Below, piece after piece: positions 1 through 64,000 of a stretch of DNA of 64,000 nucleotides. The translations under genes were made by a program, and so were the position numbers. Within the stretch, counting starts at the first letter, position 1. Each line of letters begins with the position of its first letter. The DNA lies in the sequence record MT161459.1. One strand, written 5' to 3'. The notes beneath the pieces were generated by a model. It was not told where the DNA came from. It made no database searches and saw nothing but the letters and a program-made list of their open reading frames with translations.

Positions 1-861
1 GTCCTCAGCCCTTTCTTTACAGATCGGGAGACCTTCCGGTTGGTGGAGCTGGAAGAGGTTGTTCGTCAACAAGCTGGGAATCCGATCATCGAAGTGGCTA
101 ACAAGATTCGTGTTGGTGGATGGTTTGAAACTAAGTGGGATCGCGAGAACAAGCGCGGTGTGCTGCAAGTCAGTGGTGCCAACAAGATGATCGAGGCTAT
201 CCTCAAGAAGGTGAAGTGTCCGGAAGATCTCCTGAACTACCGACTACTGGCTTATACCAACAACGTAGTGGATCGCATGAATGCTGTCGTTCGACGTCAC
301 GTGTACAACACGTCTGAACCGTTCGTGGATAACGAATACTTGGTCATGCAACAACCGGTGACTAAGGAAGAAGAGATCGATGGGACCATGTGCACTGTGG
401 TTGTACTGAATAACGGCGAGATCGTGAAGATCAAACCCGATTCCATTCAGCGTCGGACTATGACCATCAATCTGCCGTACGTCGATACGTTCGATGTTGA
501 AGTTGCAGATATGGTTGTCTTCGATAGTGAGGAACAGGAGAAGGATATTCTCGTCATTTGGGACAATGATAGTCAGATCCAATTGGATTCTGCATTGTCC
601 AGAGCTGCCGCGCAGTACAAATCGATGGGAGCTCGGAAGACTCGCGGCGTGAAGGGTCCATGGGACTACTTCTGGGAAGTAAAGGGTCAGTTCGCTGATA
701 CCAAATCTCTCGGGGCAAGCACGATCCACAAAAGTCAAGGGATCACACTGAAAGGATGTGGGATCTACACCGGCGATATGAATTTCGCTACATTTGAAAT
801 CCAAACGCAACTAGCGTACGTTGCCGTCACTCGTGCAACCGACTGGGTGCTTTACTGCTAA
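1..861 (+). CDS. dda: Dda-like SF1B DNA helicase, C-terminal part (5' end lies outside the window)
   Basis: Frame is open from base 1 (VLSPFFTDRETFRLVELEEVVRQ...NPII). Contains SF1B motifs LLAYTN, ASTIHKSQG and QLAYVAVTRA, matching T4 Dda. Confidence 0.9.
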   Translation, partial: VLSPFFTDRETFRLVELEEVVRQQAGNPIIEVANKIRVGGWFETKWDRENKRGVLQVSGANKMIEAILKKVKCPEDLLNYRLLAYTNNVVDRMNAVVRRHVYNTSEPFVDNEYLVMQQPVTKEEEIDGTMCTVVVLNNGEIVKIKPDSIQRRTMTINLPYVDTFDVEVADMVVFDSEEQEKDILVIWDNDSQIQLDSALSRAAAQYKSMGARKTRGVKGPWDYFWEVKGQFADTKSLGASTIHKSQGITLKGCGIYTGDMNFATFEIQTQLAYVAVTRATDWVLYC

Positions 862-893
862 TGATGGGCCTTCGGGCCCAATAAGGAACCGAA

Positions 894-1376
894 ATGTTGT
901 TAGACCAAATCAAACAAGACCAACTGACCCTCCGCAAAGGTGACCGTTCCGATCCGACCGTTCAGATGAAGATCAACGCCCTGACTACACTGATCGGCGA
1001 GGCATCTCCTGCGGGCAACCAAGTGGCTACGGACGAATCCGTCCAAGCTGTCGTTCGTAAGTTCGTGAAGAACTTGGACGAATCTCTGGCAGTCATGGTA
1101 CAGCGAACTAAGGATATCACGGAAACCAGTACCAATGCAGACGTAATGTCTATCCTGCAAGACGATATTCGCTACACTAACATGCTGATAGAACGCGCCA
1201 TGTACGCAAGCTATCTGCCGGCAGTCTTCGATGTTGCTGACATAAATAAAATCCTGGATACTATGCCAAGCATCATCATCGGAGCTGCTATGGGTGCCTG
1301 TAAGAAGGCTGCTTCTGCAAGTGGCAAAATGTTCGACGGTGCTCTGGTTCAAAAGGCAATCAAAGAGAGGGTTTAA
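894..1376 (+). CDS. GatB/YqeY-domain protein
   Basis: MLLDQIKQDQ...LTTLIGEA...VQAVVRKFVK...YLP...IGAAMG...FDGALV pattern is typical of the YqeY family. SD AAGGA upstream. Confidence 0.75.
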   Translation: MLLDQIKQDQLTLRKGDRSDPTVQMKINALTTLIGEASPAGNQVATDESVQAVVRKFVKNLDESLAVMVQRTKDITETSTNADVMSILQDDIRYTNMLIERAMYASYLPAVFDVADINKILDTMPSIIIGAAMGACKKAASASGKMFDGALVQKAIKERV

Positions 1377-1549
1377 TGGGAAAGCAATGTGTAGTGTGTA
1401 AGCAGCCAATCCTCGATCACGAGCGTTTCGATCTGACCGAGTCTGGAGCTGTCCACGAAGGTACCTGCAAGATGTATCTGAAAGAACATCGAGCCAAGCT
1501 GAACGAAGGGACCTCCAGTCAACATCTGGCTGATGTGGAACTCCTATGA
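1376..1549 (+). CDS. uvsY.-2: UvsY.-2-like small protein (57 aa, not in the ORF track)
   Basis: Manual translation MGKQCVVCKQPILDHERFDLTESGAVHEGTCKMYLKEH... The CVVCKQPI...VH.G.C motif and position directly before uvsY match T4 uvsY.-2. Confidence 0.8.
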   Translation: MGKQCVVCKQPILDHERFDLTESGAVHEGTCKMYLKEHRAKLNEGTSSQHLADVELL

Positions 1550-1953
1550 CTCTGGATGAACTGAAGTTAGAGTTCGAGAAAGACATGCCCATCGTCCTGA
1601 CGCAGCTTCAATCCGAAGCTGCTAATACGCCAGTGTTGTATGGGAAGTATTGTCGGTACGTCAGCGACTTCAATCGAGAGTTGACTCAGCGCAAGAACCA
1701 TCAGAAGACCGTCCTGCGAGATCGTCTGAACTACTACCTCGGTCGTGGCGATGACGTTTGTTTGGATGTCTATAGTTCCACCGAACTGCGAACTGTGCTG
1801 CCTGGGGATGAAGAAGTCATCAAAGCTAACACCGCAGTCGAGATCGTTGAAAATAAGATCGAGCTTTGTCGATCTGCTATGGAGGCCATCCGTCAACGCG
1901 GATTCTCTATCAGCAACGTTGTTAACTTGCGGAAGTTGGAAGCGGGAGAATAA
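1546..1953 (+). CDS. uvsY: Recombination mediator UvsY
   Basis: 135 aa with LQSEAANTPVLYGKY, YYLGR and AIRQRGFSISNVVNLRKLEAG. Synteny with uvsW. Confidence 0.92.
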   Translation: MTLDELKLEFEKDMPIVLTQLQSEAANTPVLYGKYCRYVSDFNRELTQRKNHQKTVLRDRLNYYLGRGDDVCLDVYSSTELRTVLPGDEEVIKANTAVEIVENKIELCRSAMEAIRQRGFSISNVVNLRKLEAGE

Positions 1954-1982
1954 AAAAGGCCACCCAATTTGGGTGGCCTTTT
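1954..1982. terminator. Bidirectional intrinsic terminator between convergent uvsY and uvsW.1
   Basis: AAAAGGCCACCCA-ATT-TGGGTGGCCTTTT. Confidence 0.85.
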
Positions 1983-1986
1983 GTTT

Positions 1987-2253
1987 TTAGAACTCCTCGG
2001 GTTCTGCAACGTCGTCAGATGATAGTTCCTTCTTGCGTCCTGCTAGCGCGTCGCGAATCTGGATGTCTTCTGCATCGGTGATCTCTACTTCCTTGACTCG
2101 CGCCTTGTAAAATTTCTCAAGCTCAGTCACGCCTTCTGGAGTCCTGCACGCTTCGATTTTGGCGAGGAAGCCATCGATGGCCACCCTCGCTTTTTGTTCA
2201 GCTGCTTTGACTTGGTCTTCTGCTTCTGTTAGATAAATGTCAAACGTTTTCAC
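1987..2253 (-). CDS. uvsW.1: UvsW.1 protein
   Basis: 88 aa with FLAKIEACRTPEGVTELEKFY..R.KEVEITDAEDIQIRDALAGRK. Lies immediately downstream of uvsW. Confidence 0.88.
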   Translation of the reverse strand: MKTFDIYLTEAEDQVKAAEQKARVAIDGFLAKIEACRTPEGVTELEKFYKARVKEVEITDAEDIQIRDALAGRKKELSSDDVAEPEEF

Positions 2254-3752
2254 AATGTTACCTCTGCTGTTTTGTACGTGAATTGTTCGGCGTTGTATCT
2301 GGCAATTCGCTCCAGTCCATGCTTGAATGCATAGTTCTGGTGGGTGTATCGCTTCTTGGCGTTAGCAGACTTTGGTTTAACGCAGAAGTCATCGATGATG
2401 TCCCACAGCTTAGCTTTGAGCTTGGACTGATGTTTACGCAATACGCGACCCAACGACTGTAATACGATGACCTTCGATTTTACCGGATGTGCAAAGATGA
2501 TGTGGTGCAGTTTCTTGATACTGATACCAGTCGAGAATACGCCGTAGGACGCAACGATGATAATGCCATCTTCGTTCTCAGCATCTCCCTTCAACTTCAC
2601 ACGATCGTCAGTTTTGGTCTCGCCAGACACATAGTGAACCTTATCTCCGTATTTAGCGACTAGCGCCTCGTACAGCATTTTGCCATGCTTGACGTTCTTG
2701 AACATGACCAACACGTTTTCGTTTTTGTCGCGAGCGAGCTTCAACGCTAGTTTGCAAATCCAAGCGTTTCGTTTGGTGTGCTTGGTAATTACCTTGATCT
2801 CTTCGGCGTACGCAACCCCTTTGTACAGGATGGTCTCTTCATCTGGATACCGTAGAAACACGCTATTAATTTCAAGCTCGGTGACCTGACCTTCATCCAT
2901 CAACGTCTTGGTTGATACTGGACGGAAAATATCACCAAACATGCCAATGTATTGCATGATGTTGGTGTTACCGTCTTTCAACGATCCGCTCATTCCAAAC
3001 TTGAAACGGCAATGACCAAGTCGCGTGACGATGTTGTTAATCTCTTTGCCGGTCGCCAAGTGACATTCATCAACGTTGACCAACCCAAATTGACTGAACC
3101 AGGCTGAGTCCATTTTGCAGGCACTCTGCCACGTGGATACGTATATCAACGCGTCTGAATTTTTTCTGGTCCCGCTCATGATCCCCAAGCACGCTGCACG
3201 AGGAATGATACGGTAGTCGGCGTAGTCGTCTATCATCTGTTGGACGAGGGCTGTAGTTGGAACAATGACTAGGATCTTGCCATCATAGTTTTCCATGTAC
3301 CAGCGGTTGATGAGCGCGCTTATCAAGCTCTTGCCAGCTGATGTTGGAAGGTTGAGGGTTCTGCGCTGGCTGTTGATAGCTGTGAACACGGAATCTGCTT
3401 GATACCAGTGAGGCTTGATCCGCTGATCGCCGGAGTAGATCTCCAGGTTATCCAGCCACTTGTCAAAATCTTCTCGAGAAATCTCGTTGCTCTTCTTGAA
3501 GTCTTCATCGATAGTAACTGTCAGGTCATTGTTCTGGCAATACCGAACGAGAGTATCAACCAGTCCGATAGGGAGAGTTCCTTCGTTGGATAGTAGACGG
3601 ATACGTCCGTCCCATGCTCCATAGCGAAACTTTGGATTGAATCTCGCGCCCTCAACTTCGAACGAGAAGTAGTTGCGGAGTTCCATGAGGGTTGAATTTT
3701 CAGCTTCGATCAATGCGTAGCTGTAGTCCCTGAATTTTATATTAACGTTCAT
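2250..3752 (-). CDS. uvsW: SF2 DNA helicase UvsW
   Basis: FNPKFRYGAWDG, PHWYQ, Walker A LPTSAGKS, DECH box, SYGVFSTGISIK, QSLGRVLR. Confidence 0.97.
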   Translation of the reverse strand: MNVNIKFRDYSYALIEAENSTLMELRNYFSFEVEGARFNPKFRYGAWDGRIRLLSNEGTLPIGLVDTLVRYCQNNDLTVTIDEDFKKSNEISREDFDKWLDNLEIYSGDQRIKPHWYQADSVFTAINSQRRTLNLPTSAGKSLISALINRWYMENYDGKILVIVPTTALVQQMIDDYADYRIIPRAACLGIMSGTRKNSDALIYVSTWQSACKMDSAWFSQFGLVNVDECHLATGKEINNIVTRLGHCRFKFGMSGSLKDGNTNIMQYIGMFGDIFRPVSTKTLMDEGQVTELEINSVFLRYPDEETILYKGVAYAEEIKVITKHTKRNAWICKLALKLARDKNENVLVMFKNVKHGKMLYEALVAKYGDKVHYVSGETKTDDRVKLKGDAENEDGIIIVASYGVFSTGISIKKLHHIIFAHPVKSKVIVLQSLGRVLRKHQSKLKAKLWDIIDDFCVKPKSANAKKRYTHQNYAFKHGLERIARYNAEQFTYKTAEVTL

Positions 3753-3777
3753 TGAAAGTTTTCCAGTTTGAAAATGA

Positions 3778-3784
3778 TATTTAT
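3778..3784 (-). promoter_or_regulatory. T4-type late promoter (CATAAATA) for uvsW
   Basis: ATAAATA on the minus strand about 25 nt upstream of the uvsW start. Confidence 0.65.
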
Positions 3785-3833
3785 GTTGATGTAGCGTAGA
3801 TCATTCCCTATTATACCCTAGGATTTACATGTA

Positions 3834-3840
3834 GTAAATA
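3834..3840 (+). promoter_or_regulatory. Probable late promoter (GTAAATA) for the 3888 ORF
   Basis: NTAAATA core, divergent from the uvsW promoter. Confidence 0.5.
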
Positions 3841-3887
3841 CCACATAGGGTTCAATAATGTTCCCTATGAAATAGAGGAAGTGTTTA

Positions 3888-4271
3888 GTGTCGATACGCG
3901 AAAATGTCGTAGCGATCTTAACCATCTTTGTGTCAATGTGGGGAAGTGTATTTGCATACAACACGTTTATTGGAGATCAAAAATCCTATGAGTTGAAGCA
4001 AGAAATCACTGGACATTTTGACGAAAGTATGGGAAAGTTACGCGAAGATATCAATAAGCTACCCACTAACACCGACGTTGAAAACTCGCAGCTCAAGTCT
4101 ATGCTGTACGCGAAGGACTTACTCGATGAGAAGAAAGCTGATGAAGTTCGTAGACTAAACCAGCTGGAACTCCAGCTAGAACAATTGTCAAGAAAACTTG
4201 ACGTGCAACAACAACGATCGGGTGAGGTGGTGCCGGAAAAGGATACCTGGCAAACTAGGGCTACGCAATAA
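3888..4271 (+). CDS. Hypothetical membrane-anchored coiled-coil protein
   Basis: N-terminal hydrophobic helix (VVAILTIFVSMWGSVFAY) followed by a heptad-rich region. SD GAGGA with GTG start. Confidence 0.7.
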   Translation: MSIRENVVAILTIFVSMWGSVFAYNTFIGDQKSYELKQEITGHFDESMGKLREDINKLPTNTDVENSQLKSMLYAKDLLDEKKADEVRRLNQLELQLEQLSRKLDVQQQRSGEVVPEKDTWQTRATQ

Positions 4272-4368
4272 AGAAGAGCCCAGTAATACGGATCGAGAGG
4301 GTCGATACGCGCAACATATTAGATGTTGGTCGTCCCTCATTTCATAACTATGCACGAGGATAAACTCA

Positions 4369-4650
4369 ATGGACTTACGAACTGTATGTTTGATAGTCGC
4401 AATAATTGTGCTGCTTGTATATCTCATCGTCGATCGAGAAAAAGAAGACCCAGACGACAATGAAGCGCTGGTACAGGCAGCTAGGTTGAAACACAAGTAC
4501 CGAGAAGCAATCTCGCCGTTGATCCTGAATGGTATGAGGCGAGACAAAAAGATCAAGGGCCGCAGTATGATGAGGACCGAAGTGTGTCCAATATATGCAG
4601 CACCTTGTACCAACCACACGACCAAAAGTAGGAAGAAGAAACGCAAATGA
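4369..4650 (+). CDS. Hypothetical membrane protein
   Basis: N-terminal TM segment, basic C-terminus, SD GAGG, ATGA overlap with rnlB. Confidence 0.65.
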   Translation: MDLRTVCLIVAIIVLLVYLIVDREKEDPDDNEALVQAARLKHKYREAISPLILNGMRRDKKIKGRSMMRTEVCPIYAAPCTNHTTKSRKKKRK

Positions 4651-5636
4651 TCTTCAAAAGCTATCCTGAAATGGAAAACCACAGCAAGAGTCGCATCATC
4701 AACGCAGTGATCGAGCAAGGCCACGGTGCAGCAGATGTAGTTTGGTGCGCGCGCGAAAAGATTCACGGTACCAACTTCTCGCTCTGGTACAACGGCGTAG
4801 ATGACGTCCGAGCTGCAAGACGCACTGACTTCCTGGAGTTCGCTGACAAGTTCTACGACTTCACCAACATCGAACGTCGATACCAGTTGTGCGTCCAAGC
4901 TCTGTATCTGCGGTTGGGCCTGACTACTGAGGTGATGGCGGTGTACGGCGAGTATGCTGGGATTATGTCGAGTGGGAAGTGGATCCAAACCGGTATCGAA
5001 TATGGCCCTCAAGACTTCTACGCGTTCGACGTCATGGTAGATGGAGTTCCCATCGATGATGATGTCATGGAGTCTGCTTGCCTGGATTGTGGCATGAAGA
5101 CAGCTCCGCTGCTGAAAGTTGGGACCTTCAAAGAAGTGATGGGAGTTCCGAATGATCTGCAGTCCGTGGTCATGACCAAGAACGAAACTGGCACTTTCGA
5201 GATCGTCAAGGGCACCGACAACATCGCCGAAGGTTACGTTGCTAAGCCGCGCGTAGGTCGCCGGTTCTGGAACGGAGCTCGGGTAGCGATCAAGTGCAAG
5301 AACGAGAAGTGGTCCGAGACTGCTAAGGGCAAGGGCGTCAAGATTGAGGTCAAAGACATCTCCGATAAAGATGCGTCCATTCTGGCTATGCTGGGCGACT
5401 ACATCACCGAGAATCGTTTGAAGAACGTGCTCTCCAAGATCGGCGTACCGGAGACCAAGGAGTTCGGCAAGGTCATGGGCATGCTGTCCCAAGACATCAT
5501 CAAAGACTATGAGTCCGACACCGAGACTTTGGTCAAAGATGCTGACGAGCCAAGTCGAGTATGTCGGATGATGAATACTGCAGTGGGTAACTTCATTCGT
5601 CCTCTGTGGGTTGACATCTGCGACGGTGCATGGTAA
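4647..5636 (+). CDS. rnlB: RNA ligase 2
   Basis: Motif I REKIHGTNFS, YGEYAG, FYAFDV, motif IV EGYV, motif V AIKCKNEKWSE, and a C-terminal domain with NVLSKIG. Confidence 0.95.
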   Translation: MIFKSYPEMENHSKSRIINAVIEQGHGAADVVWCAREKIHGTNFSLWYNGVDDVRAARRTDFLEFADKFYDFTNIERRYQLCVQALYLRLGLTTEVMAVYGEYAGIMSSGKWIQTGIEYGPQDFYAFDVMVDGVPIDDDVMESACLDCGMKTAPLLKVGTFKEVMGVPNDLQSVVMTKNETGTFEIVKGTDNIAEGYVAKPRVGRRFWNGARVAIKCKNEKWSETAKGKGVKIEVKDISDKDASILAMLGDYITENRLKNVLSKIGVPETKEFGKVMGMLSQDIIKDYESDTETLVKDADEPSRVCRMMNTAVGNFIRPLWVDICDGAW

Positions 5637-5643
5637 GTAATCG

Positions 5644-5672
5644 GGAGGACTTCGGTCCTCCTTAATTTTTTT
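5644..5672 (+). terminator. Intrinsic terminator after rnlB
   Basis: GGAGGAC-TTCG-GTCCTCC followed by a T-rich run. Confidence 0.85.
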
Positions 5673-5677
5673 TGCCT

Positions 5678-5706
5678 GTTGTCTTATCACTTCAATTGAG
5701 TATAAT
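5678..5706 (+). promoter_or_regulatory. Sigma70-like early promoter
   Basis: GTTGTCT-N16-TATAAT. The same spacing and -35 word recur at 8578-8606. Confidence 0.65.
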
Positions 5707-5736
5707 CCGCCATACAACATTCATAGGAGTTATGTA

Positions 5737-5994
5737 ATGATTACTGCCGATAGCGCATTCGCGCAAACTGAAGCAAACTTCAAGAATCAAATGGATCACG
5801 AGCTGGGCAAGATCGAATCCCTGATCACCAAAGCCATCGCAGAACGTAAATACACTGCCACTGCATACAACGTTCCGCGCGACATGCTCAAATCCATTCA
5901 GGTTGAGCTGGAATCCAAAGGGTTCCGAGCTTCCATCAAGAAAGCTCTTCATCAGATGGACACCGACACCATCGAAATCCACTGGGGGATCTGA
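5737..5994 (+). CDS. Hypothetical protein, paralogue 1 of 3
   Basis: SD AGGAG. Shares an N-terminal MITA helix and a C-terminal L..xG(F/Y)...I.W pattern with the next two ORFs. Confidence 0.8.
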   Translation: MITADSAFAQTEANFKNQMDHELGKIESLITKAIAERKYTATAYNVPRDMLKSIQVELESKGFRASIKKALHQMDTDTIEIHWGI

Positions 5995-5996
5995 TC

Positions 5997-6257
5997 ATGT
6001 TTGCAGCTAAAGATGCAGCAGCTCTGATGGCTGAAGCCGTAGAGCGCAAGAAAACTCCGGAAGCAAATCGTATGCTGGTTGCCGTTCAACGCGCCGCGAA
6101 TGATGGAGGAGACTGCGCAACGTATCAAACTGATGTGGAATTTCCGATCATCCGCGCTGCAATGGAAATCCTCATAGGTCTCGGGTACACCGCTACAGCT
6201 GATCGTCGTCCAGAATCTACCGTATACGATGTCAAAATTGCATGGAGACACATCTAA
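5997..6257 (+). CDS. Hypothetical protein, paralogue 2 of 3
   Basis: MFAAKDAAA...AANDG...LIGLGYTA...VKIAW. Confidence 0.8.
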   Translation: MFAAKDAAALMAEAVERKKTPEANRMLVAVQRAANDGGDCATYQTDVEFPIIRAAMEILIGLGYTATADRRPESTVYDVKIAWRHI

Positions 6258-6547
6258 TGATCACAGCTAAAGAAGCAGCTGCCCAGTCCCGCGATGCTAA
6301 CCACGGTGACCTGAAAGTTCTCACCGATTCTATTGACCGTTACATCAATACCGCATCCAAGAGTGGCAAGCGGAGCGTCTCCGTACAAACGTCAGTGGAT
6401 CGCGATGTGATTGACGCAGCTGTCCGGATTGTCGAACAGGCTGGTTACGTAGTGACGGTGCATGCCAACAACTACCCGTCTAGCCGAATGGTACCAGGCG
6501 AAGCGTTTGGTCACAAATATTCAATCAATGTGGTGTGGGGATTATAG
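6257..6547 (+). CDS. Hypothetical protein, paralogue 3 of 3
   Basis: MITAKEAAA...ASKSG...VEQAGYVV...INVVW. Start moved to the TAATG-coupled ATG at 6257. Confidence 0.8.
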   Translation: MITAKEAAAQSRDANHGDLKVLTDSIDRYINTASKSGKRSVSVQTSVDRDVIDAAVRIVEQAGYVVTVHANNYPSSRMVPGEAFGHKYSINVVWGL

Positions 6548-6774
6548 TGAACATTCTCGATCGTGTACATCAACAATGTACCGGCGATAGCGGTATGGTG
6601 ACGACCATCGTCACCTACTTGTCGGTGTGTCTTGGATATTGGATCCGATCTGGCAATCTTCCAGGATCTACATTCTGCTGGACTGCAATGGTAGCGACAG
6701 CAGGATCGTGCCTTCTGATAGGCAACGCATCAAAGTTTATTTCCAACAAATTACAACAACGGAAGACAAAATGA
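6535..6774 (+). CDS. Small hypothetical membrane protein (start uncertain; GTG at 6547 possible)
   Basis: Two hydrophobic segments. Fills the gap in the operon. Confidence 0.5.
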   Translation: MGIIVNILDRVHQQCTGDSGMVTTIVTYLSVCLGYWIRSGNLPGSTFCWTAMVATAGSCLLIGNASKFISNKLQQRKTK

Positions 6775-7151
6775 ATAATCCAGTGACAGCTGATCCGTAC
6801 AAAGAATCAAACATTAACAACAACTGGGAACACCATCGCCCAGGCAATATATGCATCTACATGGGTGATGGCGGCGAGCGTTGGTACGTCATTCGCGAAC
6901 GTCAGGAGACGGATGGCGATCCCAGAGGATACTACAAGGGCAAACAAGTGATGGTCGGTCTGCAGTTGGTATGTGGCGACGATCGCACGATCAACAACAA
7001 CGGCTCTCGCAAGCGTATTATTCAAAAGCACGCAAATGCTGTGAAAGTGGTGGATCGCGAAATGTACATGCAGTACATCGCTCAGAGACTCGAGCACATC
7101 TACGCTTGTGCAGAAGAGCGTATGGAACAACCATTCAACACATCATTCTAA
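6771..7151 (+). CDS. Hypothetical protein
   Basis: ATG at 6771 overlaps the previous stop and is preceded by GGAAG. Confidence 0.65.
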   Translation: MNNPVTADPYKESNINNNWEHHRPGNICIYMGDGGERWYVIRERQETDGDPRGYYKGKQVMVGLQLVCGDDRTINNNGSRKRIIQKHANAVKVVDREMYMQYIAQRLEHIYACAEERMEQPFNTSF

Positions 7152-7159
7152 GAGGCCAT

Positions 7160-7867
7160 ATGACAGACATCGACTTTGAAAGAGTATTCGAGATGCGGGA
7201 TAATCTCCCAGCAGCCGAAGCCAAGATTGCAATCCAATCATACGCCAAAAGCATTGGTATCAAGATTCCAAAGACTGGGATTGGTGTAAAGGGCATGATC
7301 GAGATGCTGATGGACAAAGCTGATCGAGATGCTAATGGATCATTCGAACCGGCAGCCAATTCCAGTCCGCCTGATGTAGACACAAACCGAGTTGTGATCT
7401 CGGATCCGGAACTGACTGAAGTCCTCCAGAATCAATACGAGGTATTGAGCGAACTGCCAGGCGGCCAATACACAGATCCTGGAGCGATTCTATCTCACGC
7501 ATCCGACAAGCGTATGATGGTCGTTGGCGAGCCTATCAGCGAGACTGGATTCACTCCGGATCAGGAAGAGAAGTTACAAGCGGCCATTACTCGTATCAAC
7601 GAGATCGAAGAGGGTGCGTTCGTTCTGCCGGAGAACTACGAACCTCGTAACGATCTGATCGGGCGTGCTCCTGACGCATATTTGAATCTGCCATACTGGA
7701 TCCTCGATTGGATCATCAGCGCTGGCCGAGATTGGAAGTGCAAGGTCAAGGAGTACGATGATGCGAGCGAAATCGTATATCTATACGACTTGCTGTACTA
7801 CATCCGTCTGAACGGTAAGGTCATCGTTCGCGAGACTCGCAACAGCCACTACCACCATTTGTCGTGA
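7160..7867 (+). CDS. inh: Inh, inhibitor of prohead protease / minor head protein
   Basis: AKIAIQSYAKSIGIKI, LPENYEP, LPYWILDWI and YYIRLNGKVIVRETRNS match T4 Inh as recalled. Start at SD GAGG + ATG 7160. Confidence 0.88.
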   Translation: MTDIDFERVFEMRDNLPAAEAKIAIQSYAKSIGIKIPKTGIGVKGMIEMLMDKADRDANGSFEPAANSSPPDVDTNRVVISDPELTEVLQNQYEVLSELPGGQYTDPGAILSHASDKRMMVVGEPISETGFTPDQEEKLQAAITRINEIEEGAFVLPENYEPRNDLIGRAPDAYLNLPYWILDWIISAGRDWKCKVKEYDDASEIVYLYDLLYYIRLNGKVIVRETRNSHYHHLS

Positions 7868-7874
7868 CTAAATA
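7868..7874 (+). promoter_or_regulatory. Late promoter CTAAATA
   Basis: Directly after the inh stop and upstream of the second Inh-like gene. Confidence 0.7.
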
Positions 7875-7920
7875 AAGCAACAGCCCCACAATCGTGGGGC
7901 TTCACCCTATGGAGATAAAA

Positions 7921-8550
7921 ATGATCGACCAAAGTAAGATCGACCAATTCCGTGCAATGGAGCAGTCGGAAGGCAAAGCAGCACTTCAAGCGTATGGCAA
8001 AGAACTGGGAGTTTCCCTGAAACAAAGCTGGACTTTTGATAAAATGGTAGCTGCTCTAGAGGCTGCTGTCAAACCGTCTGAGCCTGTTGTAGAGACTAAG
8101 CTGCCCGATGATACCACTCCAGTACCGGAGGTTGTAGATCCGGTTGTAGAGCAGATTCCACCGACAGATCTAGATGTCAGCTCTATCATCCCAAAAGAAC
8201 TGCCGTCCCCTCCGAAAGAGGAAATTGGTCCAGAACCGGAGCACATCCTCGAGCACATGTCATTTGATATGGTAGGTGAACAATTCCCATGGGCTTGGAA
8301 CATGCGCAACATCCAGGACAAATACTGGTATGGGCAAGTTAATTCCGGAATTGACGACACGTTCGTTAGCAAGATTGATGAGCTGGGAGCTGAATGGACC
8401 AAGGCCGAGACCGATGACGCATTCACAGAGTATTTGTCTAAGGTTATCCGATATAGTGGGATGATGATCATCCTGCGAGATCTGCGCACCGATAACTTCT
8501 ATCAGATCAGCGAATCTGGTTACCGTTTCGGACGAGACTTCCGCCTTTAA
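7921..8550 (+). CDS. Second Inh-like protein (paralogue)
   Basis: MIDQSKIDQFRAMEQSEGKAALQAYGKELGVSLKQSWTFDKMV and C-terminal LRDLRTDNF parallel Inh. SD GGAGA. Confidence 0.75.
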   Translation: MIDQSKIDQFRAMEQSEGKAALQAYGKELGVSLKQSWTFDKMVAALEAAVKPSEPVVETKLPDDTTPVPEVVDPVVEQIPPTDLDVSSIIPKELPSPPKEEIGPEPEHILEHMSFDMVGEQFPWAWNMRNIQDKYWYGQVNSGIDDTFVSKIDELGAEWTKAETDDAFTEYLSKVIRYSGMMIILRDLRTDNFYQISESGYRFGRDFRL

Positions 8551-8555
8551 TACTA

Positions 8556-8577
8556 AACCTCCTTCGGGAGGTTTTTT
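8556..8577 (+). terminator. Intrinsic terminator
   Basis: AACCTCC-TTCG-GGAGGTT followed by a T run. Confidence 0.85.
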
Positions 8578-8606
8578 GTTGTCTCGAATTTCAGTTCGTG
8601 TATACT
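8578..8606 (+). promoter_or_regulatory. Sigma70-like early promoter
   Basis: GTTGTCT-N16-TATACT, same layout as 5678-5706. Confidence 0.65.
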
Positions 8607-8653
8607 TCCCTTCATCGGAGCGATGTAGCTCAACTTCAAACGAGGATTAGACG

Positions 8654-9088
8654 ATGTCAGCATTCACCGTAGCTCAACTGGTATCCATTCACTTTGCTCG
8701 TACCGAACGTCAGGTTTCTGTTAAGGATCTGGCTAAGCAGTATAACGTTAGCGAGAGTACTATCCGTCGTGCAATTGCGAAGGTTGAAAGTCAGCAAGCC
8801 AAGTTCAAAGCTAATGCAGTTAGCGGTGCTACTGCTAACATCCCAACAATCGTTCGTCAACGTCCTACTCCGAAGAAGTTCGCGGATATCAAACCTCCAG
8901 TAGCTTATACTGTGGGTCGTCAGTTGGCCGAAGAGTCTGTATCGGGTCACCCAGAAGTGAAGCGTCCGACCAAGAAGTGGACTTTCGAAGGTCAATCGAA
9001 GGGTCGCATTATGCGTCCACGCAAACAAGTCGAAGTCCGTCCGTACCAGGAGACTGCAATGTTCCTGGCATTTGCAGCAGCTAAGTGA
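8654..9088 (+). CDS. HTH DNA-binding protein (DeoR-like HTH at the N-terminus)
   Basis: SVKDLAKQYNVSESTIRRAI. SD GAGG. Confidence 0.75.
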   Translation: MSAFTVAQLVSIHFARTERQVSVKDLAKQYNVSESTIRRAIAKVESQQAKFKANAVSGATANIPTIVRQRPTPKKFADIKPPVAYTVGRQLAEESVSGHPEVKRPTKKWTFEGQSKGRIMRPRKQVEVRPYQETAMFLAFAAAK

Positions 9089-9094
9089 GATCAG

Positions 9095-9295
9095 ATGAAT
9101 ATTATCGAGAAAGTACAAGCGCATTTCATGCACGAGAACGGAGCATCTGTAGCAGATCTCGCTCTCCAACATGGTGTAAGTGAACAGGTTATCACTGATG
9201 CGATCGCCGAAGTAAACCAACGTCGACTTGCTTACGGTCAAAAACCGGTCAGTCGCAAACCTAAAATGTGGGAGCACGTAAATGTCAAGAAATAG
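9095..9295 (+). CDS. Small HTH protein
   Basis: ASVADLALQHGVSEQVITDAI, similar to the preceding HTH. Confidence 0.65.
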   Translation: MNIIEKVQAHFMHENGASVADLALQHGVSEQVITDAIAEVNQRRLAYGQKPVSRKPKMWEHVNVKK

Positions 9296-9641
9296 TTCAG
9301 TTATCGGCACTATCGGGTTGGTGGCTGCTGCCGCACTGGTGATCATCTCCCAGTACGCGTGGATTGCAGTTACATCGGATACCTACGCCGGTTACCAGGT
9401 TACCGAGAAGGAGTCCATTGCCAAGGGCTCCGAGGGGATGATGGTGTACGTCAAGAAAGGCGAAGACTATCGAGAGTTTGAGAATGACAACAACTACCTG
9501 TTGTTGAAGTTTGACTCTCGCAATATCCAGAACCGAATGGAAGTAGGTAAGTGCTTCAATATCACTGCATACGGGTGGCGCATCGGTTTCCTGGGGTTGT
9601 ACGAGAATATCCGGAAAATCGAGCCTGTAGACTGCAAATAG
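9282..9641 (+). CDS. Membrane-anchored phage protein, DUF1523-like
   Basis: N-terminal TM, VTEKE...FEND...KFDS...YGWRIGFLGLYENI. Confidence 0.6.
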   Translation: MSRNSSVIGTIGLVAAAALVIISQYAWIAVTSDTYAGYQVTEKESIAKGSEGMMVYVKKGEDYREFENDNNYLLLKFDSRNIQNRMEVGKCFNITAYGWRIGFLGLYENIRKIEPVDCK

Positions 9642-9664
9642 TTGTAGTCCACTCACGTAGTTGA

Positions 9665-9673
9665 TGTTATACT
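9665..9673 (+). promoter_or_regulatory. Extended -10 promoter element
   Basis: TGtTATACT upstream of the 9702 ORF. Confidence 0.5.
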
Positions 9674-9701
9674 GCCTGCATACCAACTGAGGAGTAATCA
9701 C

Positions 9702-10811
9702 ATGAAGATCACCGTTGAACTGTATTTCATGCCGCTGTTGAATGAGAAGATGTCCAAACTGGCCAACATCGCGTCCAAATTGGGATGCGTGGCACCATCG
9801 TATAATATCATTCGGACTTACAGCGTCAAGAATCCGGACACATACAAAGTGACGGTATTCAACGAGATCGAGATCACTGGTGCTGCTCCGAAGTTGGAAG
9901 GTTGGGAGTTTGTAGCTAAGTTCGATCACGATGAGAAGATCGTGTATCAGCATGGCTGGATCCCAACCGAGTTTAACGTTAGCGTTTGTAAGTGCGATCA
10001 TTGTTGCGTTTCTCGTTATCGGAAGGTGTCTTATATCGTCAAGAACGATGTAGGTCTCCATATGCAGGTTGGCGGCTCTTGTTTGAAGCATTATACTGGT
10101 GGTCACAAGCTGCCAACAATCCTCGGCCGGTACTTCGATGGCCTGACCGATCTCGAATCCGATGGATGGAGAACCGGTCATGCATCTACCGAATACGATC
10201 TGATGACCGTGCTGAAATTCGCTCGTCATGCGGTCAATGTGTATGGATATGTCCGGTCCACTCAAGGCACTCTGGAAATCCCGAGTACATCGTCTATCGT
10301 GACCCAGATGATCTCCGGTAACCGCGATCTTAACGAGCTCGTGAAGGCGGCTCTCCGAGTTCCAGATTCCGAAGTATTCAAGATGCTGGAATTCGTCAAC
10401 GATATGCCGTCCAATGACGAAAGCTATGTGAACAACCTGAAATCCATTGCGACCAACGGGTACTGTACCTTCAAATCTCTGGGATTTGCCGTGTCCATCG
10501 TGTCAGCTTATGACAAGGATCAAGCAGTTCGTCGCGCTGCAGAATCGTCCAAGTCTGTACACTTGGGTAGCGTTGGTGAGCGTCTGCGCAATATGGAAGT
10601 TGAGGTCACTTCAGTTCGAGTCATTGAAGGTACATTCGACTTCACTACCGTCATCAATATGGTGGTAGGCGATGATGTCCTGGTGTGGTTTGCAGCTGGA
10701 TCGAAGGATATTTCCAAGGGCGATACTTTTACTCTGACTGGCACCGTCAAGAGCCACTCTGAGTATGCGGGGATCAAACAAACCGTATTGACACGGTGCA
10801 AAATCGATTGA
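9702..10811 (+). CDS. Hypothetical nucleic-acid-binding protein (Cys cluster plus C-terminal OB-fold-like domain)
   Basis: CDHC...RYR...QVGGSCL and C-terminal GSVGER...VWF...FTLTGTVKSHSEYAGIKQTVLTRCKI. Confidence 0.7.
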   Translation: MKITVELYFMPLLNEKMSKLANIASKLGCVAPSYNIIRTYSVKNPDTYKVTVFNEIEITGAAPKLEGWEFVAKFDHDEKIVYQHGWIPTEFNVSVCKCDHCCVSRYRKVSYIVKNDVGLHMQVGGSCLKHYTGGHKLPTILGRYFDGLTDLESDGWRTGHASTEYDLMTVLKFARHAVNVYGYVRSTQGTLEIPSTSSIVTQMISGNRDLNELVKAALRVPDSEVFKMLEFVNDMPSNDESYVNNLKSIATNGYCTFKSLGFAVSIVSAYDKDQAVRRAAESSKSVHLGSVGERLRNMEVEVTSVRVIEGTFDFTTVINMVVGDDVLVWFAAGSKDISKGDTFTLTGTVKSHSEYAGIKQTVLTRCKID

Positions 10812-10817
10812 GGAGTT

Positions 10818-11381
10818 ATGGCCAAATATGTAACACTAGTGGGGAGTCGAGAGGCTCCCCAATCCATTTGTAAGGTAGCGGAGCGCATCGGTCAGTTCCT
10901 GAGCGATCGGGGGTTCGTCGGGAGATCCGGACGCGCGATCGGAATGGATTCCGCATTTGAACGGTTTTACAACCCAGATATGTTCGAGGCATACGTTATC
11001 AAGGATCTCCCGAACGCGATCAACGTTCGGCACCACGATATGGACGCATATGAGGAACTGGCGGCGAGCTTGATTCCTCACTACGAGTACCTGGACTTCT
11101 ACTCCAGGTGGTTACACGCTCGCAATACATGTCAGGTTCTCGGGCTAGATCTGAATACTCCGAGTATGCTGCTGATATGCTGGGCTCCAGAGCCACGAAG
11201 GGGCGGCGGAGTTCGAGGGGGAACTAAGTCAGCGGTTGCTCTGGCCAGACGTCATGGGATCCCAGTATCCAATCTGTATCATCGAGATCAGTTGATCAAA
11301 TGGTGTGAGAAGGTAGGATGCGATGTTCCTGCAGATCCGAACCACAGTTCTCAGCAGGACTTATCCTTTCTTGATAAATAA
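10818..11381 (+). CDS. SLOG-superfamily (DprA/Smf/YpsA-like) protein
   Basis: LVGSRE, SGRAIGMD, ARN..QVLG.DL.TP, GGT..AVALARRHGIPV.NL. Confidence 0.75.
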   Translation: MAKYVTLVGSREAPQSICKVAERIGQFLSDRGFVGRSGRAIGMDSAFERFYNPDMFEAYVIKDLPNAINVRHHDMDAYEELAASLIPHYEYLDFYSRWLHARNTCQVLGLDLNTPSMLLICWAPEPRRGGGVRGGTKSAVALARRHGIPVSNLYHRDQLIKWCEKVGCDVPADPNHSSQQDLSFLDK

Positions 11382-11409
11382 AATCAACAATAACAAGAAG
11401 GATTTTCGT

Positions 11410-11757
11410 ATGATGGAATTACCAGCAGTCGCCAAATTATGCTATGAAAATGTCCGCTGCTTTGCCAAGGTATTCGGCGATCACGGTTATGCACCGTGGG
11501 ACGAACTAAGTGAGGATAAACGGAACGATTTGATCTTAGACGTTCGGTCTATTATTAATGATCCAAACATCACAGCATCAGAGCTACATGATATTTGGGT
11601 ACGCCGCATGGTAGATAGAGGATGGACTTATGGTCCAGTCAAGGACTCCGTTGCTATGACTCGCCCCGACATTTGCGCGTACGAGTTCAAGTCTCCGATC
11701 CACCAACAGGAACTGAGGTTGATTATTTGTGTAGTGCGTATTGCTACATCCTGCTAA
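11410..11757 (+). CDS. RyR-domain protein
   Basis: LHDIW.RRMVDRGWTYGPVKD...RPDI. Start moved to ATG 11410 after AAGGA. Confidence 0.75.
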   Translation: MMELPAVAKLCYENVRCFAKVFGDHGYAPWDELSEDKRNDLILDVRSIINDPNITASELHDIWVRRMVDRGWTYGPVKDSVAMTRPDICAYEFKSPIHQQELRLIICVVRIATSC

Positions 11758-11761
11758 AAAG

Positions 11762-11791
11762 AAAGCCCCTGTCCATCGACAGGGGCTTTTT
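11762..11791. terminator. Bidirectional terminator
   Basis: AAAGCCCCTGTC-CATC-GACAGGGGCTTT between convergent genes. Confidence 0.85.
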
Positions 11792-11792
11792 G

Positions 11793-11999
11793 TTATCTGA
11801 TAGAATTCAGGATGGTAGCTCGGTCTTCTGGACCAAACGTACTCAACCAAGATCTCATCTTACCGATACCTTCTACCATACGCTTGCGATCGTGCTCTTT
11901 CTTTTCAGCTAGCAGTCTCGCGCCGCGCGTCTCGTTACTTTCATTGAGGATCGCAGCAGCAGCAAGCGTTGCTTCATGATCCGTGTTGTACATTGACAT
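11793..11999 (-). CDS. Hypothetical protein (68 aa)
   Basis: MSMYNTDHE..., SD AAGGA after the gp24 stop. Confidence 0.6.
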   Translation of the reverse strand: MSMYNTDHEATLAAAAILNESNETRGARLLAEKKEHDRKRMVEGIGKMRSWLSTFGPEDRATILNSIR

Positions 12000-12012
12000 C
12001 TTCGATTCCTTA

Positions 12013-13209
12013 TTATAGTACCACTGGGATAGTGTGGACAAACTGGCTGGTATTGGCGAGTAGGTCCCAGTCATCACATTGAACGACAATATCGTGACGG
12101 GTTACATCGTCGTACGTTGGGAACGCACTGAGCGCATATCGAGTCATGATGCCGATCATTGGCTGCAAAGAACTGTAGTCTGCAGTCACGAGGAATGATC
12201 CAGCTTCATCAGATTCTTGGAACGGAGAGTAGAACAGTCCACTCGCGTGATCCAACCCAGTCGGATCTTCCATCTTGCCGCCAACCATCATGTAGTCCAC
12301 CATAGAGTTGCCGTCCATGATCAACTTCAATCCAGTGCCACGGATAATGTCGTCATCGCCAACTTGACCGCTTGCACGGATCAGACCACACACCTTGAAA
12401 CTAGCTACGAGGTACGTTGCTGGGATGGAAGTCCACCACTCGATCTCTGCCGCTGCTGAACATGCGCGCGAAATTAGCTCTCGACCTTTGTAATACGGTA
12501 CCGTGGACACCAGCGCAGCAGGCTCTTCTTTCTTACTGATAGTGATCAGTTTGGTAATGATATCGATGTTAATCTCTTCAGCGATCGCTGTTGACAATAG
12601 GTCCTCAACTGCCAGGTCAGCATTCAAACCCTGACGCTCCATATCGTACAACAGTTCGATAGTCGTTGGGCTCTTCAGTTTGCGACTGCATACCCGAGCA
12701 GTCCATTTGTTGATCAAGAATCTGGACTCCGCTACGCTCGAATTCGGATCCTGGTACGTATCCGGATCAGCAGCATCCGACACGAAGCGAAGTTTGCCGC
12801 GCATAGCGAGCTTATGAGCGTCTTCTATTGCCTTCGAGTTGAGGTAACTGTAGTCTCCATCTTCGATCACGCTAAACACGAAGTCGTACAGTACAAACAT
12901 ATCGCCCTTGACCATTCCGTCAGTAGGACCTGGCAACCCGCTATTACCAAATTGGTATTTACCACCGCTAGTGATATAATCCAACTGGATGTCGTGGTTG
13001 TTATCCTCGTTATCCGCTTGGACATAGTCGTATCTCATTCCAAACACAGTAGCTATTGGTTGGGATGTCGGTTGAGTTGATACCAACTCCTTGTAGATCT
13101 TCTCTTGTGTCTTGCGCGTCAATGAGATCAACGCTTCACGTCCGGATGCAATTCCAGCAGTGCCACTAGATTCTTGTATTAGCTGATTAATCTTGCTAAC
13201 TTTAGCCAT
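12013..13209 (-). CDS. gp24: Capsid vertex protein gp24
   Basis: MAKVSKINQLIQES, capsid-like motifs RKLKSPTTIELLYD, GLFYSPF, GIMTRYALS. Follows gp23. Confidence 0.92.
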   Translation of the reverse strand: MAKVSKINQLIQESSGTAGIASGREALISLTRKTQEKIYKELVSTQPTSQPIATVFGMRYDYVQADNEDNNHDIQLDYITSGGKYQFGNSGLPGPTDGMVKGDMFVLYDFVFSVIEDGDYSYLNSKAIEDAHKLAMRGKLRFVSDAADPDTYQDPNSSVAESRFLINKWTARVCSRKLKSPTTIELLYDMERQGLNADLAVEDLLSTAIAEEINIDIITKLITISKKEEPAALVSTVPYYKGRELISRACSAAAEIEWWTSIPATYLVASFKVCGLIRASGQVGDDDIIRGTGLKLIMDGNSMVDYMMVGGKMEDPTGLDHASGLFYSPFQESDEAGSFLVTADYSSLQPMIGIMTRYALSAFPTYDDVTRHDIVVQCDDWDLLANTSQFVHTIPVVL

Positions 13210-13235
13210 GTTAAGATTCCTCTTGGTTTATCCTT

Positions 13236-13242
13236 TATTTAG
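13236..13242 (-). promoter_or_regulatory. Late promoter CTAAATA for gp24
   Basis: 27 nt upstream of the gp24 start. Confidence 0.75.
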
Positions 13243-13248
13243 GGCAAC

Positions 13249-13274
13249 AAAAAGGGAGAGCTTTCGCTCTCCCT
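13249..13274 (-). terminator. Intrinsic terminator after gp23
   Basis: On the minus strand AGGGAGAGC-GAAA-GCTCTCCCT-TTTT. Confidence 0.85.
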
Positions 13275-13294
13275 GTTGGTTTTGCTTTGGTCTA

Positions 13295-14875
13295 TTATAC
13301 ACCAGCAACCAGAACACGACGGAAGAAGGAGTTCTTACCGAACATGTTGGTGTGCTGCGGCATACCGTTGGAGATCTTAGCGAAGTCACGGTTAGCAGTA
13401 CCGTCAGCCATTGGGTGCAGTTTAACACCGTAGCGAGTCTTGAAGCCCAGAACTGGTTGGAAGTTCTTAGGATCGGTACCACGCAGAGGGGTCAGAGCAA
13501 CGTATGGGCAGTAGTAGATACCAGCGTCCATTTCGGAAGCGCCTTTGTAACCTACAGTGAAGTAATCTTCAACTGCATACTGATCGATGAACACGCGATA
13601 CTTGCCTGCCAGAACACCAGCGAACACGCTAGAGTTGGTGTCAGTGTTCATGGTGGTGTTAGCACCTTGAGCAGCGTAACCAACCATCATGTCGGTGTGG
13701 CCCAGAGCAGCAGCAACGTTACGGGAACAGATCAGGAAGTTACCTTGACCACGACCAGTTTGACGACCGATTTCAGCAGCTTCTTTGTCGATCTGGATTA
13801 CCAGAGCTTTGTAGGATTCACCAGCCCAACGAGCGCCACGAGTATCTTTCACGTCAGCGAAGTCGAAGGTACCAGCTTTACCACCAGCTTGGTTGGTCCA
13901 ACCAGTCTTACCAACACGTGCAGTAGCGTTGATCCACAGAATCATTTCACGGTTGATCTCGTGCATGATTTCGTTAGCCAGGATGGTGCTCAACTCGGAG
14001 TCGGCGTCCAGACCGTGAACAGCGCGCAGATCTTGTGCCAGTTCGATGGAGTACTGTGCTTTCAGTTGACGGGACTTGGCTTCAACTACTTGCTTGTCGA
14101 TACGGAAGGACATTTCATTCCATTCATTACCGGAGGAACCGTTGAAACCTTGTTGGAGTTCAGCGAAGCTGGTAGCCATTGCAGAACTGGTTTCAGCAGC
14201 CAGACCAGTAACAGTCAGCTTCTTGTAGATTGCTGTCGGTTTGGTCTCGGTAATGGAGTTTGCAGTGATCGGGGAGATAACTTGCATGGTCTTGGTACCA
14301 GCCAGTACACCGTCAGCTTCTTCGATGTGCAGCTTGAAGAAATCGCCAACTGCGTATGCTGCTTTAGCATCGAATTCGGAGATGTCTTGTGCAGCGCCAC
14401 GACCGGAGAAATCTGCGTCAGGACCGTACATTGGGTGGAATGCTTCACGAGCGGCTGCATCCAGAGCTTTGTCGCCGTAGATAGCACGCAGGGTAAACAC
14501 TTGACCGGTAGAGCTAGTCATCGGTTGAACGCCGCAGATGTCGAACGCGATCAGTTGCGGAATGGAACGACGAACCAGACCCATAACAGCAGGACCTACG
14601 TTAGTCACTTGACCAGTGGTTTCACCAGAAGCGATCTTGCCAGCGTCATACCCGTGATCGCCGCCGATATTGGCTTCGTTCATGCGCTTGACGTCTACCA
14701 TGGAGGTAACGACTACCGGATCGGTATACACGCCACCTTCGTTGTGGGTGATATCTTCGTGTTGGTTTTCGAACATACGCGAAACGATATCTTTGCGCTT
14801 CATGGTAGCGATTTCCGGTGAACCTGCTTGCTCAACCAGTTTCTGCCACTTGGTCATCAGATCTTTCTTAGACAT
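13295..14875 (-). CDS. gp23: Major capsid protein gp23
   Basis: EANIGGDHGYDA, GPAVMGLVRRSIP, SRQLKAQYSIELAQDLRAVHGLDADSEL, YYCPYV, GFKTRYG. Confidence 0.99.
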   Translation of the reverse strand: MSKKDLMTKWQKLVEQAGSPEIATMKRKDIVSRMFENQHEDITHNEGGVYTDPVVVTSMVDVKRMNEANIGGDHGYDAGKIASGETTGQVTNVGPAVMGLVRRSIPQLIAFDICGVQPMTSSTGQVFTLRAIYGDKALDAAAREAFHPMYGPDADFSGRGAAQDISEFDAKAAYAVGDFFKLHIEEADGVLAGTKTMQVISPITANSITETKPTAIYKKLTVTGLAAETSSAMATSFAELQQGFNGSSGNEWNEMSFRIDKQVVEAKSRQLKAQYSIELAQDLRAVHGLDADSELSTILANEIMHEINREMILWINATARVGKTGWTNQAGGKAGTFDFADVKDTRGARWAGESYKALVIQIDKEAAEIGRQTGRGQGNFLICSRNVAAALGHTDMMVGYAAQGANTTMNTDTNSSVFAGVLAGKYRVFIDQYAVEDYFTVGYKGASEMDAGIYYCPYVALTPLRGTDPKNFQPVLGFKTRYGVKLHPMADGTANRDFAKISNGMPQHTNMFGKNSFFRRVLVAGV

Positions 14876-14931
14876 TGAAAAAATTCCTTATGTTGTTTGA
14901 AGTGTGAGAGAAATTCTTCTCTTCATGAATC

Positions 14932-14938
14932 TATTTAT
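14932..14938 (-). promoter_or_regulatory. Late promoter (CATAAATA) for gp23
   Basis: Intergenic between gp22 and gp23. Confidence 0.75.
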
Positions 14939-14956
14939 GGGACTTGTTTTGGGCCA

Positions 14957-15739
14957 TTACAGATTCAGGTACTGCATTACCTCGGGGTCGATAGCTGGTT
15001 GAGCTTGTTCAACGACGGGTTGTTGGACTGGTTCATTCTCAGGCGGAACGAAATTCAGACCTTCTGCGATCGGCTCTTGTTTGGTAGGTTTGGTAACGCT
15101 AACCATTTCGACGATTGCGGACAGTTTGGTGCCAAAGGATTCGCCATAAGACATACCTTCTGACAGGGCAATAACTTTCTCTTTCTGGATGTCAGTCAGA
15201 CCAGCAACAGCTTCGTGGATCTCTTGATCACGCTTGATGGTTTTGATGGACTCTTTCAGGGCCAAGTTGTTGTCCAGAACTTTATTCAGTTCGACCTTGG
15301 ATTCTTCCAGTTCGCTCTGCAGTTCGGAAACTACATCAACTGCTTCATCTGGAACAATTACGTTGTGCTCAACGAAGGTAGTCTTCATTGCGCCCAGCAG
15401 GCTTTCGAACATTTGAACCTTGATACCATTTTCGACAGCCAGTTTGTTCTCAGTCATCCATTCTTCAACCAGATGTTCGAAGTATTTGTTGACATTTTCG
15501 GCCAACACAGCGTTCTTTTCAGAAGCCTTTTCTTCTACCAGTTGATCGGCCATTTCAGCCATTTGAGCGACGTGGGATTCAGCCAGCTTGACTGCATTTG
15601 CTTTCACAGTAGTTTCGAAAACGGCACTGAACTTGGTCTTGACTTCGTCAGACAGTTCGATGGATTCGAAAATGCTGTCCAGCTCAACATCAGTCTTGAT
15701 GTTCTGCGCTTCTTGCAACAGAGTTTCTTTGATGGACAT
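14957..15739 (-). CDS. gp22: Prohead core scaffold gp22
   Basis: Acidic coiled coil with MSIKETLLQEAQNI and EWMTENKLAVENGIK. Synteny. Confidence 0.93.
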   Translation of the reverse strand: MSIKETLLQEAQNIKTDVELDSIFESIELSDEVKTKFSAVFETTVKANAVKLAESHVAQMAEMADQLVEEKASEKNAVLAENVNKYFEHLVEEWMTENKLAVENGIKVQMFESLLGAMKTTFVEHNVIVPDEAVDVVSELQSELEESKVELNKVLDNNLALKESIKTIKRDQEIHEAVAGLTDIQKEKVIALSEGMSYGESFGTKLSAIVEMVSVTKPTKQEPIAEGLNFVPPENEPVQQPVVEQAQPAIDPEVMQYLNL

Positions 15740-15767
15740 TTTGTTTCCTCGAGTTTGTTGTACGTAT

Positions 15768-15774
15768 TATTTAT
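15768..15774 (-). promoter_or_regulatory. Late promoter (CATAAATA) for gp22
   Basis: Overlaps the gp21 stop. Confidence 0.7.
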
Positions 15775-16412
15775 GCAAGCGTTTTCAGCGCTTCGCTTAG
15801 AGCGAGGAACGCGGTATCTTGCGAAATTTTTTGGGGCTCTACTACTGCAGGATGTTCCACGGTAGGTTCCTTGGATTCGTATACCGGTTTGACGTATGCA
15901 TTTGGCGCACTTGGGCCCCAAACCACATCAACGCCAACTGTCAGTTTGAATCCTTCCTGCACTTCGTTAATCCCGTAGGAGTTACGTTTCAGAGTTCCGA
16001 GTCCGCGAGAGCTGACTCCAGGAATCCATCCAGCACGAATAAGCGCTGCAGTTTTATCCCCCTCCGCGTAATCCCCCTCGACGATTCGAGCTCTACCCCA
16101 TACATCGTTGCCTCTCCACTCCAAATGCTCTATAATAATAGCGGCGTGTAGTGGATCTGGCATTGATCGTTGTGGATGGTTCAACTCCCCAAGGGCTTGG
16201 TTTGTGTTTACTTGTTCCTTGATGTATTTAGCAACCGCTTCTTGAAGGACCTTTTTTGGGTAGAGACGCTCGTTGCCATTCACTACCTCAGCCTGCAAGA
16301 ATACACCCTCGATGTACAACTTTCCGTTGACTTCTTTGGACTCCACAAACATTTTCTGATCGCCAGCTTTACCTGGCTGACCCCAATCTTCTACTAGCAG
16401 GATCGGTTCCAT
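15771..16412 (-). CDS. gp21: Prohead protease gp21
   Basis: LYIEGVFLQAEVVNGNERLYP, ALGELNHP, GVSSRGLG, VDVVWGPSAP. Confidence 0.97.
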   Translation of the reverse strand: MEPILLVEDWGQPGKAGDQKMFVESKEVNGKLYIEGVFLQAEVVNGNERLYPKKVLQEAVAKYIKEQVNTNQALGELNHPQRSMPDPLHAAIIIEHLEWRGNDVWGRARIVEGDYAEGDKTAALIRAGWIPGVSSRGLGTLKRNSYGINEVQEGFKLTVGVDVVWGPSAPNAYVKPVYESKEPTVEHPAVVEPQKISQDTAFLALSEALKTLA

Positions 16413-16413
16413 T

Positions 16414-16893
16414 TTAGATCCCCATCTGCTTGCGCTTCTTCAAAGCCTTCTTAGTCTTGCGAAGTGCGCGAACTTGTCCACTTGGGTTAGCGCGTCTGGT
16501 TTTTGCAGCTTTGCGTGCAATTTGACGGCGTTGACCTTTAGACAGTCCAGTTGTTTGAGTTGCGTTGCGCTCGCGAGTTTTACGGTCTTTCGTTCGGGTA
16601 ATGATACCCATCGAGTTGACGTGACGCACGATTGATTCTTCCACACTAACTTCTTCTCGAAGTGACAGCATCGCCAGCGCTTCGATTGATTCATCAGTAT
16701 TTAGCATGCGTTCCAACAGCGTGTCAACATCGGATCCGAATGTTGACTCCAGTGTCAGCAACTTTTGTTTTGATTCTTCAACTTTTGCAGTAACGAGACT
16801 CTCCAGTACGTCGAACTCTTCGTCCGATTCAACCATACGGCCTGTTTGGGAGACGCGCCATTTTGCAACCACTTGTTCTTTTGTGATGGACAT
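16414..16893 (-). CDS. gp68: Prohead core protein gp68
   Basis: IVRHVNSMG.ITRTKDRKTRERNA.QTTGLSK..RRQIARK. Start moved to ATG 16893 with SD AAGGTG. Confidence 0.93.
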   Translation of the reverse strand: MSITKEQVVAKWRVSQTGRMVESDEEFDVLESLVTAKVEESKQKLLTLESTFGSDVDTLLERMLNTDESIEALAMLSLREEVSVEESIVRHVNSMGIITRTKDRKTRERNATQTTGLSKGQRRQIARKAAKTRRANPSGQVRALRKTKKALKKRKQMGI

Positions 16894-16911
16894 TTTAGCA
16901 CCTTGTGTTAT

Positions 16912-16936
16912 TGACGGCGGGACACTCCCGCCGTCA
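16912..16936. other. Strong intergenic hairpin between gp67 and gp68
   Basis: TGACGGCGGGA-CAC-TCCCGCCGTCA (11 bp, no U tract). Confidence 0.6.
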
Positions 16937-17092
16937 TTATTCGTCGTCTTCCTCAAAGGGAGCAGCGTTAGCTGCAATCTCTCTACGGGTAGCTTCAATC
17001 GCTCCGCGCGTTCGTGTGGACATCTCGTACTCGAACGCTTGTTTTGCGGCCATGAAATCCCCATCCTGCACAGCTTGCATAAATTCATTCAT
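16937..17092 (-). CDS. gp67: Prohead core protein gp67
   Basis: MNEFMQAVQDGDFMAAKQAFEYEM..., acidic C-terminus. Lies between gp20 and gp68. Confidence 0.85.
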   Translation of the reverse strand: MNEFMQAVQDGDFMAAKQAFEYEMSTRTRGAIEATRREIAANAAPFEEDDE

Positions 17093-17093
17093 T

Positions 17094-18647
17094 TTAGAAA
17101 TCCTCTGGTTCTTCTTCTTTGTCTTTGAGGACAGGGTCCTCCAATTCTTTCTCGATGCGTTCGCGCTCCTGCTCAATCTCTTCATCGGACATCTTCAAGA
17201 CGTTCTTCATGATGTAGTCGTGGGATAGATACTTGCCAGTAATGTCAGCAAGTGCTTGGACTAACCCAACGCGTCGTTCCATGATTTCAACGTCTTTGAT
17301 CTCTTCGAAGTATGAGTCCTTGGAGAACACTACGCGAATATTTTCTCGTTCATCTTCCCACTCCTGTTCGGACATCTTGCCTTTCAATAGCAGGTTGGTC
17401 TTGAGCGGATCGGTGAAAATGACTTCAAATTGTTGCTGCAGACCGCGGATCAATTTGGTGAACTGGAGCTCATCGCGCGTGATATCGCTACCGCCGCCAA
17501 ACTGAACGCCACCACCTTCTTGAGGTAGGCGGGAGAGAGGAATTTTCATGCTCTCGTACAGCTTGCGGTTGAACCAACGCACGTCATCCATTTCACCCAT
17601 AGATTGGGCACCAGGAAGTGTCGAAACTTCGGTAGTTGCTTTACCATCTCGGCGCATCAGCCAGTAATCTTCTGTCATAGACAGGTTGTTCGAGCTGTTC
17701 TTGACTTTGCCAGTAGCACTATCGTAAACTACGCGGTTCTTCATCCCCTGCATGACATTATTTAGATGCATGGTTGCTTTCTTGTTTGGCATGTTGCCAA
17801 CATCGATGTAGAACACGCGACGTTCTGGAGCTCTGGTGATACGATAGATGACCATCGCATCTTCCAGCATCTTCAACTGGTTTGCAGGTTTGATGACGTT
17901 GTGCAGGTATCCAATAATGCTTTTGCCGTCAATGTCACATTTCCCGCTATGAGAATATACCATCGCCATCGCTGGAATGATTACGCGCGTGTTGGTATTG
18001 ATGATATTGTAGCGAGCATCGTCGTTGCCAGTATATGTGAAAAATTCACGATATCCCTTGTATACATCGTTGCCATTTTCGTTTTCTTTGTAGATCTCAC
18101 GAACGTATTCAACAGATCGCGGATCCAGAAGTCGAAGCTCCTTGATTCCCTCTTTTGGTTTCTTAGGGTCGATCATCTTGTGGAAATACAGACGACTGTC
18201 GATATACCATCTACGGAAATGACGCTTGCCTTCACGCTCAAAATTCAGCAGCTTGAGGATCTCACGAAACTCATCACGGACAGTGTTCTTGACAGACTCA
18301 GACCATTTGGTTTTGTCGAGATCCAAGTACACCGTATCTTTGTTGTCTTCTTGAACGATCGCATCGTTGATAATCTCGTCAATTGCGTTGTCTACCTCGT
18401 GGTATTTGGATAGCGATCTATACTGGTTGACGAGATCTTTCGTGTTCTGAATTCTAGGAGCGCTGCCATAGAATGCTTGATTGAAACTCTTACGAGGAGC
18501 TGACGTATCAACGTGTTCAAGCTCTGTAGCTCCGTCCGCGTTGTCGGGCATCGCAAAGCTGTCAATTCGATTGTCAAGATCCTTATCGAGATCTTTGCCT
18601 GAGGCTGTAAACCACGGCATCAAAAAACTTAGAATTGGGTTGCTCAT
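17094..18647 (-). CDS. gp20: Portal protein gp20
   Basis: FRRWYIDSR, LEDAMVIYRITRAPERRVFYIDVGNMP, EDYWLMRRDG, ITRDELQF. Confidence 0.98.
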   Translation of the reverse strand: MSNPILSFLMPWFTASGKDLDKDLDNRIDSFAMPDNADGATELEHVDTSAPRKSFNQAFYGSAPRIQNTKDLVNQYRSLSKYHEVDNAIDEIINDAIVQEDNKDTVYLDLDKTKWSESVKNTVRDEFREILKLLNFEREGKRHFRRWYIDSRLYFHKMIDPKKPKEGIKELRLLDPRSVEYVREIYKENENGNDVYKGYREFFTYTGNDDARYNIINTNTRVIIPAMAMVYSHSGKCDIDGKSIIGYLHNVIKPANQLKMLEDAMVIYRITRAPERRVFYIDVGNMPNKKATMHLNNVMQGMKNRVVYDSATGKVKNSSNNLSMTEDYWLMRRDGKATTEVSTLPGAQSMGEMDDVRWFNRKLYESMKIPLSRLPQEGGGVQFGGGSDITRDELQFTKLIRGLQQQFEVIFTDPLKTNLLLKGKMSEQEWEDERENIRVVFSKDSYFEEIKDVEIMERRVGLVQALADITGKYLSHDYIMKNVLKMSDEEIEQERERIEKELEDPVLKDKEEEPEDF

Positions 18648-18665
18648 TAATATCTCCTTTGCATG

Positions 18666-18684
18666 TATTTATACTTCTATTTAG
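18666..18684 (-). promoter_or_regulatory. Tandem late promoters (CTAAATA and TATAAATA) for gp20
   Basis: TATTTAG at 18678-18684 and TATTTATA at 18666-18673 on the plus strand. Confidence 0.7.
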
Positions 18685-18723
18685 AGGGGACATTAATGAG
18701 GGGAGCGATTGCTCCCACCCATA

Positions 18724-19212
18724 TTACTGCCACCAGTCCATGGACAGAGTTACTTCGAATGTTTCCACTTCGGAGTTCTGATCCCAGCTCAGTTGCAACT
18801 CTGCGATGTTGGTCGGCCAGATACCGTAGAGAGTGTAGCTGCGCGTTACGTTGGTCTTGCGATCCAACTGACGTACAGTTGCTTCTTTTTTGTAGCTGGA
18901 TGGACTTTCGCCGGAGATGTTGCGGTCCATAGCTTGAGCAAGGTTCTGCCAAGCGATGAATTGCTGACGGACATTGTGTTCCGTGTCGTTATACACGGTA
19001 ATGGTCCAATCTTCGTAAGTTCGATCGCCAGCCAGTTTCAGTTTTTTGTTCTGATAGCTGACTGGGATTGGTTCAACCACACCAGATGGCATGGATGCAC
19101 CCTTACACTTGAATTTGAAGTCTTTGCCCAGGAATGGGATCTCTACTTCAAACAAGTTGGGGCGAGCTAAGTCGCCCCCTACATATGCTTTAGTGATGTC
19201 TGTCAGTTCCAT
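18724..19212 (-). CDS. gp19: Tail tube protein gp19
   Basis: GDLARPNLFEV, KLAGDRTYEDWTITVYND, ETFEVTLSMDWW. Confidence 0.97.
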   Translation of the reverse strand: MELTDITKAYVGGDLARPNLFEVEIPFLGKDFKFKCKGASMPSGVVEPIPVSYQNKKLKLAGDRTYEDWTITVYNDTEHNVRQQFIAWQNLAQAMDRNISGESPSSYKKEATVRQLDRKTNVTRSYTLYGIWPTNIAELQLSWDQNSEVETFEVTLSMDWWQ

Positions 19213-19221
19213 AAGTCCCCC

Positions 19222-21261
19222 TTATTGTTGGAAGCTGCCTACAAGCTCATCGAAATCTGCACCAGTTGAAGTGGCTACAAAATTCAAAGAAATGAAATTT
19301 ATCGAGCGAGCAGGTTTGATCAAGATCGTGGCTACGAACTCGTTGCGGTCAATGACAGTTGGGCTGTTATTGCTTTCGTCACAGATTACGCGGAAGTCGT
19401 AGATGCCACCCAGCGACCGAATAGTATCCAGATAGGAGCTTACTTCGCTGCGGAAACTGGAGCGAGTGAACGCATCGTTCAGTTCGAACAGCTTGTACTT
19501 GGCACTTTCACTGATGGATTTCTTCAACAGGTTAAACAGTCTGCGGACGTTGATACGGTCAAACGGAGTCGGAGCCTGTGAAGCTGTCTTATCGCCATAC
19601 AGAACGTAACCTTGTCCAGCAAAACCAACAACTGGGTTGATTCCATTCTGGTACATTTCATCACGATGCGGCTGACGAGTTTCGATTGCCAGTTTGATGA
19701 CGTTTGCGATCTGACCGCGGTTGAATCCAGCTGGAGACATCCAAGGTTGACCAACGGTGTCTGTACGAGCACACAGTCCAGCAATGTCAGCAGCCAGTGG
19801 GATCCAACGGTTGATGTCATTGTACTTGTCGTACTGGTATTTATAGTTGCCGTCAATCGTGGCGTACGTAGTTCCAACGTTCATGTTGTCATCGATAGCA
19901 GCACCGGAAGTCGTGATACCGCGACGCCAGTCAACAATCTTGCGAACTGCAGTGGCTACCGGTTGATTGATCACAAACTCACGCGGAGGAGAGACGGACA
20001 CCAGACAGTCGCGACGTTCGTCAGCAATTGCAATGACTGCTTTCTGTACAGTAGATGCCAATTTAGCGCCTTCGCCTGCACATGCCCCTGCAATCAGCAG
20101 GTTGATGTCGGTATGCTCACGGTCTGCGAACATGTCCCAACCTTTGATCCAGTCACCAGCACTCACAGTTGAACTTCCAGCATTACCACCACCAAATGAC
20201 AGAACGCCGGTGTACGTTGCAGGCCAAGATTCAGCAGTTGCTTGAATATACGAGCTGTAACCGTTGCCAAAGTACTCATCTACGTGGATACTAGTCCCGT
20301 AAACATCACGATCGCCAACTTTGGTGGATAGGATCTTGGATTCTACTGCCACTCCGTTGTTGAATACAATGAACGCGAACTGGTTCGGGTTTTGCGGGCC
20401 GTACTCGAGGAAGCTGCTCGGAGTGATGTTACCATATTGAAGACCGCTTGGGTAAACCACTGGATCGATAGTCTTCACGCTAGTTACGCGACCATTGGCA
20501 TCGAAGTTGTAATAGTCTTTATACGCGATGATCGCTACCTTGAGGTTATCTCCGTAGTTACCTGCGTAACGAGCAGCCATGACTGGGATGCGTTGTTCTT
20601 CGCACACGTCGATGAACGTTGCTTTCAAGTCATCGCGCATGGACAGAGCGGACTTCGCAAACTCGTCGTTCGGGAAGTAGATGTTACTGTCCAGTTGGAT
20701 GGAGTCAATAGTTGCAGTTGCACTTTGACCGCTTCCTGGGCCACCGCTGACGAATTGCATTTGCCACGCGACATCCAGATTCGGATAGTCATTCAGGGTC
20801 TTAGCTTTTGCGATGATCGCTGCAGTTGGGATAACCACTGCAACAACGCCACCAGAAGCGGAGACTTTGGTAACTGCGCCAGTTGCGACGATAGCACCAG
20901 CTTGCAGTACGTTGACTACAGATCCTGGTTTGTAACCAACACCAGCAGAGGTAATGGTGTATTTCAGAGTTTCGTACTGCGGAGAAGAATTTCGTGCGGT
21001 CAGTTCATTCAGAACGCGAACTACACGAAGATCGTTTCCGTATTGTAGGAAGTTGATACCGCTGAAGAAACTATCTGCGGTCTGGTCATCTGGACGACCA
21101 AACTTATCAACCATATCGACTTCGGAGACCGTTTGCGTAATCTGGAATGCAGCACCCCAGTTATACTTACCAACCAGAGCAGCACGTCCAGTGGACGATC
21201 TTGCGATGGTGGTCTGCAGGTTGATCTCTTTGGTCTCAATTCCTGGAGAGAGTAATGTCAT
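19222..21261 (-). CDS. gp18: Tail sheath protein gp18
   Basis: MTLLSPGIETKE, YKYQYDKYND, WMSPAGFNRG, FDRINVRRLF, IKPARSINFI. Confidence 0.98.
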   Translation of the reverse strand: MTLLSPGIETKEINLQTTIARSSTGRAALVGKYNWGAAFQITQTVSEVDMVDKFGRPDDQTADSFFSGINFLQYGNDLRVVRVLNELTARNSSPQYETLKYTITSAGVGYKPGSVVNVLQAGAIVATGAVTKVSASGGVVAVVIPTAAIIAKAKTLNDYPNLDVAWQMQFVSGGPGSGQSATATIDSIQLDSNIYFPNDEFAKSALSMRDDLKATFIDVCEEQRIPVMAARYAGNYGDNLKVAIIAYKDYYNFDANGRVTSVKTIDPVVYPSGLQYGNITPSSFLEYGPQNPNQFAFIVFNNGVAVESKILSTKVGDRDVYGTSIHVDEYFGNGYSSYIQATAESWPATYTGVLSFGGGNAGSSTVSAGDWIKGWDMFADREHTDINLLIAGACAGEGAKLASTVQKAVIAIADERRDCLVSVSPPREFVINQPVATAVRKIVDWRRGITTSGAAIDDNMNVGTTYATIDGNYKYQYDKYNDINRWIPLAADIAGLCARTDTVGQPWMSPAGFNRGQIANVIKLAIETRQPHRDEMYQNGINPVVGFAGQGYVLYGDKTASQAPTPFDRINVRRLFNLLKKSISESAKYKLFELNDAFTRSSFRSEVSSYLDTIRSLGGIYDFRVICDESNNSPTVIDRNEFVATILIKPARSINFISLNFVATSTGADFDELVGSFQQ

Positions 21262-21275
21262 TGTGTTGTCCTTTA

Positions 21276-23676
<2,401 letters not shown>

Positions 23677-23685
23677 TTTATCTCC

Positions 23686-24507
23686 TTATGGTATATTGAC
23701 ACGTGGGTGTGGCGGTTCAGGTTCTACAGGGATTGGGATATTCTCGGATTCAGTCTGCTTGACTTTTCCATCCCAGTTTTCTTTCTGCGCTGTTCTCGGA
23801 TCTACTTCCATATCAACAGATTCGAAGCTGCCTTCACTATTGAGCTCCACGCGGTTAGAGTTGAAATCCAAATATATGGTCTTGATTTCACCCTTCAGAT
23901 CGACAATTGGAGGATATAACCATCCGTCCATTTCGAATATCAGATCCCACTGGAGTCTGCGACGACTCATTTTATCGCCTTCCACTTCCTCGCTCATACT
24001 CAGCGACTGGTGCGTAATTTGGATGTCTCTGTCCACCGGACTAAGGCTATCGTGCAACTCCGTAATTCTGGTTGTAAAATTGGGCTGGAAGTATGGGAGG
24101 ATCTGCTCCACTATTTGAAGCATATCGTCTTCGAATCTGGTGTATATCGACAGCTCGAACATTAGCTTGTACGGAACTGGATTTGATCTACTGACTGTAT
24201 TCTTGGCGCCTAGCGTAGTACTCCGAACGTTCACCCCAGTTTTGAATGTGGGATTATAGATCATGTCTACCATGGACAGGTTCATGCGCGGAAGAATAGT
24301 TTCCACCTTAGCGATTCCAGATTGGTCCATATTGCTAAGCATGCTGTTCAGTTTGACAGCAAATCGCTCTTTGCTGGAGTATGTAATCGGAACCTTGATA
24401 TAGCTGACGACCCCATCTCGTTCTCTCGCTACTTGGACGCCATTAAACAGCTGTCCCATTAGCACTATGTATCTGCGGATACTGCTGTTGTAAAAATAGC
24501 CAAACAT
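23686..24507 (-). CDS. gp15: Tail sheath stabiliser / tail terminator gp15
   Basis: MFGYFYNSSIRRY, VPITY, ILPRM, QIVEQILPYFQP. Confidence 0.96.
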   Translation of the reverse strand: MFGYFYNSSIRRYIVLMGQLFNGVQVARERDGVVSYIKVPITYSSKERFAVKLNSMLSNMDQSGIAKVETILPRMNLSMVDMIYNPTFKTGVNVRSTTLGAKNTVSRSNPVPYKLMFELSIYTRFEDDMLQIVEQILPYFQPNFTTRITELHDSLSPVDRDIQITHQSLSMSEEVEGDKMSRRRLQWDLIFEMDGWLYPPIVDLKGEIKTIYLDFNSNRVELNSEGSFESVDMEVDPRTAQKENWDGKVKQTESENIPIPVEPEPPHPRVNIP

Positions 24508-24525
24508 TGTGGTCTCCTTTTAATT

Positions 24526-24532
24526 TATTTAG
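24526..24532 (-). promoter_or_regulatory. Late promoter CTAAATA for gp15
   Basis: Directly downstream, in the transcription sense, of repeat copy 1. Confidence 0.75.
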
Positions 24533-24534
24533 CG

Positions 24535-24711
24535 GTGGAGCGTAGCGACACTCCCCGAAGGGGGAGAAATAGAATCTCCTTATACCCTTTAAAGAGACTC
24601 TATAAGTCCCCCCTCTACCGACCTACGGTCGGAGATGTCGCTACGCTCCATCCATTTAAACCTTCTATAACCGTCTATACGGAATCCCATCACTAACCTG
24701 ATAGATCGTAC
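24535..24711 (-). repeat. ~180-bp dispersed palindromic element, copy 1
   Basis: Reverse complement closely matches 52874-53061. The core is bounded by a 15-bp inverted repeat TGGAGCGTAGCGACA (24536-24550) / TGTCGCTACGCTCCA (24636-24650). Confidence 0.9.
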
Positions 24712-24720
24712 TGATGCTAA

Positions 24721-25509
24721 CTAGAACGCTTCTAGATCATCGAAAGAATCGGGTATAGACAGCTTGTGGGGTTCTACTGGGAATACTACTGGATTGACTC
24801 CGCCTCCGATGAGGTTATCGAACTCTTCCACGAAGGTATCAGCTTCCGCAGCAATTGCGTTATCCTCGGAATATTCTTCGATATTGGTATCGGCACGACC
24901 GTCCAACATACGGATTGGGTCCAACTGAGAGTCGAACAGCAGATCTGTAGCGTCGAACTCCGGCTTGAGTTCCTCTCCAGAATAAACAAACTTCTGAGCG
25001 GTGATTTTGTACTGACTAACTTGACCAGCTTGTAGGAATGGAGCATTCGGTTCCACCCAGATCACCTCAAAGAGACCCTTGCTCATCGGGAAGAATATCA
25101 AGTCCCCTTCTTTAACTACTTCGCCATCGGCCTGTATACTGAATAACTCTGGACTGACTACAAGAGTCATCTCATCATTCACCTGCATACCGAACTTGCT
25201 AAAGAACTCTTGCTGACCGCTAAACCCATCGAAGCTCTCGATATACATAGCAACTCGATACGCTTTCTTGAATTTGGATTGAAGGTCCTCTCCAAACAGT
25301 TTATCGAAGTTGACAAACTCTCTCCGGATATAGAACATTTCAATCCCCTTCATTTGAACCGCTTCCGATACAAGCGATCGAGCGAGAGCTTGGGTATTTG
25401 CGTTGTTGAAGTTATTCACGAACGGATTTGTAATGTGATTGTCGTGGGTATCGTTATAGCCAGACTGATTTTCCAGTCTGGCAAATAGATGCGAACTTTT
25501 CTTGTACAT
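24721..25509 (-). CDS. gp14: Neck protein gp14
   Basis: FGEDLQSKF, FFSKFGMQVNDE, EGDLIFFPM..LFEVIWVEP..PFLQ.G. Confidence 0.95.
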   Translation of the reverse strand: MYKKSSHLFARLENQSGYNDTHDNHITNPFVNNFNNANTQALARSLVSEAVQMKGIEMFYIRREFVNFDKLFGEDLQSKFKKAYRVAMYIESFDGFSGQQEFFSKFGMQVNDEMTLVVSPELFSIQADGEVVKEGDLIFFPMSKGLFEVIWVEPNAPFLQAGQVSQYKITAQKFVYSGEELKPEFDATDLLFDSQLDPIRMLDGRADTNIEEYSEDNAIAAEADTFVEEFDNLIGGGVNPVVFPVEPHKLSIPDSFDDLEAF

Positions 25510-25512
25510 GTC

Positions 25513-26433
25513 TTACCCCATGATAATCGGTAGGGGCTCTTCTAGAAGCAGAAGTTCCTGACGCAACGTTTCTTTCTCCATCCTCGCTTCCTCGATCAGA
25601 CGCTGACCGTCGATGGTAACACCACCAGGGAGAGCCATGCCTTGGTGTTTGGCCAATATCTGACCCCACACCTCTTTGACGAGCGTAGTGGAGTAGTCTT
25701 TGACCCAACGAACGTTGAGCACGCCTTGATCGGGGAATTCAGATCGCTTTTGACCTGCGAGATTTTTGGGCAGTCGCTTGAACGGATCTACCCACATATC
25801 AGCGATACTAGCTGGGTCTTTTGATGATCCAGCGCGACCATTTGATCCAGCGATGCCTTGGACAGATCTTTCGATTTCCACAAAGTTCTGGACATACACT
25901 TCCATGATAATGAGATCATCCTCGCGGAAATTGCCAGTCAGTTGCAGGATGCCGTTGATGGGATCCAACCAGTAATCAGGAAGTGGATCTAGTTGATCCA
26001 TCATGAGATTCTGGTAGCTATTGAATTGAGCAAAGAACCCGATGTTGCCTAGAGCTCCAAATGGACCATGGTAGCTGATCCCTTGTGGGCCGCCACCGAG
26101 CACCGTCATGAAGTCTGTCATGAAGTTCAATGTAGCGCCTCCCCCAAGTCCGCCCCAGAGTAAACTCTTCTGGCGAATGATTTTGGAGATGGCAAAAATT
26201 GGATAATGGCTTAGATCGATGTAACCAGACTCCGCTTGAGTCTTGTCCATCTTGACGGTGATGTAAGCCTTGTTGAGAGCATCATGATGATACTCTTTGT
26301 ATAGCTCGAGAGCTCGCCCGATGCTATCATAAATCTGATCCTCGGTGATCTCGATCTGGATCACAGGTGCACCAAGACGGCGCAAAATTAGATCCTTGAG
26401 ATCCCTTGGGTTCTTGACGTAATTGAGCGCCAT
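25513..26433 (-). CDS. gp13: Neck protein gp13
   Basis: NPRDLKDLILRRLGAPVIQIEITEDQIYDSI.RAL, WGQILAKHQGMALPGGVTIDG. Confidence 0.96.
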   Translation of the reverse strand: MALNYVKNPRDLKDLILRRLGAPVIQIEITEDQIYDSIGRALELYKEYHHDALNKAYITVKMDKTQAESGYIDLSHYPIFAISKIIRQKSLLWGGLGGGATLNFMTDFMTVLGGGPQGISYHGPFGALGNIGFFAQFNSYQNLMMDQLDPLPDYWLDPINGILQLTGNFREDDLIIMEVYVQNFVEIERSVQGIAGSNGRAGSSKDPASIADMWVDPFKRLPKNLAGQKRSEFPDQGVLNVRWVKDYSTTLVKEVWGQILAKHQGMALPGGVTIDGQRLIEEARMEKETLRQELLLLEEPLPIIMG

Positions 26434-26442
26434 GGTGTTTCC

Positions 26443-26631
26443 TTATTTGTGAACGATAGGTTGAGCTACTTCATCGCGAGCATTCTGGACGCGACTTTCG
26501 ATAGCGGTAGTGTCATCGGAACAAATGTTGTTGTCTTTGCGTCCTTCGAGGATGCGAACCAACTCTTTCAGGATACACAGAAGAACTTCTGTGCCAACCT
26601 TGCGGAGAATGGCTAATAGGATTAATTGCAT
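26443..26631 (-). CDS. Small hypothetical protein
   Basis: 62 aa, SD AAGGA, in the minus-strand operon. Confidence 0.6.
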   Translation of the reverse strand: MQLILLAILRKVGTEVLLCILKELVRILEGRKDNNICSDDTTAIESRVQNARDEVAQPIVHK

Positions 26632-26640
26632 AACTTTTCC

Positions 26641-26814
26641 TTATTTGGAATGGCGCACCGTGCCCCAATGGCCGCTGCGCACTTTAATTGAAACGTCCGT
26701 CGACTCGATGAGCTTGTATGCTCCATCGACCTTGATATACGCTTGTGCAACCTTATATTTACCGTTGCACTTAATCAATGGAACTCCCACCCGATCTATA
26801 TGTTCAGCTGTCAT
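26641..26814 (-). CDS. Small hypothetical fibre-associated protein (57 aa, not in the ORF track)
   Basis: Manual translation MTAEHIDRVGVPLIKCNGKYKVAQAYIKVDGAYKLIESTDVSIKVRSGHWGTVRHSK. SD GGAG. Confidence 0.65.
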   Translation of the reverse strand: MTAEHIDRVGVPLIKCNGKYKVAQAYIKVDGAYKLIESTDVSIKVRSGHWGTVRHSK

Positions 26815-26855
26815 AAGCTCTCCAGTTAGGAGTGGTGGACGAATCCACCACTCCC

Positions 26856-27479
26856 TTAGTATTTCAAGTAAAGGTGACCGTCTGGATAACCATCGTCGTC
26901 CTGCGGTTCTTCCGTGCCGTACGTGTACATATGGTGCATATGCAACACGATATAATCCTTGATATTACCGTCATCCACCAAACAGTGGTCAGCCCATTCG
27001 TCACTGCCAGGAGTAATTTCTCTCCGGACGGACGCTGACTGGTTCGGCCCACGAATAAGAACAATGGACGATGTCGGATTCCCTACAGTCACCTTGTTAT
27101 CGGTGCCTATTCCAATTAAGGATTTCTGCTCGCGATCTTTCGTCCAACCGTCAAACGTTTGGCCGTAATCTACACTCACATCACTCAACACTACGCCAGA
27201 CAACACCATATCGGTTACCGGCTTAGAGTTTCCATTATTCTTTGGACCAACATAATAATGGAGTCCGTCTTTACTCATCTCGATCAAGTTTTTTCTGCCA
27301 CTATCGGTAGCAGCCTTGATTGAATACTCGTACGGAACAACGAACTCCTTATTGGTAGAATCAGAGAAGAGCAACACAGCTCTCTTGCTCTCATCTCCCT
27401 GCACTACTTGACCGCACTCCGATCCATCTCCATTGTTATGGATGATTTCTGGTAGGTCGGTAATCTTCACGATTGACAT
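26856..27479 (-). CDS. Hypothetical fibre-associated protein
   Basis: Ends YTYGTEEPQDDDGYPDGHLYLKY, resembling the Wac C-terminus in this window. Confidence 0.7.
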   Translation of the reverse strand: MSIVKITDLPEIIHNNGDGSECGQVVQGDESKRAVLLFSDSTNKEFVVPYEYSIKAATDSGRKNLIEMSKDGLHYYVGPKNNGNSKPVTDMVLSGVVLSDVSVDYGQTFDGWTKDREQKSLIGIGTDNKVTVGNPTSSIVLIRGPNQSASVRREITPGSDEWADHCLVDDGNIKDYIVLHMHHMYTYGTEEPQDDDGYPDGHLYLKY

Positions 27480-27493
27480 ATTCTAAGTCCTTC

Positions 27494-29092
27494 TTACGGG
27501 GTAATGACATTTCCTTCTTCTGTACCCATTAGTCGCCCGGATTGTGTAGCCATTAGGTTCTTCTTGGAACTGACTATTCTAGTTGTGTTTGTTTGCACTG
27601 TTCCAAATCGATTAGAGTACTCTGCGTAGTACTGGAGTCCGTAGTCGTAGGATGCACCTATTACCACAGTCAATACAGGCTTTGTAGCCCCTTCAATTGG
27701 TCCATACTGCGTTCTCCACTGAACCTTATCCCATCCAGCTGCAGTTGTTGGGATATTCAGAGTTGCTCCTGACGTACCTACGTATGACGGATCTGGCTGC
27801 TTGGTGATCTGTGGAAGTAACTTTCCGATCCATCGGAAATCTTTATCCTCGACTCCGGCCATGGTCACGAACCAAGGTTCGAAACTCCCAAGCACAGATT
27901 CTCTGGAAATATTGCCCGACCCCTCTTCGAGGTTGAACAGATAGTTGGTCTGGTTGAAATACAGCGCAAACTGTTCTACAGTCAGACCCTTCGTCTTGTA
28001 GAACTTCGATCCGAATATAGAATCGAAAGATCCTATGATTGGCTGCGCTGGCTTGATCTGGCTTACCAACTTACCATTCACGTGAAGTCGAATATTGCCT
28101 ACATATCCACCGGCTACGTCGAACCATAGACCGAACCCCAGAACCACATTCGGTGGCAGAGTTCCAACTACATCAGATTCAGCTACGATAACACCATCTG
28201 ACATGACAAACATAGTGTGACTCGATTTGCGATAGCCGATACCAGTTGACCTAAAGTCATCGGATCTCGATAGCATCATGATTGAGTCGCTAGCTGTATC
28301 CGACATGACGATACTAGACTCAACGTGATGCGTACCTTGATCCAGATTCAATGTGTGGTCGAATTGCATCCAAGAATTATCCAGAATCACCGCATTGTAC
28401 GTCACGGTACGCGGAGTCGCTTGGTAGCTTAACAATGCGCTAGATTTCGTCACCTGCGGAGCTTGAATCTGGATATCGCCACTGTCGTTGTAATCCACAC
28501 CAACCCCAATATTGAACTGAATTAGACAATCCTTGAGCGCTTTGAACACGCATTGGACTCGCGTATTAGCTACCAGTTCCGGTACTGTGGGGAATGGTGT
28601 AATGATCTGCAAATATTCAGATTGACGATCTGCTGGGACTCCATCCGCGTAGATATCCAAAGACTTGCGTCCAACTTGCAGATTGATTCGCTTGATCATA
28701 GCGCTAGCGTTGTACGTCTCGCCTTGTCTCACATAGATGCGAGCTTGGAAGAACATCCGACTCTGAGCAGCCTTGAACGTATATGATCTGCTGTATTCTA
28801 GATCGCTATTCGCATACGTAGCGTACGCATTGCCACCAGCTGATGGAGCGTTAGAGAATGCACTCCACCCAGGAGGTGGAGTCCCAATTACAGTACCGTC
28901 GATGTATGTGAAGTAGTCAGATCCATTAAGCATCCGACTATTCGTTACAAGGTTTTCGTCAACTGGATCGTAAGTACGTCTCCACGTTCCGCCGGAGAAA
29001 ACCCAAGCTACTGCATCTCTCCAGTAGCCACCATAAACTTTTGGCGCTGCCTCGTGCAGCGCCAGTTTGTCGTCGTAAATTTTGATAGGCAT
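27494..29092 (-). CDS. Putative virion adhesin / whisker-associated protein (carbohydrate-binding-like, LamG-like and Ig-like segments)
   Basis: Beta-rich. Contains GNIRLHVNGKLV (LamG-like) and C-terminal PQITKQP...QW...IEGAT...Y.AEYSN.FG.V (Ig-like). Follows wac. Confidence 0.6.
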   Translation of the reverse strand: MPIKIYDDKLALHEAAPKVYGGYWRDAVAWVFSGGTWRRTYDPVDENLVTNSRMLNGSDYFTYIDGTVIGTPPPGWSAFSNAPSAGGNAYATYANSDLEYSRSYTFKAAQSRMFFQARIYVRQGETYNASAMIKRINLQVGRKSLDIYADGVPADRQSEYLQIITPFPTVPELVANTRVQCVFKALKDCLIQFNIGVGVDYNDSGDIQIQAPQVTKSSALLSYQATPRTVTYNAVILDNSWMQFDHTLNLDQGTHHVESSIVMSDTASDSIMMLSRSDDFRSTGIGYRKSSHTMFVMSDGVIVAESDVVGTLPPNVVLGFGLWFDVAGGYVGNIRLHVNGKLVSQIKPAQPIIGSFDSIFGSKFYKTKGLTVEQFALYFNQTNYLFNLEEGSGNISRESVLGSFEPWFVTMAGVEDKDFRWIGKLLPQITKQPDPSYVGTSGATLNIPTTAAGWDKVQWRTQYGPIEGATKPVLTVVIGASYDYGLQYYAEYSNRFGTVQTNTTRIVSSKKNLMATQSGRLMGTEEGNVITP

Positions 29093-29101
29093 GCGTATTC
29101 C

Positions 29102-32100
29102 TTAGTTGACAAACTCGAAGAATACATCGCCTTCTTTCGGGTTTGCTGGTTTATCGGTTGCGAAGTTGCCGTAGTAATATGACTCGGTCCAAGCTCCGTC
29201 GCGTCTTGAGAATCGTTTACCGTTCTTCGGCGCTTCGTATGCATTGGATGTCATTACTATATCTCCATTCACCGTTACTGCACTCTTAGAGTTGATCACG
29301 GTGTCTGCAACAATATCCCCAATAACAACTTGGTTGTTACTAGCTCCGTTGTCGGCGATAGCAATCACGTTAACATCAACTCTGTCCAACATTCCGCGAA
29401 TGCTGGTGCGTTGACTTTCGGACGGCTGTGCGAGGGCAAACGACATTACCTTACCATTTAGCTTGGTATACGAAGCAGCGTTGCTCAGATCTACAACTGT
29501 GTCGGATCCTTGAACGGAAGCGCTACCGACAACTACTCCAGCAGCCTTGTAACTCTTGCCGGCGTTGATCGACACATCAGCATCTGGGTTGACCCCGTTG
29601 AATATCTGCGTCCATGAGTTGTTGCGTCTTGCGTAGTACTTCTGATCGTTCGGAGCATCAATACCATCGTGCCACACTCTATGAGTTGCCTCACCGATGG
29701 TAACGCTTGGAACTGTTGCGAAGATCGTTGGAGCCTTGATGTCACCAATAACCAGCTTGTCGGTCAGCATAGTCAGGATATTGACGTCCTGGCTCAGGAT
29801 ACGACCGGTTATTTTGGTCCCTTCCGCCATCTTAACGTTGTCCAGCGTACCACCAATCGTGACTTTCCGGTTGGTTTTATCGCCGATCACAATCTCGCCA
29901 GTCGGAGCTGCGTAGATGATGTCTACTACACCGCCGTTGGTGTTCCCAGTCAGTTTCATTGCACTTTGCAGTGCAATACTCTGAGCGCCAACCAGATCCC
30001 ACTTACCAACTCCAGCCTTGCAAACGCGAGTGTATTGCATTCCGTTGTTTGGAGCTTCTTCGCCAATTCCGCCGCCACCGCCACCTGGGTTGAACGCTGT
30101 CCACGCATGGTCTTTGCGAGCGTAGAATGCGCCATCTGCTGGAGCATCCAGTCCGTCGTGCCACACTTTGTGATCGAAGTTGCTACCACGAATATGGACA
30201 GACGATAGATCGTCTCCCTGAGCACGAATCACAGTCTTGTGAGAATCGTTTCCGACGACCAACTCATCCGACACGTTGATAGCCATCAAACTTACGGCAT
30301 TGCCATCAGTATCGCGACTAGCAATACTGCTACCAGCTGCGATTGTCAGATCCGCAATATCACTACGCACAGACATCGGGATCTTAGTGTCGCCGAGATC
30401 CAACCGAGAACCTGCAGTGTTGTTGCGAACGATGTTATACGTGGTAGTTCTTCCATCAGATCCGGAAATTGCAGTATCTGCAGTCATCTCAAATCCAACG
30501 CGCGGATCGATGTCTTGTACGAACTCAGCGAGGTTGCCGGTGTGCAGCATTTCTTTGGTTTCTGCGCCGTAGGTCACGGTCATGGACTCGCCATCAGCTA
30601 CACGGAAGTCGATCGAGCTGCGCTTGATCGTCAACTTATCGGTCGTTGCGTCGATAGCAGGCAATCCGCCAAATGTAATGGACGTTGCATCCAACGGCTC
30701 GACCAGCTTGCCGCGGATTGCTATGTCTGTCGCCGATTGGCCAATCACGATCAGGTTGGGCTTCGATTCGCGAGCTTCGTGAGATACCAGCACAACGCCT
30801 TGTGGAGTTCTCAGAGTTCTAGTTGCGCCAACCACGATGTCATTATTGAACGCATCGACCCACTCCCACTTACTATTCACAAACTTACGAACGTATGACG
30901 CGTCAACGTTCTGCGCAGTTGGATCGAGAATGAAACCACTACCAGCGATATACGGTTTGTACATCCGGTCGTACATCAAACGCCCAGCCTCTCCGACCCC
31001 AATTTGTTGGTATTCGGTATCAGCGACGTCTTTAGTACCGCGGATAACTTCCTTCAACCCAGTTTTGGGAGTATCGATCGTCTCGCTAAAGTTTTTCAGT
31101 TTTGGAGTGTGATCCAAGTTAACTACGTCACTCAAAGATTTCAGGATGCCATCATGGCGATCGTAGTCATTAGCTTGTTTGAGGACCTGAGTTGCTAAGT
31201 CGCCACGCAGGCCGTCAGTTGGGCTTAGACCAACCAAACCTTCGAGGTTTGCAACCTTTTCTTGGCTGATCTCAATCTCTTGCCAAGCGGTCTTTTGACT
31301 GACTGTCGGCTTCCCGACGTTGTATTTCAGCTCGATAATATCCCGCTGAGCGGTAAACAGATCGGTCTGGTTGGCACCAACGTCTCCGCGTACAGATCGC
31401 GTATATTCCCAGATGTTGTTGACTGTAATCTGTTCCCCAGCGCGGTTGTTGTAAACCATTGGGAATCCCGCGGTATTAACAGCCACGTCTAACCGTGCAA
31501 TATCCTTAGACCCTTCGTCAGCATGCAGCTCGGTTGCAGTCAATCGGTCGTAGATTGTCTTCCCTTCGATGGCAGATGTCGTCGGACCCATCTCGTTACG
31601 CAGATCGCGAGTGTTTCGGATTAGTACATCTGGCGTATCGCCATCCCACCACTTTTCCAAACCGGTAATACGTGTCTCATGGTTGGTAATGGTTTCCCAG
31701 TCGCGTTCTACTTGACCTTTGACTCCAAGTCCTGGAGCGTCTACATCTGGATTGCCGTTGACGTCAAACCCTTTGTAGTTACCCAACATGGTCTTGATGT
31801 TGCGAATCTCTTGGCGTACGTTAGCTTTTGGCTCAGTTGGTTCCTGAGTCCCGATATCTACTTTGATTCCAGCAACGTTGCCGTCAGTGACAGCCAGCGC
31901 ATCGTGAACCTCAGTGACCTGGAGCTTCAACTCAGCTTCCGATTTCTCAACGGCAGTGACTCGATCGTATATGTTAGTGCCATCACCGGTAGCGTTGATG
32001 ATCTCGTCGTGTACGTTGATCAGATCAACTACTTTATCCAGCACGCCTTTGGATACGTTGATGTTGTCGTTCAAGGTAGTGACGTTGACTTGGACCTTAA

Positions 32101-32263
32101 CCGACCCGCGGTTCAGCGCACCTTCGTTGGTTAGTGCACTGTCAGCTCCATCTAGTTCCTCCCCGTCTTGGATCCAGTCAATACGAGATTGGCCTGCTGC
32201 TGGCAGGCCATCTACATACGGTAACTGGTGCAAATCTTTTTTCTCAATCGTCATAGATTTCAC
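29102..32263 (-). CDS. wac: Fibritin Wac, extended with multiple foldon-like repeats
   Basis: N-terminus LPYVDGLP..GQSRIDWIQDGE.L.GA...NEG.LNR, coiled coil, and APxDGxxYxRKxxxW repeats. Confidence 0.9.
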   Translation of the reverse strand: MKSMTIEKKDLHQLPYVDGLPAAGQSRIDWIQDGEELDGADSALTNEGALNRGSVKVQVNVTTLNDNINVSKGVLDKVVDLINVHDEIINATGDGTNIYDRVTAVEKSEAELKLQVTEVHDALAVTDGNVAGIKVDIGTQEPTEPKANVRQEIRNIKTMLGNYKGFDVNGNPDVDAPGLGVKGQVERDWETITNHETRITGLEKWWDGDTPDVLIRNTRDLRNEMGPTTSAIEGKTIYDRLTATELHADEGSKDIARLDVAVNTAGFPMVYNNRAGEQITVNNIWEYTRSVRGDVGANQTDLFTAQRDIIELKYNVGKPTVSQKTAWQEIEISQEKVANLEGLVGLSPTDGLRGDLATQVLKQANDYDRHDGILKSLSDVVNLDHTPKLKNFSETIDTPKTGLKEVIRGTKDVADTEYQQIGVGEAGRLMYDRMYKPYIAGSGFILDPTAQNVDASYVRKFVNSKWEWVDAFNNDIVVGATRTLRTPQGVVLVSHEARESKPNLIVIGQSATDIAIRGKLVEPLDATSITFGGLPAIDATTDKLTIKRSSIDFRVADGESMTVTYGAETKEMLHTGNLAEFVQDIDPRVGFEMTADTAISGSDGRTTTYNIVRNNTAGSRLDLGDTKIPMSVRSDIADLTIAAGSSIASRDTDGNAVSLMAINVSDELVVGNDSHKTVIRAQGDDLSSVHIRGSNFDHKVWHDGLDAPADGAFYARKDHAWTAFNPGGGGGGIGEEAPNNGMQYTRVCKAGVGKWDLVGAQSIALQSAMKLTGNTNGGVVDIIYAAPTGEIVIGDKTNRKVTIGGTLDNVKMAEGTKITGRILSQDVNILTMLTDKLVIGDIKAPTIFATVPSVTIGEATHRVWHDGIDAPNDQKYYARRNNSWTQIFNGVNPDADVSINAGKSYKAAGVVVGSASVQGSDTVVDLSNAASYTKLNGKVMSFALAQPSESQRTSIRGMLDRVDVNVIAIADNGASNNQVVIGDIVADTVINSKSAVTVNGDIVMTSNAYEAPKNGKRFSRRDGAWTESYYYGNFATDKPANPKEGDVFFEFVN

Positions 32264-32283
32264 CTTATTGGTTGTAATACTTG

Positions 32284-32290
32284 TATTTAG
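32284..32290 (-). promoter_or_regulatory. Late promoter CTAAATA for wac
   Basis: Intergenic between gp12 and wac. Confidence 0.75.
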
Positions 32291-32293
32291 CTA

Positions 32294-33604
32294 TCACGCA
32301 ATGGTATACTTGACGCCAAATATGTTCCATATGTAGCTATTCTCCGCATGTGGAATGAACGTTCTGCCGGATGCGTCAAAGTGTCCGTACCAGAACAATC
32401 CTTCGCAAGGGAGAAGGTTGATTTCGCCGTATCGATTCATCATGCTCTCGATCTGCTGCTTGCTGAACTTGTTGGAGTTGTAATACCCACGTCCATCTGC
32501 ACCACCTTCGACAACAATAGCATCGAAGTTCCACCACGGTTGGTTCATAGTGAATTTACCGCGATCCAAAGGTCCGGCCCAAATGTGAGTCCAGCTCTCG
32601 ACGAGGGTACCGTGGCCGTGGCCATTTGGAGATCTGGTTCCCACTTGCCCATCCACATAGTCTTTGCGCGTTAAAGCGTCTCCGCGTCCACTTTGTCCAA
32701 CAGCTGAATACACGTTAGTTGTGACCAGATCGCCAGCCATCGAATCGCCGTAACGATTGATGAATAGCGTAGCTCCATGAGCAGACAATGCTTTGTTGGT
32801 GACATTAGCTGCAGCTCCATGTAAGAGTGCTGTGATCCCATACTGGCTATCCGATGCGATTGGCATAGTTGCTGGAGAAATAGCTACATCTCCGAGAGAT
32901 CTTGCGTTGGCTTCAGCTTGAGTAGCCATTCGAATGGTACCAACTTGGGATTGGGACGCTCTCGTGTTGATGAATCCTTTCGGAGTCACTGCATATCCTT
33001 CGTGCAGAGCTGCGTTCGTGATCGGAGATGCTGCGTTCTTGACTGTCCCAGAAGTTGTCTCCGATGCACCGCTGATTGACGTCACGGCGAATGTGTCAAT
33101 TGCCGCCTTTACCTTCATTGGAGTCATTGCAGTTGTATCGTCAACGCCACCCTTCGCTGCAGTCAATGTTGATATGGACATCGTACCACGTTTGCCCTCC
33201 GTAGGAATGGACTTGGTTCGCAGAACGTCCCATAATGTGGATGTGCTCACAGACAGATCGATCTTAGCAGCAGCTTCCTCGCGTTCCGCTACGGTGCTAT
33301 ATCGAACCAGACCGTATACCGATTCGGTAGCATTCGGGCGCGACATCTTGGTGTGTAACGTGAACGGTGTGACAATCTTAGTCTTGTCGGTACCGGCCAA
33401 CACTTCGTCTAGTGTAGCCAACTCGCCGATCCCACTCGCGGTTTCGGTTGCAATTGGAAGTGGCTTGGTTGCATGAGCGCTGATGGCATTAGCCATCAGC
33501 TGGAGGTCAATAATCGTGGGTCCAAATGCTGCGGTTTTGGTCGGATCCAGAATAACCGCGTCAGCTTTCGAGCTAATATGCTGACTGTTGTTGTTCGCTC
33601 TCAA
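32294..33604 (-). CDS. gp12: Short tail fibre gp12
   Basis: MRANNNSQHIS..A..V, repeated ASET.xG.xxxAT..E motifs. Position between gp11 and wac. Confidence 0.9.
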   Translation of the reverse strand: MRANNNSQHISSKADAVILDPTKTAAFGPTIIDLQLMANAISAHATKPLPIATETASGIGELATLDEVLAGTDKTKIVTPFTLHTKMSRPNATESVYGLVRYSTVAEREEAAAKIDLSVSTSTLWDVLRTKSIPTEGKRGTMSISTLTAAKGGVDDTTAMTPMKVKAAIDTFAVTSISGASETTSGTVKNAASPITNAALHEGYAVTPKGFINTRASQSQVGTIRMATQAEANARSLGDVAISPATMPIASDSQYGITALLHGAAANVTNKALSAHGATLFINRYGDSMAGDLVTTNVYSAVGQSGRGDALTRKDYVDGQVGTRSPNGHGHGTLVESWTHIWAGPLDRGKFTMNQPWWNFDAIVVEGGADGRGYYNSNKFSKQQIESMMNRYGEINLLPCEGLFWYGHFDASGRTFIPHAENSYIWNIFGVKYTIA

Positions 33605-34575
33605 GATATTCTCTCCCAGTAATAAAGCGTGCTGACTTTCTTATCTAGATCTGTGATGGGGACCTCTGCAAACTTCCGCCATTGTCCGTATCCAAACGCT
33701 GCTGGAGATGATACAACTCCACTCATGGTGACGTTGAACTGTGTCCAGAATTGGGGGACGTGCGACGCGTGATCTCGATGACGGAATGCGATGCCATCAG
33801 AACCAACCGTCTCAACATTTTTGACGTATTTGCCAGAGGCCTCCATGTCAGTCAGAATGGCCAGAGCTGCATCTCGCACTTGCGTCGCGATGGCAGAGTC
33901 TGGTAGACTCACTCGACGACCAAAAATGTTCATTTGAACTGGTTGCCCAGAGATTGGCGATTTGACGGTCCCAGCAAATGTCAGGATTGTTTGCTGAGCG
34001 TTACCGCTCGGATCGATGTTGTTTCTGTTGATGATAACTGATTTGATTGGCATCATCATGCCGCTAGCAATCCCAACGATTGCAGCTTGTACGTTAGGAT
34101 GATCGATGTGATCTGAAGCATCGTCGAGGGTTGCTGTCCCCAAACCCATGTTCAAGAATATGTTGGACAACGCTGGGTCCAATTCGAACTCTGAGTGGCG
34201 AGCCAATCGAGATCTGATGTTTGCAGCATCTCGAGTTTTCGATCCACTCGCTTTCGTCCGACCCTCGAACATAGTTGCTTTTGCTGTCGTCGAGATGAGC
34301 TCGGTGACTTTCACTCCAGCGTTCGTATAATCAGTTATGACACAGCGGAACCAGTTAGTTCCATAAGGTCCCGTCATTGACGGAAGAACCGTCAATGACA
34401 TGGTCTCAGCGCTAGGGTGCTGAATAGCAGCCCACGCTGTGGTTCCAGGAGCGGTGTACTCCCAACGATATTTGAGATATCCGCCTGGACTATCGGTATG
34501 AGCACCTACGCTCATACCGATCTTGCTCGATTTCGCGAACGTCATGCTCGCAGGTTGTTGGTATATTGTGATCAT
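33601..34575 (-). CDS. gp11: Baseplate wedge gp11 with an N-terminal Ig-like extension
   Basis: C-terminal ~220 aa resembles gp11 (IRSRLA.H.EF, NIDPSG.AQQ...F.GTV, GYGQW...YYWERIS). Start moved to the ATGA-coupled ATG at 34575. Confidence 0.85.
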   Translation of the reverse strand: MITIYQQPASMTFAKSSKIGMSVGAHTDSPGGYLKYRWEYTAPGTTAWAAIQHPSAETMSLTVLPSMTGPYGTNWFRCVITDYTNAGVKVTELISTTAKATMFEGRTKASGSKTRDAANIRSRLARHSEFELDPALSNIFLNMGLGTATLDDASDHIDHPNVQAAIVGIASGMMMPIKSVIINRNNIDPSGNAQQTILTFAGTVKSPISGQPVQMNIFGRRVSLPDSAIATQVRDAALAILTDMEASGKYVKNVETVGSDGIAFRHRDHASHVPQFWTQFNVTMSGVVSSPAAFGYGQWRKFAEVPITDLDKKVSTLYYWERIS

Positions 34576-36722
34576 AGAACCCTTACCCAAATGTTGACCG
34601 TGATGAACGGTTGAAGGTTATTCATTGCATTGGCGACCTCGCCTGGACGGAATTTAACTTGATCCTCACGATACCGCTTGAATCCAGGACCATCATCATC
34701 CGGATCGAATTGGCATCCGCCGATCAATACATCACCCACTGGATCTGCGATCAACGCTTTCTCGTTACTGACTAGAGGAGGAAGGTTGGTCGTCAGAATA
34801 GTGTTTCCGATCGATCCGCCAGTTCCGCCCGCCGAGTGTCTCGGATTGCCGTTAAGATCCTTGTCGTTGTTGTTCAACCCAAAGTTTGGATCATTCGGGT
34901 TGGATTCGTTCCATGATACCAGAACTTTGCCTTCTCCAAATCTACGCCATTCTCCAAATCCCATGTAGGCTTTGGGGTTGTTCGGGTTGTTGGCATTCAT
35001 GTAGATTGATCCGACTGGGTACATCGACATCATGATACTGCTTACATCATGGATCCGAACCTTGACCTCATCGTCCGGATCGTCGCGCGCAGTAGTTGCA
35101 CTTGGATTGTTGACGTCCACATATTCGATCTTATCGACTCGACTCACGAGCTGTTCACTCACTAGATATCGAGCGTCAGCCTTTTCTTGGATTCCGCCAG
35201 CGCCATCCCAATCGAGAGTGGTTCCGATATCGTTATTGAACCAGCGGATACACACGATGTCTTCGTGATGCAGCTCTTCGTTGATGATAAACTCGCGCCA
35301 CCGATCATTCAGATCCATCGCAACGCTGAAGTCGCCGCCAGATTGAACCCACGCACCACCCTGGGAGATACATTGGACTTCATCGGACGCGTCAGCTCCC
35401 TCGCAGATAAACGCTGGAAGATCCGCATCACCAGCCTTCGTCAGATGACGACCGTTGACCGTTACCTCGAAGCTGAATGGGTTGAAAGTCTCGCGTTCGA
35501 GCAGATCGAACTCATCCAAACTGAATCGAACCTTATTCGGAAGATCGCCGACCCAACGCTGACCAGCAATAGTTGTGATATCAGTCGGAGCCATCTTGAC
35601 GTCATACATCCGGATCGTGTACCGTTGATACGAGCTACGATACGTTGCAAGTCCGTCCATGTATGTCACGATGGTGATGACGTCACCACGATCGCAAGGC
35701 TCATTCAGACGGATGGTTTTGCCATCCAGCACATCCAGCTTATAAACGCTGAATTTGTACGTCTGAGCTGTTGCAGACTTCAACTTCGTTGCTAGTCCAG
35801 CATCGTTGCCGATATACTCCTGAGTGCTCTCATCGTATTGCAGGAATGCTTTGTTAAGCGCATCCACGACGATGAAAATGACATCGGCGTCCATCGGTTT
35901 AGCGCCGGCGGTAAACTTGACTCGAATTGAGTTGGTCGTCTTTTCCGCAGCAAATTTGATGATGGTTGTCGATTCCAATACGCTTTTGGTAATGGATCCA
36001 AACAATCCAGCCCAGTATCCAACATACCCATTAGTTCCACCTGCTGAGGTAATTGTGATGTCAGCAGGAACCGGAGTTCGGTTGGTCATGGAACCGTAGT
36101 CGGAGTCCTCGTTGATCTTGTCTCCGTAGTACAGCAGGTTACCACGACGGTATACCTCGATAGCTCCTGGATTGTAACTGGATGAGAAGATGTCTGTGAA
36201 GTCTGTCTGACCTGCCGTAGCGATGATCTCCTTCTTGGCTACGGTACTCAGATCGGAACTAGTGATCCCAGTTACCAACTTGTTGTCTGCATACTCCCAC
36301 TTACCAGGAGTGCAGTAGACGAGCTCAGCATCCAAGTAGTTGCGCCACAGTTTGTGAGACGTATTAGATCCCTTGATCGTGTCAGATCCGCCTGGGATCA
36401 ATCGAACTGCGTTGACGGCCCAAGAACCGTTGACGTCTCGAACGCGGATGACCCGACCATAGTCGGATGGTTTGCCGGTTGGCAATTTCACATCAACCGG
36501 TCCGCGAGTAGTGTCGATCGTATACGCTGCACCGAAGTTGACAGTCAATGGAACTGCTGGATCGGAATAACGCTTCCAGTATCCTGCAGCATGAGGAACT
36601 AGACCATCACCTAGTTCCGAGTAAAGCTCTTGGAAGTTATTGTTGATTTTTTCGCCACCACGACGCATGTAGTCGCCAGTACCGTCATCAACAACGTTCC
36701 CGATTATAATATTCTGTTTCAA
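34572..36722 (-). CDS. gp10: Baseplate wedge / tail pin gp10
   Basis: MKQNIIIGNVVDDGTGDYMRRGGEKINNNF, MYPVGSIYMNA.NPNNP..YMGFG.W, NLQPFITVNIWVRV. Confidence 0.96.
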   Translation of the reverse strand: MKQNIIIGNVVDDGTGDYMRRGGEKINNNFQELYSELGDGLVPHAAGYWKRYSDPAVPLTVNFGAAYTIDTTRGPVDVKLPTGKPSDYGRVIRVRDVNGSWAVNAVRLIPGGSDTIKGSNTSHKLWRNYLDAELVYCTPGKWEYADNKLVTGITSSDLSTVAKKEIIATAGQTDFTDIFSSSYNPGAIEVYRRGNLLYYGDKINEDSDYGSMTNRTPVPADITITSAGGTNGYVGYWAGLFGSITKSVLESTTIIKFAAEKTTNSIRVKFTAGAKPMDADVIFIVVDALNKAFLQYDESTQEYIGNDAGLATKLKSATAQTYKFSVYKLDVLDGKTIRLNEPCDRGDVITIVTYMDGLATYRSSYQRYTIRMYDVKMAPTDITTIAGQRWVGDLPNKVRFSLDEFDLLERETFNPFSFEVTVNGRHLTKAGDADLPAFICEGADASDEVQCISQGGAWVQSGGDFSVAMDLNDRWREFIINEELHHEDIVCIRWFNNDIGTTLDWDGAGGIQEKADARYLVSEQLVSRVDKIEYVDVNNPSATTARDDPDDEVKVRIHDVSSIMMSMYPVGSIYMNANNPNNPKAYMGFGEWRRFGEGKVLVSWNESNPNDPNFGLNNNDKDLNGNPRHSAGGTGGSIGNTILTTNLPPLVSNEKALIADPVGDVLIGGCQFDPDDDGPGFKRYREDQVKFRPGEVANAMNNLQPFITVNIWVRVL

Positions 36723-37651
36723 GATAAGCCTCCGATTGCTTCGATCGCTTTAATGTAGACGTCGATAGCTAGTGTGCCGATGTTCTTCACGACCAACTTC
36801 ACCTGAGTTCCGCTGACGATGTACTCACTCTCGTACAGCAGATCGCTCTTCGAGTTGGCGGTTGGCGCGGTGCGAATTCTGGCGTATTCCGTTGAATACA
36901 CGTTAGTGTCTGGTCCACTGTTATTTACCATCAGCAGAACTTCGCTCGCCTCTTGACGAATGTTGGACCCGCGTTCAGTTACGTGAATCAAGTGCTTGGT
37001 CAAGTTGTATTGCGACTTGTTGAACAGCACAACTTCTTTGGTAGTGCCAGCAGCAATGTTGGAGATCGTCGTCTGGTAAGGAATGCTGGTGTCCCCAATA
37101 ACGCTATCCATTTTGAACGCCCAGTGGGATCCAGTTGGACTAGATTTATCGACCCACAACCGGAGATGGAAGTAGGATTTTTGCAGCTTCATCTGAGTAC
37201 CAGCTAGCCCAATGCTATCACCAGACCCCGATGTACGGATCGTCACTTCTTTACCAGCGCCTAGACCGATAGATCCATCAATGTTAATGAAATCGATGTA
37301 CTCGCCAGCGTGACCATTCCCAGCTGGAAGTGTGACAATCAAGTCACCTGCACCATCTCGCGTTACGGATAGATCGTGCATGGATCCAAAATCAACGGGG
37401 TTTCCGCTTGGGTTTTCTTGACCGGAGTAGTACGACCGAGTATGCTTCTGGTAATATCCACCGGAGTGGATAGTCATCTGTTGGTTGCCTTGGTTTGCAT
37501 CGGCACGGAAGATGCGATAGTCTCCAAACGCGTTATAAAGACTATTCAAGTTGCGGTTGATGCTCGTACCACCTTGGTACAGAGTGTCGCCAGTGCCTTC
37601 AACGCCCTCATCGCCAGTATCAACGAGGATCTTTGGTTGTTGTATTGACAT
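36719..37651 (-). CDS. gp9: Baseplate wedge / long-tail-fibre connector gp9
   Basis: QQPKILVDTG.EG..GTGDTLYQGG..IN.N...LYNAFGD, IHSGGYYQKH. Confidence 0.93.
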   Translation of the reverse strand: MSIQQPKILVDTGDEGVEGTGDTLYQGGTSINRNLNSLYNAFGDYRIFRADANQGNQQMTIHSGGYYQKHTRSYYSGQENPSGNPVDFGSMHDLSVTRDGAGDLIVTLPAGNGHAGEYIDFINIDGSIGLGAGKEVTIRTSGSGDSIGLAGTQMKLQKSYFHLRLWVDKSSPTGSHWAFKMDSVIGDTSIPYQTTISNIAAGTTKEVVLFNKSQYNLTKHLIHVTERGSNIRQEASEVLLMVNNSGPDTNVYSTEYARIRTAPTANSKSDLLYESEYIVSGTQVKLVVKNIGTLAIDVYIKAIEAIGGLS

Positions 37652-37676
37652 GTTAATTCCTTCAGTGGTTTATATG

Positions 37677-37683
37677 TATTTAG
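37677..37683 (-). promoter_or_regulatory. Late promoter CTAAATA for gp9
   Basis: Intergenic between gp8 and gp9. Confidence 0.75.
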
Positions 37684-37694
37684 CAACAGACAAT

Positions 37695-37718
37695 AAAAAA
37701 CCCACCGAAGTGGGTTTT
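37695..37718 (-). terminator. Intrinsic terminator after gp8
   Basis: On the minus strand AAAACCCAC-TTCG-GTGGGTTTTTT. Confidence 0.85.
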
Positions 37719-37720
37719 GA

Positions 37721-38704
37721 TTAGAACTCGAACACCAAGTTGAATTCTTCAGTCTGGTCCCGAGAGCGGATGATCGGCTGTCGGTTTTCCATGTAGATCA
37801 TCTCGCCACTATGACGCTCCAGCTGAGCTGGTAGATAGTTGCGAGCTGTTGCCTTGACGTCTTTATCGTTCGGAGATGCCTTGCGCAAGATTGGATCCAG
37901 AACCACTGACATCTGCCGGAAGCCTTCGTTACCAATTCTCGACGCATCTTGGAAGTAGATGCTGTCGATATACGCTCGGAAGCGTATTGTGTTGCATCGC
38001 ATACGATAGATCAGATCATACTTGGCTGGATACCATCTCAGAACATGCTCGTACCCCCATCGAACTGGATTTGCCATTAGCTCCTGTGGGGTTGGGATAA
38101 TGATATGCTCGTTGGTGCACTCGTTGATAGCTACATCCGGAGGGATCATATACATGTACTCCCAGAGGTATCCGTCCTTCATGTCAACTGCATCGCTCTT
38201 GCCAACTGGCAGTAGGGATTGACGCGATGGAGTCCAACTACCACCAACCGCAAGACACTTGGCCTTCTCGGTAATAGCCTTGATCGAGCACGATCCAACG
38301 TCCGGCACATCCACACAGCGGTATACAAACCACCCACTACCGATCTCAGTACGGTTGTACGGTGCGCTGTTAGTTACAACGATGTCTCCTATGTGGAACG
38401 TGAACGGATCTGAGAACCGCTGATCGCCCCAGTCATCCCGAGGGACAACTGGGCGCAACATTTCTTGTTGGATCTTGACTAGACCTAGCATTCGACTCCA
38501 CATATCAGAGATCCCAGGGGTGGAGTCGTCTGGATACGGAGGAGCGAAGTTGGGTTCTGTCTCATTCTCTGCCCATCGTTCAGATCGACCAAAACTCGCA
38601 TAGATTGTATGCTTGCCTTCGGGGTCTCCGATCGAGTTATAGAAGTTGAGCAAGTTCTCAGTTCGGAACTTGCTCGTGATAATAGAACGGTAAATTACTG
38701 ACAT
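37721..38704 (-). CDS. gp8: Baseplate wedge gp8
   Basis: IYRSIITSKFRTENL, PPYP, DGYLWEYMY.IP, SGEMIYMENRQPI. Start set at ATG 38704. Confidence 0.96.
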   Translation of the reverse strand: MSVIYRSIITSKFRTENLLNFYNSIGDPEGKHTIYASFGRSERWAENETEPNFAPPYPDDSTPGISDMWSRMLGLVKIQQEMLRPVVPRDDWGDQRFSDPFTFHIGDIVVTNSAPYNRTEIGSGWFVYRCVDVPDVGSCSIKAITEKAKCLAVGGSWTPSRQSLLPVGKSDAVDMKDGYLWEYMYMIPPDVAINECTNEHIIIPTPQELMANPVRWGYEHVLRWYPAKYDLIYRMRCNTIRFRAYIDSIYFQDASRIGNEGFRQMSVVLDPILRKASPNDKDVKATARNYLPAQLERHSGEMIYMENRQPIIRSRDQTEEFNLVFEF

Positions 38705-38705
38705 C

Positions 38706-41700
38706 TTATTCTCCAATGCGTTTTTGTGATGGTGCGGTTGGGTTCAACTTGCCGCTCACATCGCGTGGCGCGTGCAGATCATCCTTCATCCGTTTGTCGA
38801 CCAATCTTCTCAGATCGGACAATCGAGAACTAAAGTCGCTGAACAGCGGGCTCCACTTCAATCTACGTTGCGATGGAAGATACTTGATTCCATTCCAAGT
38901 AATTGGATCTTCATCCGTATCATACTTCCGCGTTTCAAACGGCTTGCCGGTTTTGATATCGATCGCTTTCTCCCACTTGGCAATATCGAACGGAGTCGGA
39001 GTGAGGTCAGTCTCTACCAACTCGCCGGTGAGTGGATCAAACAATGGATCTGGGTTAGCTGCTGGGGAGTTCGGATCCACCGCCGTCTTCTTCAATGGGG
39101 TCGTCTCCGGAAGTCCGGCATCCCAACGGTATGCCTTGTTCATCTCAACTATCGTTTGTTGAGGGAACATGCTGATCCCACCGTTGATGAAAACAGTCAA
39201 CAGGGTCACTCCAATGAAACCAAACCCAACCGGATGGACGAAGCGGACCACATCATCACGGTATCTGGCAGTATTTAGTTCCGATTTGATCTTCATGACG
39301 TAGTACGATCTATTTCGGTTGATGTAATCGATATCCGAATATGCTAGCTCTTTACCAGTTACACCGCGAGTGATACTACCCGTGAACGCGGACGTCTCGC
39401 ACAGCAAAGTCTGTCCTTCTTCGTATTTCCCAATCAGGTTGTGAATAGTCAATTTCCATCTCAGAAGGCCCTTATCGTATATCCGCTCGATGTACGTGAC
39501 GTTGGCTCTGCCAGTTGGCGTGTAAATTGTGCGTCCAACCAGACTCTGATCGATATTCGTTGAACTAACCACGATATCGTAGTCGATCCCTACTGCAGAT
39601 TCCACCTCAATTTCCACATCGGCGTTGTACAGTAACTTGAACAGGAACTTATATGAGTCCGCGGTGCCCTTCGAACTGTAGAAGTTAGTGGCCTTGCTTT
39701 CAAAGAACCGAATAACCGAGTCACGCTTTTCTTGATCGAGATATATGTTTCTCCGACGAATCTCGGACCACAGGTACTCGAACGAGTCCTTCTCTCTGGG
39801 GTATTTGTTTCGAATCAGATTGACCATTCGATTGTAATACGACTCCGTGCCCTCGGAGATAAACTGGAGATAATACTCACCGAACTTAGTGAATAGCCCA
39901 TCATCGTAGTATGCTTCCGGACCCATCTTCAATAGCAGCGGTCTCAGATCGGGGTCCACCAACCCAGTTTGGACAACTGGCTCAAACGGAACCTCGCGTT
40001 CCTGCTTCTGCAAGTTAGCTTCTAACATGATGTGTTCTGGACGCCACACCACGGTTGCTTCATTACGAACGCGATATGGGTACTCGTAATATGCTATGAT
40101 CTCACCACCTGAGTTGAATTCGCGGTCATACGCCTTGTGGAACATGATGCCGTTGCAGTATTGACTGAACCCTTCGAACTTGACGTTATCGAGGTACAGC
40201 TTGACGTTGCCCTTGTCCCAAACTTCTTTGTTGATCAAGAACTCCGGATCGATGCGGTAAGTGTGGCGTTGCTCAGCGTTAATAACAACCGCTTGGTTAG
40301 AGTGACTGATCCAGCATCGCTGCCCAGTTGTGCCCATCCAGTTGAAGTTAGCTTCGTTGTAGTACTGTTGCGGACGTCTATTGAACTTCTTGCCATCTTC
40401 TGTAGACCACAGATAGAAGTGGAAGCGTTTGTCGGATAAGTAGGGATACTCAGATTGATACTTCACAGCAAAGTCAACATCATCGTATCGTGCAACTGTG
40501 TCTGGATCCGCAATGGTACTGTCGAACTTGTACGTCGCGCTACCAATAAACAGCTGTCGGCCATTGGTGCTCATGTTGGAGTATTTGTGCTCAATCGAAT
40601 CTCGTTCCAGCTGAGTATTGCCGAATACGCGCACCCAAGATCCGCCATTCGGGATAACTGGCTTAACCGGAACTCCGCCATCGATGATCAACTCAAACTT
40701 AGCGGGGTATTGGAACGCGGCGTTAAAGGCAGCTACCTTCGTCGCATCTAGTTTCCCAGCTGCGTCATACAGATCCGCTTCGAATTTGAATGCATCGCGG
40801 TTCTTGGATCCCAGTGACGATTTAACGGTCATCAACACACCATTCTTCCCACGGAATACACGATTCTCCCACGTTCCGGATACTTGCCCAGCGTGAGTTC
40901 CACCGTTGACGAATGTGGCTGTCATGTTGGTGATGTCTACCCCCTTGACGTAGTTCGATGTCGCGTTAGTCAGAGTAAAGTTGCCAAGAGTAAACACCTC
41001 CGGAACATACACTTCGTCGAAGCGATACACACCAACCTCCGGACAAGGCTTGACGTTATCTACATTGCGACGATCCAGCTTCATGTCAGCAACAGCACCA
41101 GTTACCAGTGCGTAGCATACATCGTTGAATACTTCCAATTTCTTGACCACAGTCTTTTCGTTGTTGGTAATGCGATAAGTCGTCGCGTCCCACAAACGAA
41201 CGGAGTTGCCTGATCCGTCATCCCCGATTGGAGCATTTTTGGTCAGGATCCGGCGGAACTTATCTTCCGCAACTGCATACACCCAAGTATCGTTAGCGCT
41301 CTGAGCTTCGACCTTGCGCTTGATGTTTTCTGGATACGCAGTGTACTTCCCAAACACGAGAGTATTGAATGGGATGGAGGCATCTACGTCCAATCGCACA
41401 AACGTGATCTGATCATCAGACCAGAAGTGTTGGTTGCTGCTGAATCTGATCTCATCGGACGCTCGGCCATAATACAGATCGTCATATCCTAGGATAAAGC
41501 TGGTATTGCGATTCTGGCTCATGGCAGTACGCGCAATTGGATAACCGCACCGACCGGTCAGAGCTTGGTAATACCACCAGTTCTGACCGCCATCATTGGA
41601 TACTTTGGCCATATTTTGGTAGCGTTCAAATAGGTACAGTACATCGCCCTTGTACCCTAGATATGTACGATCCTTATTGACACACACTTGCTCGATAGGG

Positions 41701-42209
41701 CCTTGAATCTCGTGAAACTCTGGATCCGATACCACGTAGTTCTCAACGTTCGTGATGTTGGCAATACCAGCATCATATACAAACGTGTCACTCATAAGAG
41801 TTGCATATATTGGATCCTTCCCGAAGTTGACGTACGATTTATTTTTGCGTAGCTTTTGATCCACAAATACTCGGTTTGGAATAAGCTGAGATACCGATGT
41901 TGTGGTATACGCATTCTCGGAGAATGTTTCGAATACCTCCGTATTGACCCAATCGGATTGATCCATTCCAGGGAACGTCGTTGCAACCCTGAAGATGTAT
42001 TTCGTATCAGGAGCTAGGATTCTATCTTCGAACCACTCGGGATCGGACACCACGTCCCGAGAGTTCCAACTGTAGATGCCATCTCCATTGTCGATGGCGT
42101 ACTCTACGTTGTAAAAGAAGTTAGAACCCACGTTATCCCACTTCAAGTGGGCAAAGTTTGCTCCTAGTTGAACTATTCGCAAACTGGTAATAGTGGGTGC
42201 TTTTGTCAT
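38706..42209 (-). CDS. gp7: Baseplate wedge initiator gp7
   Basis: KAPTITSLRIVQL, KYPREKDSFEYLWSEI, NFYSSKGTADSYKFLFK, FVHPVGFGFIG. Confidence 0.96.
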   Translation of the reverse strand: MTKAPTITSLRIVQLGANFAHLKWDNVGSNFFYNVEYAIDNGDGIYSWNSRDVVSDPEWFEDRILAPDTKYIFRVATTFPGMDQSDWVNTEVFETFSENAYTTTSVSQLIPNRVFVDQKLRKNKSYVNFGKDPIYATLMSDTFVYDAGIANITNVENYVVSDPEFHEIQGPIEQVCVNKDRTYLGYKGDVLYLFERYQNMAKVSNDGGQNWWYYQALTGRCGYPIARTAMSQNRNTSFILGYDDLYYGRASDEIRFSSNQHFWSDDQITFVRLDVDASIPFNTLVFGKYTAYPENIKRKVEAQSANDTWVYAVAEDKFRRILTKNAPIGDDGSGNSVRLWDATTYRITNNEKTVVKKLEVFNDVCYALVTGAVADMKLDRRNVDNVKPCPEVGVYRFDEVYVPEVFTLGNFTLTNATSNYVKGVDITNMTATFVNGGTHAGQVSGTWENRVFRGKNGVLMTVKSSLGSKNRDAFKFEADLYDAAGKLDATKVAAFNAAFQYPAKFELIIDGGVPVKPVIPNGGSWVRVFGNTQLERDSIEHKYSNMSTNGRQLFIGSATYKFDSTIADPDTVARYDDVDFAVKYQSEYPYLSDKRFHFYLWSTEDGKKFNRRPQQYYNEANFNWMGTTGQRCWISHSNQAVVINAEQRHTYRIDPEFLINKEVWDKGNVKLYLDNVKFEGFSQYCNGIMFHKAYDREFNSGGEIIAYYEYPYRVRNEATVVWRPEHIMLEANLQKQEREVPFEPVVQTGLVDPDLRPLLLKMGPEAYYDDGLFTKFGEYYLQFISEGTESYYNRMVNLIRNKYPREKDSFEYLWSEIRRRNIYLDQEKRDSVIRFFESKATNFYSSKGTADSYKFLFKLLYNADVEIEVESAVGIDYDIVVSSTNIDQSLVGRTIYTPTGRANVTYIERIYDKGLLRWKLTIHNLIGKYEEGQTLLCETSAFTGSITRGVTGKELAYSDIDYINRNRSYYVMKIKSELNTARYRDDVVRFVHPVGFGFIGVTLLTVFINGGISMFPQQTIVEMNKAYRWDAGLPETTPLKKTAVDPNSPAANPDPLFDPLTGELVETDLTPTPFDIAKWEKAIDIKTGKPFETRKYDTDEDPITWNGIKYLPSQRRLKWSPLFSDFSSRLSDLRRLVDKRMKDDLHAPRDVSGKLNPTAPSQKRIGE

Positions 42210-44164
42210 TATCGAACCACTGCCTCCATTCGGATTTTGGTATATTGAGGACGAAGATTGTTCTCGAAAACGATCATCGTGCCATCGGATGTATAGATGT
42301 TGGTTTCAACTGGGGTACTGTGCAGCTCGATATAAGCGGCTACGAACTTGTCTGGATTCTGGTTCAGGACGCCGAGATCAAATGTTATCTCATCACTAAC
42401 GTAATCGCATTCGCCCACAGAGTAGTACAAGCTGCGTCCATCAATCGCTTTGCGATCAAAGTCAGATCCGGTGTACGGTTGGATTGTGATATCGCCTGCC
42501 GCGAACGGTCCAACGAGCATGAGTCCAGAGTCCGGATTGACCTTGCCATCTGGTCCTGGAACTGAGTTCTTCTTAGTCGATACGTAGTGGACGTTGTAGC
42601 TGACCTTCGCTCGTGGAGTGAAAGTCACATCGCTGCTGTACACAGACCCTTCTGTTATCTTATTTAGGTACTTGATGCCAATCATTGGAGCGGTGTAGAA
42701 GTTCTCAACCTCGCGCACTAATCCAATTGCGGTGGTTGTACCCAATACAGACGTATCCGCATCATCAACTCGACCATTCAGTTTGGATGTGTAGAACCCT
42801 CGGTTGAAGATCTCTACCTCCTCGATGTAGTATCGATCGATCGCATCCAACACACGACCTTGTAGCCATTCTTCTGTTTGACTCAGGTTGTTCAGCGCGT
42901 ACGTCACCTTGACATCTTTCTTGATATACAGGTAGTTTGGCGAGTGAACAATCGGTGTAATCGTTGCAACGTTGTATTGGCGCAAGAAGTTCTGCATATC
43001 TTCTTTCTGCACGGTAGTCAGGTACAAACCATCTTTCGGTTTGATAGCAATGAATGCGTATCCAGGCTTCTCCGAATCGGTATAGCATTGAACCGCTTGA
43101 ACGATATTACCAAACTGGTAGCTGATAAACGCTTCATAGTCAGATGCAGTTACAGCTCGACGTTGAGTCTCGCGCATGATCGGACCAAGCTCACGGATGC
43201 GCTCGATGTCCTCAGCTTCACCACCGCCAATCGCCCCAACGTAGTTCCGGTCCTTAGGTCCCAGTTCAGAGCTTGGGTTCTCATCGATACGCTCTACCAC
43301 AATGGATGGGATCGTATCCACATATTCAAATCCGCGAGCGCCGTTGGAGCTCTTACCATCTGTGCTCAGATATTCGATGACGATGGTTGCACCTACGGAT
43401 GGCTTGAGACCCCCAACGTAGTTTGCAGCCAGCTCACCAGACGCTGACACGGAGTTGGATCCCTCTCCAAAAAAGATCTCCGTATAGCCGTCGATAGTCT
43501 CGCGCTGATAGAATACGGTGCTCGTGCCACCAAGTTGTACTACCGGTTTGGTGGTCCAGTCGGTCCACGATGCGCCATTGACATACACGCGAACGTATCG
43601 GCGATCGATGTTTGGATCGTTGATCTCGATAATCCCACCTTGTTCGTATACGATCTCTTGACGAACGATACGACCCTGATGCAGAGCAAGATCAGCGATA
43701 TATCTATTGTTGATACCACGAATGATCTCAACGTCATCCCAAGTCACGTAATCGAAGAAGTTGACCTTCTCGATATTCCCAGTAAACTTAGTTCCCTTGG
43801 GAATGGTGATACTGATGGGGCTACTCTCGATTGGAGAGTAATATGCAGTCATTCGCACAGTAGTTCCACTTGCCGCTTTTGTACTTGGGAGGTATCCCAT
43901 ATCCTGAACGTGCTGAACCACGGACGATCTCAGCTTTGCAAGACGGTGGAAGCTCTCATACAGTGCAGCGTTATTAAATTGTTGCATGTATAGAGTGTTC
44001 AACGCAAGCAGGTCGATCAATACTGATAGGCGGCTGCCCGCGAAGTTGTAGTCCTTGAACTCGTCTTGGTTCCGCAACCACTGAATGAGCCGAGTTCGAA
44101 TCTGGTCAAAGGTAGCGCCTGTGAAATCATTCGGCAAGTCTACCGCGTTTACTTTATTGGCCAT
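42209..44164 (-). CDS. gp6: Baseplate wedge gp6
   Basis: EFKDYNFAGSRLSVLIDLLA.NT, RETQRRAVTASDY, LRPQY. Confidence 0.97.
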   Translation of the reverse strand: MANKVNAVDLPNDFTGATFDQIRTRLIQWLRNQDEFKDYNFAGSRLSVLIDLLALNTLYMQQFNNAALYESFHRLAKLRSSVVQHVQDMGYLPSTKAASGTTVRMTAYYSPIESSPISITIPKGTKFTGNIEKVNFFDYVTWDDVEIIRGINNRYIADLALHQGRIVRQEIVYEQGGIIEINDPNIDRRYVRVYVNGASWTDWTTKPVVQLGGTSTVFYQRETIDGYTEIFFGEGSNSVSASGELAANYVGGLKPSVGATIVIEYLSTDGKSSNGARGFEYVDTIPSIVVERIDENPSSELGPKDRNYVGAIGGGEAEDIERIRELGPIMRETQRRAVTASDYEAFISYQFGNIVQAVQCYTDSEKPGYAFIAIKPKDGLYLTTVQKEDMQNFLRQYNVATITPIVHSPNYLYIKKDVKVTYALNNLSQTEEWLQGRVLDAIDRYYIEEVEIFNRGFYTSKLNGRVDDADTSVLGTTTAIGLVREVENFYTAPMIGIKYLNKITEGSVYSSDVTFTPRAKVSYNVHYVSTKKNSVPGPDGKVNPDSGLMLVGPFAAGDITIQPYTGSDFDRKAIDGRSLYYSVGECDYVSDEITFDLGVLNQNPDKFVAAYIELHSTPVETNIYTSDGTMIVFENNLRPQYTKIRMEAVVR

Positions 44165-44585
44165 CTGATAGTTCCATTTTTAGTTGAAGGATGTAGTTGA
44201 GGTCCGTGATCAGGCGATAAAACAGAGTCACGATGTACATGTTAGCATCGTATAGAGGAATTACCTCGACCATGTCCATTTGAACCCGAGGTTCGTAGTT
44301 TCTAATGGCATCGTATATGGACCTCTCGATCGCCATCGCGGATGCTTCGTTCATGTTCTCGAATAACGTTGCGTGGATGTCACATCCAAATAACGGATCA
44401 AATGGACGCTCACCTTTGCGGGTGCTGATAATGCCAGCCATCGATTGTTGAACTGCGCTGACGTTAGACACCGACGATAAGTCGTTGTCTCGGAAATCCT
44501 TGCCGAAATCTGCAGCGATGTCCGAATAGAAATCTTTTTGTTCGACCGCAAGTATTTTCAAGCGGTTGCTGAATGTAGAAGCCAT
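44154..44585 (-). CDS. gp25: Baseplate wedge gp25
   Basis: FYSDI, QQSMAGIISTRKGERPFDPLFGCDI, AIRNYEPRV. Confidence 0.95.
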   Translation of the reverse strand: MASTFSNRLKILAVEQKDFYSDIAADFGKDFRDNDLSSVSNVSAVQQSMAGIISTRKGERPFDPLFGCDIHATLFENMNEASAMAIERSIYDAIRNYEPRVQMDMVEVIPLYDANMYIVTLFYRLITDLNYILQLKMELSDGQ

Positions 44586-44594
44586 GATGTCTCC

Positions 44595-44891
44595 TTATGA
44601 TGCAAATACATTGGATGATGATTTGATGATGACCTCGCCCAGATCGCACACATCGCCTATTTGAGCGAGCGGTTTTCCTTGGACAAATACTTTGGACGTG
44701 CGCGCAATGACCTTGCCGGAAATTGGTTGAGGGTCGTCCCCTGGTTTGGTGTGCGTCTGTACACGATCATCTTGTCTCACTACTATTTGTTTTCCGTTTG
44801 CAAAAACGGTTGTGCTGGTTCCCAGGACCTTGGATGGACTCCAAGGTCCTGGACCTATTGTGGGGGCGTTATGAAGTACTAATCCGGCCAT
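44595..44891 (-). CDS. gp5.4: PAAR-like spike tip protein (gp5.4)
   Basis: STTVFANG..IV...D...TH..., TSKVFVQGKPLAQIGD.CD.G.VI..SS.NVF. Confidence 0.9.
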   Translation of the reverse strand: MAGLVLHNAPTIGPGPWSPSKVLGTSTTVFANGKQIVVRQDDRVQTHTKPGDDPQPISGKVIARTSKVFVQGKPLAQIGDVCDLGEVIIKSSSNVFAS

Positions 44892-44900
44892 TATCGATTC

Positions 44901-45452
44901 TCACATTCTTGGGAAGGGTCCGCTCTTATTTATGTACTCCACTAGCGTGTTGCACCAACTTTGGTAGCTTCCCATAATAGTCTGTGTGAATGTGGATTGG
45001 ATCGTTGTACGAGTAGGATTGACAGCTGGAGGTACTGGAGGAACTTCCGTCACCAGTGTTACTGTGTATGTGACGTCTTTAGTCATACTTCCGGATGGAT
45101 TGAACTCGATTACATCGCATGTAGTCGGGGATGGCAGATTGCTAAATCCATTGACTGTTGCGATTTTTAGGGTTTTGCGATCTCTATATGTGAGAGCTAG
45201 CACAGCTCCATTCTTCTCAAAGAAGTTTCGAATCTGTCCAGATACTCGAGCGCCAGCAATCGTTACTCCGTATGGAGCTAGATCTACGCTTGATGCTACA
45301 GTCATGCTGATAAACTTTTCCGGCGGACTGAGCTGATACAGAAATGTGAAGTCGAGGTTGACGGGAGTATTATCTCCCGCCTTCCTGTCATAGAACTCTG
45401 ATACTTTGGAATGTGCTGCCCAGCCACCCGAAGGTGGCAGGATTGTTGCCAT
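44901..45452 (-). CDS. gp5.1: gp5.1-like protein
   Basis: YTVTLV...P.V.P.R.T...FTQTIMGSYQSW.N.L..YI. Position between gp5 and PAAR. Confidence 0.75.
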   Translation of the reverse strand: MATILPPSGGWAAHSKVSEFYDRKAGDNTPVNLDFTFLYQLSPPEKFISMTVASSVDLAPYGVTIAGARVSGQIRNFFEKNGAVLALTYRDRKTLKIATVNGFSNLPSPTTCDVIEFNPSGSMTKDVTYTVTLVTEVPPVPPAVNPTRTTIQSTFTQTIMGSYQSWCNTLVEYINKSGPFPRM

Positions 45453-45462
45453 TATTGCCTCA

Positions 45463-47385
45463 TTAGTTCAGGTTGATTGTAGCGCCGGATACTTGTGCAG
45501 TACCAGTTGCGTCCAACGTTGCATTCGCGCCATGGACCTTAGCGTCACCAGATGCGGTAGCGTTAAACTTACCAGCAGTTTCCATCGTGATGTTCGCCGC
45601 TTTGAGTTTATAGTCCCCAGTAACTTCTTGGGTCATCGATCCAGAGATCGTTGCAGAAACATTGCCTTTCACAGTTGATGTGACGTTACCGTTGACCGAC
45701 TCGGTTACGTTCCCAGTTACTTTGGAATTGACGTTGCCCTCAACAGTCTCAGTGACGTTTCCTCGAACAAACTGCGTGAGGTTGCCATCTACTGTTTGAA
45801 TACAGTTGCCCATGTAGTACAGCGTAGCATTACCCTCAACCACTATGTTCATATCACCTTTGACGTTTAGGTTACGGCCACTTTGAACGATCAAAAAGTC
45901 ATCGCCAACTATCTTAGTCACTCGGCGTCCATCTGGGCTAATCTCCTCGTAGGTACCAGATGGGTGTTTACGGTGGTACCGTTCAGCTCCAGGAGTATCA
46001 TCGAACTCGACAATGTGACCACTCTCAGACTCATACACATGGTTGTACGGATACTTGGCTGCGTATGATGATTTGGGCTCCTCGAATGCAATCCTCGTGT
46101 CTTCTGGGACGTATGGATCTTCTGGACTAGGTTCGGGATCAGCGGCGCGTGCAGAACGCGATAGAACGCGTTGTACAGTTGCCATTTTCATAGGTGCCCG
46201 ATCGTACTGCGATGCCATCTGGGATGCAATAGACACCGGTTCAGACGCCATAGCCATGGATTTTAGCTTCAGAGGTTCCGGTTTCTCATCCATGGATTTT
46301 AGCTTCAAAGGTTCCGGTTTCTCTATGGGATTATCTGGCGCTTTGACCCCATAGGATTCCAAGTTGCCCGTTAGCACGATACGGGCTACGCGAGACGATC
46401 GTCCAGGAGTCTGTCTAGCCCACAGAGAATCTCGCAATCCGTCATATGCGCCCTTCCAATCCTTGGCCTTCATCTTCGCGAGCGTGTTTTTGAACTTAGC
46501 TAGACCGCCAGCTCCCATCTGGAAGCACATGTTCTCCATGGACATCTGACGAGATCGATTCAGAGTGACGTACACTTCACGAAGAGATGAGATGCGAGCA
46601 ATATCAGCGCGGACCTGAGCTAGATCGCGAGCAAACAACTCACTGACCTCAGCGTTGGTGATAGTTCCATCCGTACACACTCGACCGACTTGAGCTGATA
46701 TAGCCGCATTGATCAACCTTGTATCTCTCGTCACTTGGTGGATAAGTAGGTGTCCGATACCAATAGTCGGATAACCCAAGGAATCTGCGTACCACTGCAA
46801 ACGGTATCCTTCATCCTGCCTTAGCATCTTTTCGATAGTAAAGTCAGGATTGTCATCTTCTGCGATGTCTTCTAGTGGCACGTCCGTGGGCGCTACCGCT
46901 AAAGTTGTATTGTCATCTTGAATGTCGACGCTGATGGGACGATTATCTTCGCCGACTATCGCGCCAGATCCAGATGATCCAGATCCTGGCTGTCCTCCGC
47001 CCGCCAACACGTTAAGGTCATTACCGATATATCTCGGATACTGACCTGACGGATCAGAAAATCCTTTGGCTGGATTAGGCTTCTCGACATACGTTCCACC
47101 TAGAGTGCCGATAACCACTCCATCTTGCTTGAATGCATCCCGAAAGAATCCAACTACGTGAGTTCCCTCTACTGCTCCGAGAGGAGTTTGCCCAATGCCA
47201 GACATCGAAGCTGATGTGATACTAGACATTGGGTGCATCCACAACAACTCCTCTGTTGGGATCCCTTGCTCCGCATTCTTCGACTTCTGATCTGTGTGAT
47301 ATGCAAACACCCTGACGCGGATCCGGCCTTGTTTTAGCGGATCGAATCTATCCTCCACCACCCCAGTAAACCATTCTCCTACCAT
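45463..47385 (-). CDS. gp5: Baseplate hub needle / tail lysozyme gp5
   Basis: OB domain WFTGVVEDRFDP...GRIRVR, lysozyme MLRQDEG...D..GYPTIGIGH with the E/D/T triad, and C-terminal VxGNxxxx beta-helix octads. Confidence 0.97.
   Translation of the reverse strand: MVGEWFTGVVEDRFDPLKQGRIRVRVFAYHTDQKSKNAEQGIPTEELLWMHPMSSITSASMSGIGQTPLGAVEGTHVVGFFRDAFKQDGVVIGTLGGTYVEKPNPAKGFSDPSGQYPRYIGNDLNVLAGGGQPGSGSSGSGAIVGEDNRPISVDIQDDNTTLAVAPTDVPLEDIAEDDNPDFTIEKMLRQDEGYRLQWYADSLGYPTIGIGHLLIHQVTRDTRLINAAISAQVGRVCTDGTITNAEVSELFARDLAQVRADIARISSLREVYVTLNRSRQMSMENMCFQMGAGGLAKFKNTLAKMKAKDWKGAYDGLRDSLWARQTPGRSSRVARIVLTGNLESYGVKAPDNPIEKPEPLKLKSMDEKPEPLKLKSMAMASEPVSIASQMASQYDRAPMKMATVQRVLSRSARAADPEPSPEDPYVPEDTRIAFEEPKSSYAAKYPYNHVYESESGHIVEFDDTPGAERYHRKHPSGTYEEISPDGRRVTKIVGDDFLIVQSGRNLNVKGDMNIVVEGNATLYYMGNCIQTVDGNLTQFVRGNVTETVEGNVNSKVTGNVTESVNGNVTSTVKGNVSATISGSMTQEVTGDYKLKAANITMETAGKFNATASGDAKVHGANATLDATGTAQVSGATINLN
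46254..46323. repeat. 36-bp tandem duplication within gp5
   Basis: CCATGGATTTTAGCTTCA(G/A)AGGTTCCGGTTTCTC twice, encoding EKPEPLKLKSM twice. Confidence 0.9.
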
Positions 47386-48611
47386 TAGTATCTCCTAAGG
47401 TCGCTATCACTAATGAGCTCTAAGTCCATTGTGTACGACTCTCTTGTTATCTTGTGAACTATTCGATTGACTAGCCATCTGCCAGAATCTCTAGTGTTAG
47501 TACCTCCATTTAGGTCTGGCGTTTTCAGTTCAATAACAGATCCAGACGTAATGTCGGTATTCCCAGCAATGCTAGCAAGCGCTCTCTTGGCTAGGAGGGA
47601 CGATCTATTGACTCTACGAATTCCAACGCTGTTCCCATTGGACCCCATGTTGATAAACTTGTACATCTGGTCTTCTGACGATTGAATATTCACAACAGTC
47701 ACATTGTCGGTGATGGATCCTCCGTACCAGCTATCCGAGTTCATCGGTTTGTATATCTTTTTGACGCCCGACGCAGCTACTGGAGTGACCTTCATTCTCT
47801 TATCGACGAGGCTATGAGAATGAATGGAACAACCAAGACCGCCATCACGAATCTGCTGCCTAATATTCATTCCTCGCACACGGTGGTATTTCAGGACGCG
47901 GTTGTACATCACGCTATCGTTCTCGTGGTCATATACCAGACTAGCGATGGGGTCGGATTTCAATAATGTAGTTCCGCTCACAAAATTGACTTTGTCTCTA
48001 TTCTCAAAGAAGTAGAAGTTGCTATCGCCCTTGCTATTGCTATCTCCCGACTGAACGAGAGCAGACAGGTGTCCAATCACTTCTAGTGGGGTAATGTTGG
48101 GGATGACTATGTCGCGGTTATACAGAGTGGGTTCGATGTTCTGGGCATCTACGGGATACCCAATGAGACTCAACATTTCTGACACGATAGCGTGAGCGCC
48201 AGTGTTGGAATAACTCTTGCTGATTGACAGGAACTCATTATTGATAGATCCAATACTCTCGATCTTCATAGTCACGATGCGACGTGCCATCGTGCTCGAG
48301 TGTGCAACATCATCGTAGCTGTTGATTCGGAACTTCTTCGCAAATCTGGATGCTTTGGTAAGATCCGGACGTTTGCTGTAGAAGCTCAGTTCGATCATCT
48401 CATCTCCCCTAAGGTTCAACTGAGTATCGAAAATGTTGACGTCATCGTTGAACGAAATAGTGCCTGTCATCAACCCATTGGAGATTCCTTCACACAATTC
48501 AATAGTCAAAAATGCTGTGCTCATCTCAAATCCATTATCACCTTGAATGACCACGATGCGTTCGATAGCGAAGTTCTCGAACGCGGTCATACTAATTCTA
48601 TCAAGAGCCAT
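47385..48611 (-). CDS. gp27: Baseplate hub protein, gp27-like
   Basis: About 400 aa. I.L.E.I..GLMTG.I.F.D..N, FYFFENRD..NF and C-terminal G...I.SG..I.L...GRWLV..IVH fit the gp27/VgrG-hub layout. Adjacent to gp5. Confidence 0.72.
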   Translation of the reverse strand: MALDRISMTAFENFAIERIVVIQGDNGFEMSTAFLTIELCEGISNGLMTGTISFNDDVNIFDTQLNLRGDEMIELSFYSKRPDLTKASRFAKKFRINSYDDVAHSSTMARRIVTMKIESIGSINNEFLSISKSYSNTGAHAIVSEMLSLIGYPVDAQNIEPTLYNRDIVIPNITPLEVIGHLSALVQSGDSNSKGDSNFYFFENRDKVNFVSGTTLLKSDPIASLVYDHENDSVMYNRVLKYHRVRGMNIRQQIRDGGLGCSIHSHSLVDKRMKVTPVAASGVKKIYKPMNSDSWYGGSITDNVTVVNIQSSEDQMYKFINMGSNGNSVGIRRVNRSSLLAKRALASIAGNTDITSGSVIELKTPDLNGGTNTRDSGRWLVNRIVHKITRESYTMDLELISDSDLRRY

Positions 48612-49167
48612 CGCGTATTCTCTCCAAGCGTCTTGTCAGCATATCCAAGAATTTGGATATGTCATTTGGCGCAATAATCGTAATCGTTCGTTTGCGTTCA
48701 TTCTCGTTCATCTCGTGCTCGATTGCAGTAACCGGAACGAGAGTCCCGCGATGTTGAAGATACTTATTATTCAAGTCCCCAATGTCGTACCAGTTGCCAG
48801 AACCGATAGGATATTCTCTCATTCTCCAATACGGATTTCCTTCGGAGTCGACGTGATACAATATCTCATTCACTCCATTCGGTTTATTCTTGTACCGTTG
48901 CGCGCAACTCTTGTGAACCGCTTCTTCGTCCTTGATCCAACCGTGAAACGGATCTAGGATTTCGTTGATCATCAGCAGCACCCAGTAATAACTCACATCA
49001 CCATACAGCTTGTACGACAACAATTCGGGACGTGGCGATCCGGTAATGTAGAACTTCTGCAACACGAAGTTGGAGCTAACCTCATCAAAGTACTTCTTGT
49101 AGCTTCGAAATATGTCAGCCATTGGAACCCCATCGTAATTGACGGGGTCAAAGAATCCAAAAATCAT
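48601..49167 (-). CDS. gp53: Baseplate wedge gp53
   Basis: MIFGFFDPVNY, GSPRPELLSYKLYG..YYWVLLMIN.ILDPFHGW, ENERKR.I.II. Confidence 0.95.
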   Translation of the reverse strand: MIFGFFDPVNYDGVPMADIFRSYKKYFDEVSSNFVLQKFYITGSPRPELLSYKLYGDVSYYWVLLMINEILDPFHGWIKDEEAVHKSCAQRYKNKPNGVNEILYHVDSEGNPYWRMREYPIGSGNWYDIGDLNNKYLQHRGTLVPVTAIEHEMNENERKRTITIIAPNDISKFLDMLTRRLERIRDGS

Positions 49168-50213
49168 TTTTGATCTCCATAAGAACCAAAGAAGAATTGA
49201 CCGGAATCAGTTCCGCCCAGATTGCTTGTAAGCGCTTCCCAGTATTCTCTGAATACAGGACGCAGTTCGGTAAATGTCAGCTCCAGATCGATGGCAATTG
49301 GATCACCAGCAGTCTCAGAGAATGACTCGTATATTTGTTCCGGAGTCTTCGTGATACGGACGTTGGAAATAGCACAAGGTCCCATTGCGAACTTGGGAGT
49401 AAATCGTCTATTCTCCTTACTAACACGACTGTTAATACGCTCTTCGATATACCACAGTGGCGGAACCTTCAATACAGTGAACGCAGATCCATCAGCACCT
49501 TCTCCGAACTTCCCAAGTCCAGCACCTGGAACTACTTTGCTGATGAGAGCGTTGGCGCTTGGCGCTCCTTGATTGGAAGCGGAGCTGTATATCAAGAACG
49601 TACGCAGTATGTTCCCAACTTCTCGGAGCTCTGCCATATTCTTTGGTCGAAGTTGGAACATCAGAGTTTGGGATCGAATCGAAGTATTTTTGTACATGTT
49701 AGCACTTCGACTGCCCATTATCTGACCGCTAATCTGAGCGTTGTATTGCTGAGCAGCCTTCCCCACGTTTGCGGACATTTGAGTAATACCAGTTTGCAGC
49801 GCAGCAGCTCCCAACAATGCTCCATTCTCGAGCGTTGGATCCATAGTGCCTTTGTAGTTCATCATCAGATCTTGCAGGAATCCACCATCATTGTCTGAGT
49901 ACTCGTGTGACAAGTTCTCGTTAATTGCAGGCATATACATCTGAACTACAGCCAGTGTAGTTTCCTTGAACTTCCCGCTCACGGAGTTGAGGCTTCTGCG
50001 ATTGATATCTGAATTGGACAATCCACCAGACATCGGATCAACTGCGTACATAACCAGGAAGTTACTATGGCGATCTTCATCGCCTGACATGCTTAGCGGG
50101 TATTGAAATGCCTGTACTCCGGTATTACCAGTCTCGTTAGGCAATACCAACTTTCCGGCCATTTCATTTGTGATGGTCTTGACTCCATCTTGTATAATTT
50201 TTAGTGTTGCCAT
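49164..50213 (-). CDS. gp48: Baseplate tail-tube cap gp48
   Basis: MYKNTSIRSQTLMFQLRPK, VPP.W.I, GPCAISNV, DLELTFTEL. Confidence 0.85.
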   Translation of the reverse strand: MATLKIIQDGVKTITNEMAGKLVLPNETGNTGVQAFQYPLSMSGDEDRHSNFLVMYAVDPMSGGLSNSDINRRSLNSVSGKFKETTLAVVQMYMPAINENLSHEYSDNDGGFLQDLMMNYKGTMDPTLENGALLGAAALQTGITQMSANVGKAAQQYNAQISGQIMGSRSANMYKNTSIRSQTLMFQLRPKNMAELREVGNILRTFLIYSSASNQGAPSANALISKVVPGAGLGKFGEGADGSAFTVLKVPPLWYIEERINSRVSKENRRFTPKFAMGPCAISNVRITKTPEQIYESFSETAGDPIAIDLELTFTELRPVFREYWEALTSNLGGTDSGQFFFGSYGDQK

Positions 50214-50232
50214 TATTCACCTCGTTTATGGT

Positions 50233-50255
50233 TATTTAGCAGTGGCGCCTAAATA
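50233..50255. promoter_or_regulatory. Back-to-back divergent late promoters (CTAAATA on each strand)
   Basis: TATTTAG at 50233-50239 (drives gp48 leftward) and CTAAATA at 50249-50255 (drives gp4 rightward). Confidence 0.8.
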
Positions 50256-50284
50256 AAGGCGCGACGACTAACTGGAGAATAATC

Positions 50285-50746
50285 ATGACAGCATACCGAG
50301 GGAAGTTCCTTCCCGAGAACAAAGAGAAGTATCGAGGTAGTGTGTTGAACATCACATACCGAAGTAGCTGGGAGCTATTCGTGATGAAGATGTTGGACAA
50401 CAATCCGGAGGTAAAGCAGTGGTCCTCCGAAGAAACGATCATTCCATATTTCTCGAACGCGGACGGCAAGAAGCGTAGATACTTTATGGACTTTACTGTC
50501 TTCTGGAAGAATGGGAGCATCTCGCTATGGGAAGTTAAACCTGAGGCCGAAGTCCGACCACCAATACCGCCAGCCAGAGCCACCGTTGCAGCCAAGAAAC
50601 GATTCTTAAACCAGATCTACACATATCAGGTCAATACCGACAAATGGAAGGCTGCCGTCAAGGTTTGTGATCAGAAGGGTTGGCGATTCAACATCATCAC
50701 AGAGACAACTCTGAAGAAATTAGGATTTAAGGGGCTAGAACGATGA
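50285..50746 (+). CDS. gp4: Head completion nuclease gp4
   Basis: AYRGKF.P.N.EKYRG, YRSSWE, WSSEE.IIPY...DGKKRRYFMDF, EVKP, NTDKWKAA. Confidence 0.95.
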   Translation: MTAYRGKFLPENKEKYRGSVLNITYRSSWELFVMKMLDNNPEVKQWSSEETIIPYFSNADGKKRRYFMDFTVFWKNGSISLWEVKPEAEVRPPIPPARATVAAKKRFLNQIYTYQVNTDKWKAAVKVCDQKGWRFNIITETTLKKLGFKGLER

Positions 50747-51741
50747 TCTTCGAAGTAACAGAACGACCAGATACCCCAGCCGAGAAGCGAACTAAAGCTG
50801 CTTGGATTGATATGGGCGTCAAATACATGGATGCCAAGAAAAATAAGCCCTCATTAACTGCAAAGCAGTTTGCCGAGGACAATAAGCTGAATTACGAAAC
50901 GTTCAGACGAGCGATGAACAAATACAAGGATCAGATCAAGAGATACTACTCTGCTGTCAATCCGAATAAGACCAAGGAGCAATGGATCGAACTTGGTGTG
51001 GCTTATTTGGACGCCAAAGACAAGGGCGTCAGCTTTGATCGGTTCGCCGATAAGTACAAGCTGAACCCAGAGACTGCTGGAAGATCGTTCCGCAAGTTTA
51101 AGCAGGAGATCGTTGATGCTCGAGCTTTGCGTAACGCTCTGGACAGCAAGAAGAAGTTGAGCTCCAAAGAGAAGTATCAGCTCATGCTGCGAGATTTCAG
51201 ATCACAAGTCAAGGTCAGATCAGCTGATTCCGTAACACGAAATGAGAAGAAGTCGGCGGATTGGTTCACCACCACTCTCAAGAAGAATGTGCGCGGATAC
51301 AAAGTGTCCAGACCGTCAGCAGGTAAGCTGTACGCGTTCATATACGATGCCAAACACAAAGCAACTCTGCCATATTGGGATATGTATCCACTGATTGTGT
51401 ATCTGGGCGAGAGTATCCGACATCCAGGATTAATGGTTGGGCTGAACTTGCACTATATTCCACCAAAGGCTCGTCAAGAGTTCCTAGAGGAGTTGTTGAA
51501 GTTTGCAAGTACTGATCGGATCACTAACAAGACCATGCTGAAAATAGATTGGGGCAAGGTTCGTGGAATGAGAGGTGCAGATCTTCTGATCAAGACGTAT
51601 ATCCCAGCTAACATCAAGGGGAGCATGGTCGAGATCAAGCCTGCTGACTGGTATAACGTGATTTACCTGCCTACGCAGAAGTTTATTTCCGGACCAGAAT
51701 CCAAAGGATACAACGTTCGCTCTGTGTGGAGCAAATATTGA
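50743..51741 (+). CDS. gp2: DNA end protector gp2
   Basis: GKLYAFIYDAKHK.TLPYWD.YPLI, GLNLHYIPPKAR. Confidence 0.95.
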   Translation: MIFEVTERPDTPAEKRTKAAWIDMGVKYMDAKKNKPSLTAKQFAEDNKLNYETFRRAMNKYKDQIKRYYSAVNPNKTKEQWIELGVAYLDAKDKGVSFDRFADKYKLNPETAGRSFRKFKQEIVDARALRNALDSKKKLSSKEKYQLMLRDFRSQVKVRSADSVTRNEKKSADWFTTTLKKNVRGYKVSRPSAGKLYAFIYDAKHKATLPYWDMYPLIVYLGESIRHPGLMVGLNLHYIPPKARQEFLEELLKFASTDRITNKTMLKIDWGKVRGMRGADLLIKTYIPANIKGSMVEIKPADWYNVIYLPTQKFISGPESKGYNVRSVWSKY

Positions 51742-51786
51742 TAACAATCGGGAGGGCATTGCCCTCCCCTTCAGAGAGACACGCAC

Positions 51787-52761
51787 ATGAATTTTAATTT
51801 AGACACAGCTACCAACTACATCAAGAGTATTCCAGATAAGTTTACGCTGGAGAACGCTCAGGAGCTTGCCAATAACGCACTCGAGAGTTACGCAGATAGC
51901 ATTGTAGAGACTCCAGACTATGCCAAATTTATGAGGGTCGTTGAGAACCAAGACCTAGCACGAACCAACACTTTCGTTGTTCGATTTGAGGATTTTCGGA
52001 GCACTATCAATTCGGATGGTATTTTGGGAATGGCGGAAGGTATTATTCCAGATGGAGTAAAGGGGGCGTTTGGTGGGATTACCGGAGGGATCTCCAAAGC
52101 TATTGGAGGAAATAACTGGTCACGCATACAAGACATTGCGTACAACCAATCTCAGAAATTTCTGACTCCTAAGATCAAGAGTATCATGGGTGCATATGAC
52201 CCAAGTCTGGTTCGGTTGATCCCAGGCGCTGGGGAGTTTATCGATATGTTTACCGGAGCTGGATATGACGTCAACAAGGACTTAGCACTTATGGTGAAGT
52301 CCGTCAACTTGCCAGGTACAGCGTTCGAGACTCAAGTCAACAAAACTGACCGCAAGCCGTTTCACGAAGTTCGTGGACGTACATACGACAATATCAGGAT
52401 GACTCTGTATTGTACTCCTGGATATGCAGAGCGTATCTGGTTCCTGGCATGGATGAATAGTGTACAGAATCCCAAACGAGGAACTTATGGATTTTATAGC
52501 AAATATGCCAAGAACATCGACATTGTTACTCTGGACCGAAAGTCTATCAAAACATCTGTAGTACACTGCGATGGATGCTTCCCGATCAGAGTTGGAGAAA
52601 TCCAGTTGGATTTTGATCAAGGGAATCAAGTTGCAACATTCGAGGTAGAGTTTGCCATTAGCACAATGACACACTTGGAATCCAAAGGATCCCAGAACTT
52701 TGTTGCTGGCGCGGAGAGTATTTTCCATCGAGTCAAGGGCGCTATTGGCGCACTACGTTAA
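51787..52761 (+). CDS. gp54: Baseplate tail-tube initiator gp54
   Basis: DLARTNTFVVRF, MVKSVNLPG, WMNSVQNP, CFPI.VGEIQLDF...NQVATFEVEF (tube-like fold). Confidence 0.85.
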   Translation: MNFNLDTATNYIKSIPDKFTLENAQELANNALESYADSIVETPDYAKFMRVVENQDLARTNTFVVRFEDFRSTINSDGILGMAEGIIPDGVKGAFGGITGGISKAIGGNNWSRIQDIAYNQSQKFLTPKIKSIMGAYDPSLVRLIPGAGEFIDMFTGAGYDVNKDLALMVKSVNLPGTAFETQVNKTDRKPFHEVRGRTYDNIRMTLYCTPGYAERIWFLAWMNSVQNPKRGTYGFYSKYAKNIDIVTLDRKSIKTSVVHCDGCFPIRVGEIQLDFDQGNQVATFEVEFAISTMTHLESKGSQNFVAGAESIFHRVKGAIGALR

Positions 52762-52764
52762 TCA

Positions 52765-52790
52765 GAGGCCACCTTCGGGTGGTCTTTTTT
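52765..52790 (+). terminator. Intrinsic terminator after gp54
   Basis: GAGGCCACC-TTCG-GGTGGTCTT followed by a T run. Confidence 0.85.
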
Positions 52791-52873
52791 GTTGGTAACG
52801 CCATTGTACCGGAAGTTAGCGTTGAACCAAACTCCTTCCTATAACCGTGTATAAGCGATTGGTGACCAATCCT

Positions 52874-53061
52874 GTACGATCTATCAGGTTAGTATTCGAA
52901 ATCGATTTTAGCGGTGGTATAGAAGGTTTAAATGGATGGAGCGTAGCGACATCTCGACCGTAGGTCGATAGATGGTGAAGAGGGGGACTTATAGAGTCTC
53001 TTTAAAGGGTATAAGGAGATTCTATTTCTCCCCCTTCGGGGGAAGTGTCGCTACGCTCCAC
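52874..53061 (+). repeat. ~180-bp dispersed palindromic element, copy 2
   Basis: Inverted copy of 24535-24711 with the same 15-bp inverted repeats at 52937-52951 and 53046-53060. Confidence 0.9.
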
Positions 53062-53083
53062 GATCCATCTGATCCCTATCTTG

Positions 53084-53090
53084 CTAAATA
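53084..53090 (+). promoter_or_regulatory. Late promoter CTAAATA for gp26
   Basis: 24 nt upstream of the gp26 ATG. Confidence 0.75.
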
Positions 53091-53114
53091 AGTGAAATAA
53101 CCAAGGGGTGACAA

Positions 53115-53876
53115 ATGTCAAAATTTACGAAGGACATGCTGCTAGAAGCGGTCCAACAAACTAACGTCAAACTGTCCAACGGTAAAACGGTTCGTGTGCG
53201 AGCCATGCTTATCAAGGAGTTCAAGATCCTCATGCTTGCTGCTGAGTCAGATAGCGGTATGGAGGACTCCATTGTTCAAGTGCTACGCGGATGCGTTCTG
53301 GATGACAAACTTGATATCGGTACTCTACCAATCTTTGACGTCGAGACTCTGTATGTGACCATCTGGAAATTGTCCAAGGGTACTTCTATCGTTCCAGTTA
53401 AGTTCCGTTGCGTCAACGAGATCGAGAAGCCCATTCCTGACGATGAGGAAGGCAAGACTTACATGGGTCGGTGCGACACTGAGATCAAGGTCAACATCAA
53501 CTTGAATCAAGCTAAGCTGTCCAAGGTTCCGAAGCCGATGGTTAAGATCAGTGACAATCTGACCGTTGAGATGCGTTACCCCAACGTGTACGAGACTGAG
53601 TTCTTTAACGTCCAGAAAGATTCTGATTTGTTTGATCTGGTACTCCGTTGTATTAGCAAGGTCCACTTGAAAGGGGATGCGCTTGTCGTGGGTACGGATA
53701 TCCCATACGAAGAGCTAAGCGAGGTAATGGATTACATTGACGATAAAGGATTTGCAAAGATGGCTGCCTTTGTGAACGAGCTCCCGCAACTGTCTTTGAC
53801 TGCTGCGGTGAAGTGTCCACACTGCGGTCATTGTGAGCCAGTCGAGATGATCGGCCTTGCGGATTTTTTCGGCTAA
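53115..53876 (+). CDS. gp26: Baseplate hub assembly chaperone gp26
   Basis: V.VRAMLIKEFKILMLA, LPIFDVE.LY..IWKLSKG, MRYP, C-terminal CPHC...GLADFF. Confidence 0.9.
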   Translation: MSKFTKDMLLEAVQQTNVKLSNGKTVRVRAMLIKEFKILMLAAESDSGMEDSIVQVLRGCVLDDKLDIGTLPIFDVETLYVTIWKLSKGTSIVPVKFRCVNEIEKPIPDDEEGKTYMGRCDTEIKVNINLNQAKLSKVPKPMVKISDNLTVEMRYPNVYETEFFNVQKDSDLFDLVLRCISKVHLKGDALVVGTDIPYEELSEVMDYIDDKGFAKMAAFVNELPQLSLTAAVKCPHCGHCEPVEMIGLADFFG

Positions 53877-54046
53877 CCCTTCTAAATGATTCGGTGTACG
53901 ATTATTTCAACTTGAACTACAAGTTGCATCGGGAGGGCTGGAGTTTGACAGAGCTTGATACTATGACGCCTTTCGAGCGCACCATCTATCAACAGCTGTA
54001 CATCAACGATTTGAAAGAACGCAGACGCAATAAAGAGGAAACATGA
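53870..54046 (+). CDS. gp51: gp51-like C-terminal module in the -1 frame, probably reached by ribosomal frameshift from gp26
   Basis: Manual translation RLTLLNDSVYDYFNLNYKLHREGWSLTELDTMTPFERTIYQQLYINDLKERRRNKEET*. The Y..N..L.....SLTEL..M.P.ER pattern is gp51-like. No SD or ATG precedes the conserved part. The stop overlaps the gp29 ATG. Confidence 0.8.
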   Translation, partial: RLTLLNDSVYDYFNLNYKLHREGWSLTELDTMTPFERTIYQQLYINDLKERRRNKEET

Positions 54047-55863
54047 AAACAGAACAACAGATAGTGGAGGACTCCAGTCTAAAGCTGGCTGTCCAGCTTG
54101 ATGATGTTCGGAAGCAGACTGTTGATTTGGGAGTCGCGATAGATCTAAACACAGACGCCAACGTGGATGTCGCCAAGTCGAATGAAACGTTGGTTAAGGC
54201 AATAGATCAAGAAACGAGTTCCATCAAACGAGCTACCGAATACGTAGACACCGCAGCTTATTCCAAACGGAATGAGATAGATGTCAATGAGAAGTACCAA
54301 AAGGCGTTAGAACGCCGAACCGAGCTCGAGAATAAACTCAATGCTCAACAACCAATCATTCCATATTCAGAAACCGATCCGGAACGATTTAAGCCCAAAC
54401 AAAACACCAAACCGGAAGCTCCTGCTACCCCGAATGAGCCGGCATTTAATGGAACGCTTGAAGAATATCTCAAGGCCAATCTTGGATCGCTAAGTGATTT
54501 CAAGAAGCAGTTGCGCGAAGAACGGAAGGCCAAGGATAGAGAGAATGGAGAGGGGCTTGGAATAGCTAAGATTGCCAAGAATGCCATCCAGACGACGATG
54601 TCAGCAGGTTCCAATGCTATTTCATCTCTAGCGGATACCCTCCTACAAGGAATTCCTGGAGCGAGTATGGCTCGCAATGCGATATCTGGGACTACCAAGT
54701 TTGTCAAGGAGTCTGTCGTAGGTGGGTTCGAGTCAAGAAAGAAAACAAGGGAGCAATACGAGGCCAAGAAGTCTGATCTGACGTCCAAGTTCGAGAAGAT
54801 GCCACAATCTGCAGCACCTGCACCTGAATCTGCGCCTCCATCAACCGACGAGAAAATCCGACAGGATAGAGAGAACAAGAAGTCGGGAGAAGAGCGGACG
54901 GATCGCAAAGAGAATAGTCGCGAGCGCAAAGAAAATGAAAAGCGTCACAAATCCTTGATAGACGTGCTCAAGAATAACCAGATGTGGACATTGTTGGGTG
55001 GGATCTTCACTATGCTAGTTCCGATGTTTACTGGATTGCTGGGAACGACGAGAGGTATTCTCGGGGGCGTATTGAAACTAGGTCCAGCGCTGATTGCAAT
55101 GGGAGCTAAGCTCGTATCTGGAATGGGAGCAGCCATCGCTAACAGCCTGAAGCGAATAATGCCAGACTTCATGAAAGGCAAACTACCGGATGCCAAATCT
55201 CCAAGGATGGATCCGAAGTCAGGCAAGCCAACTGCTGAGGTTGATCCAAAGACGGGCAAACCCAGAACTACTACCACAACGACGACGACCAATACATCAT
55301 CATCTAAAGAGACGTCGAAGATTGAGCGCGTTAAAGATGGTATGAAGGGAGCTCAAACGGCGGGCGGTGAAGCGGCAGAAGCAGCTGGATCCAAAGCAGC
55401 GTCAGCTGGTGCCAAAACTGTAGGCAAGGCAGCTGGTAAGGGAGCGGCGGTCAAAGTAGCAGCTAAGGTATTGGGCAAGACCCTACTACGATTCATTCCG
55501 TTTGTTGGAACGGCTATGCTAGCTTACGACGCGTATACCATAGCGGATGAATTGTCCGGCGGAAAACTGACCGACTCGTTAATGTCCCTCAAAGACAAGG
55601 CCGTATCTGGAGCGACTGAAGCTCTTGGAATGTCGGCTGGCACAGAACCAGTTTCTGATGAGGTTGACGTTCACGAGAAAGGCGTCCAACAAGCTGAAAA
55701 GCAGGCAGAGGCTAAGAAGACGCAGGATGCCAGAGCTACAGCGGCTTATCAAGCAACGGCATTCAATACAACCAACAACAAGACTTATGCTGCATCCGGA
55801 TTTGCATTCGGTAGTGATAGCATGATGCAGTTGCAACCATATGGAGTTCAATCGGCGCGATGA
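54043..55863 (+). CDS. gp29: Baseplate hub / tape-measure protein gp29
   Basis: 606 aa, helical and low-complexity, with hydrophobic segments LLGGIFTMLVP and LLRFIPFVGTAML. Lies after the chaperones. Confidence 0.8.
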   Translation: MKTEQQIVEDSSLKLAVQLDDVRKQTVDLGVAIDLNTDANVDVAKSNETLVKAIDQETSSIKRATEYVDTAAYSKRNEIDVNEKYQKALERRTELENKLNAQQPIIPYSETDPERFKPKQNTKPEAPATPNEPAFNGTLEEYLKANLGSLSDFKKQLREERKAKDRENGEGLGIAKIAKNAIQTTMSAGSNAISSLADTLLQGIPGASMARNAISGTTKFVKESVVGGFESRKKTREQYEAKKSDLTSKFEKMPQSAAPAPESAPPSTDEKIRQDRENKKSGEERTDRKENSRERKENEKRHKSLIDVLKNNQMWTLLGGIFTMLVPMFTGLLGTTRGILGGVLKLGPALIAMGAKLVSGMGAAIANSLKRIMPDFMKGKLPDAKSPRMDPKSGKPTAEVDPKTGKPRTTTTTTTTNTSSSKETSKIERVKDGMKGAQTAGGEAAEAAGSKAASAGAKTVGKAAGKGAAVKVAAKVLGKTLLRFIPFVGTAMLAYDAYTIADELSGGKLTDSLMSLKDKAVSGATEALGMSAGTEPVSDEVDVHEKGVQQAEKQAEAKKTQDARATAAYQATAFNTTNNKTYAASGFAFGSDSMMQLQPYGVQSAR

Positions 55864-56423
55864 CTACATTTAAGAACATGACGCACAAGACCAACTTCAG
55901 GTTGGTCATTCCTGATATGGGAGCAGTGGATTTCGAAGCATCGCTCCAGAGTGTCACGATTCCTGGGTTGGAGATAGAGCCAACCCAGATTAACGTCAAC
56001 CAACAGACTATGGGAAACCTTCCAGGCAGCGCAGTGAGATTTGATCCTCTCAACGTAAGGATATTGCTTGATGAGGAACTCAGTGCGTACACAGACATAT
56101 ACAAGTGGATGATTTCGATTGTGGATTACGCTGGCAATAAAAGTACAGCTCAAGATCCAGGAACTGTCCCAAAGAATATATCCATCCACGTATTAGATAA
56201 CAGCAAAAGCTCCATTATCCTCACGTGGAAATTCTATGGGGCGTGGCCATCGTCGATCGGAGGTATTGATTTCGAATATACTGACGAATCTAATACAGCC
56301 ATGACCACTGATGTTGTGTTTATGTACAAAACGTTTGAAATAGAGAAAAATGGCGTTACGATAAGACCTAAAGAATCGGGAACGGGCAGTGGCATTAAAG
56401 GAATGCACCCATCCTTCAATTAA
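55860..56423 (+). CDS. gp3: Tail tube terminator gp3
   Basis: TNFRLVIPD, QSVTIPG, LPGS...FDPL.VRILLDEELSAY..IYKWM, FYGAWPSSIG. Confidence 0.93.
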   Translation: MTTFKNMTHKTNFRLVIPDMGAVDFEASLQSVTIPGLEIEPTQINVNQQTMGNLPGSAVRFDPLNVRILLDEELSAYTDIYKWMISIVDYAGNKSTAQDPGTVPKNISIHVLDNSKSSIILTWKFYGAWPSSIGGIDFEYTDESNTAMTTDVVFMYKTFEIEKNGVTIRPKESGTGSGIKGMHPSFN

Positions 56424-56434
56424 CAAGGTCCATA

Positions 56435-57103
56435 ATGATATACGCCATCCACGGTAAAAAGCGCGTGGGCAAAGATACTGTTGCATATATGATTCATGAT
56501 GCAACGGGAGCTATGCCTTACGCGCTAGCCTATCCAATACACGAGTCCCTAGCTTACGCGTTTGATAAAATTGACTACAATATCACGTACAAAATGGTTA
56601 GCGGACAAACTCCGTTCGATCGTGAGCGCGGGTTCTTCAATGAGATTGAAGTTAAACGAATACTTCACCACGCTCTTGATTGGAACCATCATAAACGACC
56701 ATTCCTGAAACTCGAGATCACACGCGCTCATAGCATAGTAGATCAAATCGAATTGCAGGATGGGGAGCTCTGGAGTGTTCGCAGACTGATGCAAGCTCTC
56801 GGAACGGATATTGTAGTTCGAGTGCGTCCGTATTACTGGCTTGATGCAGTTGAGCCTCTGGCTATAAATAACGATATAGTGGTTATCGATGTGCGACAGC
56901 AGCACGAACTGGATTATTTCCGGTCACGCGACGCTGCCATCATGTTTGTTTACAGACAGACTAACCTATCGGATAATCATGTAACGGAACAAGGACTAGA
57001 TCCTATTCCAACCGACTTTATCATTCACAACAACTCGGGTGTAAATAACCTGCGTAGCAGAGTGAATGAGATCATCCAATTGAACCAATCCCTAAGGAAA
57101 TGA
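56435..57103 (+). CDS. gp1: Deoxynucleoside monophosphate kinase gp1
   Basis: P-loop GKKRVGKDT, SVRRLMQALGTDI, DVRQQHE, HVTEQGL. Confidence 0.93.
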   Translation: MIYAIHGKKRVGKDTVAYMIHDATGAMPYALAYPIHESLAYAFDKIDYNITYKMVSGQTPFDRERGFFNEIEVKRILHHALDWNHHKRPFLKLEITRAHSIVDQIELQDGELWSVRRLMQALGTDIVVRVRPYYWLDAVEPLAINNDIVVIDVRQQHELDYFRSRDAAIMFVYRQTNLSDNHVTEQGLDPIPTDFIIHNNSGVNNLRSRVNEIIQLNQSLRK

Positions 57104-57104
57104 A

Positions 57105-57335
57105 ATGCAAGACCAAAACCAAGCTGTGATCAATACCCTGAAAGTGCGTCTGTTTGACGCAGAAGAATCCCTCCGTGGCGAAAGTCAGTTCAAAGAACAA
57201 TTCTTCGGCGAGCTCGCTCAGATTCTGGGTCTGGCTGGTGAAGAAGCAACCGATCCGCGCAACTACATTCTTGGCGTTCAGCATCTGAAAGATCAGCTGA
57301 CTCCGAAAGAAGTTGCTGGCGAAGTGGTAGCCTAA
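57105..57335 (+). CDS. gp57A: Tail fibre chaperone gp57A
   Basis: QAVINTLKVRLFDAEE. Position between gp1 and gp57B. Confidence 0.88.
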   Translation: MQDQNQAVINTLKVRLFDAEESLRGESQFKEQFFGELAQILGLAGEEATDPRNYILGVQHLKDQLTPKEVAGEVVA

Positions 57336-57336
57336 T

Positions 57337-57810
57337 ATGAAAACGTTCTCGCAGTTTTGTGAGAACAAGCAAGGCGGATCATACGTTGCTGTCAAGTACG
57401 GCAACGTATGCTCAAATGAGATAGTCGCGACGTGCAGAGCTCTCGGGATTCCGAATCCGGTTGTGCCGGAAGATCTGCACACTACAATCATCTATTCGAG
57501 AACGGAGTTGACAAAGTACAAGGTTCCGCGTAACGTCAATCACGTCGTATCTGGCGAATTGACTCCAGCGGTATTCGAGACCTCTAAGGGGAAGCGAGTA
57601 CTTGTGTTGAAGTTGAACGATGAGTGGTTTGGACAACGTCACAGAGAAATCATGGATGCTAATAAACGAGCGACCTATGACTTCCCAGACTTTGTTCCTC
57701 ACATCACTCTCAGCTACGATCTTGGCGACTTTCCAGTTCCGACCAAGTTTGTTCTCGAAGAACCACTAACGGTGGTACGAGAGTATCACGAGGAGTTAGA
57801 TTGTGACTAA
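57337..57810 (+). CDS. acb1: gp57B / Acb1 anti-CBASS 2H phosphoesterase
   Basis: Two HxT motifs (DLHTTIIYS, PHITLSYD), G.YVAVK, and position after 57A. Confidence 0.9.
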   Translation: MKTFSQFCENKQGGSYVAVKYGNVCSNEIVATCRALGIPNPVVPEDLHTTIIYSRTELTKYKVPRNVNHVVSGELTPAVFETSKGKRVLVLKLNDEWFGQRHREIMDANKRATYDFPDFVPHITLSYDLGDFPVPTKFVLEEPLTVVREYHEELDCD

Positions 57811-57889
57811 TGATCAACGCATTGATAAGATGTACCAGCTAGCACTCCGTTTAAACGAGATCGTTGACGAGATGGCTAGTCGTAAGTAA
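57803..57889 (+). CDS. Possible 28-aa peptide
   Basis: GAGGAG then GTG. Translation MTNDQRIDKMYQLALRLNEIVDEMASRK*. Confidence 0.35.
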   Translation: MTNDQRIDKMYQLALRLNEIVDEMASRK

Positions 57890-57901
57890 TCACGAAAGTG
57901 G

Positions 57902-57922
57902 GGCGCTCGATGAGCGCCTTTT
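57902..57922 (+). terminator. Terminator-like hairpin
   Basis: GGCGCTC-GAT-GAGCGCC-TTTT. Confidence 0.65.
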
Positions 57923-57936
57923 AAGAAGTATTTGTT

Positions 57937-58038
57937 CGGGGGTTCGTACAACCGGAGAGTACTGGGGCCTTCTCATGGTTATTAAATAGTGACCATGAGA
58001 AGCCCTCAATCCCAGTTCGAGTCTGGGACTCTCGACCA
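57937..58038 (+). tRNA. Atypical tRNA-Arg(UCU)-like gene with a 26-nt insertion in the anticodon loop
   Basis: Acceptor CGGGGGT/ACTCTCG-A-CCA, D arm GTAC-AACCGGAGA-GTAC, anticodon stem GGGGC/GCCCT around a 33-nt loop, T arm CCCAG-TTCGAGT-CTGGG. Confidence 0.8.
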
Positions 58039-58127
58039 AATACTTCTTGTGTTCAAACGGACTTCCCAGTACGCAACCTAAGTGGTTAACAACGAAGGGC
58101 TGGTTTGCAACGCAAGAAATAAACATT

Positions 58128-58212
58128 GGGGATGTGGTGTAATTGGCAGCCACCCAAGTTTCAAACGCTTGTGTCGAAAGACGTCTCGGTTCGAGTCCGA
58201 GTATCCCTACCA
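58128..58212 (+). tRNA. tRNA-Leu(CAA)
   Basis: Cloverleaf with a long variable arm. CAAGT-TTCAAAC-GCTTG. CCA end. Confidence 0.9.
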
Positions 58213-58218
58213 AACTCC

Positions 58219-58304
58219 GCGAGATTAGCCGAATTGGTTTAGGCAGCAGATTTAAAATCTGTCGGCTTTGCCACCTGTGGGTTCGAGTCCCACATCTCGC
58301 ACCA
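58219..58304 (+). tRNA. tRNA-Leu(TAA)
   Basis: GCAGA-TTTAAAA-TCTGT, long variable arm, CCA end. Confidence 0.92.
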
Positions 58305-58317
58305 ACTAAGGAACACC

Positions 58318-58785
58318 ATGAAACAGAAACGTGTATTGTTGGGTACCTATGGTTATGCGTGTCGTAATGGCACCTTCATGATCATGGATCCAAAAGTTAT
58401 TGAAGCGTTCAATGAGCATCTCAAGGCCAACGGCCCATCTGCGATGTGCTTTGGTCAATCTCAGTTCAATTGCGCCGATGACGTGACTAAGTTTGAAACT
58501 GATCTGACTGACGTCATTGGCCGTCTGCACTCTGTGGAGTGGTTTGTCAATCCGAACAAGACTGTCAGCGTCTACGGTACCGTAGAACCTCTCAAGCACC
58601 CTGTGTGGAAAACCAGGAGTGTTGAGTTTAGCCTGCGGTCAATTGCTGATGTGATCCGAGAAGATATGATCAAGCCTGACGTTCCGCGTCAACGCGGCGG
58701 TAGATACGTAGTCATCAAACGCATCGTGTCTTGGGACATTCAAGATCCCGCACAATGTGCGCTGACGATCGATGATCTGAAATAA
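58318..58785 (+). CDS. Hypothetical protein, possibly a degenerate prohead-protease-fold protein
   Basis: SD AAGGA. Weak colinear resemblance to gp21 motifs by eye. Confidence 0.65.
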   Translation: MKQKRVLLGTYGYACRNGTFMIMDPKVIEAFNEHLKANGPSAMCFGQSQFNCADDVTKFETDLTDVIGRLHSVEWFVNPNKTVSVYGTVEPLKHPVWKTRSVEFSLRSIADVIREDMIKPDVPRQRGGRYVVIKRIVSWDIQDPAQCALTIDDLK

Positions 58786-58794
58786 GGAGTTGTC

Positions 58795-59046
58795 TTGTCT
58801 AAATACATCGGTATAGTAGACGGCAATGACAAAGATGGTTATAGCGGCTATGTAGCCAACCTCAATGGATCCTGCTTGTTTGCAGGATCCACGATGGATG
58901 AGCTAATTCAAGATGCTGACGAATCTGTTGTTGCTCATGTAGAGTTTTTGCTGGAGAATGACTTCAGTTTACAGCCAGACAGTATTGATCTGGTCATCAA
59001 TGACGATCAACAAGTAATCGTCATTCAATACCCCAAACCAATTTAA
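58795..59046 (+). CDS. Solo HicB-like antitoxin domain
   Basis: Y.GIV....DGY.G.V.NL.G.C...G.TMDEL...A.E.V..H.E.LLE pattern. SD AAGGAG with TTG start. Confidence 0.7.
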   Translation: MSKYIGIVDGNDKDGYSGYVANLNGSCLFAGSTMDELIQDADESVVAHVEFLLENDFSLQPDSIDLVINDDQQVIVIQYPKPI

Positions 59047-59054
59047 GGATTTGT

Positions 59055-59459
59055 ATGCCACGCTTTGTAGTCACTCCAGTATCAGGTTCCGCGCTGTCTC
59101 GTTTCATGATGAATACCGACAACGTGACTGGCCTCGTTGAAACTCACGATGGTCAGACTCTGATCCGTTTTGTGAATGCTGAAAGTCCGGAAGGTTCCAA
59201 AGGTCAGCTGATCCAAATCAAAGAGACCTTTGATCACATCCGTGCCAAGATGAAGATGGGGTACAAGCAACACGTTGCTGTTCACCCATACGACTCTCAA
59301 TATGCTCGTGTCTTGATTGACATTGAGAAGGTTGTAGGTCTGGCCGAAACTGTTCGCGGTGAAGTTGTGATGACCATCAAGGTCTCCGAGTTCTCCACTC
59401 CGGCTATCTTCGAAGTTGAAGAATCTTTCGATTACGTAGCTGAGGCTATCTCAGTTTAA
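59055..59459 (+). CDS. Protein with two tandem FlbD/SwrD-like domains
   Basis: Two ~65-aa repeats: (N/D)xxxVxGLxET...IQIKETFDHI / FEVEESFDYV. Confidence 0.65.
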   Translation: MPRFVVTPVSGSALSRFMMNTDNVTGLVETHDGQTLIRFVNAESPEGSKGQLIQIKETFDHIRAKMKMGYKQHVAVHPYDSQYARVLIDIEKVVGLAETVRGEVVMTIKVSEFSTPAIFEVEESFDYVAEAISV

Positions 59460-59499
59460 AGTTGAATCTCAGGAGATTATCGTTGATAGTCTCCTCATC

Positions 59500-59587
59500 G
59501 GAAGGTTGGCAGAGAGGCCGATCGCGACACTTTGCTAAAGTGTAGAACGGAAACGTTCCATGGGTTCGAATCCCATACCTTCCTCCA
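59500..59587 (+). tRNA. tRNA-Ser(GCT)
   Basis: ACACT-TTGCTAA-AGTGT, long variable arm, CCA end. Confidence 0.92.
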
Positions 59588-59607
59588 ATTTTACAGAGGA
59601 TTTTGTC

Positions 59608-59736
59608 ATGAAAAACATGAAACAAACAGGCTTTACCTTAATCGAAATGATATTTGCCATCTTCGGACTTGCTAGTCTGATCGGCGCTGGATTTGGGGTA
59701 TATGCCATCGTTCACTTTGTAACCAAATACTGGTAA
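59608..59736 (+). CDS. 42-aa prepilin-like peptide (class III signal peptide)
   Basis: SD GAGGA. MKNMKQTG|FTLIEMIFAIFGLASLIGAGFGVYAIVHFVTKYW*. Not in the ORF track. Confidence 0.8.
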   Translation: MKNMKQTGFTLIEMIFAIFGLASLIGAGFGVYAIVHFVTKYW

Positions 59737-59739
59737 CCT

Positions 59740-59907
59740 ATGTCAAGAACAACCCAAAATGAACTGGAAGCCCTCCAGGTTCAATCCGCTCGTATCCGTC
59801 TGGATCTCGATCGGGAATGTCTGAAACAGCAGCGTATCGAAACTGCCCGTTTAGTTGAAAACGCTAAGCGTGACAACATTCCGCTGACTGACGACCTGAA
59901 GCAATAG
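59740..59907 (+). CDS. Small coiled-coil hypothetical protein (55 aa)
   Basis: Manual translation MSRTTQNELEALQVQSARIRLDLDRECLKQQRIETARLVENAKRDNIPLTDDLKQ*. Confidence 0.6.
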   Translation: MSRTTQNELEALQVQSARIRLDLDRECLKQQRIETARLVENAKRDNIPLTDDLKQ

Positions 59908-59972
59908 TATCGTGCTCCTTCTAACGAGGGGGCATATCAAATCATCTTTGATATGCCAACGAGGAATACATC

Positions 59973-60245
59973 ATGGAACTGAATGAAATAGATTTCGTTA
60001 AAGATGTGCTGTGCGTACCGGATCGCTATGACCATTTCGCAGAAGCATTGGAAGTCATGGTCAAGGACTATTACAAAAGTAGTCGATCGATTATCTTCCG
60101 CGGATACCGCTTAGAGGAAACCTCCGTGCGTACATTCGCTAGCGTCAGCAACTGCTCATGCTGCTATCCAGATCAAGAAGAAGATAACTTCCCAATTGAG
60201 GAAGTGATCAAAATGATGTACACCTTGGGAGCGTTCGATGTTTAA
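59973..60245 (+). CDS. Hypothetical protein
   Basis: SD GAGGA, 90 aa, contains CSCC. Confidence 0.65.
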   Translation: MELNEIDFVKDVLCVPDRYDHFAEALEVMVKDYYKSSRSIIFRGYRLEETSVRTFASVSNCSCCYPDQEEDNFPIEEVIKMMYTLGAFDV

Positions 60246-60456
60246 GTATCTATTGGTTACCTACATGCAACTGTATGCTGGGATGAACAGTTCCATTGGA
60301 TCTCACTCCACAGAGAGTTACAAAACTCTGGCTGAATGCGAGGGAGCAAAGACTGCGTACATCCAGATGATGGAAGAGCACAAGATCAAAGATAGCGGTA
60401 TGATCGTCAAAAACATCGTCTGGGCGGATTGTAAAGCAATCTTCGTAGATCAATAG
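60238..60456 (+). CDS. Hypothetical protein
   Basis: SD GGAG. Overlaps the previous stop. Confidence 0.6.
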   Translation: MFKYLLVTYMQLYAGMNSSIGSHSTESYKTLAECEGAKTAYIQMMEEHKIKDSGMIVKNIVWADCKAIFVDQ

Positions 60457-60469
60457 TTTAGACACCGTG

Positions 60470-60476
60470 CTAAATA
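60470..60476 (+). promoter_or_regulatory. Late promoter CTAAATA upstream of a non-coding structured region
   Basis: Same GCTAAATA octamer as the structural-gene promoters. Confidence 0.65.
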
Positions 60477-60484
60477 CTAGACAA

Positions 60485-60983
60485 TAAGGATAACAGCGCG
60501 TTGATCTCTGCTCGTCACGTCAACGCCTTTTTAGAATGGAGAATCTCCCACATCCTGGATGTGTTCTAGTCGCCATTCAGCAGCCTTACTATACCTACCG
60601 CAAACGAGTTACAGCTCGGGTGGGAACTGTATGGAATAAATGTGGTTGCTTGCCAGCGTCAACTGCATCTGCAATAGCTGGTTGGACGGACCGTTCCACC
60701 TAACACGGTTGATAGGCTGTAACCTATCTTAGAGCGTCCCCGATGAGCCAGACTTGGCCTGGGGAACGCTTGCTAATGGGATCCAATTGGATGTCATTAT
60801 CAAGCGATGTTTAACTGCGCAAGAGCTTGTATGTGTCCGTCGCTAGAACGGCGGTACCTACCTTGGGCGGTCATGCTTCTAGGCACTGACATGGATAGAC
60901 ACTAACGTGATCTTGGAAAATCTTCGGATAGCTAGTACCGATACGCTAACAAGATGCTGCGGATCCATCAGTTTACAACGCTG
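60485..60983 (+). ncRNA. Candidate large structured ncRNA (~500 nt)
   Basis: No ORF in the track, many nested helices, a cUUCGg loop, and possible 5'/3' closing helix. Confidence 0.55.
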
Positions 60984-60990
60984 CTAAATA
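60984..60990 (+). promoter_or_regulatory. Late promoter CTAAATA
   Basis: GCTAAATA at the boundary between the two structured regions. Confidence 0.6.
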
Positions 60991-60999
60991 GATGTATAG

Positions 61000-61260
61000 T
61001 TCACTGGTGAGTGCAACTAAATGGGTATTCTCGCGACCTTCGGCTAGACTGTTGGAGCGTATGTTGATCAAAACAGCCCATTTAGTTGCGTTTACTTCGG
61101 ATACTAAAGCTAGTATGCTTAGTCTCTGTATACTGTAATTCGTAAGTAAGTAGTTGAAACAGTTAGTATGCTTCGGCGGAAGACTCGACTAAACAAACGC
61201 GAGGCGTGGGTATACAGAGATAAGTTTACTACGGAGGTGATCTGGCGTATACTTAAACAC
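61000..61260 (+). ncRNA. Candidate structured ncRNA (~260 nt)
   Basis: 13-bp helix 61013-61025/61077-61089, 11-bp helix 61123-61133/61210-61220, three TTCG motifs. Confidence 0.55.
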
Positions 61261-61261
61261 A

Positions 61262-61318
61262 AGGATGCTTACAGCAAACAAAACTCATTCTGCATATGAA
61301 ACGAATGCATCCTGTTAA
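61262..61318 (+). ncRNA. CAGCAA-motif hairpin element, copy 1
   Basis: AGGATGC-TTACAGCAA...GCATCCT-GTTAA. Confidence 0.5.
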
Positions 61319-61323
61319 AATCC

Positions 61324-61408
61324 GGAGGAGTGGCTCAAAGGTTGAGCGGCGGACCGTTAATCCGCGAGCGTATGCTCTATGTAGGTTCGAGTCCTACCTC
61401 CTCCGCCA
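61324..61408 (+). tRNA. tRNA-Asn(GTT) with a long variable arm
   Basis: GGAGGAG/CTCCTCC-G-CCA, GCGGA-CCGTTAA-TCCGC, variable arm GAGC-GTAT-GCTC. Confidence 0.85.
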
Positions 61409-61437
61409 AATTCGTCGAAAGACAACAAGAACGCATA

Positions 61438-61548
61438 GGGAATAATTCAGCAACAATACTTCTTTCCTTTATAAAAGAACGTCATTAAGGTTCGATTCCT
61501 TAACCAGCGCGTACTGGATGGTATAGGCGTACAAAGTATTCCCGTTAA
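61438..61548 (+). ncRNA. CAGCAA-motif element, copy 2, containing a T-arm-like hairpin
   Basis: GGGAATA-ATTCAGCAA...TTAAGG-TTCGATT-CCTTAA...TATTCCC-GTTAA. Confidence 0.5.
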
Positions 61549-61549
61549 T

Positions 61550-61624
61550 AGCCATGTAGCTCAGCGGTAGAGCACACCCCTGATAAGGGTGGGGTCAGCA
61601 GTTCAATCCTGCTCATGGCTACCA
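61550..61624 (+). tRNA. tRNA-Ile(GAT)
   Basis: CACCC-CTGATAA-GGGTG, CCA end. Confidence 0.93.
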
Positions 61625-61632
61625 ATTTTCAA

Positions 61633-61708
61633 GCTGATGTAGCTCAGTAGGTAGAGCAGCGCATTCGTAACGCGAAGGTCGCAGGTTCGATTCCTGTCCT
61701 CAGCACCA
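61633..61708 (+). tRNA. tRNA-Thr(CGT)
   Basis: Loop TTCGTAA, weak anticodon stem, CCA end. Confidence 0.85.
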
Positions 61709-61714
61709 ATTTGC

Positions 61715-61789
61715 GCCTCTATAGCTCAGTGGTAGAGCAGTTGCTTTGTAAGCATCAGGTCCTCGGTTCAATCCCGAGTGGGGGCTCCA
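61715..61789 (+). tRNA. tRNA-Thr(TGT)
   Basis: Loop TTTGTAA, CCA end. Confidence 0.9.
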
Positions 61790-61870
61790 AGTTGTGGGAT
61801 CTAGATGCCCCTTTGAAGCATCTGGCATGTAACTAGTTACATGAATGGTTTCTTGAGAGTGACCATTCAT

Positions 61871-61946
61871 GTGACGGTAGTTCAGTTGGTAGAGCTCCAG
61901 GTTGTGATCCTGGTAGTCACGGGTTCGATCCCCGTCCGTCACCCCA
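61871..61946 (+). tRNA. tRNA-His(GTG)
   Basis: CCAGG-TTGTGAT-CCTGG, C73, CCA end. The -1 base is T, not G. Confidence 0.92.
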
Positions 61947-61953
61947 AACACTG

Positions 61954-62026
61954 GGGATGTTAGTGAAATGGTGTCACTCCAGGGCTTTTCGCCTTGGCAA
62001 GTCCGTTCGATTCGGAACATCCCCCA
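61954..62026 (+). tRNA. Atypical tRNA-like gene (UUU anticodon, Lys-like)
   Basis: GGGATGT/ACATCCC followed directly by CCA. 6-bp anticodon stem, loop CTTTTCG, 4-bp T stem with TTCGATT. Confidence 0.55.
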
Positions 62027-62032
62027 TATTAC

Positions 62033-62106
62033 GGGAACGTAGTTAAACTCCAAACGCTGGTCACTGGGACCAGAGATGCGAGTAGTAAGCCTCGTCGTTT
62101 CCACCA
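62033..62106 (+). tRNA. Degenerate tRNA-like gene (loop CACTGGG, no TTC loop)
   Basis: GGGAACG/CGTTTCC-A-CCA, CTGGT/ACCAG stem, T-like stem GCGAG/CTCGT with loop TAGTAAGC. Confidence 0.5.
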
Positions 62107-62447
62107 GATCCGCTAGCAATAGCAGATATAAAAAGCTGACCGAGACCTCTTATTCAGGCAGGTGGTTTGATACCCACTGTGAATAATGTAGCTTCCTTTC
62201 CTGTAATAAGGTTCCAGACCGCGTCGGGTAAAAGGTTACATATCGAATCTGGTTGTTGTTTGGCAACAACCGATGTACAGTTAGAGGGTTGTAGCGTCGT
62301 CTAGCTATCTGTACGTTGAAGTTATCCTGACGAAAAGCTGTCGTATCCCGTAGAGGACTTTGGGTGATCATCACGATACGAGCATCAGATCACCGACCCA
62401 TTAAGTTGGCCGCTCGTGAAAACTAAACACGTGTCGCAAGGCACGAT
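62107..62447 (+). ncRNA. Candidate structured ncRNA (~340 nt)
   Basis: GCAA tetraloop hairpins at both ends and several internal helices. The only tracked ORF here is a short minus-strand shadow. Confidence 0.5.
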
Positions 62448-62449
62448 AT

Positions 62450-62525
62450 CGTGACATAGCTCAGCTGGTAGAGCAGGTGCTTCATACGCATCAGGTCAGT
62501 GGTTCGATCCCACTTGTCACGACCA
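62450..62525 (+). tRNA. tRNA-Met(CAT) (elongator or Ile2 type)
   Basis: GGTGC-TTCATAC-GCATC, paired C1:G72, CCA end. Confidence 0.9.
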
Positions 62526-62548
62526 ATTTCAAAACTCAAAGGTGTAAT

Positions 62549-62692
62549 ATGTTTGGAACTCTGTTTGGCGAATCCACTATTACCAAGATTGCTGACATCG
62601 CTGTTGGTGTTGCGGTAGGTGCAGTAGTCGCGGATGTAGCAGTTTCTGCTGCAGAAGAAGTAATCGAACTGATCACTGGTGAAGATGATTAA
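62549..62692 (+). CDS. Small hydrophobic hypothetical protein (47 aa)
   Basis: ATG at 62549 after AAAGGTG. The earlier track start lies inside the tRNA-Met. Confidence 0.55.
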   Translation: MFGTLFGESTITKIADIAVGVAVGAVVADVAVSAAEEVIELITGEDD

Positions 62693-62708
62693 TAATTGGG
62701 GTTCGCCC

Positions 62709-62847
62709 CAATTTCAAAACGATCTACCCTAACACGCCCATGGGACGAGCTAAGCACTCGTATGAAGCTAAGGACCGCAAGTCTGTGCAATCAAATGCTA
62801 GCCTGATAGATGGTCAGGTGGGGACGCGATAGATCGTTTTGAAATTG
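62709..62847 (+). ncRNA. Candidate ~140-nt multibranch ncRNA
   Basis: Perfect 18-bp closing helix CAATTTCAAAACGATCTA/TAGATCGTTTTGAAATTG enclosing several small hairpins. Confidence 0.6.
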
Positions 62848-62857
62848 TGGAGGATTT

Positions 62858-63073
62858 ATGTTTAAACTTGAATGTAGATCTCCGGAAGATTTGGCCGTTG
62901 CAAATGCGACCATAAATACCGGTATAGGGGAAAGATCAGCAGCTAATGGAAAGGCACTGTTTGTTTCTGGATTGACGTCCAGTAGACTTGCAGAAGTGAT
63001 GGTATTAGCTTACGCATATCCCGTAGATCCAACGAATGAAGATAGGAGTTATTTCGATGAGCACCGATGCTGA
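62858..63073 (+). CDS. Hypothetical protein
   Basis: SD GGAGG, 71 aa. Confidence 0.6.
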   Translation: MFKLECRSPEDLAVANATINTGIGERSAANGKALFVSGLTSSRLAEVMVLAYAYPVDPTNEDRSYFDEHRC

Positions 63074-63269
63074 CGCACGCGAAGGTCGCGGAGCTGCCAA
63101 CGGCGGTAACCAGAACTGGTATAACAGTCCATTGTGGGACAATATCGGTCCGAAGAAAAAAGTTTACGAAGCTGCTAAAGTAGAGGATACTACAGAGGTA
63201 GCCAAGCCTAAGACTGAAGAAGAATTGATTCGGGAAAGGCAACGTGCAGCGTTTAAGTACGCGTACTAA
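63057..63269 (+). CDS. Hypothetical protein
   Basis: SD AGGAG before ATG 63057 (MSTDADAREGRG...). Confidence 0.6.
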   Translation: MSTDADAREGRGAANGGNQNWYNSPLWDNIGPKKKVYEAAKVEDTTEVAKPKTEEELIRERQRAAFKYAY

Positions 63270-63278
63270 AAGAACAGA

Positions 63279-63354
63279 TCTCCGTTCATCTAGCGGTCTA
63301 GGATATCGCCCTTTCAAGGCGAGTACACGGATTCGAATTCCGTACGGAGAACCA
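63279..63354 (+). tRNA. tRNA-Glu(TTC)
   Basis: TCGCC-CTTTCAA-GGCGA, CCA end. Confidence 0.92.
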
Positions 63355-63360
63355 AATTGT

Positions 63361-63439
63361 TGCGGGTTGGAGGAGTCTGGTCGTCCTCGCGAGTCTCATA
63401 AGCTCGAGATCGGTGGTTCAAATCCACCACCCGCATCCA
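63361..63439 (+). tRNA. tRNA-Met(CAT), initiator-like
   Basis: CGAGT-CTCATAA-GCTCG, T loop TTCAAAT, CCA end. Confidence 0.85.
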
Positions 63440-63486
63440 ATTTAACGGTGATACGCTACCGTAAGTGCGACTTTGAAATAGTTTTT

Positions 63487-63569
63487 GGTCGATTAACCGG
63501 TAATTGGTAGCCGCGCGGTCTGTAAAACCGTTCTTATGACTCTTGGTTCAAGTCCAAGATCGACCACCA
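63487..63569 (+). tRNA. tRNA-Tyr(GTA)
   Basis: GCGGT-CTGTAAA-ACCGT, variable arm, CCA end. Confidence 0.92.
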
Positions 63570-63643
63570 AATTCCTATGGAAGCTAAAGCCACGAAGGCA
63601 AGACGAGCGTTGAAAGCTATACGCAAAAACCTTCCCGAATTCA

Positions 63644-63718
63644 GGTGCATTAGTATAATGGCTATTATTCGCGACTGTCTATCGCAAGATACGAGTTCGA
63701 TCCTCGTATGCACCGCCA
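63644..63718 (+). tRNA. tRNA-Asp(GTC), copy 1
   Basis: GCGA-CTGTCTA-TCGC, G73, CCA end. Confidence 0.88.
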
Positions 63719-63724
63719 AACAAC

Positions 63725-63811
63725 GGAGAGCTAAGAGATAAAGAGTCTCAGTCCCTCGTAATGGGACCGCTTTACAAGCCTTTCTGGAATCGAAGCCAGA
63801 GCACTCCACCA
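63725..63811 (+). tRNA. Degenerate class-II tRNA-like gene (GUA in loop)
   Basis: GGAGAGC/GCACTCC-A-CCA, GTCCC-TCGTAAT-GGGAC, long variable arm, non-canonical T loop AATCGAAG. Confidence 0.55.
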
Positions 63812-63817
63812 TACAAT

Positions 63818-63894
63818 AGTGATGTAGTTTAGTTGGTTAAAATCCCGGCCTGTCACGTCGGAGAGCGCGGGTTCGAGTCCCGTCATCACTGCCA
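63818..63894 (+). tRNA. tRNA-Asp(GTC), copy 2
   Basis: CCGGC-CTGTCAC-GTCGG, G73, CCA end. Confidence 0.93.
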
Positions 63895-64000
63895 AACATA
63901 GTAGAACGTTGTTCTACTGTTAAATTGCTCTTGATCTTAGAGTCATTCAACAGTACAATAATGAGGTTGTTTATGAAAGATGAATGGCCAGATTTTTAAT

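Follow-up and report, generated by a model that had tools for sequence, protein, structure and literature searches.

The RNase III sites of phage T7 are a few long, imperfect intergenic hairpins that are related to one another and keep their places between blocks of genes; all of them are co-oriented with transcription, and they have neither flanking mini-hairpins nor a conserved tip. In T4-like genomes, PeSL cassettes are short repeated intergenic units of a stem-loop and a promoter (Arbiol et al. 2010; Comeau et al. 2014), consisting of a small terminator and a sigma-70-type early promoter, and they are grouped in hyperplastic regions (PMC2839356, PMC4122927). Phage T4 has at least five dispersed, promoter-linked origins: oriF and oriG are made up of a middle promoter and an unwinding element, oriE has an iteron layout, and plasmids that carry origin fragments can replicate during infection (Kreuzer and Brister 2010, PMC3016281). 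Bacterial intergenic palindromic repeats of the REP/BIME, ERIC, BOX and Correia types (REP families: PMC3733652) number tens to hundreds per chromosome, often have a link with a RAYT transposase and lack even spacing. The CapR operator at the ICP1 capsid promoter is a single, perfectly conserved promoter-upstream site (Netter et al. 2021, PMC8096241).

The element described here is similar to PeSLs in that it is a short repeated intergenic stem-loop with a promoter in T4-like genomes, and its copies, too, appear to recombine with one another and to shuffle modules. However, its unit is 130–230 nt long with a conserved palindrome of 55 nt, and it occupies seven evenly spaced loci, mostly beside late promoters and core genes, which are shared across genera. 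PeSLs have many copies in hyperplastic regions and mediate indels between close relatives; several of the seven loci here lie between core genes. On its own strand the element showed no sigma-70 promoter in a consensus scan: the one 9-of-12 match was on the opposite strand of copy B (copies A and B are described below), copy A had no match, and the TATAAG/TATAG boxes had no partner hexamer at a usable distance. By sequence comparison, these elements are an old family of hairpin-forming intergenic elements at fixed positions in Ahp1, Aeh1/Ah1, PX29, phiAS5 and their relatives. No earlier description of the family was found in the literature searched, and with respect to that literature and Rfam it is previously undescribed.

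The window, that is, the whole 64-kb stretch of DNA analysed, is the final 64 kb of Aeromonas phage Ahp1_CNU-2021 (MT161459.1). A first-pass annotation of this stretch had reported two inverted copies of the element, and pairwise alignment and local blastn gave about 86% identity over about 190 nt between copy A (24535-24711, minus strand) and copy B (52874-53061, plus strand). A repeat search found two blocks of exact complementarity between them (24553-24612 with 52982-53041, 60 nt, 100%; 24632-24669 with 52918-52955, 38 nt, 100%), and with these blocks and a fold z of about −6 to −7, the repeat is well beyond chance. Base-by-base checking located the previously described 15-bp arms (IR-L and IR-R) and the CCCC-TTCG-GGGG hairpin in both copies, and the conserved block beyond the arms (Table 1). 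The late promoter CTAAATA that had been placed next to each copy is also there; before gp15 it starts 3 nt past IR-R, which is 2 nt past the CTCCAC end of copy A. The downstream genes were named correctly as well, gp15 by the annotation of the record and gp26 by a Pfam T4_baseplate match together with the orthologous gp54/gp26 locus in Aeh1. But "twice-repeated" is true of the window only, and blastn and nhmmer showed that the whole Ahp1 genome has seven copies.

Table 1 Features of copies A and B of the element and of their surroundings in the 64-kb window
Feature	Position	Strand	Details
Rho-independent terminator of upstream gene gp54	52764..52787	+	just 5' of copy B
Copy B upstream (U) module	52850..52936	+	also holds TATAG-type boxes
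Copy B U-module TATAAG box	52850-52855	+	5' box
Copy B U-module conserved block, GTACGATCTATCAGGTTAGT	52874-52893	+	outside the arms
Copy B left arm IR-L, TGGAGCGTAGCGACA	52937..52951	+	contains mini-hairpin GC-GTA-GC
Copy B hairpin H1, TCGACC-GTA-GGTCGA	52954..52968	+	GNA triloop closed by C-G
Copy B core hairpin	52982..53034	+	53 nt; 6-bp G/C base, 3x3 internal loop, 14-bp stem, tip AAGGGTA
Copy B hairpin H2, CCCCC-TTC-GGGGG	53030..53042	+	competes with the core-hairpin base for the C run
Copy B right arm IR-R, TGTCGCTACGCTCCA	53046..53060	+	sharp 3' end of element (CTCCAC)
gp26 late-promoter core CTAAATA	53084..53090	+	23 nt past copy B; ATG at 53115
Copy A upstream (U) module	24651..24734	-	
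Copy A U-module 5' box TAGAAG	24729-24734	-	overlaps final codons of gp14
Copy A left arm IR-L, TGGAGCGTAGCGACA	24636..24650	-	
Copy A hairpin H1, CCGACC-GTA-GGTCGG	24618..24632	-	
Copy A core hairpin	24560..24613	-	
Copy A hairpin H2, CCCC-TTC-GGGG	24553..24563	-	
Copy A right arm IR-R, TGTCGCTACGCTCCA	24536..24550	-	
gp15 late-promoter core CTAAATA	24526..24532	-	ATG at 24507-24505

All seven Ahp1 copies (c1 to c7) lie between genes and point the same way as the gene that follows, and the gaps between them are 25–39 kb. The element is modular. Its central 53-nt hairpin is constant across the seven copies save for homopolymer and 1-nt indels, and on either side of it stand small hairpins rich in G+C, many of which have GNA triloops. 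These triloops lie on both sides of the core but mostly on the sense strand, and a symmetric arrangement about the core was rejected. Conserved sequence reaches about 90–100 nt past the left arm as the U module, which is common to six of the seven copies and yet is the most variable part. The copies are mosaics in which 5' and 3' variants occur in differing combinations, and orthologues differ by swaps of whole modules; in c4, c6 and c7, hairpins are substituted by different hairpins at the same position, and c4 has no IR-L. The arms start with TG and finish with CA. A separate canonical terminator stands ahead of four of the seven copies; the one before copy B has similar counterparts before c3, c4 and c7. 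A coding role was ruled out, because the copies differ by 1-nt indels and homopolymer length and have stops in most frames (all except one).

Across genera, the center of the element is an imperfect palindrome of about 55 nt with the conserved tip YTC-W-TTAAAG-N3-TATAAG-RR. The conserved helix is 18–21 bp long; in the cross-genus alignment 83.7% of its cells were paired, against 43–66% with the partner slid, and 8 pairs were changed on both sides. On this alignment, compensatory changes preserve the central helix across genera, and the sequence of the tip is conserved also. The compensatory pair noticed earlier in H1 (TCGACC/CCGACC) is a real two-sided change, but by itself it is weak evidence because copies swap modules by recombination, and the covariation of the central hairpin is the better case. 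When folded as single-stranded DNA, both strands were far better than shuffles.

As RNA the two strands differed, and the element could conceivably work in read-through or polycistronic transcripts, as a processing or stabilising hairpin, or by pausing or ending transcription between one unit and the promoter of the next. The sense strand folded better than the antisense strand, both for a 206-nt stretch (−83.5 vs −68.2 kcal/mol) and for the core (−27.8 vs −21.3 kcal/mol). G-U-type pairs on the sense strand filled 28 cells vs 6 for A-C (roughly 9 vs 5 events), and single changes to G-U were seen in L022 and in the Aeh1 copies A5 and A8. This G-U excess and the co-orientation with transcription of all seven Ahp1 copies (phiAS5, six of seven) lean towards an RNA role; the hairpin-for-hairpin replacements in c4, c6 and c7 fit it too, as does the Aeh1-type hairpin, which resembles a bidirectional terminator with its A-rich 5' flank and 3' T run. 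The copies resemble the T7 RNase III sites in being a small set of long, imperfect, mutually related intergenic hairpins whose positions are conserved, but some copies here are inverted, the tip is conserved and mini-hairpins flank the core, and any processing would be putative only. However, the Ahp1-type core has no T run, three of the eight Aeh1 copies are antisense to the local genes, and pairs near the tip are broken in the variants L023 and L026 and in Aeh1 A3 and A4. A canonical terminator already stands before several Ahp1 copies, and since late promoters are downstream of the element, late transcripts would not contain it. Rfam gave only tRNAs for the window at the gathering threshold, and at a permissive threshold only chance-level miRNA or snoRNA matches for both element types; L006 gave no match. 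An RNA role also leaves the even spacing of the loci unexplained, and we consider it rather unlikely.

The link to late promoters became stronger. CTAAATA occurs 35 times in the whole Ahp1 genome, 21 of them 8–60 nt before a Shine-Dalgarno sequence and start codon, and Nolan et al. (2006) derived the same late-promoter motif for Aeh1 (PMC1524935), which makes it a credible late-promoter core. It lies 0–50 nt past the 3' end of five of the seven Ahp1 copies (0–2 nt for c2, c3 and c4, 23 nt for c1 and 50 nt for c7), while c5 has TATAAT 8 nt past the element. Element and promoter are laid out in this way also before gp15 of Aeh1 and of phiAS5 and before the PARP-like gene of Aeh1. Thus the earlier proposal of a cis-acting hairpin element tied to late promoters held up; its candidates had been an origin, a clamp-loading enhancer, a packaging signal, a small RNA or a MITE-like element.

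This layout would suit a promoter-proximal operator or insulator, with the element as a cluster of binding sites, at the −35 position, for a sequence-specific phage protein, either of the CapR zinc-finger type or, in Ahp1, one of the small two-HTH proteins. Binding might tune or shield the next, mostly late, promoter, and perhaps check read-through transcription or the sliding clamp. The sharp 3' end that abuts a −10-type element in Ahp1 (CTAAATA or TATAAT) and the identical layout before gp15 and the PARP-like gene speak for this possibility, and so do the neighbors: CapR-domain genes adjoin a copy in Ahp1 (AHP1_1431), Aeh1 (ORF213c), phiAS5 (ORF0008) and also L022, and the Ahp1-type core is always accompanied by a small HTH gene whose product has 19 invariant C-terminal residues. 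There is precedent for such repression, since PLE CapR, whose zinc-finger DNA-binding domain derives from T5orf172 homing endonucleases, represses a promoter by binding at −35 and upstream of it, and the late promoter of I-TevI is repressed by I-TevI itself (PMC8096241). The element is like the CapR operator in its perfectly conserved promoter-upstream sequence and adjoining CapR-domain genes, but ICP1 has a single site, whereas the present element is multi-copy and structured and would be a candidate binding site. On the other side, there are just seven sites vs dozens of promoters, no promoter adjoins Ahp1 c6 or Aeh1 A2, A4 and A7, some copies face the opposite way, and the HTH family was not found in Aeh1 and had at most one weak match in phiAS5. 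The even spacing is again left unexplained. An operator is thus possible, but we hold it only tentatively.

The distribution of the element in other phages was then compared by locus. BLAST found diverged homologues in Aeh1, Ah1, PX29, phiAS5 and relatives at 6–9 places per genome, and nhmmer (--max) gave exactly seven loci per genome in Ahp1, Aeh1 and phiAS5, a constant number which counts for an origin-like reading. In Aeh1 and in phiAS5, five of the seven loci have an orthologue in Ahp1, namely those upstream of gp15 and of the PARP-like giant gene, the gp54/gp26 and pseT.2/vs.1 loci and one near gp49, although the core genes of these genera are only about 67–69% identical in DNA. The loci are 19–44 kb apart in these genomes of about 220 kb, which is much more even than random: P(min gap ≥ observed) was 4e-5 for Ahp1, 2.5e-4 for Aeh1 and 4e-3 for phiAS5, where the evenness was noticed post hoc and the three tests depend on one another because the loci are orthologous. 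Almost evenly spaced loci that are conserved among several Aeromonas T4-like phages indicate a cis-acting role across the whole genome, not a repeat that arose by chance, and the even spacing favors a role in DNA at genome scale. The orientation of the element can flip between phages at the same locus, which would be tolerable for a DNA site. A metagenome scan found the Ahp1-type core in ten contigs, every one a close relative of Ahp1, the IMG/VR scan found it in one unrelated contig, and no genome representative had it; a degenerate tip pattern found only Ah1, phiAS5 and Aeh1 in IMG/VR.

We give an origin-like or recombination-initiating DNA site, acting at genome scale, a probability of about 0.3 on sequence grounds. 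Besides the number, spacing and conservation of the loci, the compensatory changes in the helix and the folding of both strands as single-stranded DNA count for it. Similar to oriF, oriG and oriE of T4, the elements are dispersed, promoter-linked sites of about 100 bp. The Aeh1 and phiAS5 cores are A+T-rich (0.63–0.82 vs a genome mean of 0.57) with G+C-rich hairpins on either side, and the long versions (L017/L006, L018, L023, L026 and L027) have an A+T-rich stretch and 2–5 direct repeats of about 18 nt, which resembles the layout of an iteron origin and of T4 oriE. These long versions precede a gene for a protein of about 300 aa, which had no Pfam, PHROG or PDB-sequence match, and whose AlphaFold model (pLDDT 61) had no fold match. 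However, the iteron-like repeats are absent in the seven compact Ahp1 copies, and the Ahp1-type core is not A+T-rich; the 7/7 co-orientation in Ahp1 and the G-U excess also count against an origin. The mapped T4 origins share no motif and are not palindromic repeats (PMC3016281), but here one palindrome is repeated. A positional match to oriF, oriG and oriC was rejected, as the Aeh1 homologues of these regions (uvsY, gene 34 and rI.-1) are roughly midway between elements. The adjoining promoters fire away from the element, which is upstream of them, whereas in oriF and oriG the promoter comes before the unwinding element. No MotA-box-like motif was seen by eye at −30 of the element's boxes.

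Recombination between copies is suggested by the module swaps and by contig L007, which joins the flank of c3 to the flank of c2; other metagenome contigs break within the element. In addition, unrelated prophages of Aeromonas siphophages carry the identical Ahp1-type core, as does an integrase-bearing element (a contig with a large serine recombinase), and the core there adjoins CapR/T5orf172 nuclease-like genes. These findings, the mosaic copies and the TG and CA ends of the arms could be accounted for by a selfish cassette, that is, a non-autonomous mobile or recombination-spread module which is linked to homing-endonuclease islands and merely tolerated by the phage, much like a MITE or the PeSL cassettes. 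But the same seven, evenly spaced loci in different genera do not fit it. In most comparisons of orthologues, core and arms were no less conserved than the genes beside them (in L014, core 98%, IR-L and H1 100%, flanks 72–77%), and no empty site was found, as all orthologous loci of the metagenome relatives were occupied and five loci were common with Aeh1 and phiAS5. As had been stated for the window, neither a target-site duplication nor a transposase was present: none of the seven Ahp1 copies lies between direct repeats, and the only hint of a cognate enzyme was a weak HTH_Tnp_1-like similarity (E ~ 1e-3) in a small HTH protein, with no catalytic domain. Nor do terminal repeats mark both ends, since the U module continues past the left arm in six of seven copies and c4 has no IR-L. 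With no duplications, a 5' boundary beyond the inverted repeats and loci conserved between genera, the simple MITE once suggested is now unlikely, and the wider selfish explanation is quite improbable. REP/BIME, ERIC, BOX and Correia repeats are comparable as modular extragenic hairpin repeats that evolve in concert, and GTAG in the arms recurs in many REPs (for REP, PMC3733652), but the present element has seven copies and belongs to a virulent phage, and neither a RAYT nor an HUH gene was identified. CRISPR-repeat mimics, retrons and ribozymes were rejected, with no reverse transcriptase, family match or supporting feature found.

If the element is a start site on DNA for replication or recombination-dependent replication at genome scale, the palindrome and its flanking hairpins might open or extrude when the DNA is unwound, for example by the neighboring promoter or by supercoiling. 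The extruded form would be a structured single-strand or junction site for the helicase-loading and priming machinery of the phage or for a site-specific protein. Evenly spaced sites could then provide quick, uniform copying of a large genome and an equally quick, uniform supply of sliding clamps to the adjoining late promoters. Capture of the core by the serine-recombinase contig and the prophage islands would make sense as DNA hitch-hiking on the T4-like replisome. A stronger form, in which seven evenly placed structured DNA sites form a dedicated grid that runs replication or recombination starts genome-wide and loads clamps for late promoters, with mobile elements having copied the module, seems unlikely to us; if it were true, the T4-like replisome of the infecting phage would carry along such elements as prophage islands and a satellite-like element that bears an integrase.

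In the large T4-like phages, hardly any cis-acting DNA has been described beyond promoters, terminators and the few origins mapped in T4. An element at conserved positions about 30 kb apart across genera could be a handle on the replication, recombination or late transcription of a 220-kb virulent phage. It also marks recombination-prone sites which break metagenome assemblies, connects phage genomes with islands of the homing-endonuclease type, and hints at possible parasitic elements in Aeromonas. The separate CCTCCTTCGGGAGG terminators are more PeSL-like, and an indel in L014 ends beside one of them.

The first-pass annotation had described, upstream of gp15 and gp26, two inverted copies of a palindromic element within the record MT161459.1 of Aeromonas phage Ahp1_CNU-2021 (218,317 bp, Straboviridae; the window covers its final 64 kb, window position = record position - 154,317). 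A repeat search recovered both, with blocks of 60 nt and 38 nt at 100% complementarity, and alignment of copy A (before gp15) with copy B (before gp26) gave about 86% identity across about 190 nt. The parts that had been listed were all verified base by base: the 15-bp arms TGGAGCGTAGCGACA / TGTCGCTACGCTCCA, the CCCC-TTCG-GGGG hairpin, the hairpin YCGACC-GTA-GGTCGR with its two-sided difference between the copies, and the GTACGATCTATCAGGTTAGT block outside the arms. CTAAATA follows the right arm (IR-R) at 3 nt for gp15 and 23 nt for gp26, as stated, and its reading as a late-promoter core is credible in Ahp1, where 21 of the 35 CTAAATA sites in the genome are placed 8-60 nt before a Shine-Dalgarno sequence and start codon, mostly of structural genes; the motif was also derived for Aeh1 by Nolan et al. 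(PMC1524935). The observation on the window copies was confirmed, and a copy search of the whole genome and of related phages enlarged it to seven Ahp1 copies, diverged homologues and a covarying helix.

A profile search run unfiltered found exactly seven copies (c1-c7) in the Ahp1 genome and no degenerate extras; every copy is intergenic and oriented like the gene downstream of it. The element has a sharp 3' end (CTCCAC) that mostly abuts a promoter -10 element: CTAAATA lies 0-2 nt away in c2, c3 and c4, 23 nt in c1 and about 50 nt in c7, TATAAT lies 8 nt past the end of c5, and a ribosome-binding site directly adjoins the end of c6. With late promoters taken to stand at about 6% of genes (21 of approximately 324 predicted starts), it is very unlikely that five of seven copies would lie beside one by chance (about 2e-5, a rough estimate on that frequency).

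The copies are modular, in the order (often) canonical terminator, U module, left arm (IR-L), hairpin H1, core of 53 nt, hairpin H2 and IR-R. The U module (about 90 nt) starts with a TAnnAn box, contains several TATAG/TATAAG boxes and is missing from c5. H1 is replaced in c6 and c7 by ACATCC-GAA-GGATGT positioned before IR-L, c4 has GATGC-GAA-GCATC in place of IR-L, H2 of c6 is CTCC-TAC-GGAG, and the IR-R variant TTCACTACGTTCAC is common to c3 and c7. The 5' or 3' variants are combined differently among the copies, so the copies exchange parts. A terminator made up of CCTCCTTCGGGAGG and a T run lies upstream of c3 and c7 (record ~17218-17240 and ~140090-140110) and was found again in prophage islands. 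One relative (L014) is without 1.2 kb (record 15994-17218), and this deletion, which ends at the terminator before c3, resembles PeSL-type shuffling.

Positions of the Ahp1 element copies (core 22-mer, record coordinates, unless marked), of captured cores and of partner genes
Feature	Sequence	Position	Strand	Context
Copy A (c2)	Ahp1 window	24535-24734	-	core 22-mer at record 178,907
Copy B (c1)	Ahp1 window	52850-53061	+	core 22-mer at record 207,321
c3	Ahp1 record	17,426	+	upstream of AHP1_391 and PARP-like AHP1_401
c6	Ahp1 record	55,008	+	downstream of HTH gene AHP1_1091, close to endonuclease VII
c5	Ahp1 record	84,373	-	upstream of AHP1_1431
c4	Ahp1 record	109,522	-	amid tail-fibre genes
c7	Ahp1 record	140,301	+	Rz1-vs.1 gap
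Regions of interest, viral contig	L006	7425-8581; 8891-10438(-)		L006/L017
Siphophage island	L018	9194-16169
Siphophage island	L023	9598-16232
Siphophage island	L024
Siphophage island	L026	6684-14138
Two-HTH paralogues (n=4)	Ahp1 record	34767-35210; 52470-52691; 54481-54837; 126745-127098		outside window
CapR-domain genes	Ahp1 record	83333-84277(-); 94657-95772(+)		outside window; related to T5orf172 homing endonucleases
CapR-domain gene	Aeh1	148189-148794	-	related to T5orf172 homing endonucleases
CapR-domain gene	phiAS5	7133-7828	-	related to T5orf172 homing endonucleases

The element is not coding, and family scans of the window, both element types and the viral contig L006 matched the element to no known RNA family. 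It also lies outside the definition of the PeSL cassettes of other T4-type phages (PMC4122927). The interpretations offered by the first-pass annotation are supported in part: the element is not a classical MITE, and a cis-acting function was favoured. Full-text searches found no description of the element, and such repeats go unmentioned in the papers examined on Aeh1 and on T4 mobile DNA. It is a new kind among phage intergenic repeat elements, with a putative function and a distribution that is striking and testable.

A metagenome core scan gave ten contigs (L007-L016), all Ahp1 relatives (75-96% identity), and every orthologous locus covered by them holds the element. Core and arms usually match or exceed the flanking genes in conservation; identity in L014 is 98% for the core and 100% for IR-L plus H1, against 72-77% for the flanks. 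Contigs frequently terminate within the element, and in L007 (OERK01000279.1, ~11400-11640) the upstream flank of c3 is joined across the element to the gp15 flank of c2, which is either an inversion by recombination of inverted copies or an assembly chimera.

BLAST of the Ahp1-type sequence against 50,697 phage records matched only Ahp1. The gp14-gp15 gap of Aeh1, orthologous to the copy A site, contains a diverged homologue, in which a G+C hairpin (GTCGC-GCCA-GCGAC) and GCGAAGC are followed by the central hairpin GACAAAATAGATTCTC-ATTAAAGATCTATAA-GAGATTTTATTTTGTC, a second G+C hairpin and, at the end, AGTC-TTC-GACT, which overlaps the late promoter GACTAAATA. Clear relatives of IR-L and IR-R, GAGCGTAGCGAG and GTTCGCTACGCTCAC, are present in some of the Aeh1 copies. 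BLAST with the Aeh1 element matched 13 records at 6-9 places each, all Aeromonas Straboviridae (Aeh1, Ah1, avDM12-TAAL, PX29, AsFcp_1/2/4, phiAS5 and phiWae14). Whole-genome mapping showed seven loci each in Aeh1 and phiAS5 (one Aeh1 locus holds two copies in tandem), and all seven are common to the two phages: before gp47, near gp49, before the PARP-like giant gene, in the gp54-gp26 gap, before gp15, in the pseT.2-vs.1 gap and in the gp52-nudE gap. Five of them are Ahp1 loci too (c3, c6, c1, c2 and c7). Co-orientation with local genes (5/8 copies in Aeh1, 6/7 in phiAS5) is looser than in Ahp1. At two loci the element faces opposite ways in Aeh1 and phiAS5, and at pseT.2/vs.1 Ahp1 has a sense copy where Aeh1, PX29 and phiAS5 have an antisense one.

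In the fold of the Ahp1 core, a 6-bp G/C base leads through a 3x3 internal loop into a 14-bp stem that includes two G-U pairs (-27.8 kcal/mol as RNA, -21.3 for the opposite strand). The full unit, from arm to arm, forms a closed multi-branch fold with z of about -6 to -7 relative to shuffles, as RNA or single-stranded DNA and on either strand. An alignment was made of 14 distinct central hairpins, drawn from Ahp1 and five other loci of Ahp1 type, five copies in Aeh1, PX29 and phiAS5. A single pairing register is kept in all 14, with 83.7% paired cells compared with 43-66% once the partner is shifted by 1-3 columns, and two-sided changes occur at eight pairs. The entire basal stem is G-C in Ahp1 and A-U in Aeh1, and C-G stands against G-C between Aeh1 and PX29; L026 has three Watson-Crick pairs where Ahp1 has the 3x3 internal loop. 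The tip is conserved in sequence (YTC-W-TTAAAG-N3-TATAAG-RR). On these alignments the covariation is consistent with a hairpin, and equally with a symmetric protein-binding site in the duplex. G-U-type pairs exceed A-C pairs on the sense strand (28 vs 6 cells, but only about 9 vs 5 events), giving a mild lean to that strand as the folded one. A hairpin for RNA processing, stability or termination is a rival reading that we consider rather unlikely; RNA processing does not explain the even spacing of the copies.

Gaps between the Ahp1 copies on the circularly permuted map are 37.6, 29.4, 25.1, 30.8, 38.6, 28.4 and 28.4 kb. For seven random points on a circle, the probability of a minimum gap of at least 25.1 kb is 4e-5, for a pattern seen post hoc, and that of a maximum gap of at most 38.6 kb is 2e-4, which is largely implied by the first result. 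Gaps are 24.9-43.6 kb in Aeh1 (minimum-gap P = 2.5e-4) and 19.3-43.8 kb in phiAS5 (P = 4e-3), tests that depend on the Ahp1 one because the loci are orthologous. This comparison shows the locus arrangement to be old and retained across the three phages.

Positions conserved across genera, a constant number, the compensatory helix and the conserved tip speak for selection on a cis-acting function more than for a merely tolerated repeat. Neither promoter control nor RNA processing explains the even spacing, which is expected of a DNA process at genome scale, so we ranked first a putative origin-like or recombination-start role (probability roughly 0.3), in which the element would serve as a DNA site at genome scale. 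T4 has at least five dispersed, promoter-linked origins, fragments of which give plasmid replication in infected cells (PMC3016281), and the element resembles them in dispersal and promoter linkage; however, T4 origins have no common motif, unlike this repeat. Also against such a role, the elements are not at homologues of the uvsY, gene 34 or rI.-1 sites, and neighbouring promoters point away from them. The A+T-rich palindrome flanked by G+C hairpins is a hint in its favour: Aeh1 and phiAS5 cores have an A+T content of 0.63-0.82, most of them exceeding 95% of genome windows; Ahp1 cores are not A+T-rich. Further hints for an origin-like role are the iteron-bearing long versions and the capture of the core by an integrase-bearing element and by prophage islands.

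The exact Ahp1 core occurs in three other settings, namely a viral contig, Aeromonas siphophage prophages/phages and the T4-like L021/L022. The contig (L006/L017, IMGVR_UViG_3300005076_000271, 21.7 kb, unrelated to Ahp1) encodes a large serine recombinase at one end, alongside genes without family matches in the half examined, and its core lies within a gene-free, repeat-rich stretch of about 1.2 kb with many c(GAA)g hairpins; it may be an Aeromonas satellite-like or integrative element borrowing a T4-like phage cis element. In the siphophages (L018-L020, L023-L026) the core lies in an island in the gap between tape-measure and distal tail genes; in L018, L023, L024 and L026 the island also holds small ORFs, a two-HTH gene, a gene for a ~300-aa protein and a nuclease-like gene of CapR plus T5orf172/MUG113 type. 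A captured element makes up the initial part of a non-coding stretch of 1.3 kb. Further mini-hairpins come next, then an A+T-rich segment, direct repeats (2-5, each about 18 nt) varying from locus to locus, and CTAAATA, and the ~300-aa gene, whose product was assigned no known fold, lies downstream. The T4-type late-promoter motif GCTAAATA is found about 200 nt before this gene, in a host siphophage that is not T4-like. The T4-like metagenome phage L027 (1-900) has the distal half of the long stretch before a 300-aa homologue and beside endonuclease VII. This half contains mini-hairpins and an A+T-rich segment as well as 4-5 GTTCAAACGGTGAAAAAT repeats, which occur in both orientations, and CTAAATA; its neighbourhood is that of c6.

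In every such setting, a gene for a small two-HTH protein lies before or near the captured core. The family, with an invariant C-terminal 19 residues (GLTAAGASTYISNFKTGKW), is limited to phages and prophages of Aeromonas, always near an Ahp1-type core, and is absent from Aeh1 and phiAS5 except for one weak phiAS5 match. CapR plus T5orf172 nuclease-like genes are also close to the captured core. In Ahp1, HTH gene AHP1_1091 is upstream of c6, and AHP1_1431, CapR/T5orf172-like and 41% identical to the island gene, is downstream of c5 as the lone reverse-strand gene from the gp41 region to the gp61 region. Aeh1 and phiAS5 have a CapR-domain gene between gp14 and gp15, divergent from gp15 and adjoining the element. 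CapR-like or HTH proteins are candidate ligands if the element is a promoter-upstream operator or insulator, for which the action of CapR at the ICP1 capsid promoter (PMC8096241) is a comparison; this is possible, at a probability slightly below that of the origin-like role, and promoter control leaves the even spacing unexplained. A selfish cassette spread via recombination or homing endonucleases seems quite improbable. Elsewhere in the window, two tandem 34-nt copies (97% identical, 36 nt apart) occupy 46254-46323, and a plus-strand cluster of 15 tRNA genes at 58128-63894 continues at the record start.

What the first reader, a model, noticed from the sequence alone, without database searches (positions are those of the whole stretch)
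53860..54046. Probable programmed -1 frameshift fusing gp26 to a start-less gp51 module just upstream of the tape-measure gene
Seen: gp26 ends ...GCG GAT TTT TTC GGC TAA, so 53864-53870 is the heptamer U-UUU-UUC (X-XXY-YYZ) in the correct phase. The -1 frame is closed by TGA at 53834-53836 and has no ATG/GTG/TTG before its conserved part. The first candidate start, GTG 53894, has no SD. That frame runs 58 codons to a TGA overlapping the gp29 ATG and encodes a gp51-like sequence. Slippage would give a 310-aa product ending ...GLADFF-RLTLLNDSVYDYFNLNY..., alongside the 253-aa gp26. A possible stimulator is CCCTTC (53877-82) pairing with GGAGGG near 53932, enclosing a CAACTTG/CAAGTTG hairpin. Established: lambda-type tail assembly chaperones G/GT use a -1 frameshift directly upstream of the tape measure gene, while T4 itself has separate gp26 and gp51. 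As I recall, T4 gp51 consists of a gp26-like body plus this C-terminal module. Inference: this lineage makes both hub chaperones from one gene by a G/GT-type mechanism.
Basis: partly seen in the sequence, partly recalled or inferred. Interest (0 to 1): 0.82.

Follow-up and report, generated by a model that had tools for sequence, protein, structure and literature searches.

The report
Frameshifted tail chaperone gene, T4-like phage
This Aeromonas phage very probably makes a short and a long form of its tail-hub assembly chaperone from one gene, by ribosomes slipping back one base at a run of U's; the signal is real and strikingly conserved, but the same trick has already been described for T4-like phages.

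Summary
The window is Aeromonas phage Ahp1_CNU-2021 (Straboviridae). These are the in-phase heptamer T TTT TTC at 53864-53870, a 0-frame stop one codon later, and a start-less 58-codon -1 ORF ending in a TGA that overlaps the next gene's ATG.

- The 0-frame protein is a gp26/gp51-family body (PF12322), and the -1 piece is the C-terminal module of T4 gp51.
- Both pieces align to in-frame gp51 proteins and abut exactly at the slip site.
- All 88 relatives examined carry T TTT TTY in the same phase, 0-3 codons before the stop. They include Aeromonas, Vibrio, Cronobacter, Pseudomonas, Acidovorax and Xanthomonas phages, cyanophages and 80 metagenomic contigs.
- Two synonymous sites in the heptamer are invariant, and the -1 frame is open and coding from its first codon.
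- The annotated GTG start is not conserved, and the genome has no separate long paralog.

The "tape measure" label rests on position and size only.

The class is already published (Vladimirov, Gautam & Davidson, Virology 2022, known to me only through citing papers). This is therefore an unannotated new member of a known kind.

The parts
53115..53876 (+). 0-frame ORF, 253 aa: gp26-type hub/tail assembly chaperone body (short form, 'TAC-N'). GenBank AHP1_2991 'baseplate assembly chaperone'.
   Evidence: PF12322 T4_baseplate E 2e-50. phrog_150 positions 10-232/282. AF2 model pLDDT 84.7, matching gp26/gp51 predicted structures in BFVD.
53864..53870 (+). Slippery heptamer T TTT TTC (X XXY YYZ) in 0-frame phase. 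P- and A-site tRNA-Phe can both re-pair in the -1 frame.
   Evidence: TTTTTTC or TTTTTTT is in the same phase in 88/88 relatives. In 43/43 clusters at 70% identity the preceding codon ends in T and the first Phe codon is TTT, against backgrounds of 0.36-0.78 and 0.71.
53874..53876 (+). 0-frame stop TAA, one codon after the heptamer.
   Evidence: Among the 86 loci, the stop lies 1 codon after the heptamer in 75, 0 in 7, 2 in 3 and 3 in 1.
53870..54046 (+). -1-frame extension: 58 codons plus TGA, the gp51-type C-terminal module. It is decoded only after the slip. The long form would be 252 + 58 = 310 aa.
   Evidence: phrog_634 'baseplate hub assembly catalyst' E 2e-16 and phrog_150 positions 238-282. 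tblastn finds it from residue 1 in 342 phage records. It aligns to residues 199-253 of an in-frame gp51-type protein. The frame is open in 87/87 loci and differences peak at the third codon position. The first codon is Arg in 70/88.
53894..54046 (+). GenBank CDS AHP1_3001 (50-aa 'hypothetical protein' from GTG). Most likely a mis-call of the 3' part of the recoded gene.
   Evidence: The homologous codon is GTT, CCC, ATA or ATT in 7 of 10 Aeromonas-type/Cronobacter loci. Conserved module residues lie upstream of it.
54043..55863 (+). 606-aa ORF whose ATG overlaps the TGA of the -1 ORF (ATGA). Presumed tape measure (gp29 position and size), unproven.
   Evidence: phrog_11300 (function unknown). 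No similarity to T2 gp29, 590 aa, E 0.37. Relatives are in 35 Aeromonas and 1 Vibrio phage records, all 'hypothetical'.
53877..53937 (+). Present in the MFE fold, but not supported as a functional element.
   Evidence: z -1.64, with 14/200 shuffles folding as well. Not formable in Asswx_1 or avDM6. Broken without compensation in L100 and L101, and RNAalifold on 30 representatives gives no structure. No Rfam hit.
52764..52787 (+). Terminator-like hairpin plus T-run after the gp54-like gene. It marks the start of a separate transcription unit containing the chaperone gene and the 606-aa gene.
   Evidence: consensus scan only.

Best explanation
Gene 53115-54046 is a recoded tail/hub assembly chaperone gene.

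Most ribosomes read the 0 frame and stop at TAA 53874, giving the 253-aa gp26-type short form. A minority slip back one base while tRNA-Phe occupies both the P site (UUU) and the A site (UUC) on U UUU UUC (53864-53870). They continue in the -1 frame for 58 codons and make a 310-aa long form. This long form is the counterpart of T4 gp51: a gp26-like body plus a C-terminal module.

The two forms would act together on hub and tail-tube initiation, probably on the protein encoded just downstream. This mirrors lambda G/GT and what is published for T4 gp26/gp51.

Shown here: the signal, its phase, its conservation, the coding status of the -1 frame, the seam homology, and the lack of an alternative start or paralog.

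Inferred: that slippage is ribosomal, its efficiency, the stimulatory role of the nearby stop codon, and the chaperone function and its client.
For: - Sequence and phase.
- Family and module identity.
- Seam: the window protein aligns up to Phe252 with residue 198 of the in-frame gp51-type protein of L007, and the -1 piece aligns from residue 199.
- T4: gp51 has the module at about residues 206-248 (E 4e-13) and spans phrog_150 positions 13-280. T4 gp26 lacks it and spans 14-235.
- Heptamer conservation: present in 88/88 loci, which fall into 17 clusters at 50% identity. They cover Straboviridae (Aeromonas, Vibrio and Cronobacter phages), Kyanoviridae, and Pseudomonas, Acidovorax and Xanthomonas phages.
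- Synonymous sites: both are invariant in 43/43 clusters at 70% identity, although the preceding residue varies between S, D, N and A.
- Frames: the -1 frame is open for at least 54 codons in 87/87 loci, and both other frames are closed in 87/87. Differences by codon position are 3037/2605/4327.
- Overlap codon: the first -1 codon is Arg in 70/88, using all four CGN codons. The overlapping 0-frame codon encodes 11 different residues or a stop.
- Starts: 20/88 loci have no ATG, GTG or TTG before module codon 14. The window's GTG is not conserved.
- Paralogs: only one family member in the genome.
- Literature.
Against: - There is no expression data of any kind for this phage or its relatives.
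- No stimulatory RNA structure was found.
- The window lacks the SD-like element that 59% of relatives have 9-10 nt upstream, so efficiency here could be low.
- 52/88 relatives have a start-capable codon within the first 8 codons of the -1 piece (48 of them an ATG), so some lineages could also reinitiate.
- A run of six or more T's is also compatible in principle with RNA polymerase slippage, which would give the same product.
- The fold link to canonical TACs is weak (HK97 TAC 2ob9: prob 0.54, E 0.55).
Confidence: 0.8

Rival explanations
1. The -1 ORF is a separate small gene (a mini 'gp51' of about 50-58 aa). It is translated on its own from GTG 53894 or another non-canonical start, or by termination-reinitiation after the gp26 stop, and it acts in trans without being fused to the body.
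For: GenBank annotates it this way, and many cyanophage records annotate a 45-50-aa 'gp51'. 52/88 relatives have a start-capable codon (48 of them an ATG) within the first 8 codons of the -1 piece. A subgroup has the stop overlapping an ATG.
Against: The window has no start before codon 9 and no SD. That GTG is GTT, CCC, ATA or ATT in 7 of 10 related loci. 20/88 loci have no start before codon 14, yet the module is conserved and codon-structured from codon 1. This reading does not explain the invariant heptamer at synonymous sites. It also does not explain the exact abutment on in-frame gp51 proteins.
Confidence: 0.08
2. The long form is made by transcriptional slippage. RNA polymerase stutters on the T run and produces some mRNAs with a changed run length, which place the module in frame. 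The protein product would be the same as with ribosomal slippage.
For: The conserved element is a homopolymer run of 6 T's in 77 loci and 7-8 T's in 11. No RNA stimulator was found. The title of Vladimirov et al. [quoted passage not shown]
Against: Six T's is short for efficient polymerase slippage (established knowledge: runs of about 9 are typical). An SD-like element 9-10 nt upstream is enriched in relatives (59% against a 5% background; GAG used 64% of the time against 28%). That is a ribosomal stimulator of the dnaX type. The 0-frame stop is held within 0-3 codons of the site. PRFect describes the 'other mechanism' as two separate genes, and PMC12846349 calls the polyT a -1 frameshift signal.
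Confidence: 0.08
3. The arrangement is a non-functional remnant. Only the 253-aa form is made, and the module is decaying or dispensable.
For: There is no direct expression evidence, and the window lacks the upstream SD-like element.
Against: The module is intact and under coding constraint in all 87 testable loci across several phage families. The genome has no other copy of the module or the body. In T4, gp51 is essential for hub assembly (PMC3004832).
Confidence: 0.02

Closest known systems
Poly-T -1 frameshift in the TAC-N genes of T4-like phages, and T4 gp26/gp51 as the T4 tail assembly chaperones (Vladimirov, Gautam & Davidson, Virology 2022;566:9-15; known here only through citing papers PMC10885494 and PMC12846349)
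   Same: [quoted passage not shown] T4 gp51 equals body plus module, and T4 gp26 equals body alone.
   Different: Nothing essential. This phage's site is not annotated in its GenBank record. I could not read the paper, so I cannot say whether the Aeromonas lineage, the breadth of conservation (88/88) or the upstream SD-like element were reported.
Bacteriophage lambda gpG/gpGT, and the conserved tail-assembly-chaperone frameshift of long-tailed phages (Levin, Hendrix & Casjens 1993; Xu, Hendrix & Duda 2004)
   Same: A -1 slip on an X XXY YYZ heptamer near the end of the upstream ORF. A minor long form shares the N-terminal body. The gene sits directly upstream of the presumed tape measure gene. 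No strong RNA stimulator is required.
   Different: No detectable sequence similarity, and only a weak fold hint to a canonical TAC (HK97 2ob9: prob 0.54, E 0.55). The body is about twice as long (253 aa). The heptamer is U UUU UUC rather than G GGA AAG. The extension is short (58 aa).
T4/T2 two-gene arrangement: gene 26 (208 aa, opposite strand) and gene 51 (249 aa)
   Same: The same two products in outline: the short body and the body plus C-terminal module, both PF12322/phrog_150.
   Different: In T4 the two are paralogous genes with no recoding, and they are separated from gene 29 by genes 27 and 28. Here there is one gene, one body sequence shared by both forms, and a fixed ratio set by slippage.
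E. coli dnaX -1 frameshift (A AAA AAG with an upstream SD-like element and a downstream hairpin)
   Same: Bacterial tandem-slippage heptamer. In 59% of relatives an SD-like element lies 9-10 nt upstream, at a spacing like dnaX.
   Different: In dnaX the shifted frame ends almost at once, giving a shorter product. Here the shift extends the protein. No downstream hairpin is conserved here, and the window itself lacks the SD-like element.

Membership tests
PF12322 / phrog_150 (T4 gp26/gp51 baseplate hub assembly proteins) | Significant match of the body to the family profile | tested here: met
   PF12322 E 2e-50 (172 bits against a cut-off of 24.5) and phrog_150 E 2e-54. The AF2 model matches gp26/gp51 models in BFVD with TM up to 0.83.
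PF12322 / phrog_150 (T4 gp26/gp51 baseplate hub assembly proteins) | Long form (gp51 type) carries the C-terminal module directly after the body | tested here: met
   The -1 piece matches phrog_150 positions 238-282 and phrog_634. The seam falls at residues 198/199 of an in-frame homologue. T4 gp51 has the module and T4 gp26 does not. The two frames were never joined.
Programmed -1 ribosomal frameshift of tail assembly chaperones (G/GT type) | [quoted passage not shown] | tested here: met
   T TTT TTC at 53864-53870. Present in 88/88 relatives with invariant synonymous sites.
Programmed -1 ribosomal frameshift of tail assembly chaperones (G/GT type) | -1 ORF without its own conserved start, coding from the slip site | tested here: met
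   open in 87/87 loci, third-position excess of differences, first codon Arg in 70/88, GTG not conserved, and 20/88 with no start before codon 14. Caveat: 52/88 relatives do have a start-capable codon (48 an ATG) within 8 codons.
Programmed -1 ribosomal frameshift of tail assembly chaperones (G/GT type) | Gene lies immediately upstream of the tape measure gene | tested here: inconclusive
   A 606-aa ORF follows with an ATGA overlap. Its size is like T2 gp29 (590 aa), but it shows no sequence similarity (E 0.37) and falls in a different PHROG.
Programmed -1 ribosomal frameshift of tail assembly chaperones (G/GT type) | Canonical TAC fold (as in HK97 gp10 / lambda gpG) | tested here: inconclusive
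   No PDB hit at E <= 0.001. HK97 TAC 2ob9 is the only hit with a non-trivial probability (0.54; E 0.55; 92 columns; TM 0.42 by target). No PDB sequence hit.
Programmed -1 ribosomal frameshift of tail assembly chaperones (G/GT type) | Two isoforms actually made in a fixed ratio; long form absent from virions; binding to the tape measure | not testable with these tools
   No expression, proteomic or interaction data were accessible.
Stimulated frameshift sites (dnaX type) | Downstream RNA structure and/or upstream SD-like element at the right spacing | tested here: not met
   For the window: the downstream fold has z -1.64 and is not conserved, and the upstream SD duplex is only -1.7 kcal/mol. 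In relatives the upstream SD-like element is enriched (59% against 5%).

The most novel reading that the evidence does not exclude
The published work may have covered only part of the picture. If so, three things could be new:
1. A single, essentially invariant signal (U UUU UUY with the 0-frame stop held 0-3 codons downstream) is shared across Kyanoviridae, large Aeromonas and Vibrio Straboviridae, and several unclassified proteobacterial phage lineages (88/88 here).
2. Most of them add a dnaX-like upstream SD stimulator that is written into the codon choice of a conserved Glu-Gly.
3. Hundreds of public genomes carry a truncated, mis-annotated 'gp51'.

A more radical reading that remains open is that the long form arises by RNA polymerase slippage rather than ribosomal slippage.
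Probability: 0.2. Interest if true: 0.45.

Novelty: new member of a known kind. Interest (0 to 1): 0.3.

Why it matters
For this genome, two GenBank CDSs (a 253-aa chaperone and a 50-aa 'hypothetical protein') should be read as one recoded gene giving a short and a long isoform.

More broadly, it is a clean example of two evolutionary solutions to the same need. T4 uses duplicated genes (26 and 51). Many other T4-like phages, including most marine cyanophages, use one gene and a -1 slip. This supports the view that gp26/gp51 are the T4-type counterparts of lambda G/GT.

The practical value is for annotation. Many records call a truncated 45-50-aa 'gp51' from an internal start. The conceptual point is already published, so the surprise for a specialist is small.

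Tried and rejected
- The search for related loci with the single protein found nothing. The alignment query worked.
- NCBIfam gave no family for any of the three proteins.
- The PDB sequence search with the family profile found nothing, and the PDB fold search found nothing significant.
- Rfam gave no match across 52700-54300.
They are not significant in the window (z -1.64) and are not kept in relatives at 68% identity or below. RNAalifold on 30 representatives gives no structure.
- The GTG 53894 start is rejected as the general route, because it is not conserved.
- A second gp26/gp51 paralog in the genome was looked for and not found.
- Homology of the 606-aa ORF to T2 gp29 was not detected.
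- Vladimirov et al. 2022 could not be read, so its content is taken from two citing papers only. Other citing papers added nothing.
- The trans-frame protein was never assembled. All searches used the 0-frame and -1-frame pieces separately.

Full report
**Identity and context.** The window matches Aeromonas phage Ahp1_CNU-2021 (MT161459.1, Straboviridae, 218 kb) at 100% identity. The local gene order on the + strand is as follows:
- a gp2-like DNA end protector;
- a gp54-like protein;
- a terminator-like hairpin at 52764-52787;
- a gap of about 350 nt;
- the 253-aa ORF 53115-53876 (GenBank 'baseplate assembly chaperone');
- a 50-aa 'hypothetical protein' annotated from GTG 53894;
- a 606-aa 'hypothetical protein' (54043-55863);
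- a gp3/gp19-like 187-aa protein;
- a dNMP kinase.

**Observation.**
- The ORF ends GCG GAT TTT TTC GGC TAA, so T TTT TTC at 53864-53870 is an X XXY YYZ heptamer in 0-frame phase.
- The -1 frame is closed upstream by TGA 53834-53836. It is open from there to TGA 54044-54046, which overlaps the ATG of the 606-aa ORF.
- From the slip site the -1 frame has 58 codons.
- In-phase heptamers at ORF ends are rare in this window (2 of 168 mechanical ORFs; 7 TTTTTTY on the + strand).

**What the two pieces are.** The frames were searched apart and never joined.
- The 0-frame protein is a PF12322 'T4_baseplate' protein (E 2e-50). It matches PHROG 150 at profile positions 10-232 of 282.
- The 58-aa -1 piece matches the gp51-type family phrog_634 (E 2e-16). 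It also matches positions 238-282 of the same phrog_150 profile.
- T4 gp51 (249 aa) spans phrog_150 positions 13-280, and T4 gp26 (207 aa as searched) spans 14-235.
- A module HMM finds the module at about residues 206-248 of T4 and T2 gp51, and not in T4 gp26.

**Seam test.** The comparison used the in-frame gp51-type protein of Shigella phage vB_SdyM_006 (L007, 257 aa).
- The window's 0-frame protein aligns up to its Phe252, opposite residue 198.
- The -1 piece aligns from its first residue, opposite residue 199.
- The two pieces abut exactly at the heptamer, as a -1 slip predicts.

**Comparative test.** tblastn with the -1 piece finds 342 phage records, nearly all from query residue 1. In every fetched record where the body and the module lie in different frames, the body CDS ends 7 nt after the module match begins. 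Using an alignment of six bodies, I pulled 80 IMG/VR loci at 26-33% identity. Counting the window, this gives 88 loci in 43 clusters at 70% identity and 17 clusters at 50% identity. They include:
- Aeromonas phages of three genera;
- Cronobacter phage LPCS28 and Pseudomonas phage Milchi;
- the cyanophages P-TIM40 and Syn33.

All 88 carry TTTTTTC (77) or TTTTTTT (11) in the same phase. Among the 86 loci, the 0-frame stop follows 1 codon later in 75, 0 in 7, 2 in 3 and 3 in 1. Three further lineages fetched afterwards show the same site with the module in the -1 frame: Vibrio phage ValKK3, Acidovorax phage ACP17 and Xanthomonas phage X1.

**Nucleotide-level constraint.**
- The residue before Phe-Phe varies between S, D, N and A, but its codon always ends in T. 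This holds in 43/43 clusters, against a background T fraction of 0.36-0.78.
- The first Phe codon is always TTT, against a background of 0.71.
- These two sites are synonymous in the 0 frame and lie upstream of any -1 decoding. Protein coding therefore cannot explain their invariance; a slippery site can.

**Coding status of the -1 frame.**
- It is open for at least 54 codons in 87/87 loci, while both other frames are closed in 87/87.
- Differences between cluster representatives over codons 3-18 fall 3037/2605/4327 by codon position.
- The first -1 codon is Arg in 70/88, using all four CGN codons. The overlapping 0-frame codon encodes 11 different residues or a stop.

**Starts.**
- 20/88 loci have no ATG, GTG or TTG before module codon 14.
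- The window's GTG 53894 is start-capable only in the window and its 92%-identical relatives. It is GTT, CCC, ATA or ATT in seven other loci.
- However, 52/88 loci have a start-capable codon (48 of them an ATG) in the first 8 codons, and some have the stop overlapping an ATG. Reinitiation as an extra route cannot be excluded in those lineages.

The Ahp1 genome has only one place matching the body and one matching the module. T4-type phages instead carry two paralogs. In T2 and T4, gene 26 is on the opposite strand and gene 51 is followed by 27, 28 and 29. In RB43, 51 and 26 are adjacent.

**Stimulators.**
It cannot form in Asswx_1 or avDM6, and it is broken without compensation at 68% identity. 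RNAalifold over 30 representatives predicts nothing, and Rfam has no hit.
- An SD-like element 9-10 nt upstream is enriched in relatives. 59% have a duplex of -6 kcal/mol or stronger, against 5% background. GAG is used 64% of the time against 28%, and GGG 25% against 6%. The window lacks this element (-1.7 kcal/mol).
- The stop codon held close to the site may contribute. That is inference.

**TAC membership.** The AF2 model of the body is confident (pLDDT 84.7, pTM 0.77) and matches many gp26/gp51 models. It has no significant PDB match. The HK97 tail assembly chaperone is the only hit with a non-trivial probability (0.54, E 0.55). The downstream 606-aa ORF shows no similarity to T2 gp29, and its relatives are all 'hypothetical'. 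The 'tape measure' label therefore rests on position and size alone.

**Literature.**
- PRFect (PMC10885494) cites Vladimirov, Gautam & Davidson 2022 for T4-like phages that carry one short and one long fused TAC gene instead of frameshifting.
- PMC12846349 cites the same paper for polyT -1 frameshift signals in TAC-N genes of T4-like phages.
- Two Acinetobacter phage records already name gp51 'tape measure protein assembly chaperone'.
- I could not read the 2022 paper itself.

**Verdict.** The mechanism is most likely a -1 ribosomal frameshift (0.8). The class is already known, so this is an unannotated new member.

Noticed in passing
L094 (Stenotrophomonas phage IME-SM1, KR560069.1), about 1880-1990: In this record the T run at the homologous site has a different length. 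The module lies in the +1 frame relative to the body, and the annotated 280-aa CDS runs on in the 0 frame without the module. This could be a homopolymer sequencing artefact or a real variant.
   Followed up: partly
relatives L008-L087, 9-10 nt upstream of the heptamer; window 53846-53859: An SD-like GAGGG/GGAGG is written into a conserved Glu-Gly. It is present in 59% of loci against a 5% background, with codon choice skewed towards it, at a spacing like dnaX. The window itself lacks it.
   Followed up: partly
window 54043-55863: The 606-aa ORF in the gp29 (tape measure) position has no detectable similarity to T2 gp29 and falls in a different PHROG (11300 against 1283). It has relatives only in 35 Aeromonas and 1 Vibrio phage records, all 'hypothetical'.
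   Followed up: partly
L006 1558-1695 (Syn33 gp51), L005 1558-1704, L092 1534-1677, window 53894-54046: Public records routinely annotate a truncated 45-50-aa 'gp51' or hypothetical protein from an internal ATG or GTG. This cuts off the conserved first 9-19 codons of the module, a systematic annotation problem across cyanophage and other T4-like genomes.
   Followed up: partly
L009, L019, L031, L034, L072-L074: A subgroup has a run of eight T's running straight into the stop codon. In L009 and L031 an ATG overlaps the stop in the -1 frame. These lineages could combine slippage with termination-reinitiation.
   Followed up: no
window 53115-53876 (residues C99, C120, C234, C237): Four cysteines are invariant in the 11 Aeromonas-type bodies, including a C-x-x-C near the C-terminus with a weak UPF0547 zinc-ribbon hit. 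The C-x-x-C pair (C234, C237) is absent from the cyanophage homologues. This suggests a lineage-specific metal site.
   Followed up: no
window 52762-53114: A gap of about 350 nt lies between the gp54-like gene and the chaperone gene. It contains a terminator-like hairpin (52764-52787) and a second GC-rich hairpin near 53028-53047. The chaperone and the 606-aa gene are probably a separate late transcription unit.
   Followed up: no
L001 11229-15601 (record 212445-216839): A cluster of at least ten tRNA genes (Leu x2, Ser, Asn, Ile, Thr x2, His, Met and others) lies a few kb downstream of the tail genes, according to the GenBank annotation.
   Followed up: no

Follow-up and report, generated by a model that had tools for sequence, protein, structure and literature searches.

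To our knowledge, the tRNA introns of bacteria and their phages are all self-splicing group I ribozymes, and no description of another kind was found in the literature. Group I introns have a length of about 200 nt or more, with a core of helices P3-P9 and a G-binding site, and are present in bacterial tRNA-Leu, tRNA-fMet, tRNA-Ile and tRNA-Arg(CCU) and in protein-coding genes of T4. Protein-spliced tRNA introns are regarded as an archaeal and eukaryotic trait. They are located at position 37/38, are marked by two 3-nt bulges 4 bp apart, and are cut to give ends that bear a 2',3'-cyclic phosphate and a 5'-OH; we know of no splicing endonuclease in bacteria.

The helical intervening sequences of 23S rRNA are excised by RNase III at a double-stranded stem, and the resulting pieces are not rejoined (PMC8708148). 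In phage T4, Pnk and Rnl1 rejoin tRNA that has been cut in the anticodon loop, and the T4-type Rnl1 is a ligase specialised for tRNA breaks at this place (PMC3014915).

The gene described here belongs to Aeromonas phage Ahp1_CNU-2021 (MT161459, Straboviridae), which has a genome of 218 kb. The right-hand 64 kb of this genome constitute the window, the whole stretch of DNA that was analysed, and window positions equal MT161459 record positions minus 154317. A tRNA-Arg(UCU) gene, which is unannotated in the GenBank record, is located 3' of gp57B and a short ORF and is the first gene in a tRNA cluster spanning the end of the linear record. The genome-wide tRNA survey, performed with ARAGORN only, identified 15 tRNAs in the window, 12 at the start of the record and none elsewhere (27 in total). 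ARAGORN detected no other tRNA-Arg, either in the window or in the remainder of the 218-kb genome, and the original prediction that this tRNA-Arg is the only one in the window thus holds for the entire phage. The AGA codon accounts for 14.5% of the Arg codons in the long ORFs of Ahp1 (7.3 per 1000 codons). The locus is organised as follows.

57902 to 57922, plus strand: hairpin GGCGCTC-GAT-GAGCGCC, rich in GC and with a trailing TTTT, located 5' of the tRNA-Arg gene and 3' of the small ORF that comes after gp57B/Acb1 (sequence).
57923 to 57934, plus strand: 5' arm of the flanking helix, AAGAAGTATTTG, pairing with 58037 to 58048 (minimum-free-energy fold).
57937 to 57973, plus strand: 5' exon, with the acceptor 5' strand, the D arm (A20 at 57956), the anticodon stem 5' strand and C32 to U36.
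57974 to 57999, plus strand: intervening sequence of 26 nt, which forms a hairpin (stem 10 bp, loop 4 nt) and whose 3'-terminal AG is paired with C35 and U36.
58000 to 58035, plus strand: 3' exon, with A37 and A38, the anticodon stem 3' strand, CAAT, the T arm, the acceptor 3' strand and A73.
57937 to 57943 with 58028 to 58034, plus strand: acceptor stem CGGGGGT/ACTCTCG, 7 bp including two G-U pairs.
57946 to 57949 with 57959 to 57962, plus strand: D stem GTAC/GTAC, closing the D loop AACCGGAGA with G18, G19 and A20.
57964 to 57968 with 58002 to 58006, plus strand: anticodon stem GGGGC/GCCCT, 5 bp (sequence).
57969 to 57973 and 58000 to 58001, plus strand: anticodon-loop bases C32, U33, U34, C35 and U36, and A37 and A38, on either side of the insert at 57974 to 57999.
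Variable loop, plus strand: CAAT, 4 nt (sequence).
58011 to 58027, plus strand: T arm CCCAG-TTCGAGT-CTGGG, perfectly paired.
58035 and 58036 to 58038, plus strand: discriminator A73 and CCA (sequence).
58036 to 58048, plus strand: CCA and the 3' arm of the flanking helix, CAAATACTTCTT; the CCA (58036 to 58038) overlaps the arm (58037 to 58048).

Apart from the 26 nt inserted in the anticodon loop, the sequence at 57937-58038 contains every part of a tRNA-Arg(UCU) cloverleaf, including an acceptor stem of 7 bp, a 4-bp D stem accompanied by G18 and G19, a 5-bp anticodon stem and a GTTCRA T loop. The anticodon loop encoded by Ahp1 comprises 33 nt, and the 7-nt loop CUUCUAA (C-U-UCU-A-A) is found only in the orthologue from phage phiAS5 or in the insert-bearing alleles after joining of the flanks. 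Both exons were delimited on the basis of the sequence, stem covariation and the ARAGORN identification of tRNA-Arg(tct) in the joined flanks. In Ahp1, the insert is placed between U36 and A37, and the 14 extra pairs (57970-57983 with 57988-58001, tip AAAT) belong to the minimum-free-energy fold. The 126-nt unit that includes the flanking helix has a folding energy of -62.7 kcal/mol, compared with -33.3 +/- 3.9 for shuffled sequences (z = -7.6, 0 of 200 as good). The cloverleaf, 33-nt loop, inserted hairpin and flanking helix had all been described at the outset, and the sequence and the minimum-free-energy fold bear out this description in every detail. The Ahp1 gene was missed both by the default mode of ARAGORN and by the Rfam tRNA model.

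The arginine identity elements for ArgRS of E. coli are A20, C35, U36 or G36, and A73 or G73. Among all alleles of the phage gene, A20, C35 and U36 are invariant and position 73 is occupied by A or G; each allele thus carries these elements.

Like the group I introns of bacterial tRNAs, the insert interrupts the anticodon loop and has a sporadic distribution. However, a group I intron is ruled out by the size of 26-28 nt, the plain hairpin structure and the absence of an Rfam intron match. A search of Rfam at a permissive threshold revealed no match to curated RNA families, including bacterial Y RNA-like and other tRNA mimics, once a match to rli56 of Listeria, which at 28.8 bits stays below the gathering score of 47, and matches to microRNA hairpins had been rejected as long-stem artefacts.

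With the archaeal and eukaryal tRNA introns the insert shares its short length, its non-catalytic nature, its location in the anticodon loop and its pairing with the anticodon, as well as the participation of an endonuclease and a ligase that is proposed here. Unlike them, it is located at 36/37 within a continuous helix, and its predicted ends are of the opposite type. A bulge-helix-bulge intron is ruled out by this position and by the continuity of the helix across both junctions in all alleles; an intron placed at 37/38 would also make position 37 a C or U, which it is not in phiAS5.

The intervening sequences in 23S rRNA of Salmonella, Yersinia, Campylobacter and alpha-proteobacteria likewise form an extra helix on a loop of a stable RNA, occur sporadically among close relatives, and possess neither ribozyme nor coding capacity. 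They are 100-200 nt long and their pieces are left apart, whereas the phage insert comprises 26-28 nt in an anticodon loop and decoding by the tRNA would require resealing. Cutting by RNase III is established for 23S rRNA; for the phage insert we infer it. In the response of T4 to PrrC, a tRNA broken in the anticodon loop is also held together by its stems, and Rnl1 seals 3'-OH and 5'-phosphate ends; orthologues of Rnl1 and Pnkp are encoded by Ahp1. However, the break repaired in T4 is damage inflicted on host tRNA-Lys by a host defence and needs healing, whereas the break proposed here would be programmed, would occur in a phage tRNA and would need no healing.

Inserts of 26-28 nt at the identical site are present in seven other Aeromonas T4-like phages and in one metagenome contig, and the locus in these relatives lies between gp57B and a tRNA-Leu(CAA)/tRNA-Leu(UAA) pair. 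The insert-bearing relatives are AsFcp_4, phiWae14, PX29, Aeh1 and Ah1. In the PX29 group, the only difference of AsFcp_2 is the base that precedes the acceptor stem, and AsFcp_1 is 99% identical (blastn); Ah1 is identical to avDM12-TAAL, and the metagenome contig is nearly identical to Ahp1, being its one such relative in the metagenome scan. In phage phiAS5, the orthologous gene lies between the same flanks but lacks the insert; it has the loop CUUCUAA and is recognised by ARAGORN as tRNA-Arg(tct). Since no bases are shared across either junction, the boundaries of the insert, after U36 and before A37, are unambiguous. The removal of 57974-57999, originally deduced from Ahp1 as restoring CUUCUAA, corresponds to the insertion point revealed by the insert-free phiAS5 gene, and joining of the flanks yields tRNA-Arg(tct) by ARAGORN in 8 of 8 insert alleles. 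The exons of phiAS5 and PX29 differ at 7 positions. This closeness, together with the presence of the insert in all other lineages, including the most distant one, Ahp1, makes a precise loss of the insert in phiAS5 appear more likely than repeated gains.

Covariation was analysed in an alignment of nine distinct alleles, on which the cloverleaf, the insert helix and the flanking helix were imposed. Standard pairs occupy 96.4% of the cells, compared with 38-48% after the partners have been shifted by 1-3 columns. Changes on both sides have affected 23 of the 45 pairs, counts that do not represent independent events because the nine alleles come from few lineages only, and the observed covariation was reached by 0 of 500 column shuffles. 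Such changes are found in the acceptor stem (3 of 7 pairs), the D stem (3 of 4), the anticodon stem (3 of 5), the T stem (2 of 4), the flanking helix (5 of 10) and the insert helix (6 of 10). The check proposed with the original prediction, namely a search for orthologues and for compensatory changes in the insert helix, thus gave a positive answer on both points. U33-U36 form four pairs, two of them with A37-A38 and two with the 3' AG of the insert, and these are invariant among tRNA bodies that differ strongly. The constancy of CUUCU/AA in an otherwise covarying helix matches what selection on the future anticodon loop would predict.

The inserts in the relatives and the compensatory changes in every stem exclude both a simple pseudogene and an assembly artefact. 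On these comparative grounds, the 26-28-nt insert is an intervening sequence in a live tRNA gene. The insert-free phiAS5 gene, the agreement of the insertion site with that deduced from Ahp1, the covariation of the insert helix around invariant loop bases and the status of the gene as the sole tRNA-Arg favour the view that it is a small intron, one of the possibilities raised at the outset, and its removal from the transcript by some route is, on balance, probable.

It could also be that only the DNA matters, the insert being a selfish palindrome or a guard against a homing endonuclease that targets tRNA genes, and the interrupted tRNA being non-functional baggage. Exchange of the tRNA cassette between lineages inside conserved flanks is consistent with this explanation: AsFcp_4 (genus Angelvirus) carries an Ahp1-like exon and insert allele inside flanks identical to those of PX29, which indicates that the cassette moves by recombination. 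However, in a dead gene the many compensatory changes found across at least four genera would not have left intact all four tRNA stems, the helix of the insert and the bases for Arg identity, and the conserved G.U pairs indicate selection on the RNA of this strand. Moreover, a benefit at the DNA level would be compatible with removal at the RNA level and therefore presents no full rival. We consider the purely DNA-level explanation very improbable. The strand asymmetry of the folding energy of the anticodon arm gave mixed results.

In the two members of one genus, AsFcp_4 (locus L002, 2989-3115) and PX29 (locus L007, 3008-3132), the exchange has occurred exactly between the arms of the flanking helix. 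In phiWae14, a 246-aa ORF on the minus strand (locus L003, 3109-3849), absent from the locus of the other phages, lies directly 3' of tRNA-Arg. It matches PHROG endonuclease families (6.5e-13) and has no Pfam match, and probably encodes a free-standing homing-type endonuclease residing in the tRNA cluster, which recalls segB in the tRNA cluster of T4 (PMC2330249).

In every allele, U33 is paired with A38, U34 with A37, C35 with the last base of the insert and U36 with the penultimate one. The anticodon helix is extended to about 20 bp (5 + 14-15) with the junctions near its middle, and the anticodon is buried in 8 of 8 insert alleles. The phiAS5 allele and the pairing register place the junctions 2 bp apart across the helix, in the 3'-protruding sense, likewise in 8 of 8. 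Between the 5' junction and the loop, the stem spans 10-11 positions in all alleles despite their differing sequences, mismatches and loops, the latter being AAAU, UUCG, UACG, UAAC, CAAC or UUUGAU. Invariant within the insert are a U.G plus a U-A pair adjoining the loop, and the G that meets A at the 3' junction. Two pairs from the 3' junction, the helix contains a bulged C (C31 or C32); mismatches are found beside the 5' junction in Aeh1 and Ah1 and in the upper stem in PX29 and phiWae14.

The late-promoter core TAAATA, noticed earlier at the tip of the insert, is confined to Ahp1, the nearest relative having TGAATA. A late promoter in the loop was rejected, the loops UUCG, UACG, UAAC and CAAC of the other phages being unrelated to TAAATA.

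The hallmark of RNase III is the production of 2-nt 3' overhangs with 3'-OH and 5'-phosphate ends, and these are the ends that ATP-dependent RNA ligases require. The junctions of the insert are situated within a double helix of about two turns. Owing to their 2-bp offset, cuts at these sites would give the freed hairpin as well as the remaining tRNA a 2-nt 3' overhang, which is the product geometry of RNase III as deduced from the pairing register; this stagger did not figure in the original prediction. Taken alone, the offset is moderate evidence, since it follows from the pairing register and its probability a priori is perhaps 1 in 3 to 5. The genes for RNA processing enzymes of interest here are located as follows.

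4647 to 5636 of the window, plus strand: rnlB, RNA ligase 2 (Pfam RNA_ligase and T4_Rnl2_C).
125437 to 126606 of the record, outside the window: rnlA, encoding Rnl1 (Pfam T4_Rnl1_C, 2.6e-33; RNA_lig_T4_1, 5.3e-17).
141543 to 142460 of the record, outside the window: Pnkp (HAD_PNKP, 4.4e-50, and AAA_33).

The enzymatic steps of the following pathway are all ones that we infer from the sequence. In the transcript, the 3' AG of the insert would pair with C35-U36 and U33-U34 with A38-A37, so that the anticodon stem would be prolonged into a single helix of about 20 bp with a small loop at its tip. Host RNase III would bind this two-turn helix and cut both strands in its middle, after U36 and before A37. 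The hairpin would be released with a 2-nt 3' overhang, leaving the tRNA nicked in the anticodon loop with a 3'-OH at U36 and a 5'-phosphate at A37, and phage RNA ligase 1 would seal U36 to A37 directly, making end healing unnecessary. The flanking helix of about 20 bp would represent a second site of RNase III type, at which the precursor is freed, and the ends of the tRNA would be finished by RNase P, 3' trimming and the CCA-adding enzyme of the phage. Mismatches beside the 5' junction or in the upper stem of some alleles could reduce or redirect the cleavage by RNase III, the tRNA body may hinder its binding on one side, and 3' exonucleases could trim the overhang ahead of ligation. Excision by RNase III and resealing by Rnl1 to an ordinary 76-nt tRNA-Arg(UCU) is put forward tentatively, as a plausible course of events whose chances fall somewhat below even.

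Ahp1 encodes both Rnl1, with its tRNA-specific C-terminal domain, and Pnkp, that is, the genes of a sealing pathway. The rnlA gene is present in all insert-bearing phages and is nearly universal in T4-like phages, including the insert-free phiAS5; its presence is thus permissive for ligation rather than diagnostic. Cleavage and ligation of a small intron had been envisaged with Rnl2 as the ligase. The Pfam matches at 4647-5636 confirm that the phage encodes Rnl2, but Rnl1 fits the predicted ends better. The gp57B gene (window 57337-57810), labelled 'RNA ligase' in the RefSeq records of related phages, has a weak match to the 2'-5' RNA ligase superfamily and matches Pfam Acb1 with 2.1e-32. It was rejected as the splicing ligase, since Acb1 is an anti-CBASS phosphodiesterase that is universal in T4-like phages. 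The six-frame translation of the phage showed no RNase III signature with a PROSITE-type pattern, so that the nuclease would be that of the host.

Alternatively, the insert may truly be excised by another route and the ends then healed by Pnkp and sealed by Rnl1, with the chemistry of tRNA repair in T4, or joined directly by host RtcB. All of the comparative evidence for an excised intron fits this scheme equally, the full heal-and-seal set of Pnkp and Rnl1 is encoded by Ahp1, and the invariant U.G and U-A near the loop and the G and A at the 3' junction could mark the site of a dedicated nuclease, for which the many phage ORFs with no assigned function leave room. However, no candidate nuclease was found, a bulge-helix-bulge motif suited to an enzyme of the splicing-endonuclease type is lacking, and the conserved stem length of 10-11 bp and the 2-bp stagger are left unexplained. 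Excision by such a route appears rather doubtful.

The flanking helix comprises 12 bp in Ahp1 and lengthens the acceptor stem to about 20 bp. In the other phages its arms are GAACACATTG/CAATGTGTT, a different sequence that still pairs, with both sides changed in 5 of 10 column pairs; the helix has thus been kept although its sequence was replaced wholesale between Ahp1 and the other phages. Such a helix is absent from all 27 ordinary tRNAs of Ahp1. All 27 of these encode CCA, which the tRNA-Arg alleles outside Ahp1 do not (ACAATG or GCAATG). The restriction of the flanking helix to tRNA-Arg and the lack of an encoded CCA in the relatives suggest a separate maturation route, which possibly consists of release by RNase III followed by RNase P, trimming and CCA addition. 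A CCA-adding enzyme is encoded by Ahp1 (MT161459 127581-128723), although its 27 ordinary tRNA genes already carry CCA.

The hairpin at 57902-57922 upstream of the flanking helix was not called by a terminator scan, since it is followed by 4 T only. At the corresponding place, the near-identical metagenome contig (L006, 7920-7945) has a different hairpin of similar form with a T-run, and the other phages have yet another. Across Ahp1, this contig and the other phages, a hairpin with a T-run upstream of tRNA-Arg is retained as a structure but not as a sequence.

The unusual arms may instead mean that the insert is retained and that the RNA of about 100 nt is a tRNA-shaped molecule with no anticodon loop. 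Such a molecule could serve as a decoy for anticodon nucleases or other tRNA-binding defences, as a sponge for ArgRS or modification enzymes, or as a processing or regulatory element heading the tRNA cluster. This would accord with the long arm that buries the anticodon in 8 of 8 alleles, with acceptor and anticodon arms that are both about 20 bp, unlike those of any ordinary Ahp1 tRNA, with the CCA that most alleles do not encode, and with the presence in the same genomes of a second, unrelated long tRNA-like gene that has its own flanking helix. However, the phiAS5 orthologue is a plain tRNA-Arg(UCU), the Arg identity bases are kept, and the bases of the future loop never change within a helix that otherwise covaries, which decoding predicts and mere pairing does not. 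Furthermore, retention would leave the phage with 27 other tRNAs and no tRNA-Arg. Retention of the insert is therefore judged unlikely, as is a decoy role for the interrupted tRNA-Arg. The suggestions in the original prediction of an anticodon-less mimic or decoy, or of a molecule binding ArgRS or EF-Tu, lose ground in view of the phiAS5 orthologue and the invariant loop bases.

The second long tRNA-like gene (MT161459 11731-11844, outside the window; locus L012, 2731-2843) is about 113 nt long and is annotated as 'tRNA-OTHER pseudo'. It scores 31.2 bits with the Rfam tRNA model, a 51-nt block replaces 11 nt of its anticodon arm, and its flanking helix is GATAATAC/GTATTATT. The internal block, GUAAAAU..CAUyCUGUnAAGrAUG..CUGCAAU..CGCCUGUUAAGCC, is conserved in Aeromonas T4-like phages and is also present in Synechococcus phages BUCT-ZZ01, B3 and B23; the acceptor and D stems of the gene covary. 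Another 'tRNA-OTHER' pseudogene call, at MT161459 4980-5054, has a good 7-bp acceptor stem and the anticodon arm GCTTGG-CCGAAA-CCAAGC with a loop of 6 or 8 nt. The tRNA-Asn(GUU) at 61324-61408 of the window is 85 nt long and has a long variable arm forming a hairpin (GAGC-GTAT-GCTC), which is unusual for tRNA-Asn.

Further searches returned few related sequences. Beyond chance matches, scans of IMG/VR yielded only phiAS5, PX29 and one unrelated insert-bearing tRNA-Arg-like gene. In the scan of GTDB genomes, the matches listed were chance matches only, and 0 of 108 candidates were called as tRNA after joining of the flanks. A blastn search with the insert-free allele found many ordinary phage tRNA-Arg genes and no additional split ones. 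The unrelated gene, on the minus strand of IMGVR_UViG_3300004694_000026 (L033, 7755-7875), resembles tRNA-Arg(UCU) and has a 31-nt insert that is also at 36/37. This insert contains a 15-nt tandem repeat and forms no long continuous helix, and the gene is not called by ARAGORN.

In GenBank, the interrupted gene of PX29 is annotated as a 'tRNA-Lys' in two pieces and that of Aeh1 as a 'tRNA-Glu (UUC)' of 105 nt; the published tRNA list of Aeh1 has Glu-UUC and no Arg-UCU (Nolan et al. 2006, PMC1524935). The anticodons assigned to the insert alleles by the intron mode of ARAGORN are inconsistent (Leu gag, aag or caa; Glu ctc) and were discarded, as this mode allows no intron placement at 36/37. 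The interrupted structure explains why the gene has been missed or mis-typed in phage annotations, as Lys, Glu, Leu or nothing. A search of the full-text literature found no published description of a hairpin intron at 36/37 of tRNA-Arg, and the reviews of T4-related genomes, their mobile elements and their RNA biology do not mention one.

The sole tRNA-Arg of a phage clade is thus interrupted by a short, non-catalytic and evolutionarily maintained intron in genomes that encode the matching ligase, and the proposal for its removal is cheaply testable. That the phage performs a protein-catalysed tRNA splicing out of two housekeeping activities, excision by host RNase III and resealing by phage RNA ligase 1, is a possibility that we advance with some reserve. 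If true, it would give the bacterial world its first tRNA intron that is not self-splicing, and would constitute a third way of splicing tRNA. It would also provide the T4-type Rnl1 with a constitutive substrate beyond damage repair, and would bear on the old question of what purpose T4-type RNA ligases have besides countering PrrC.
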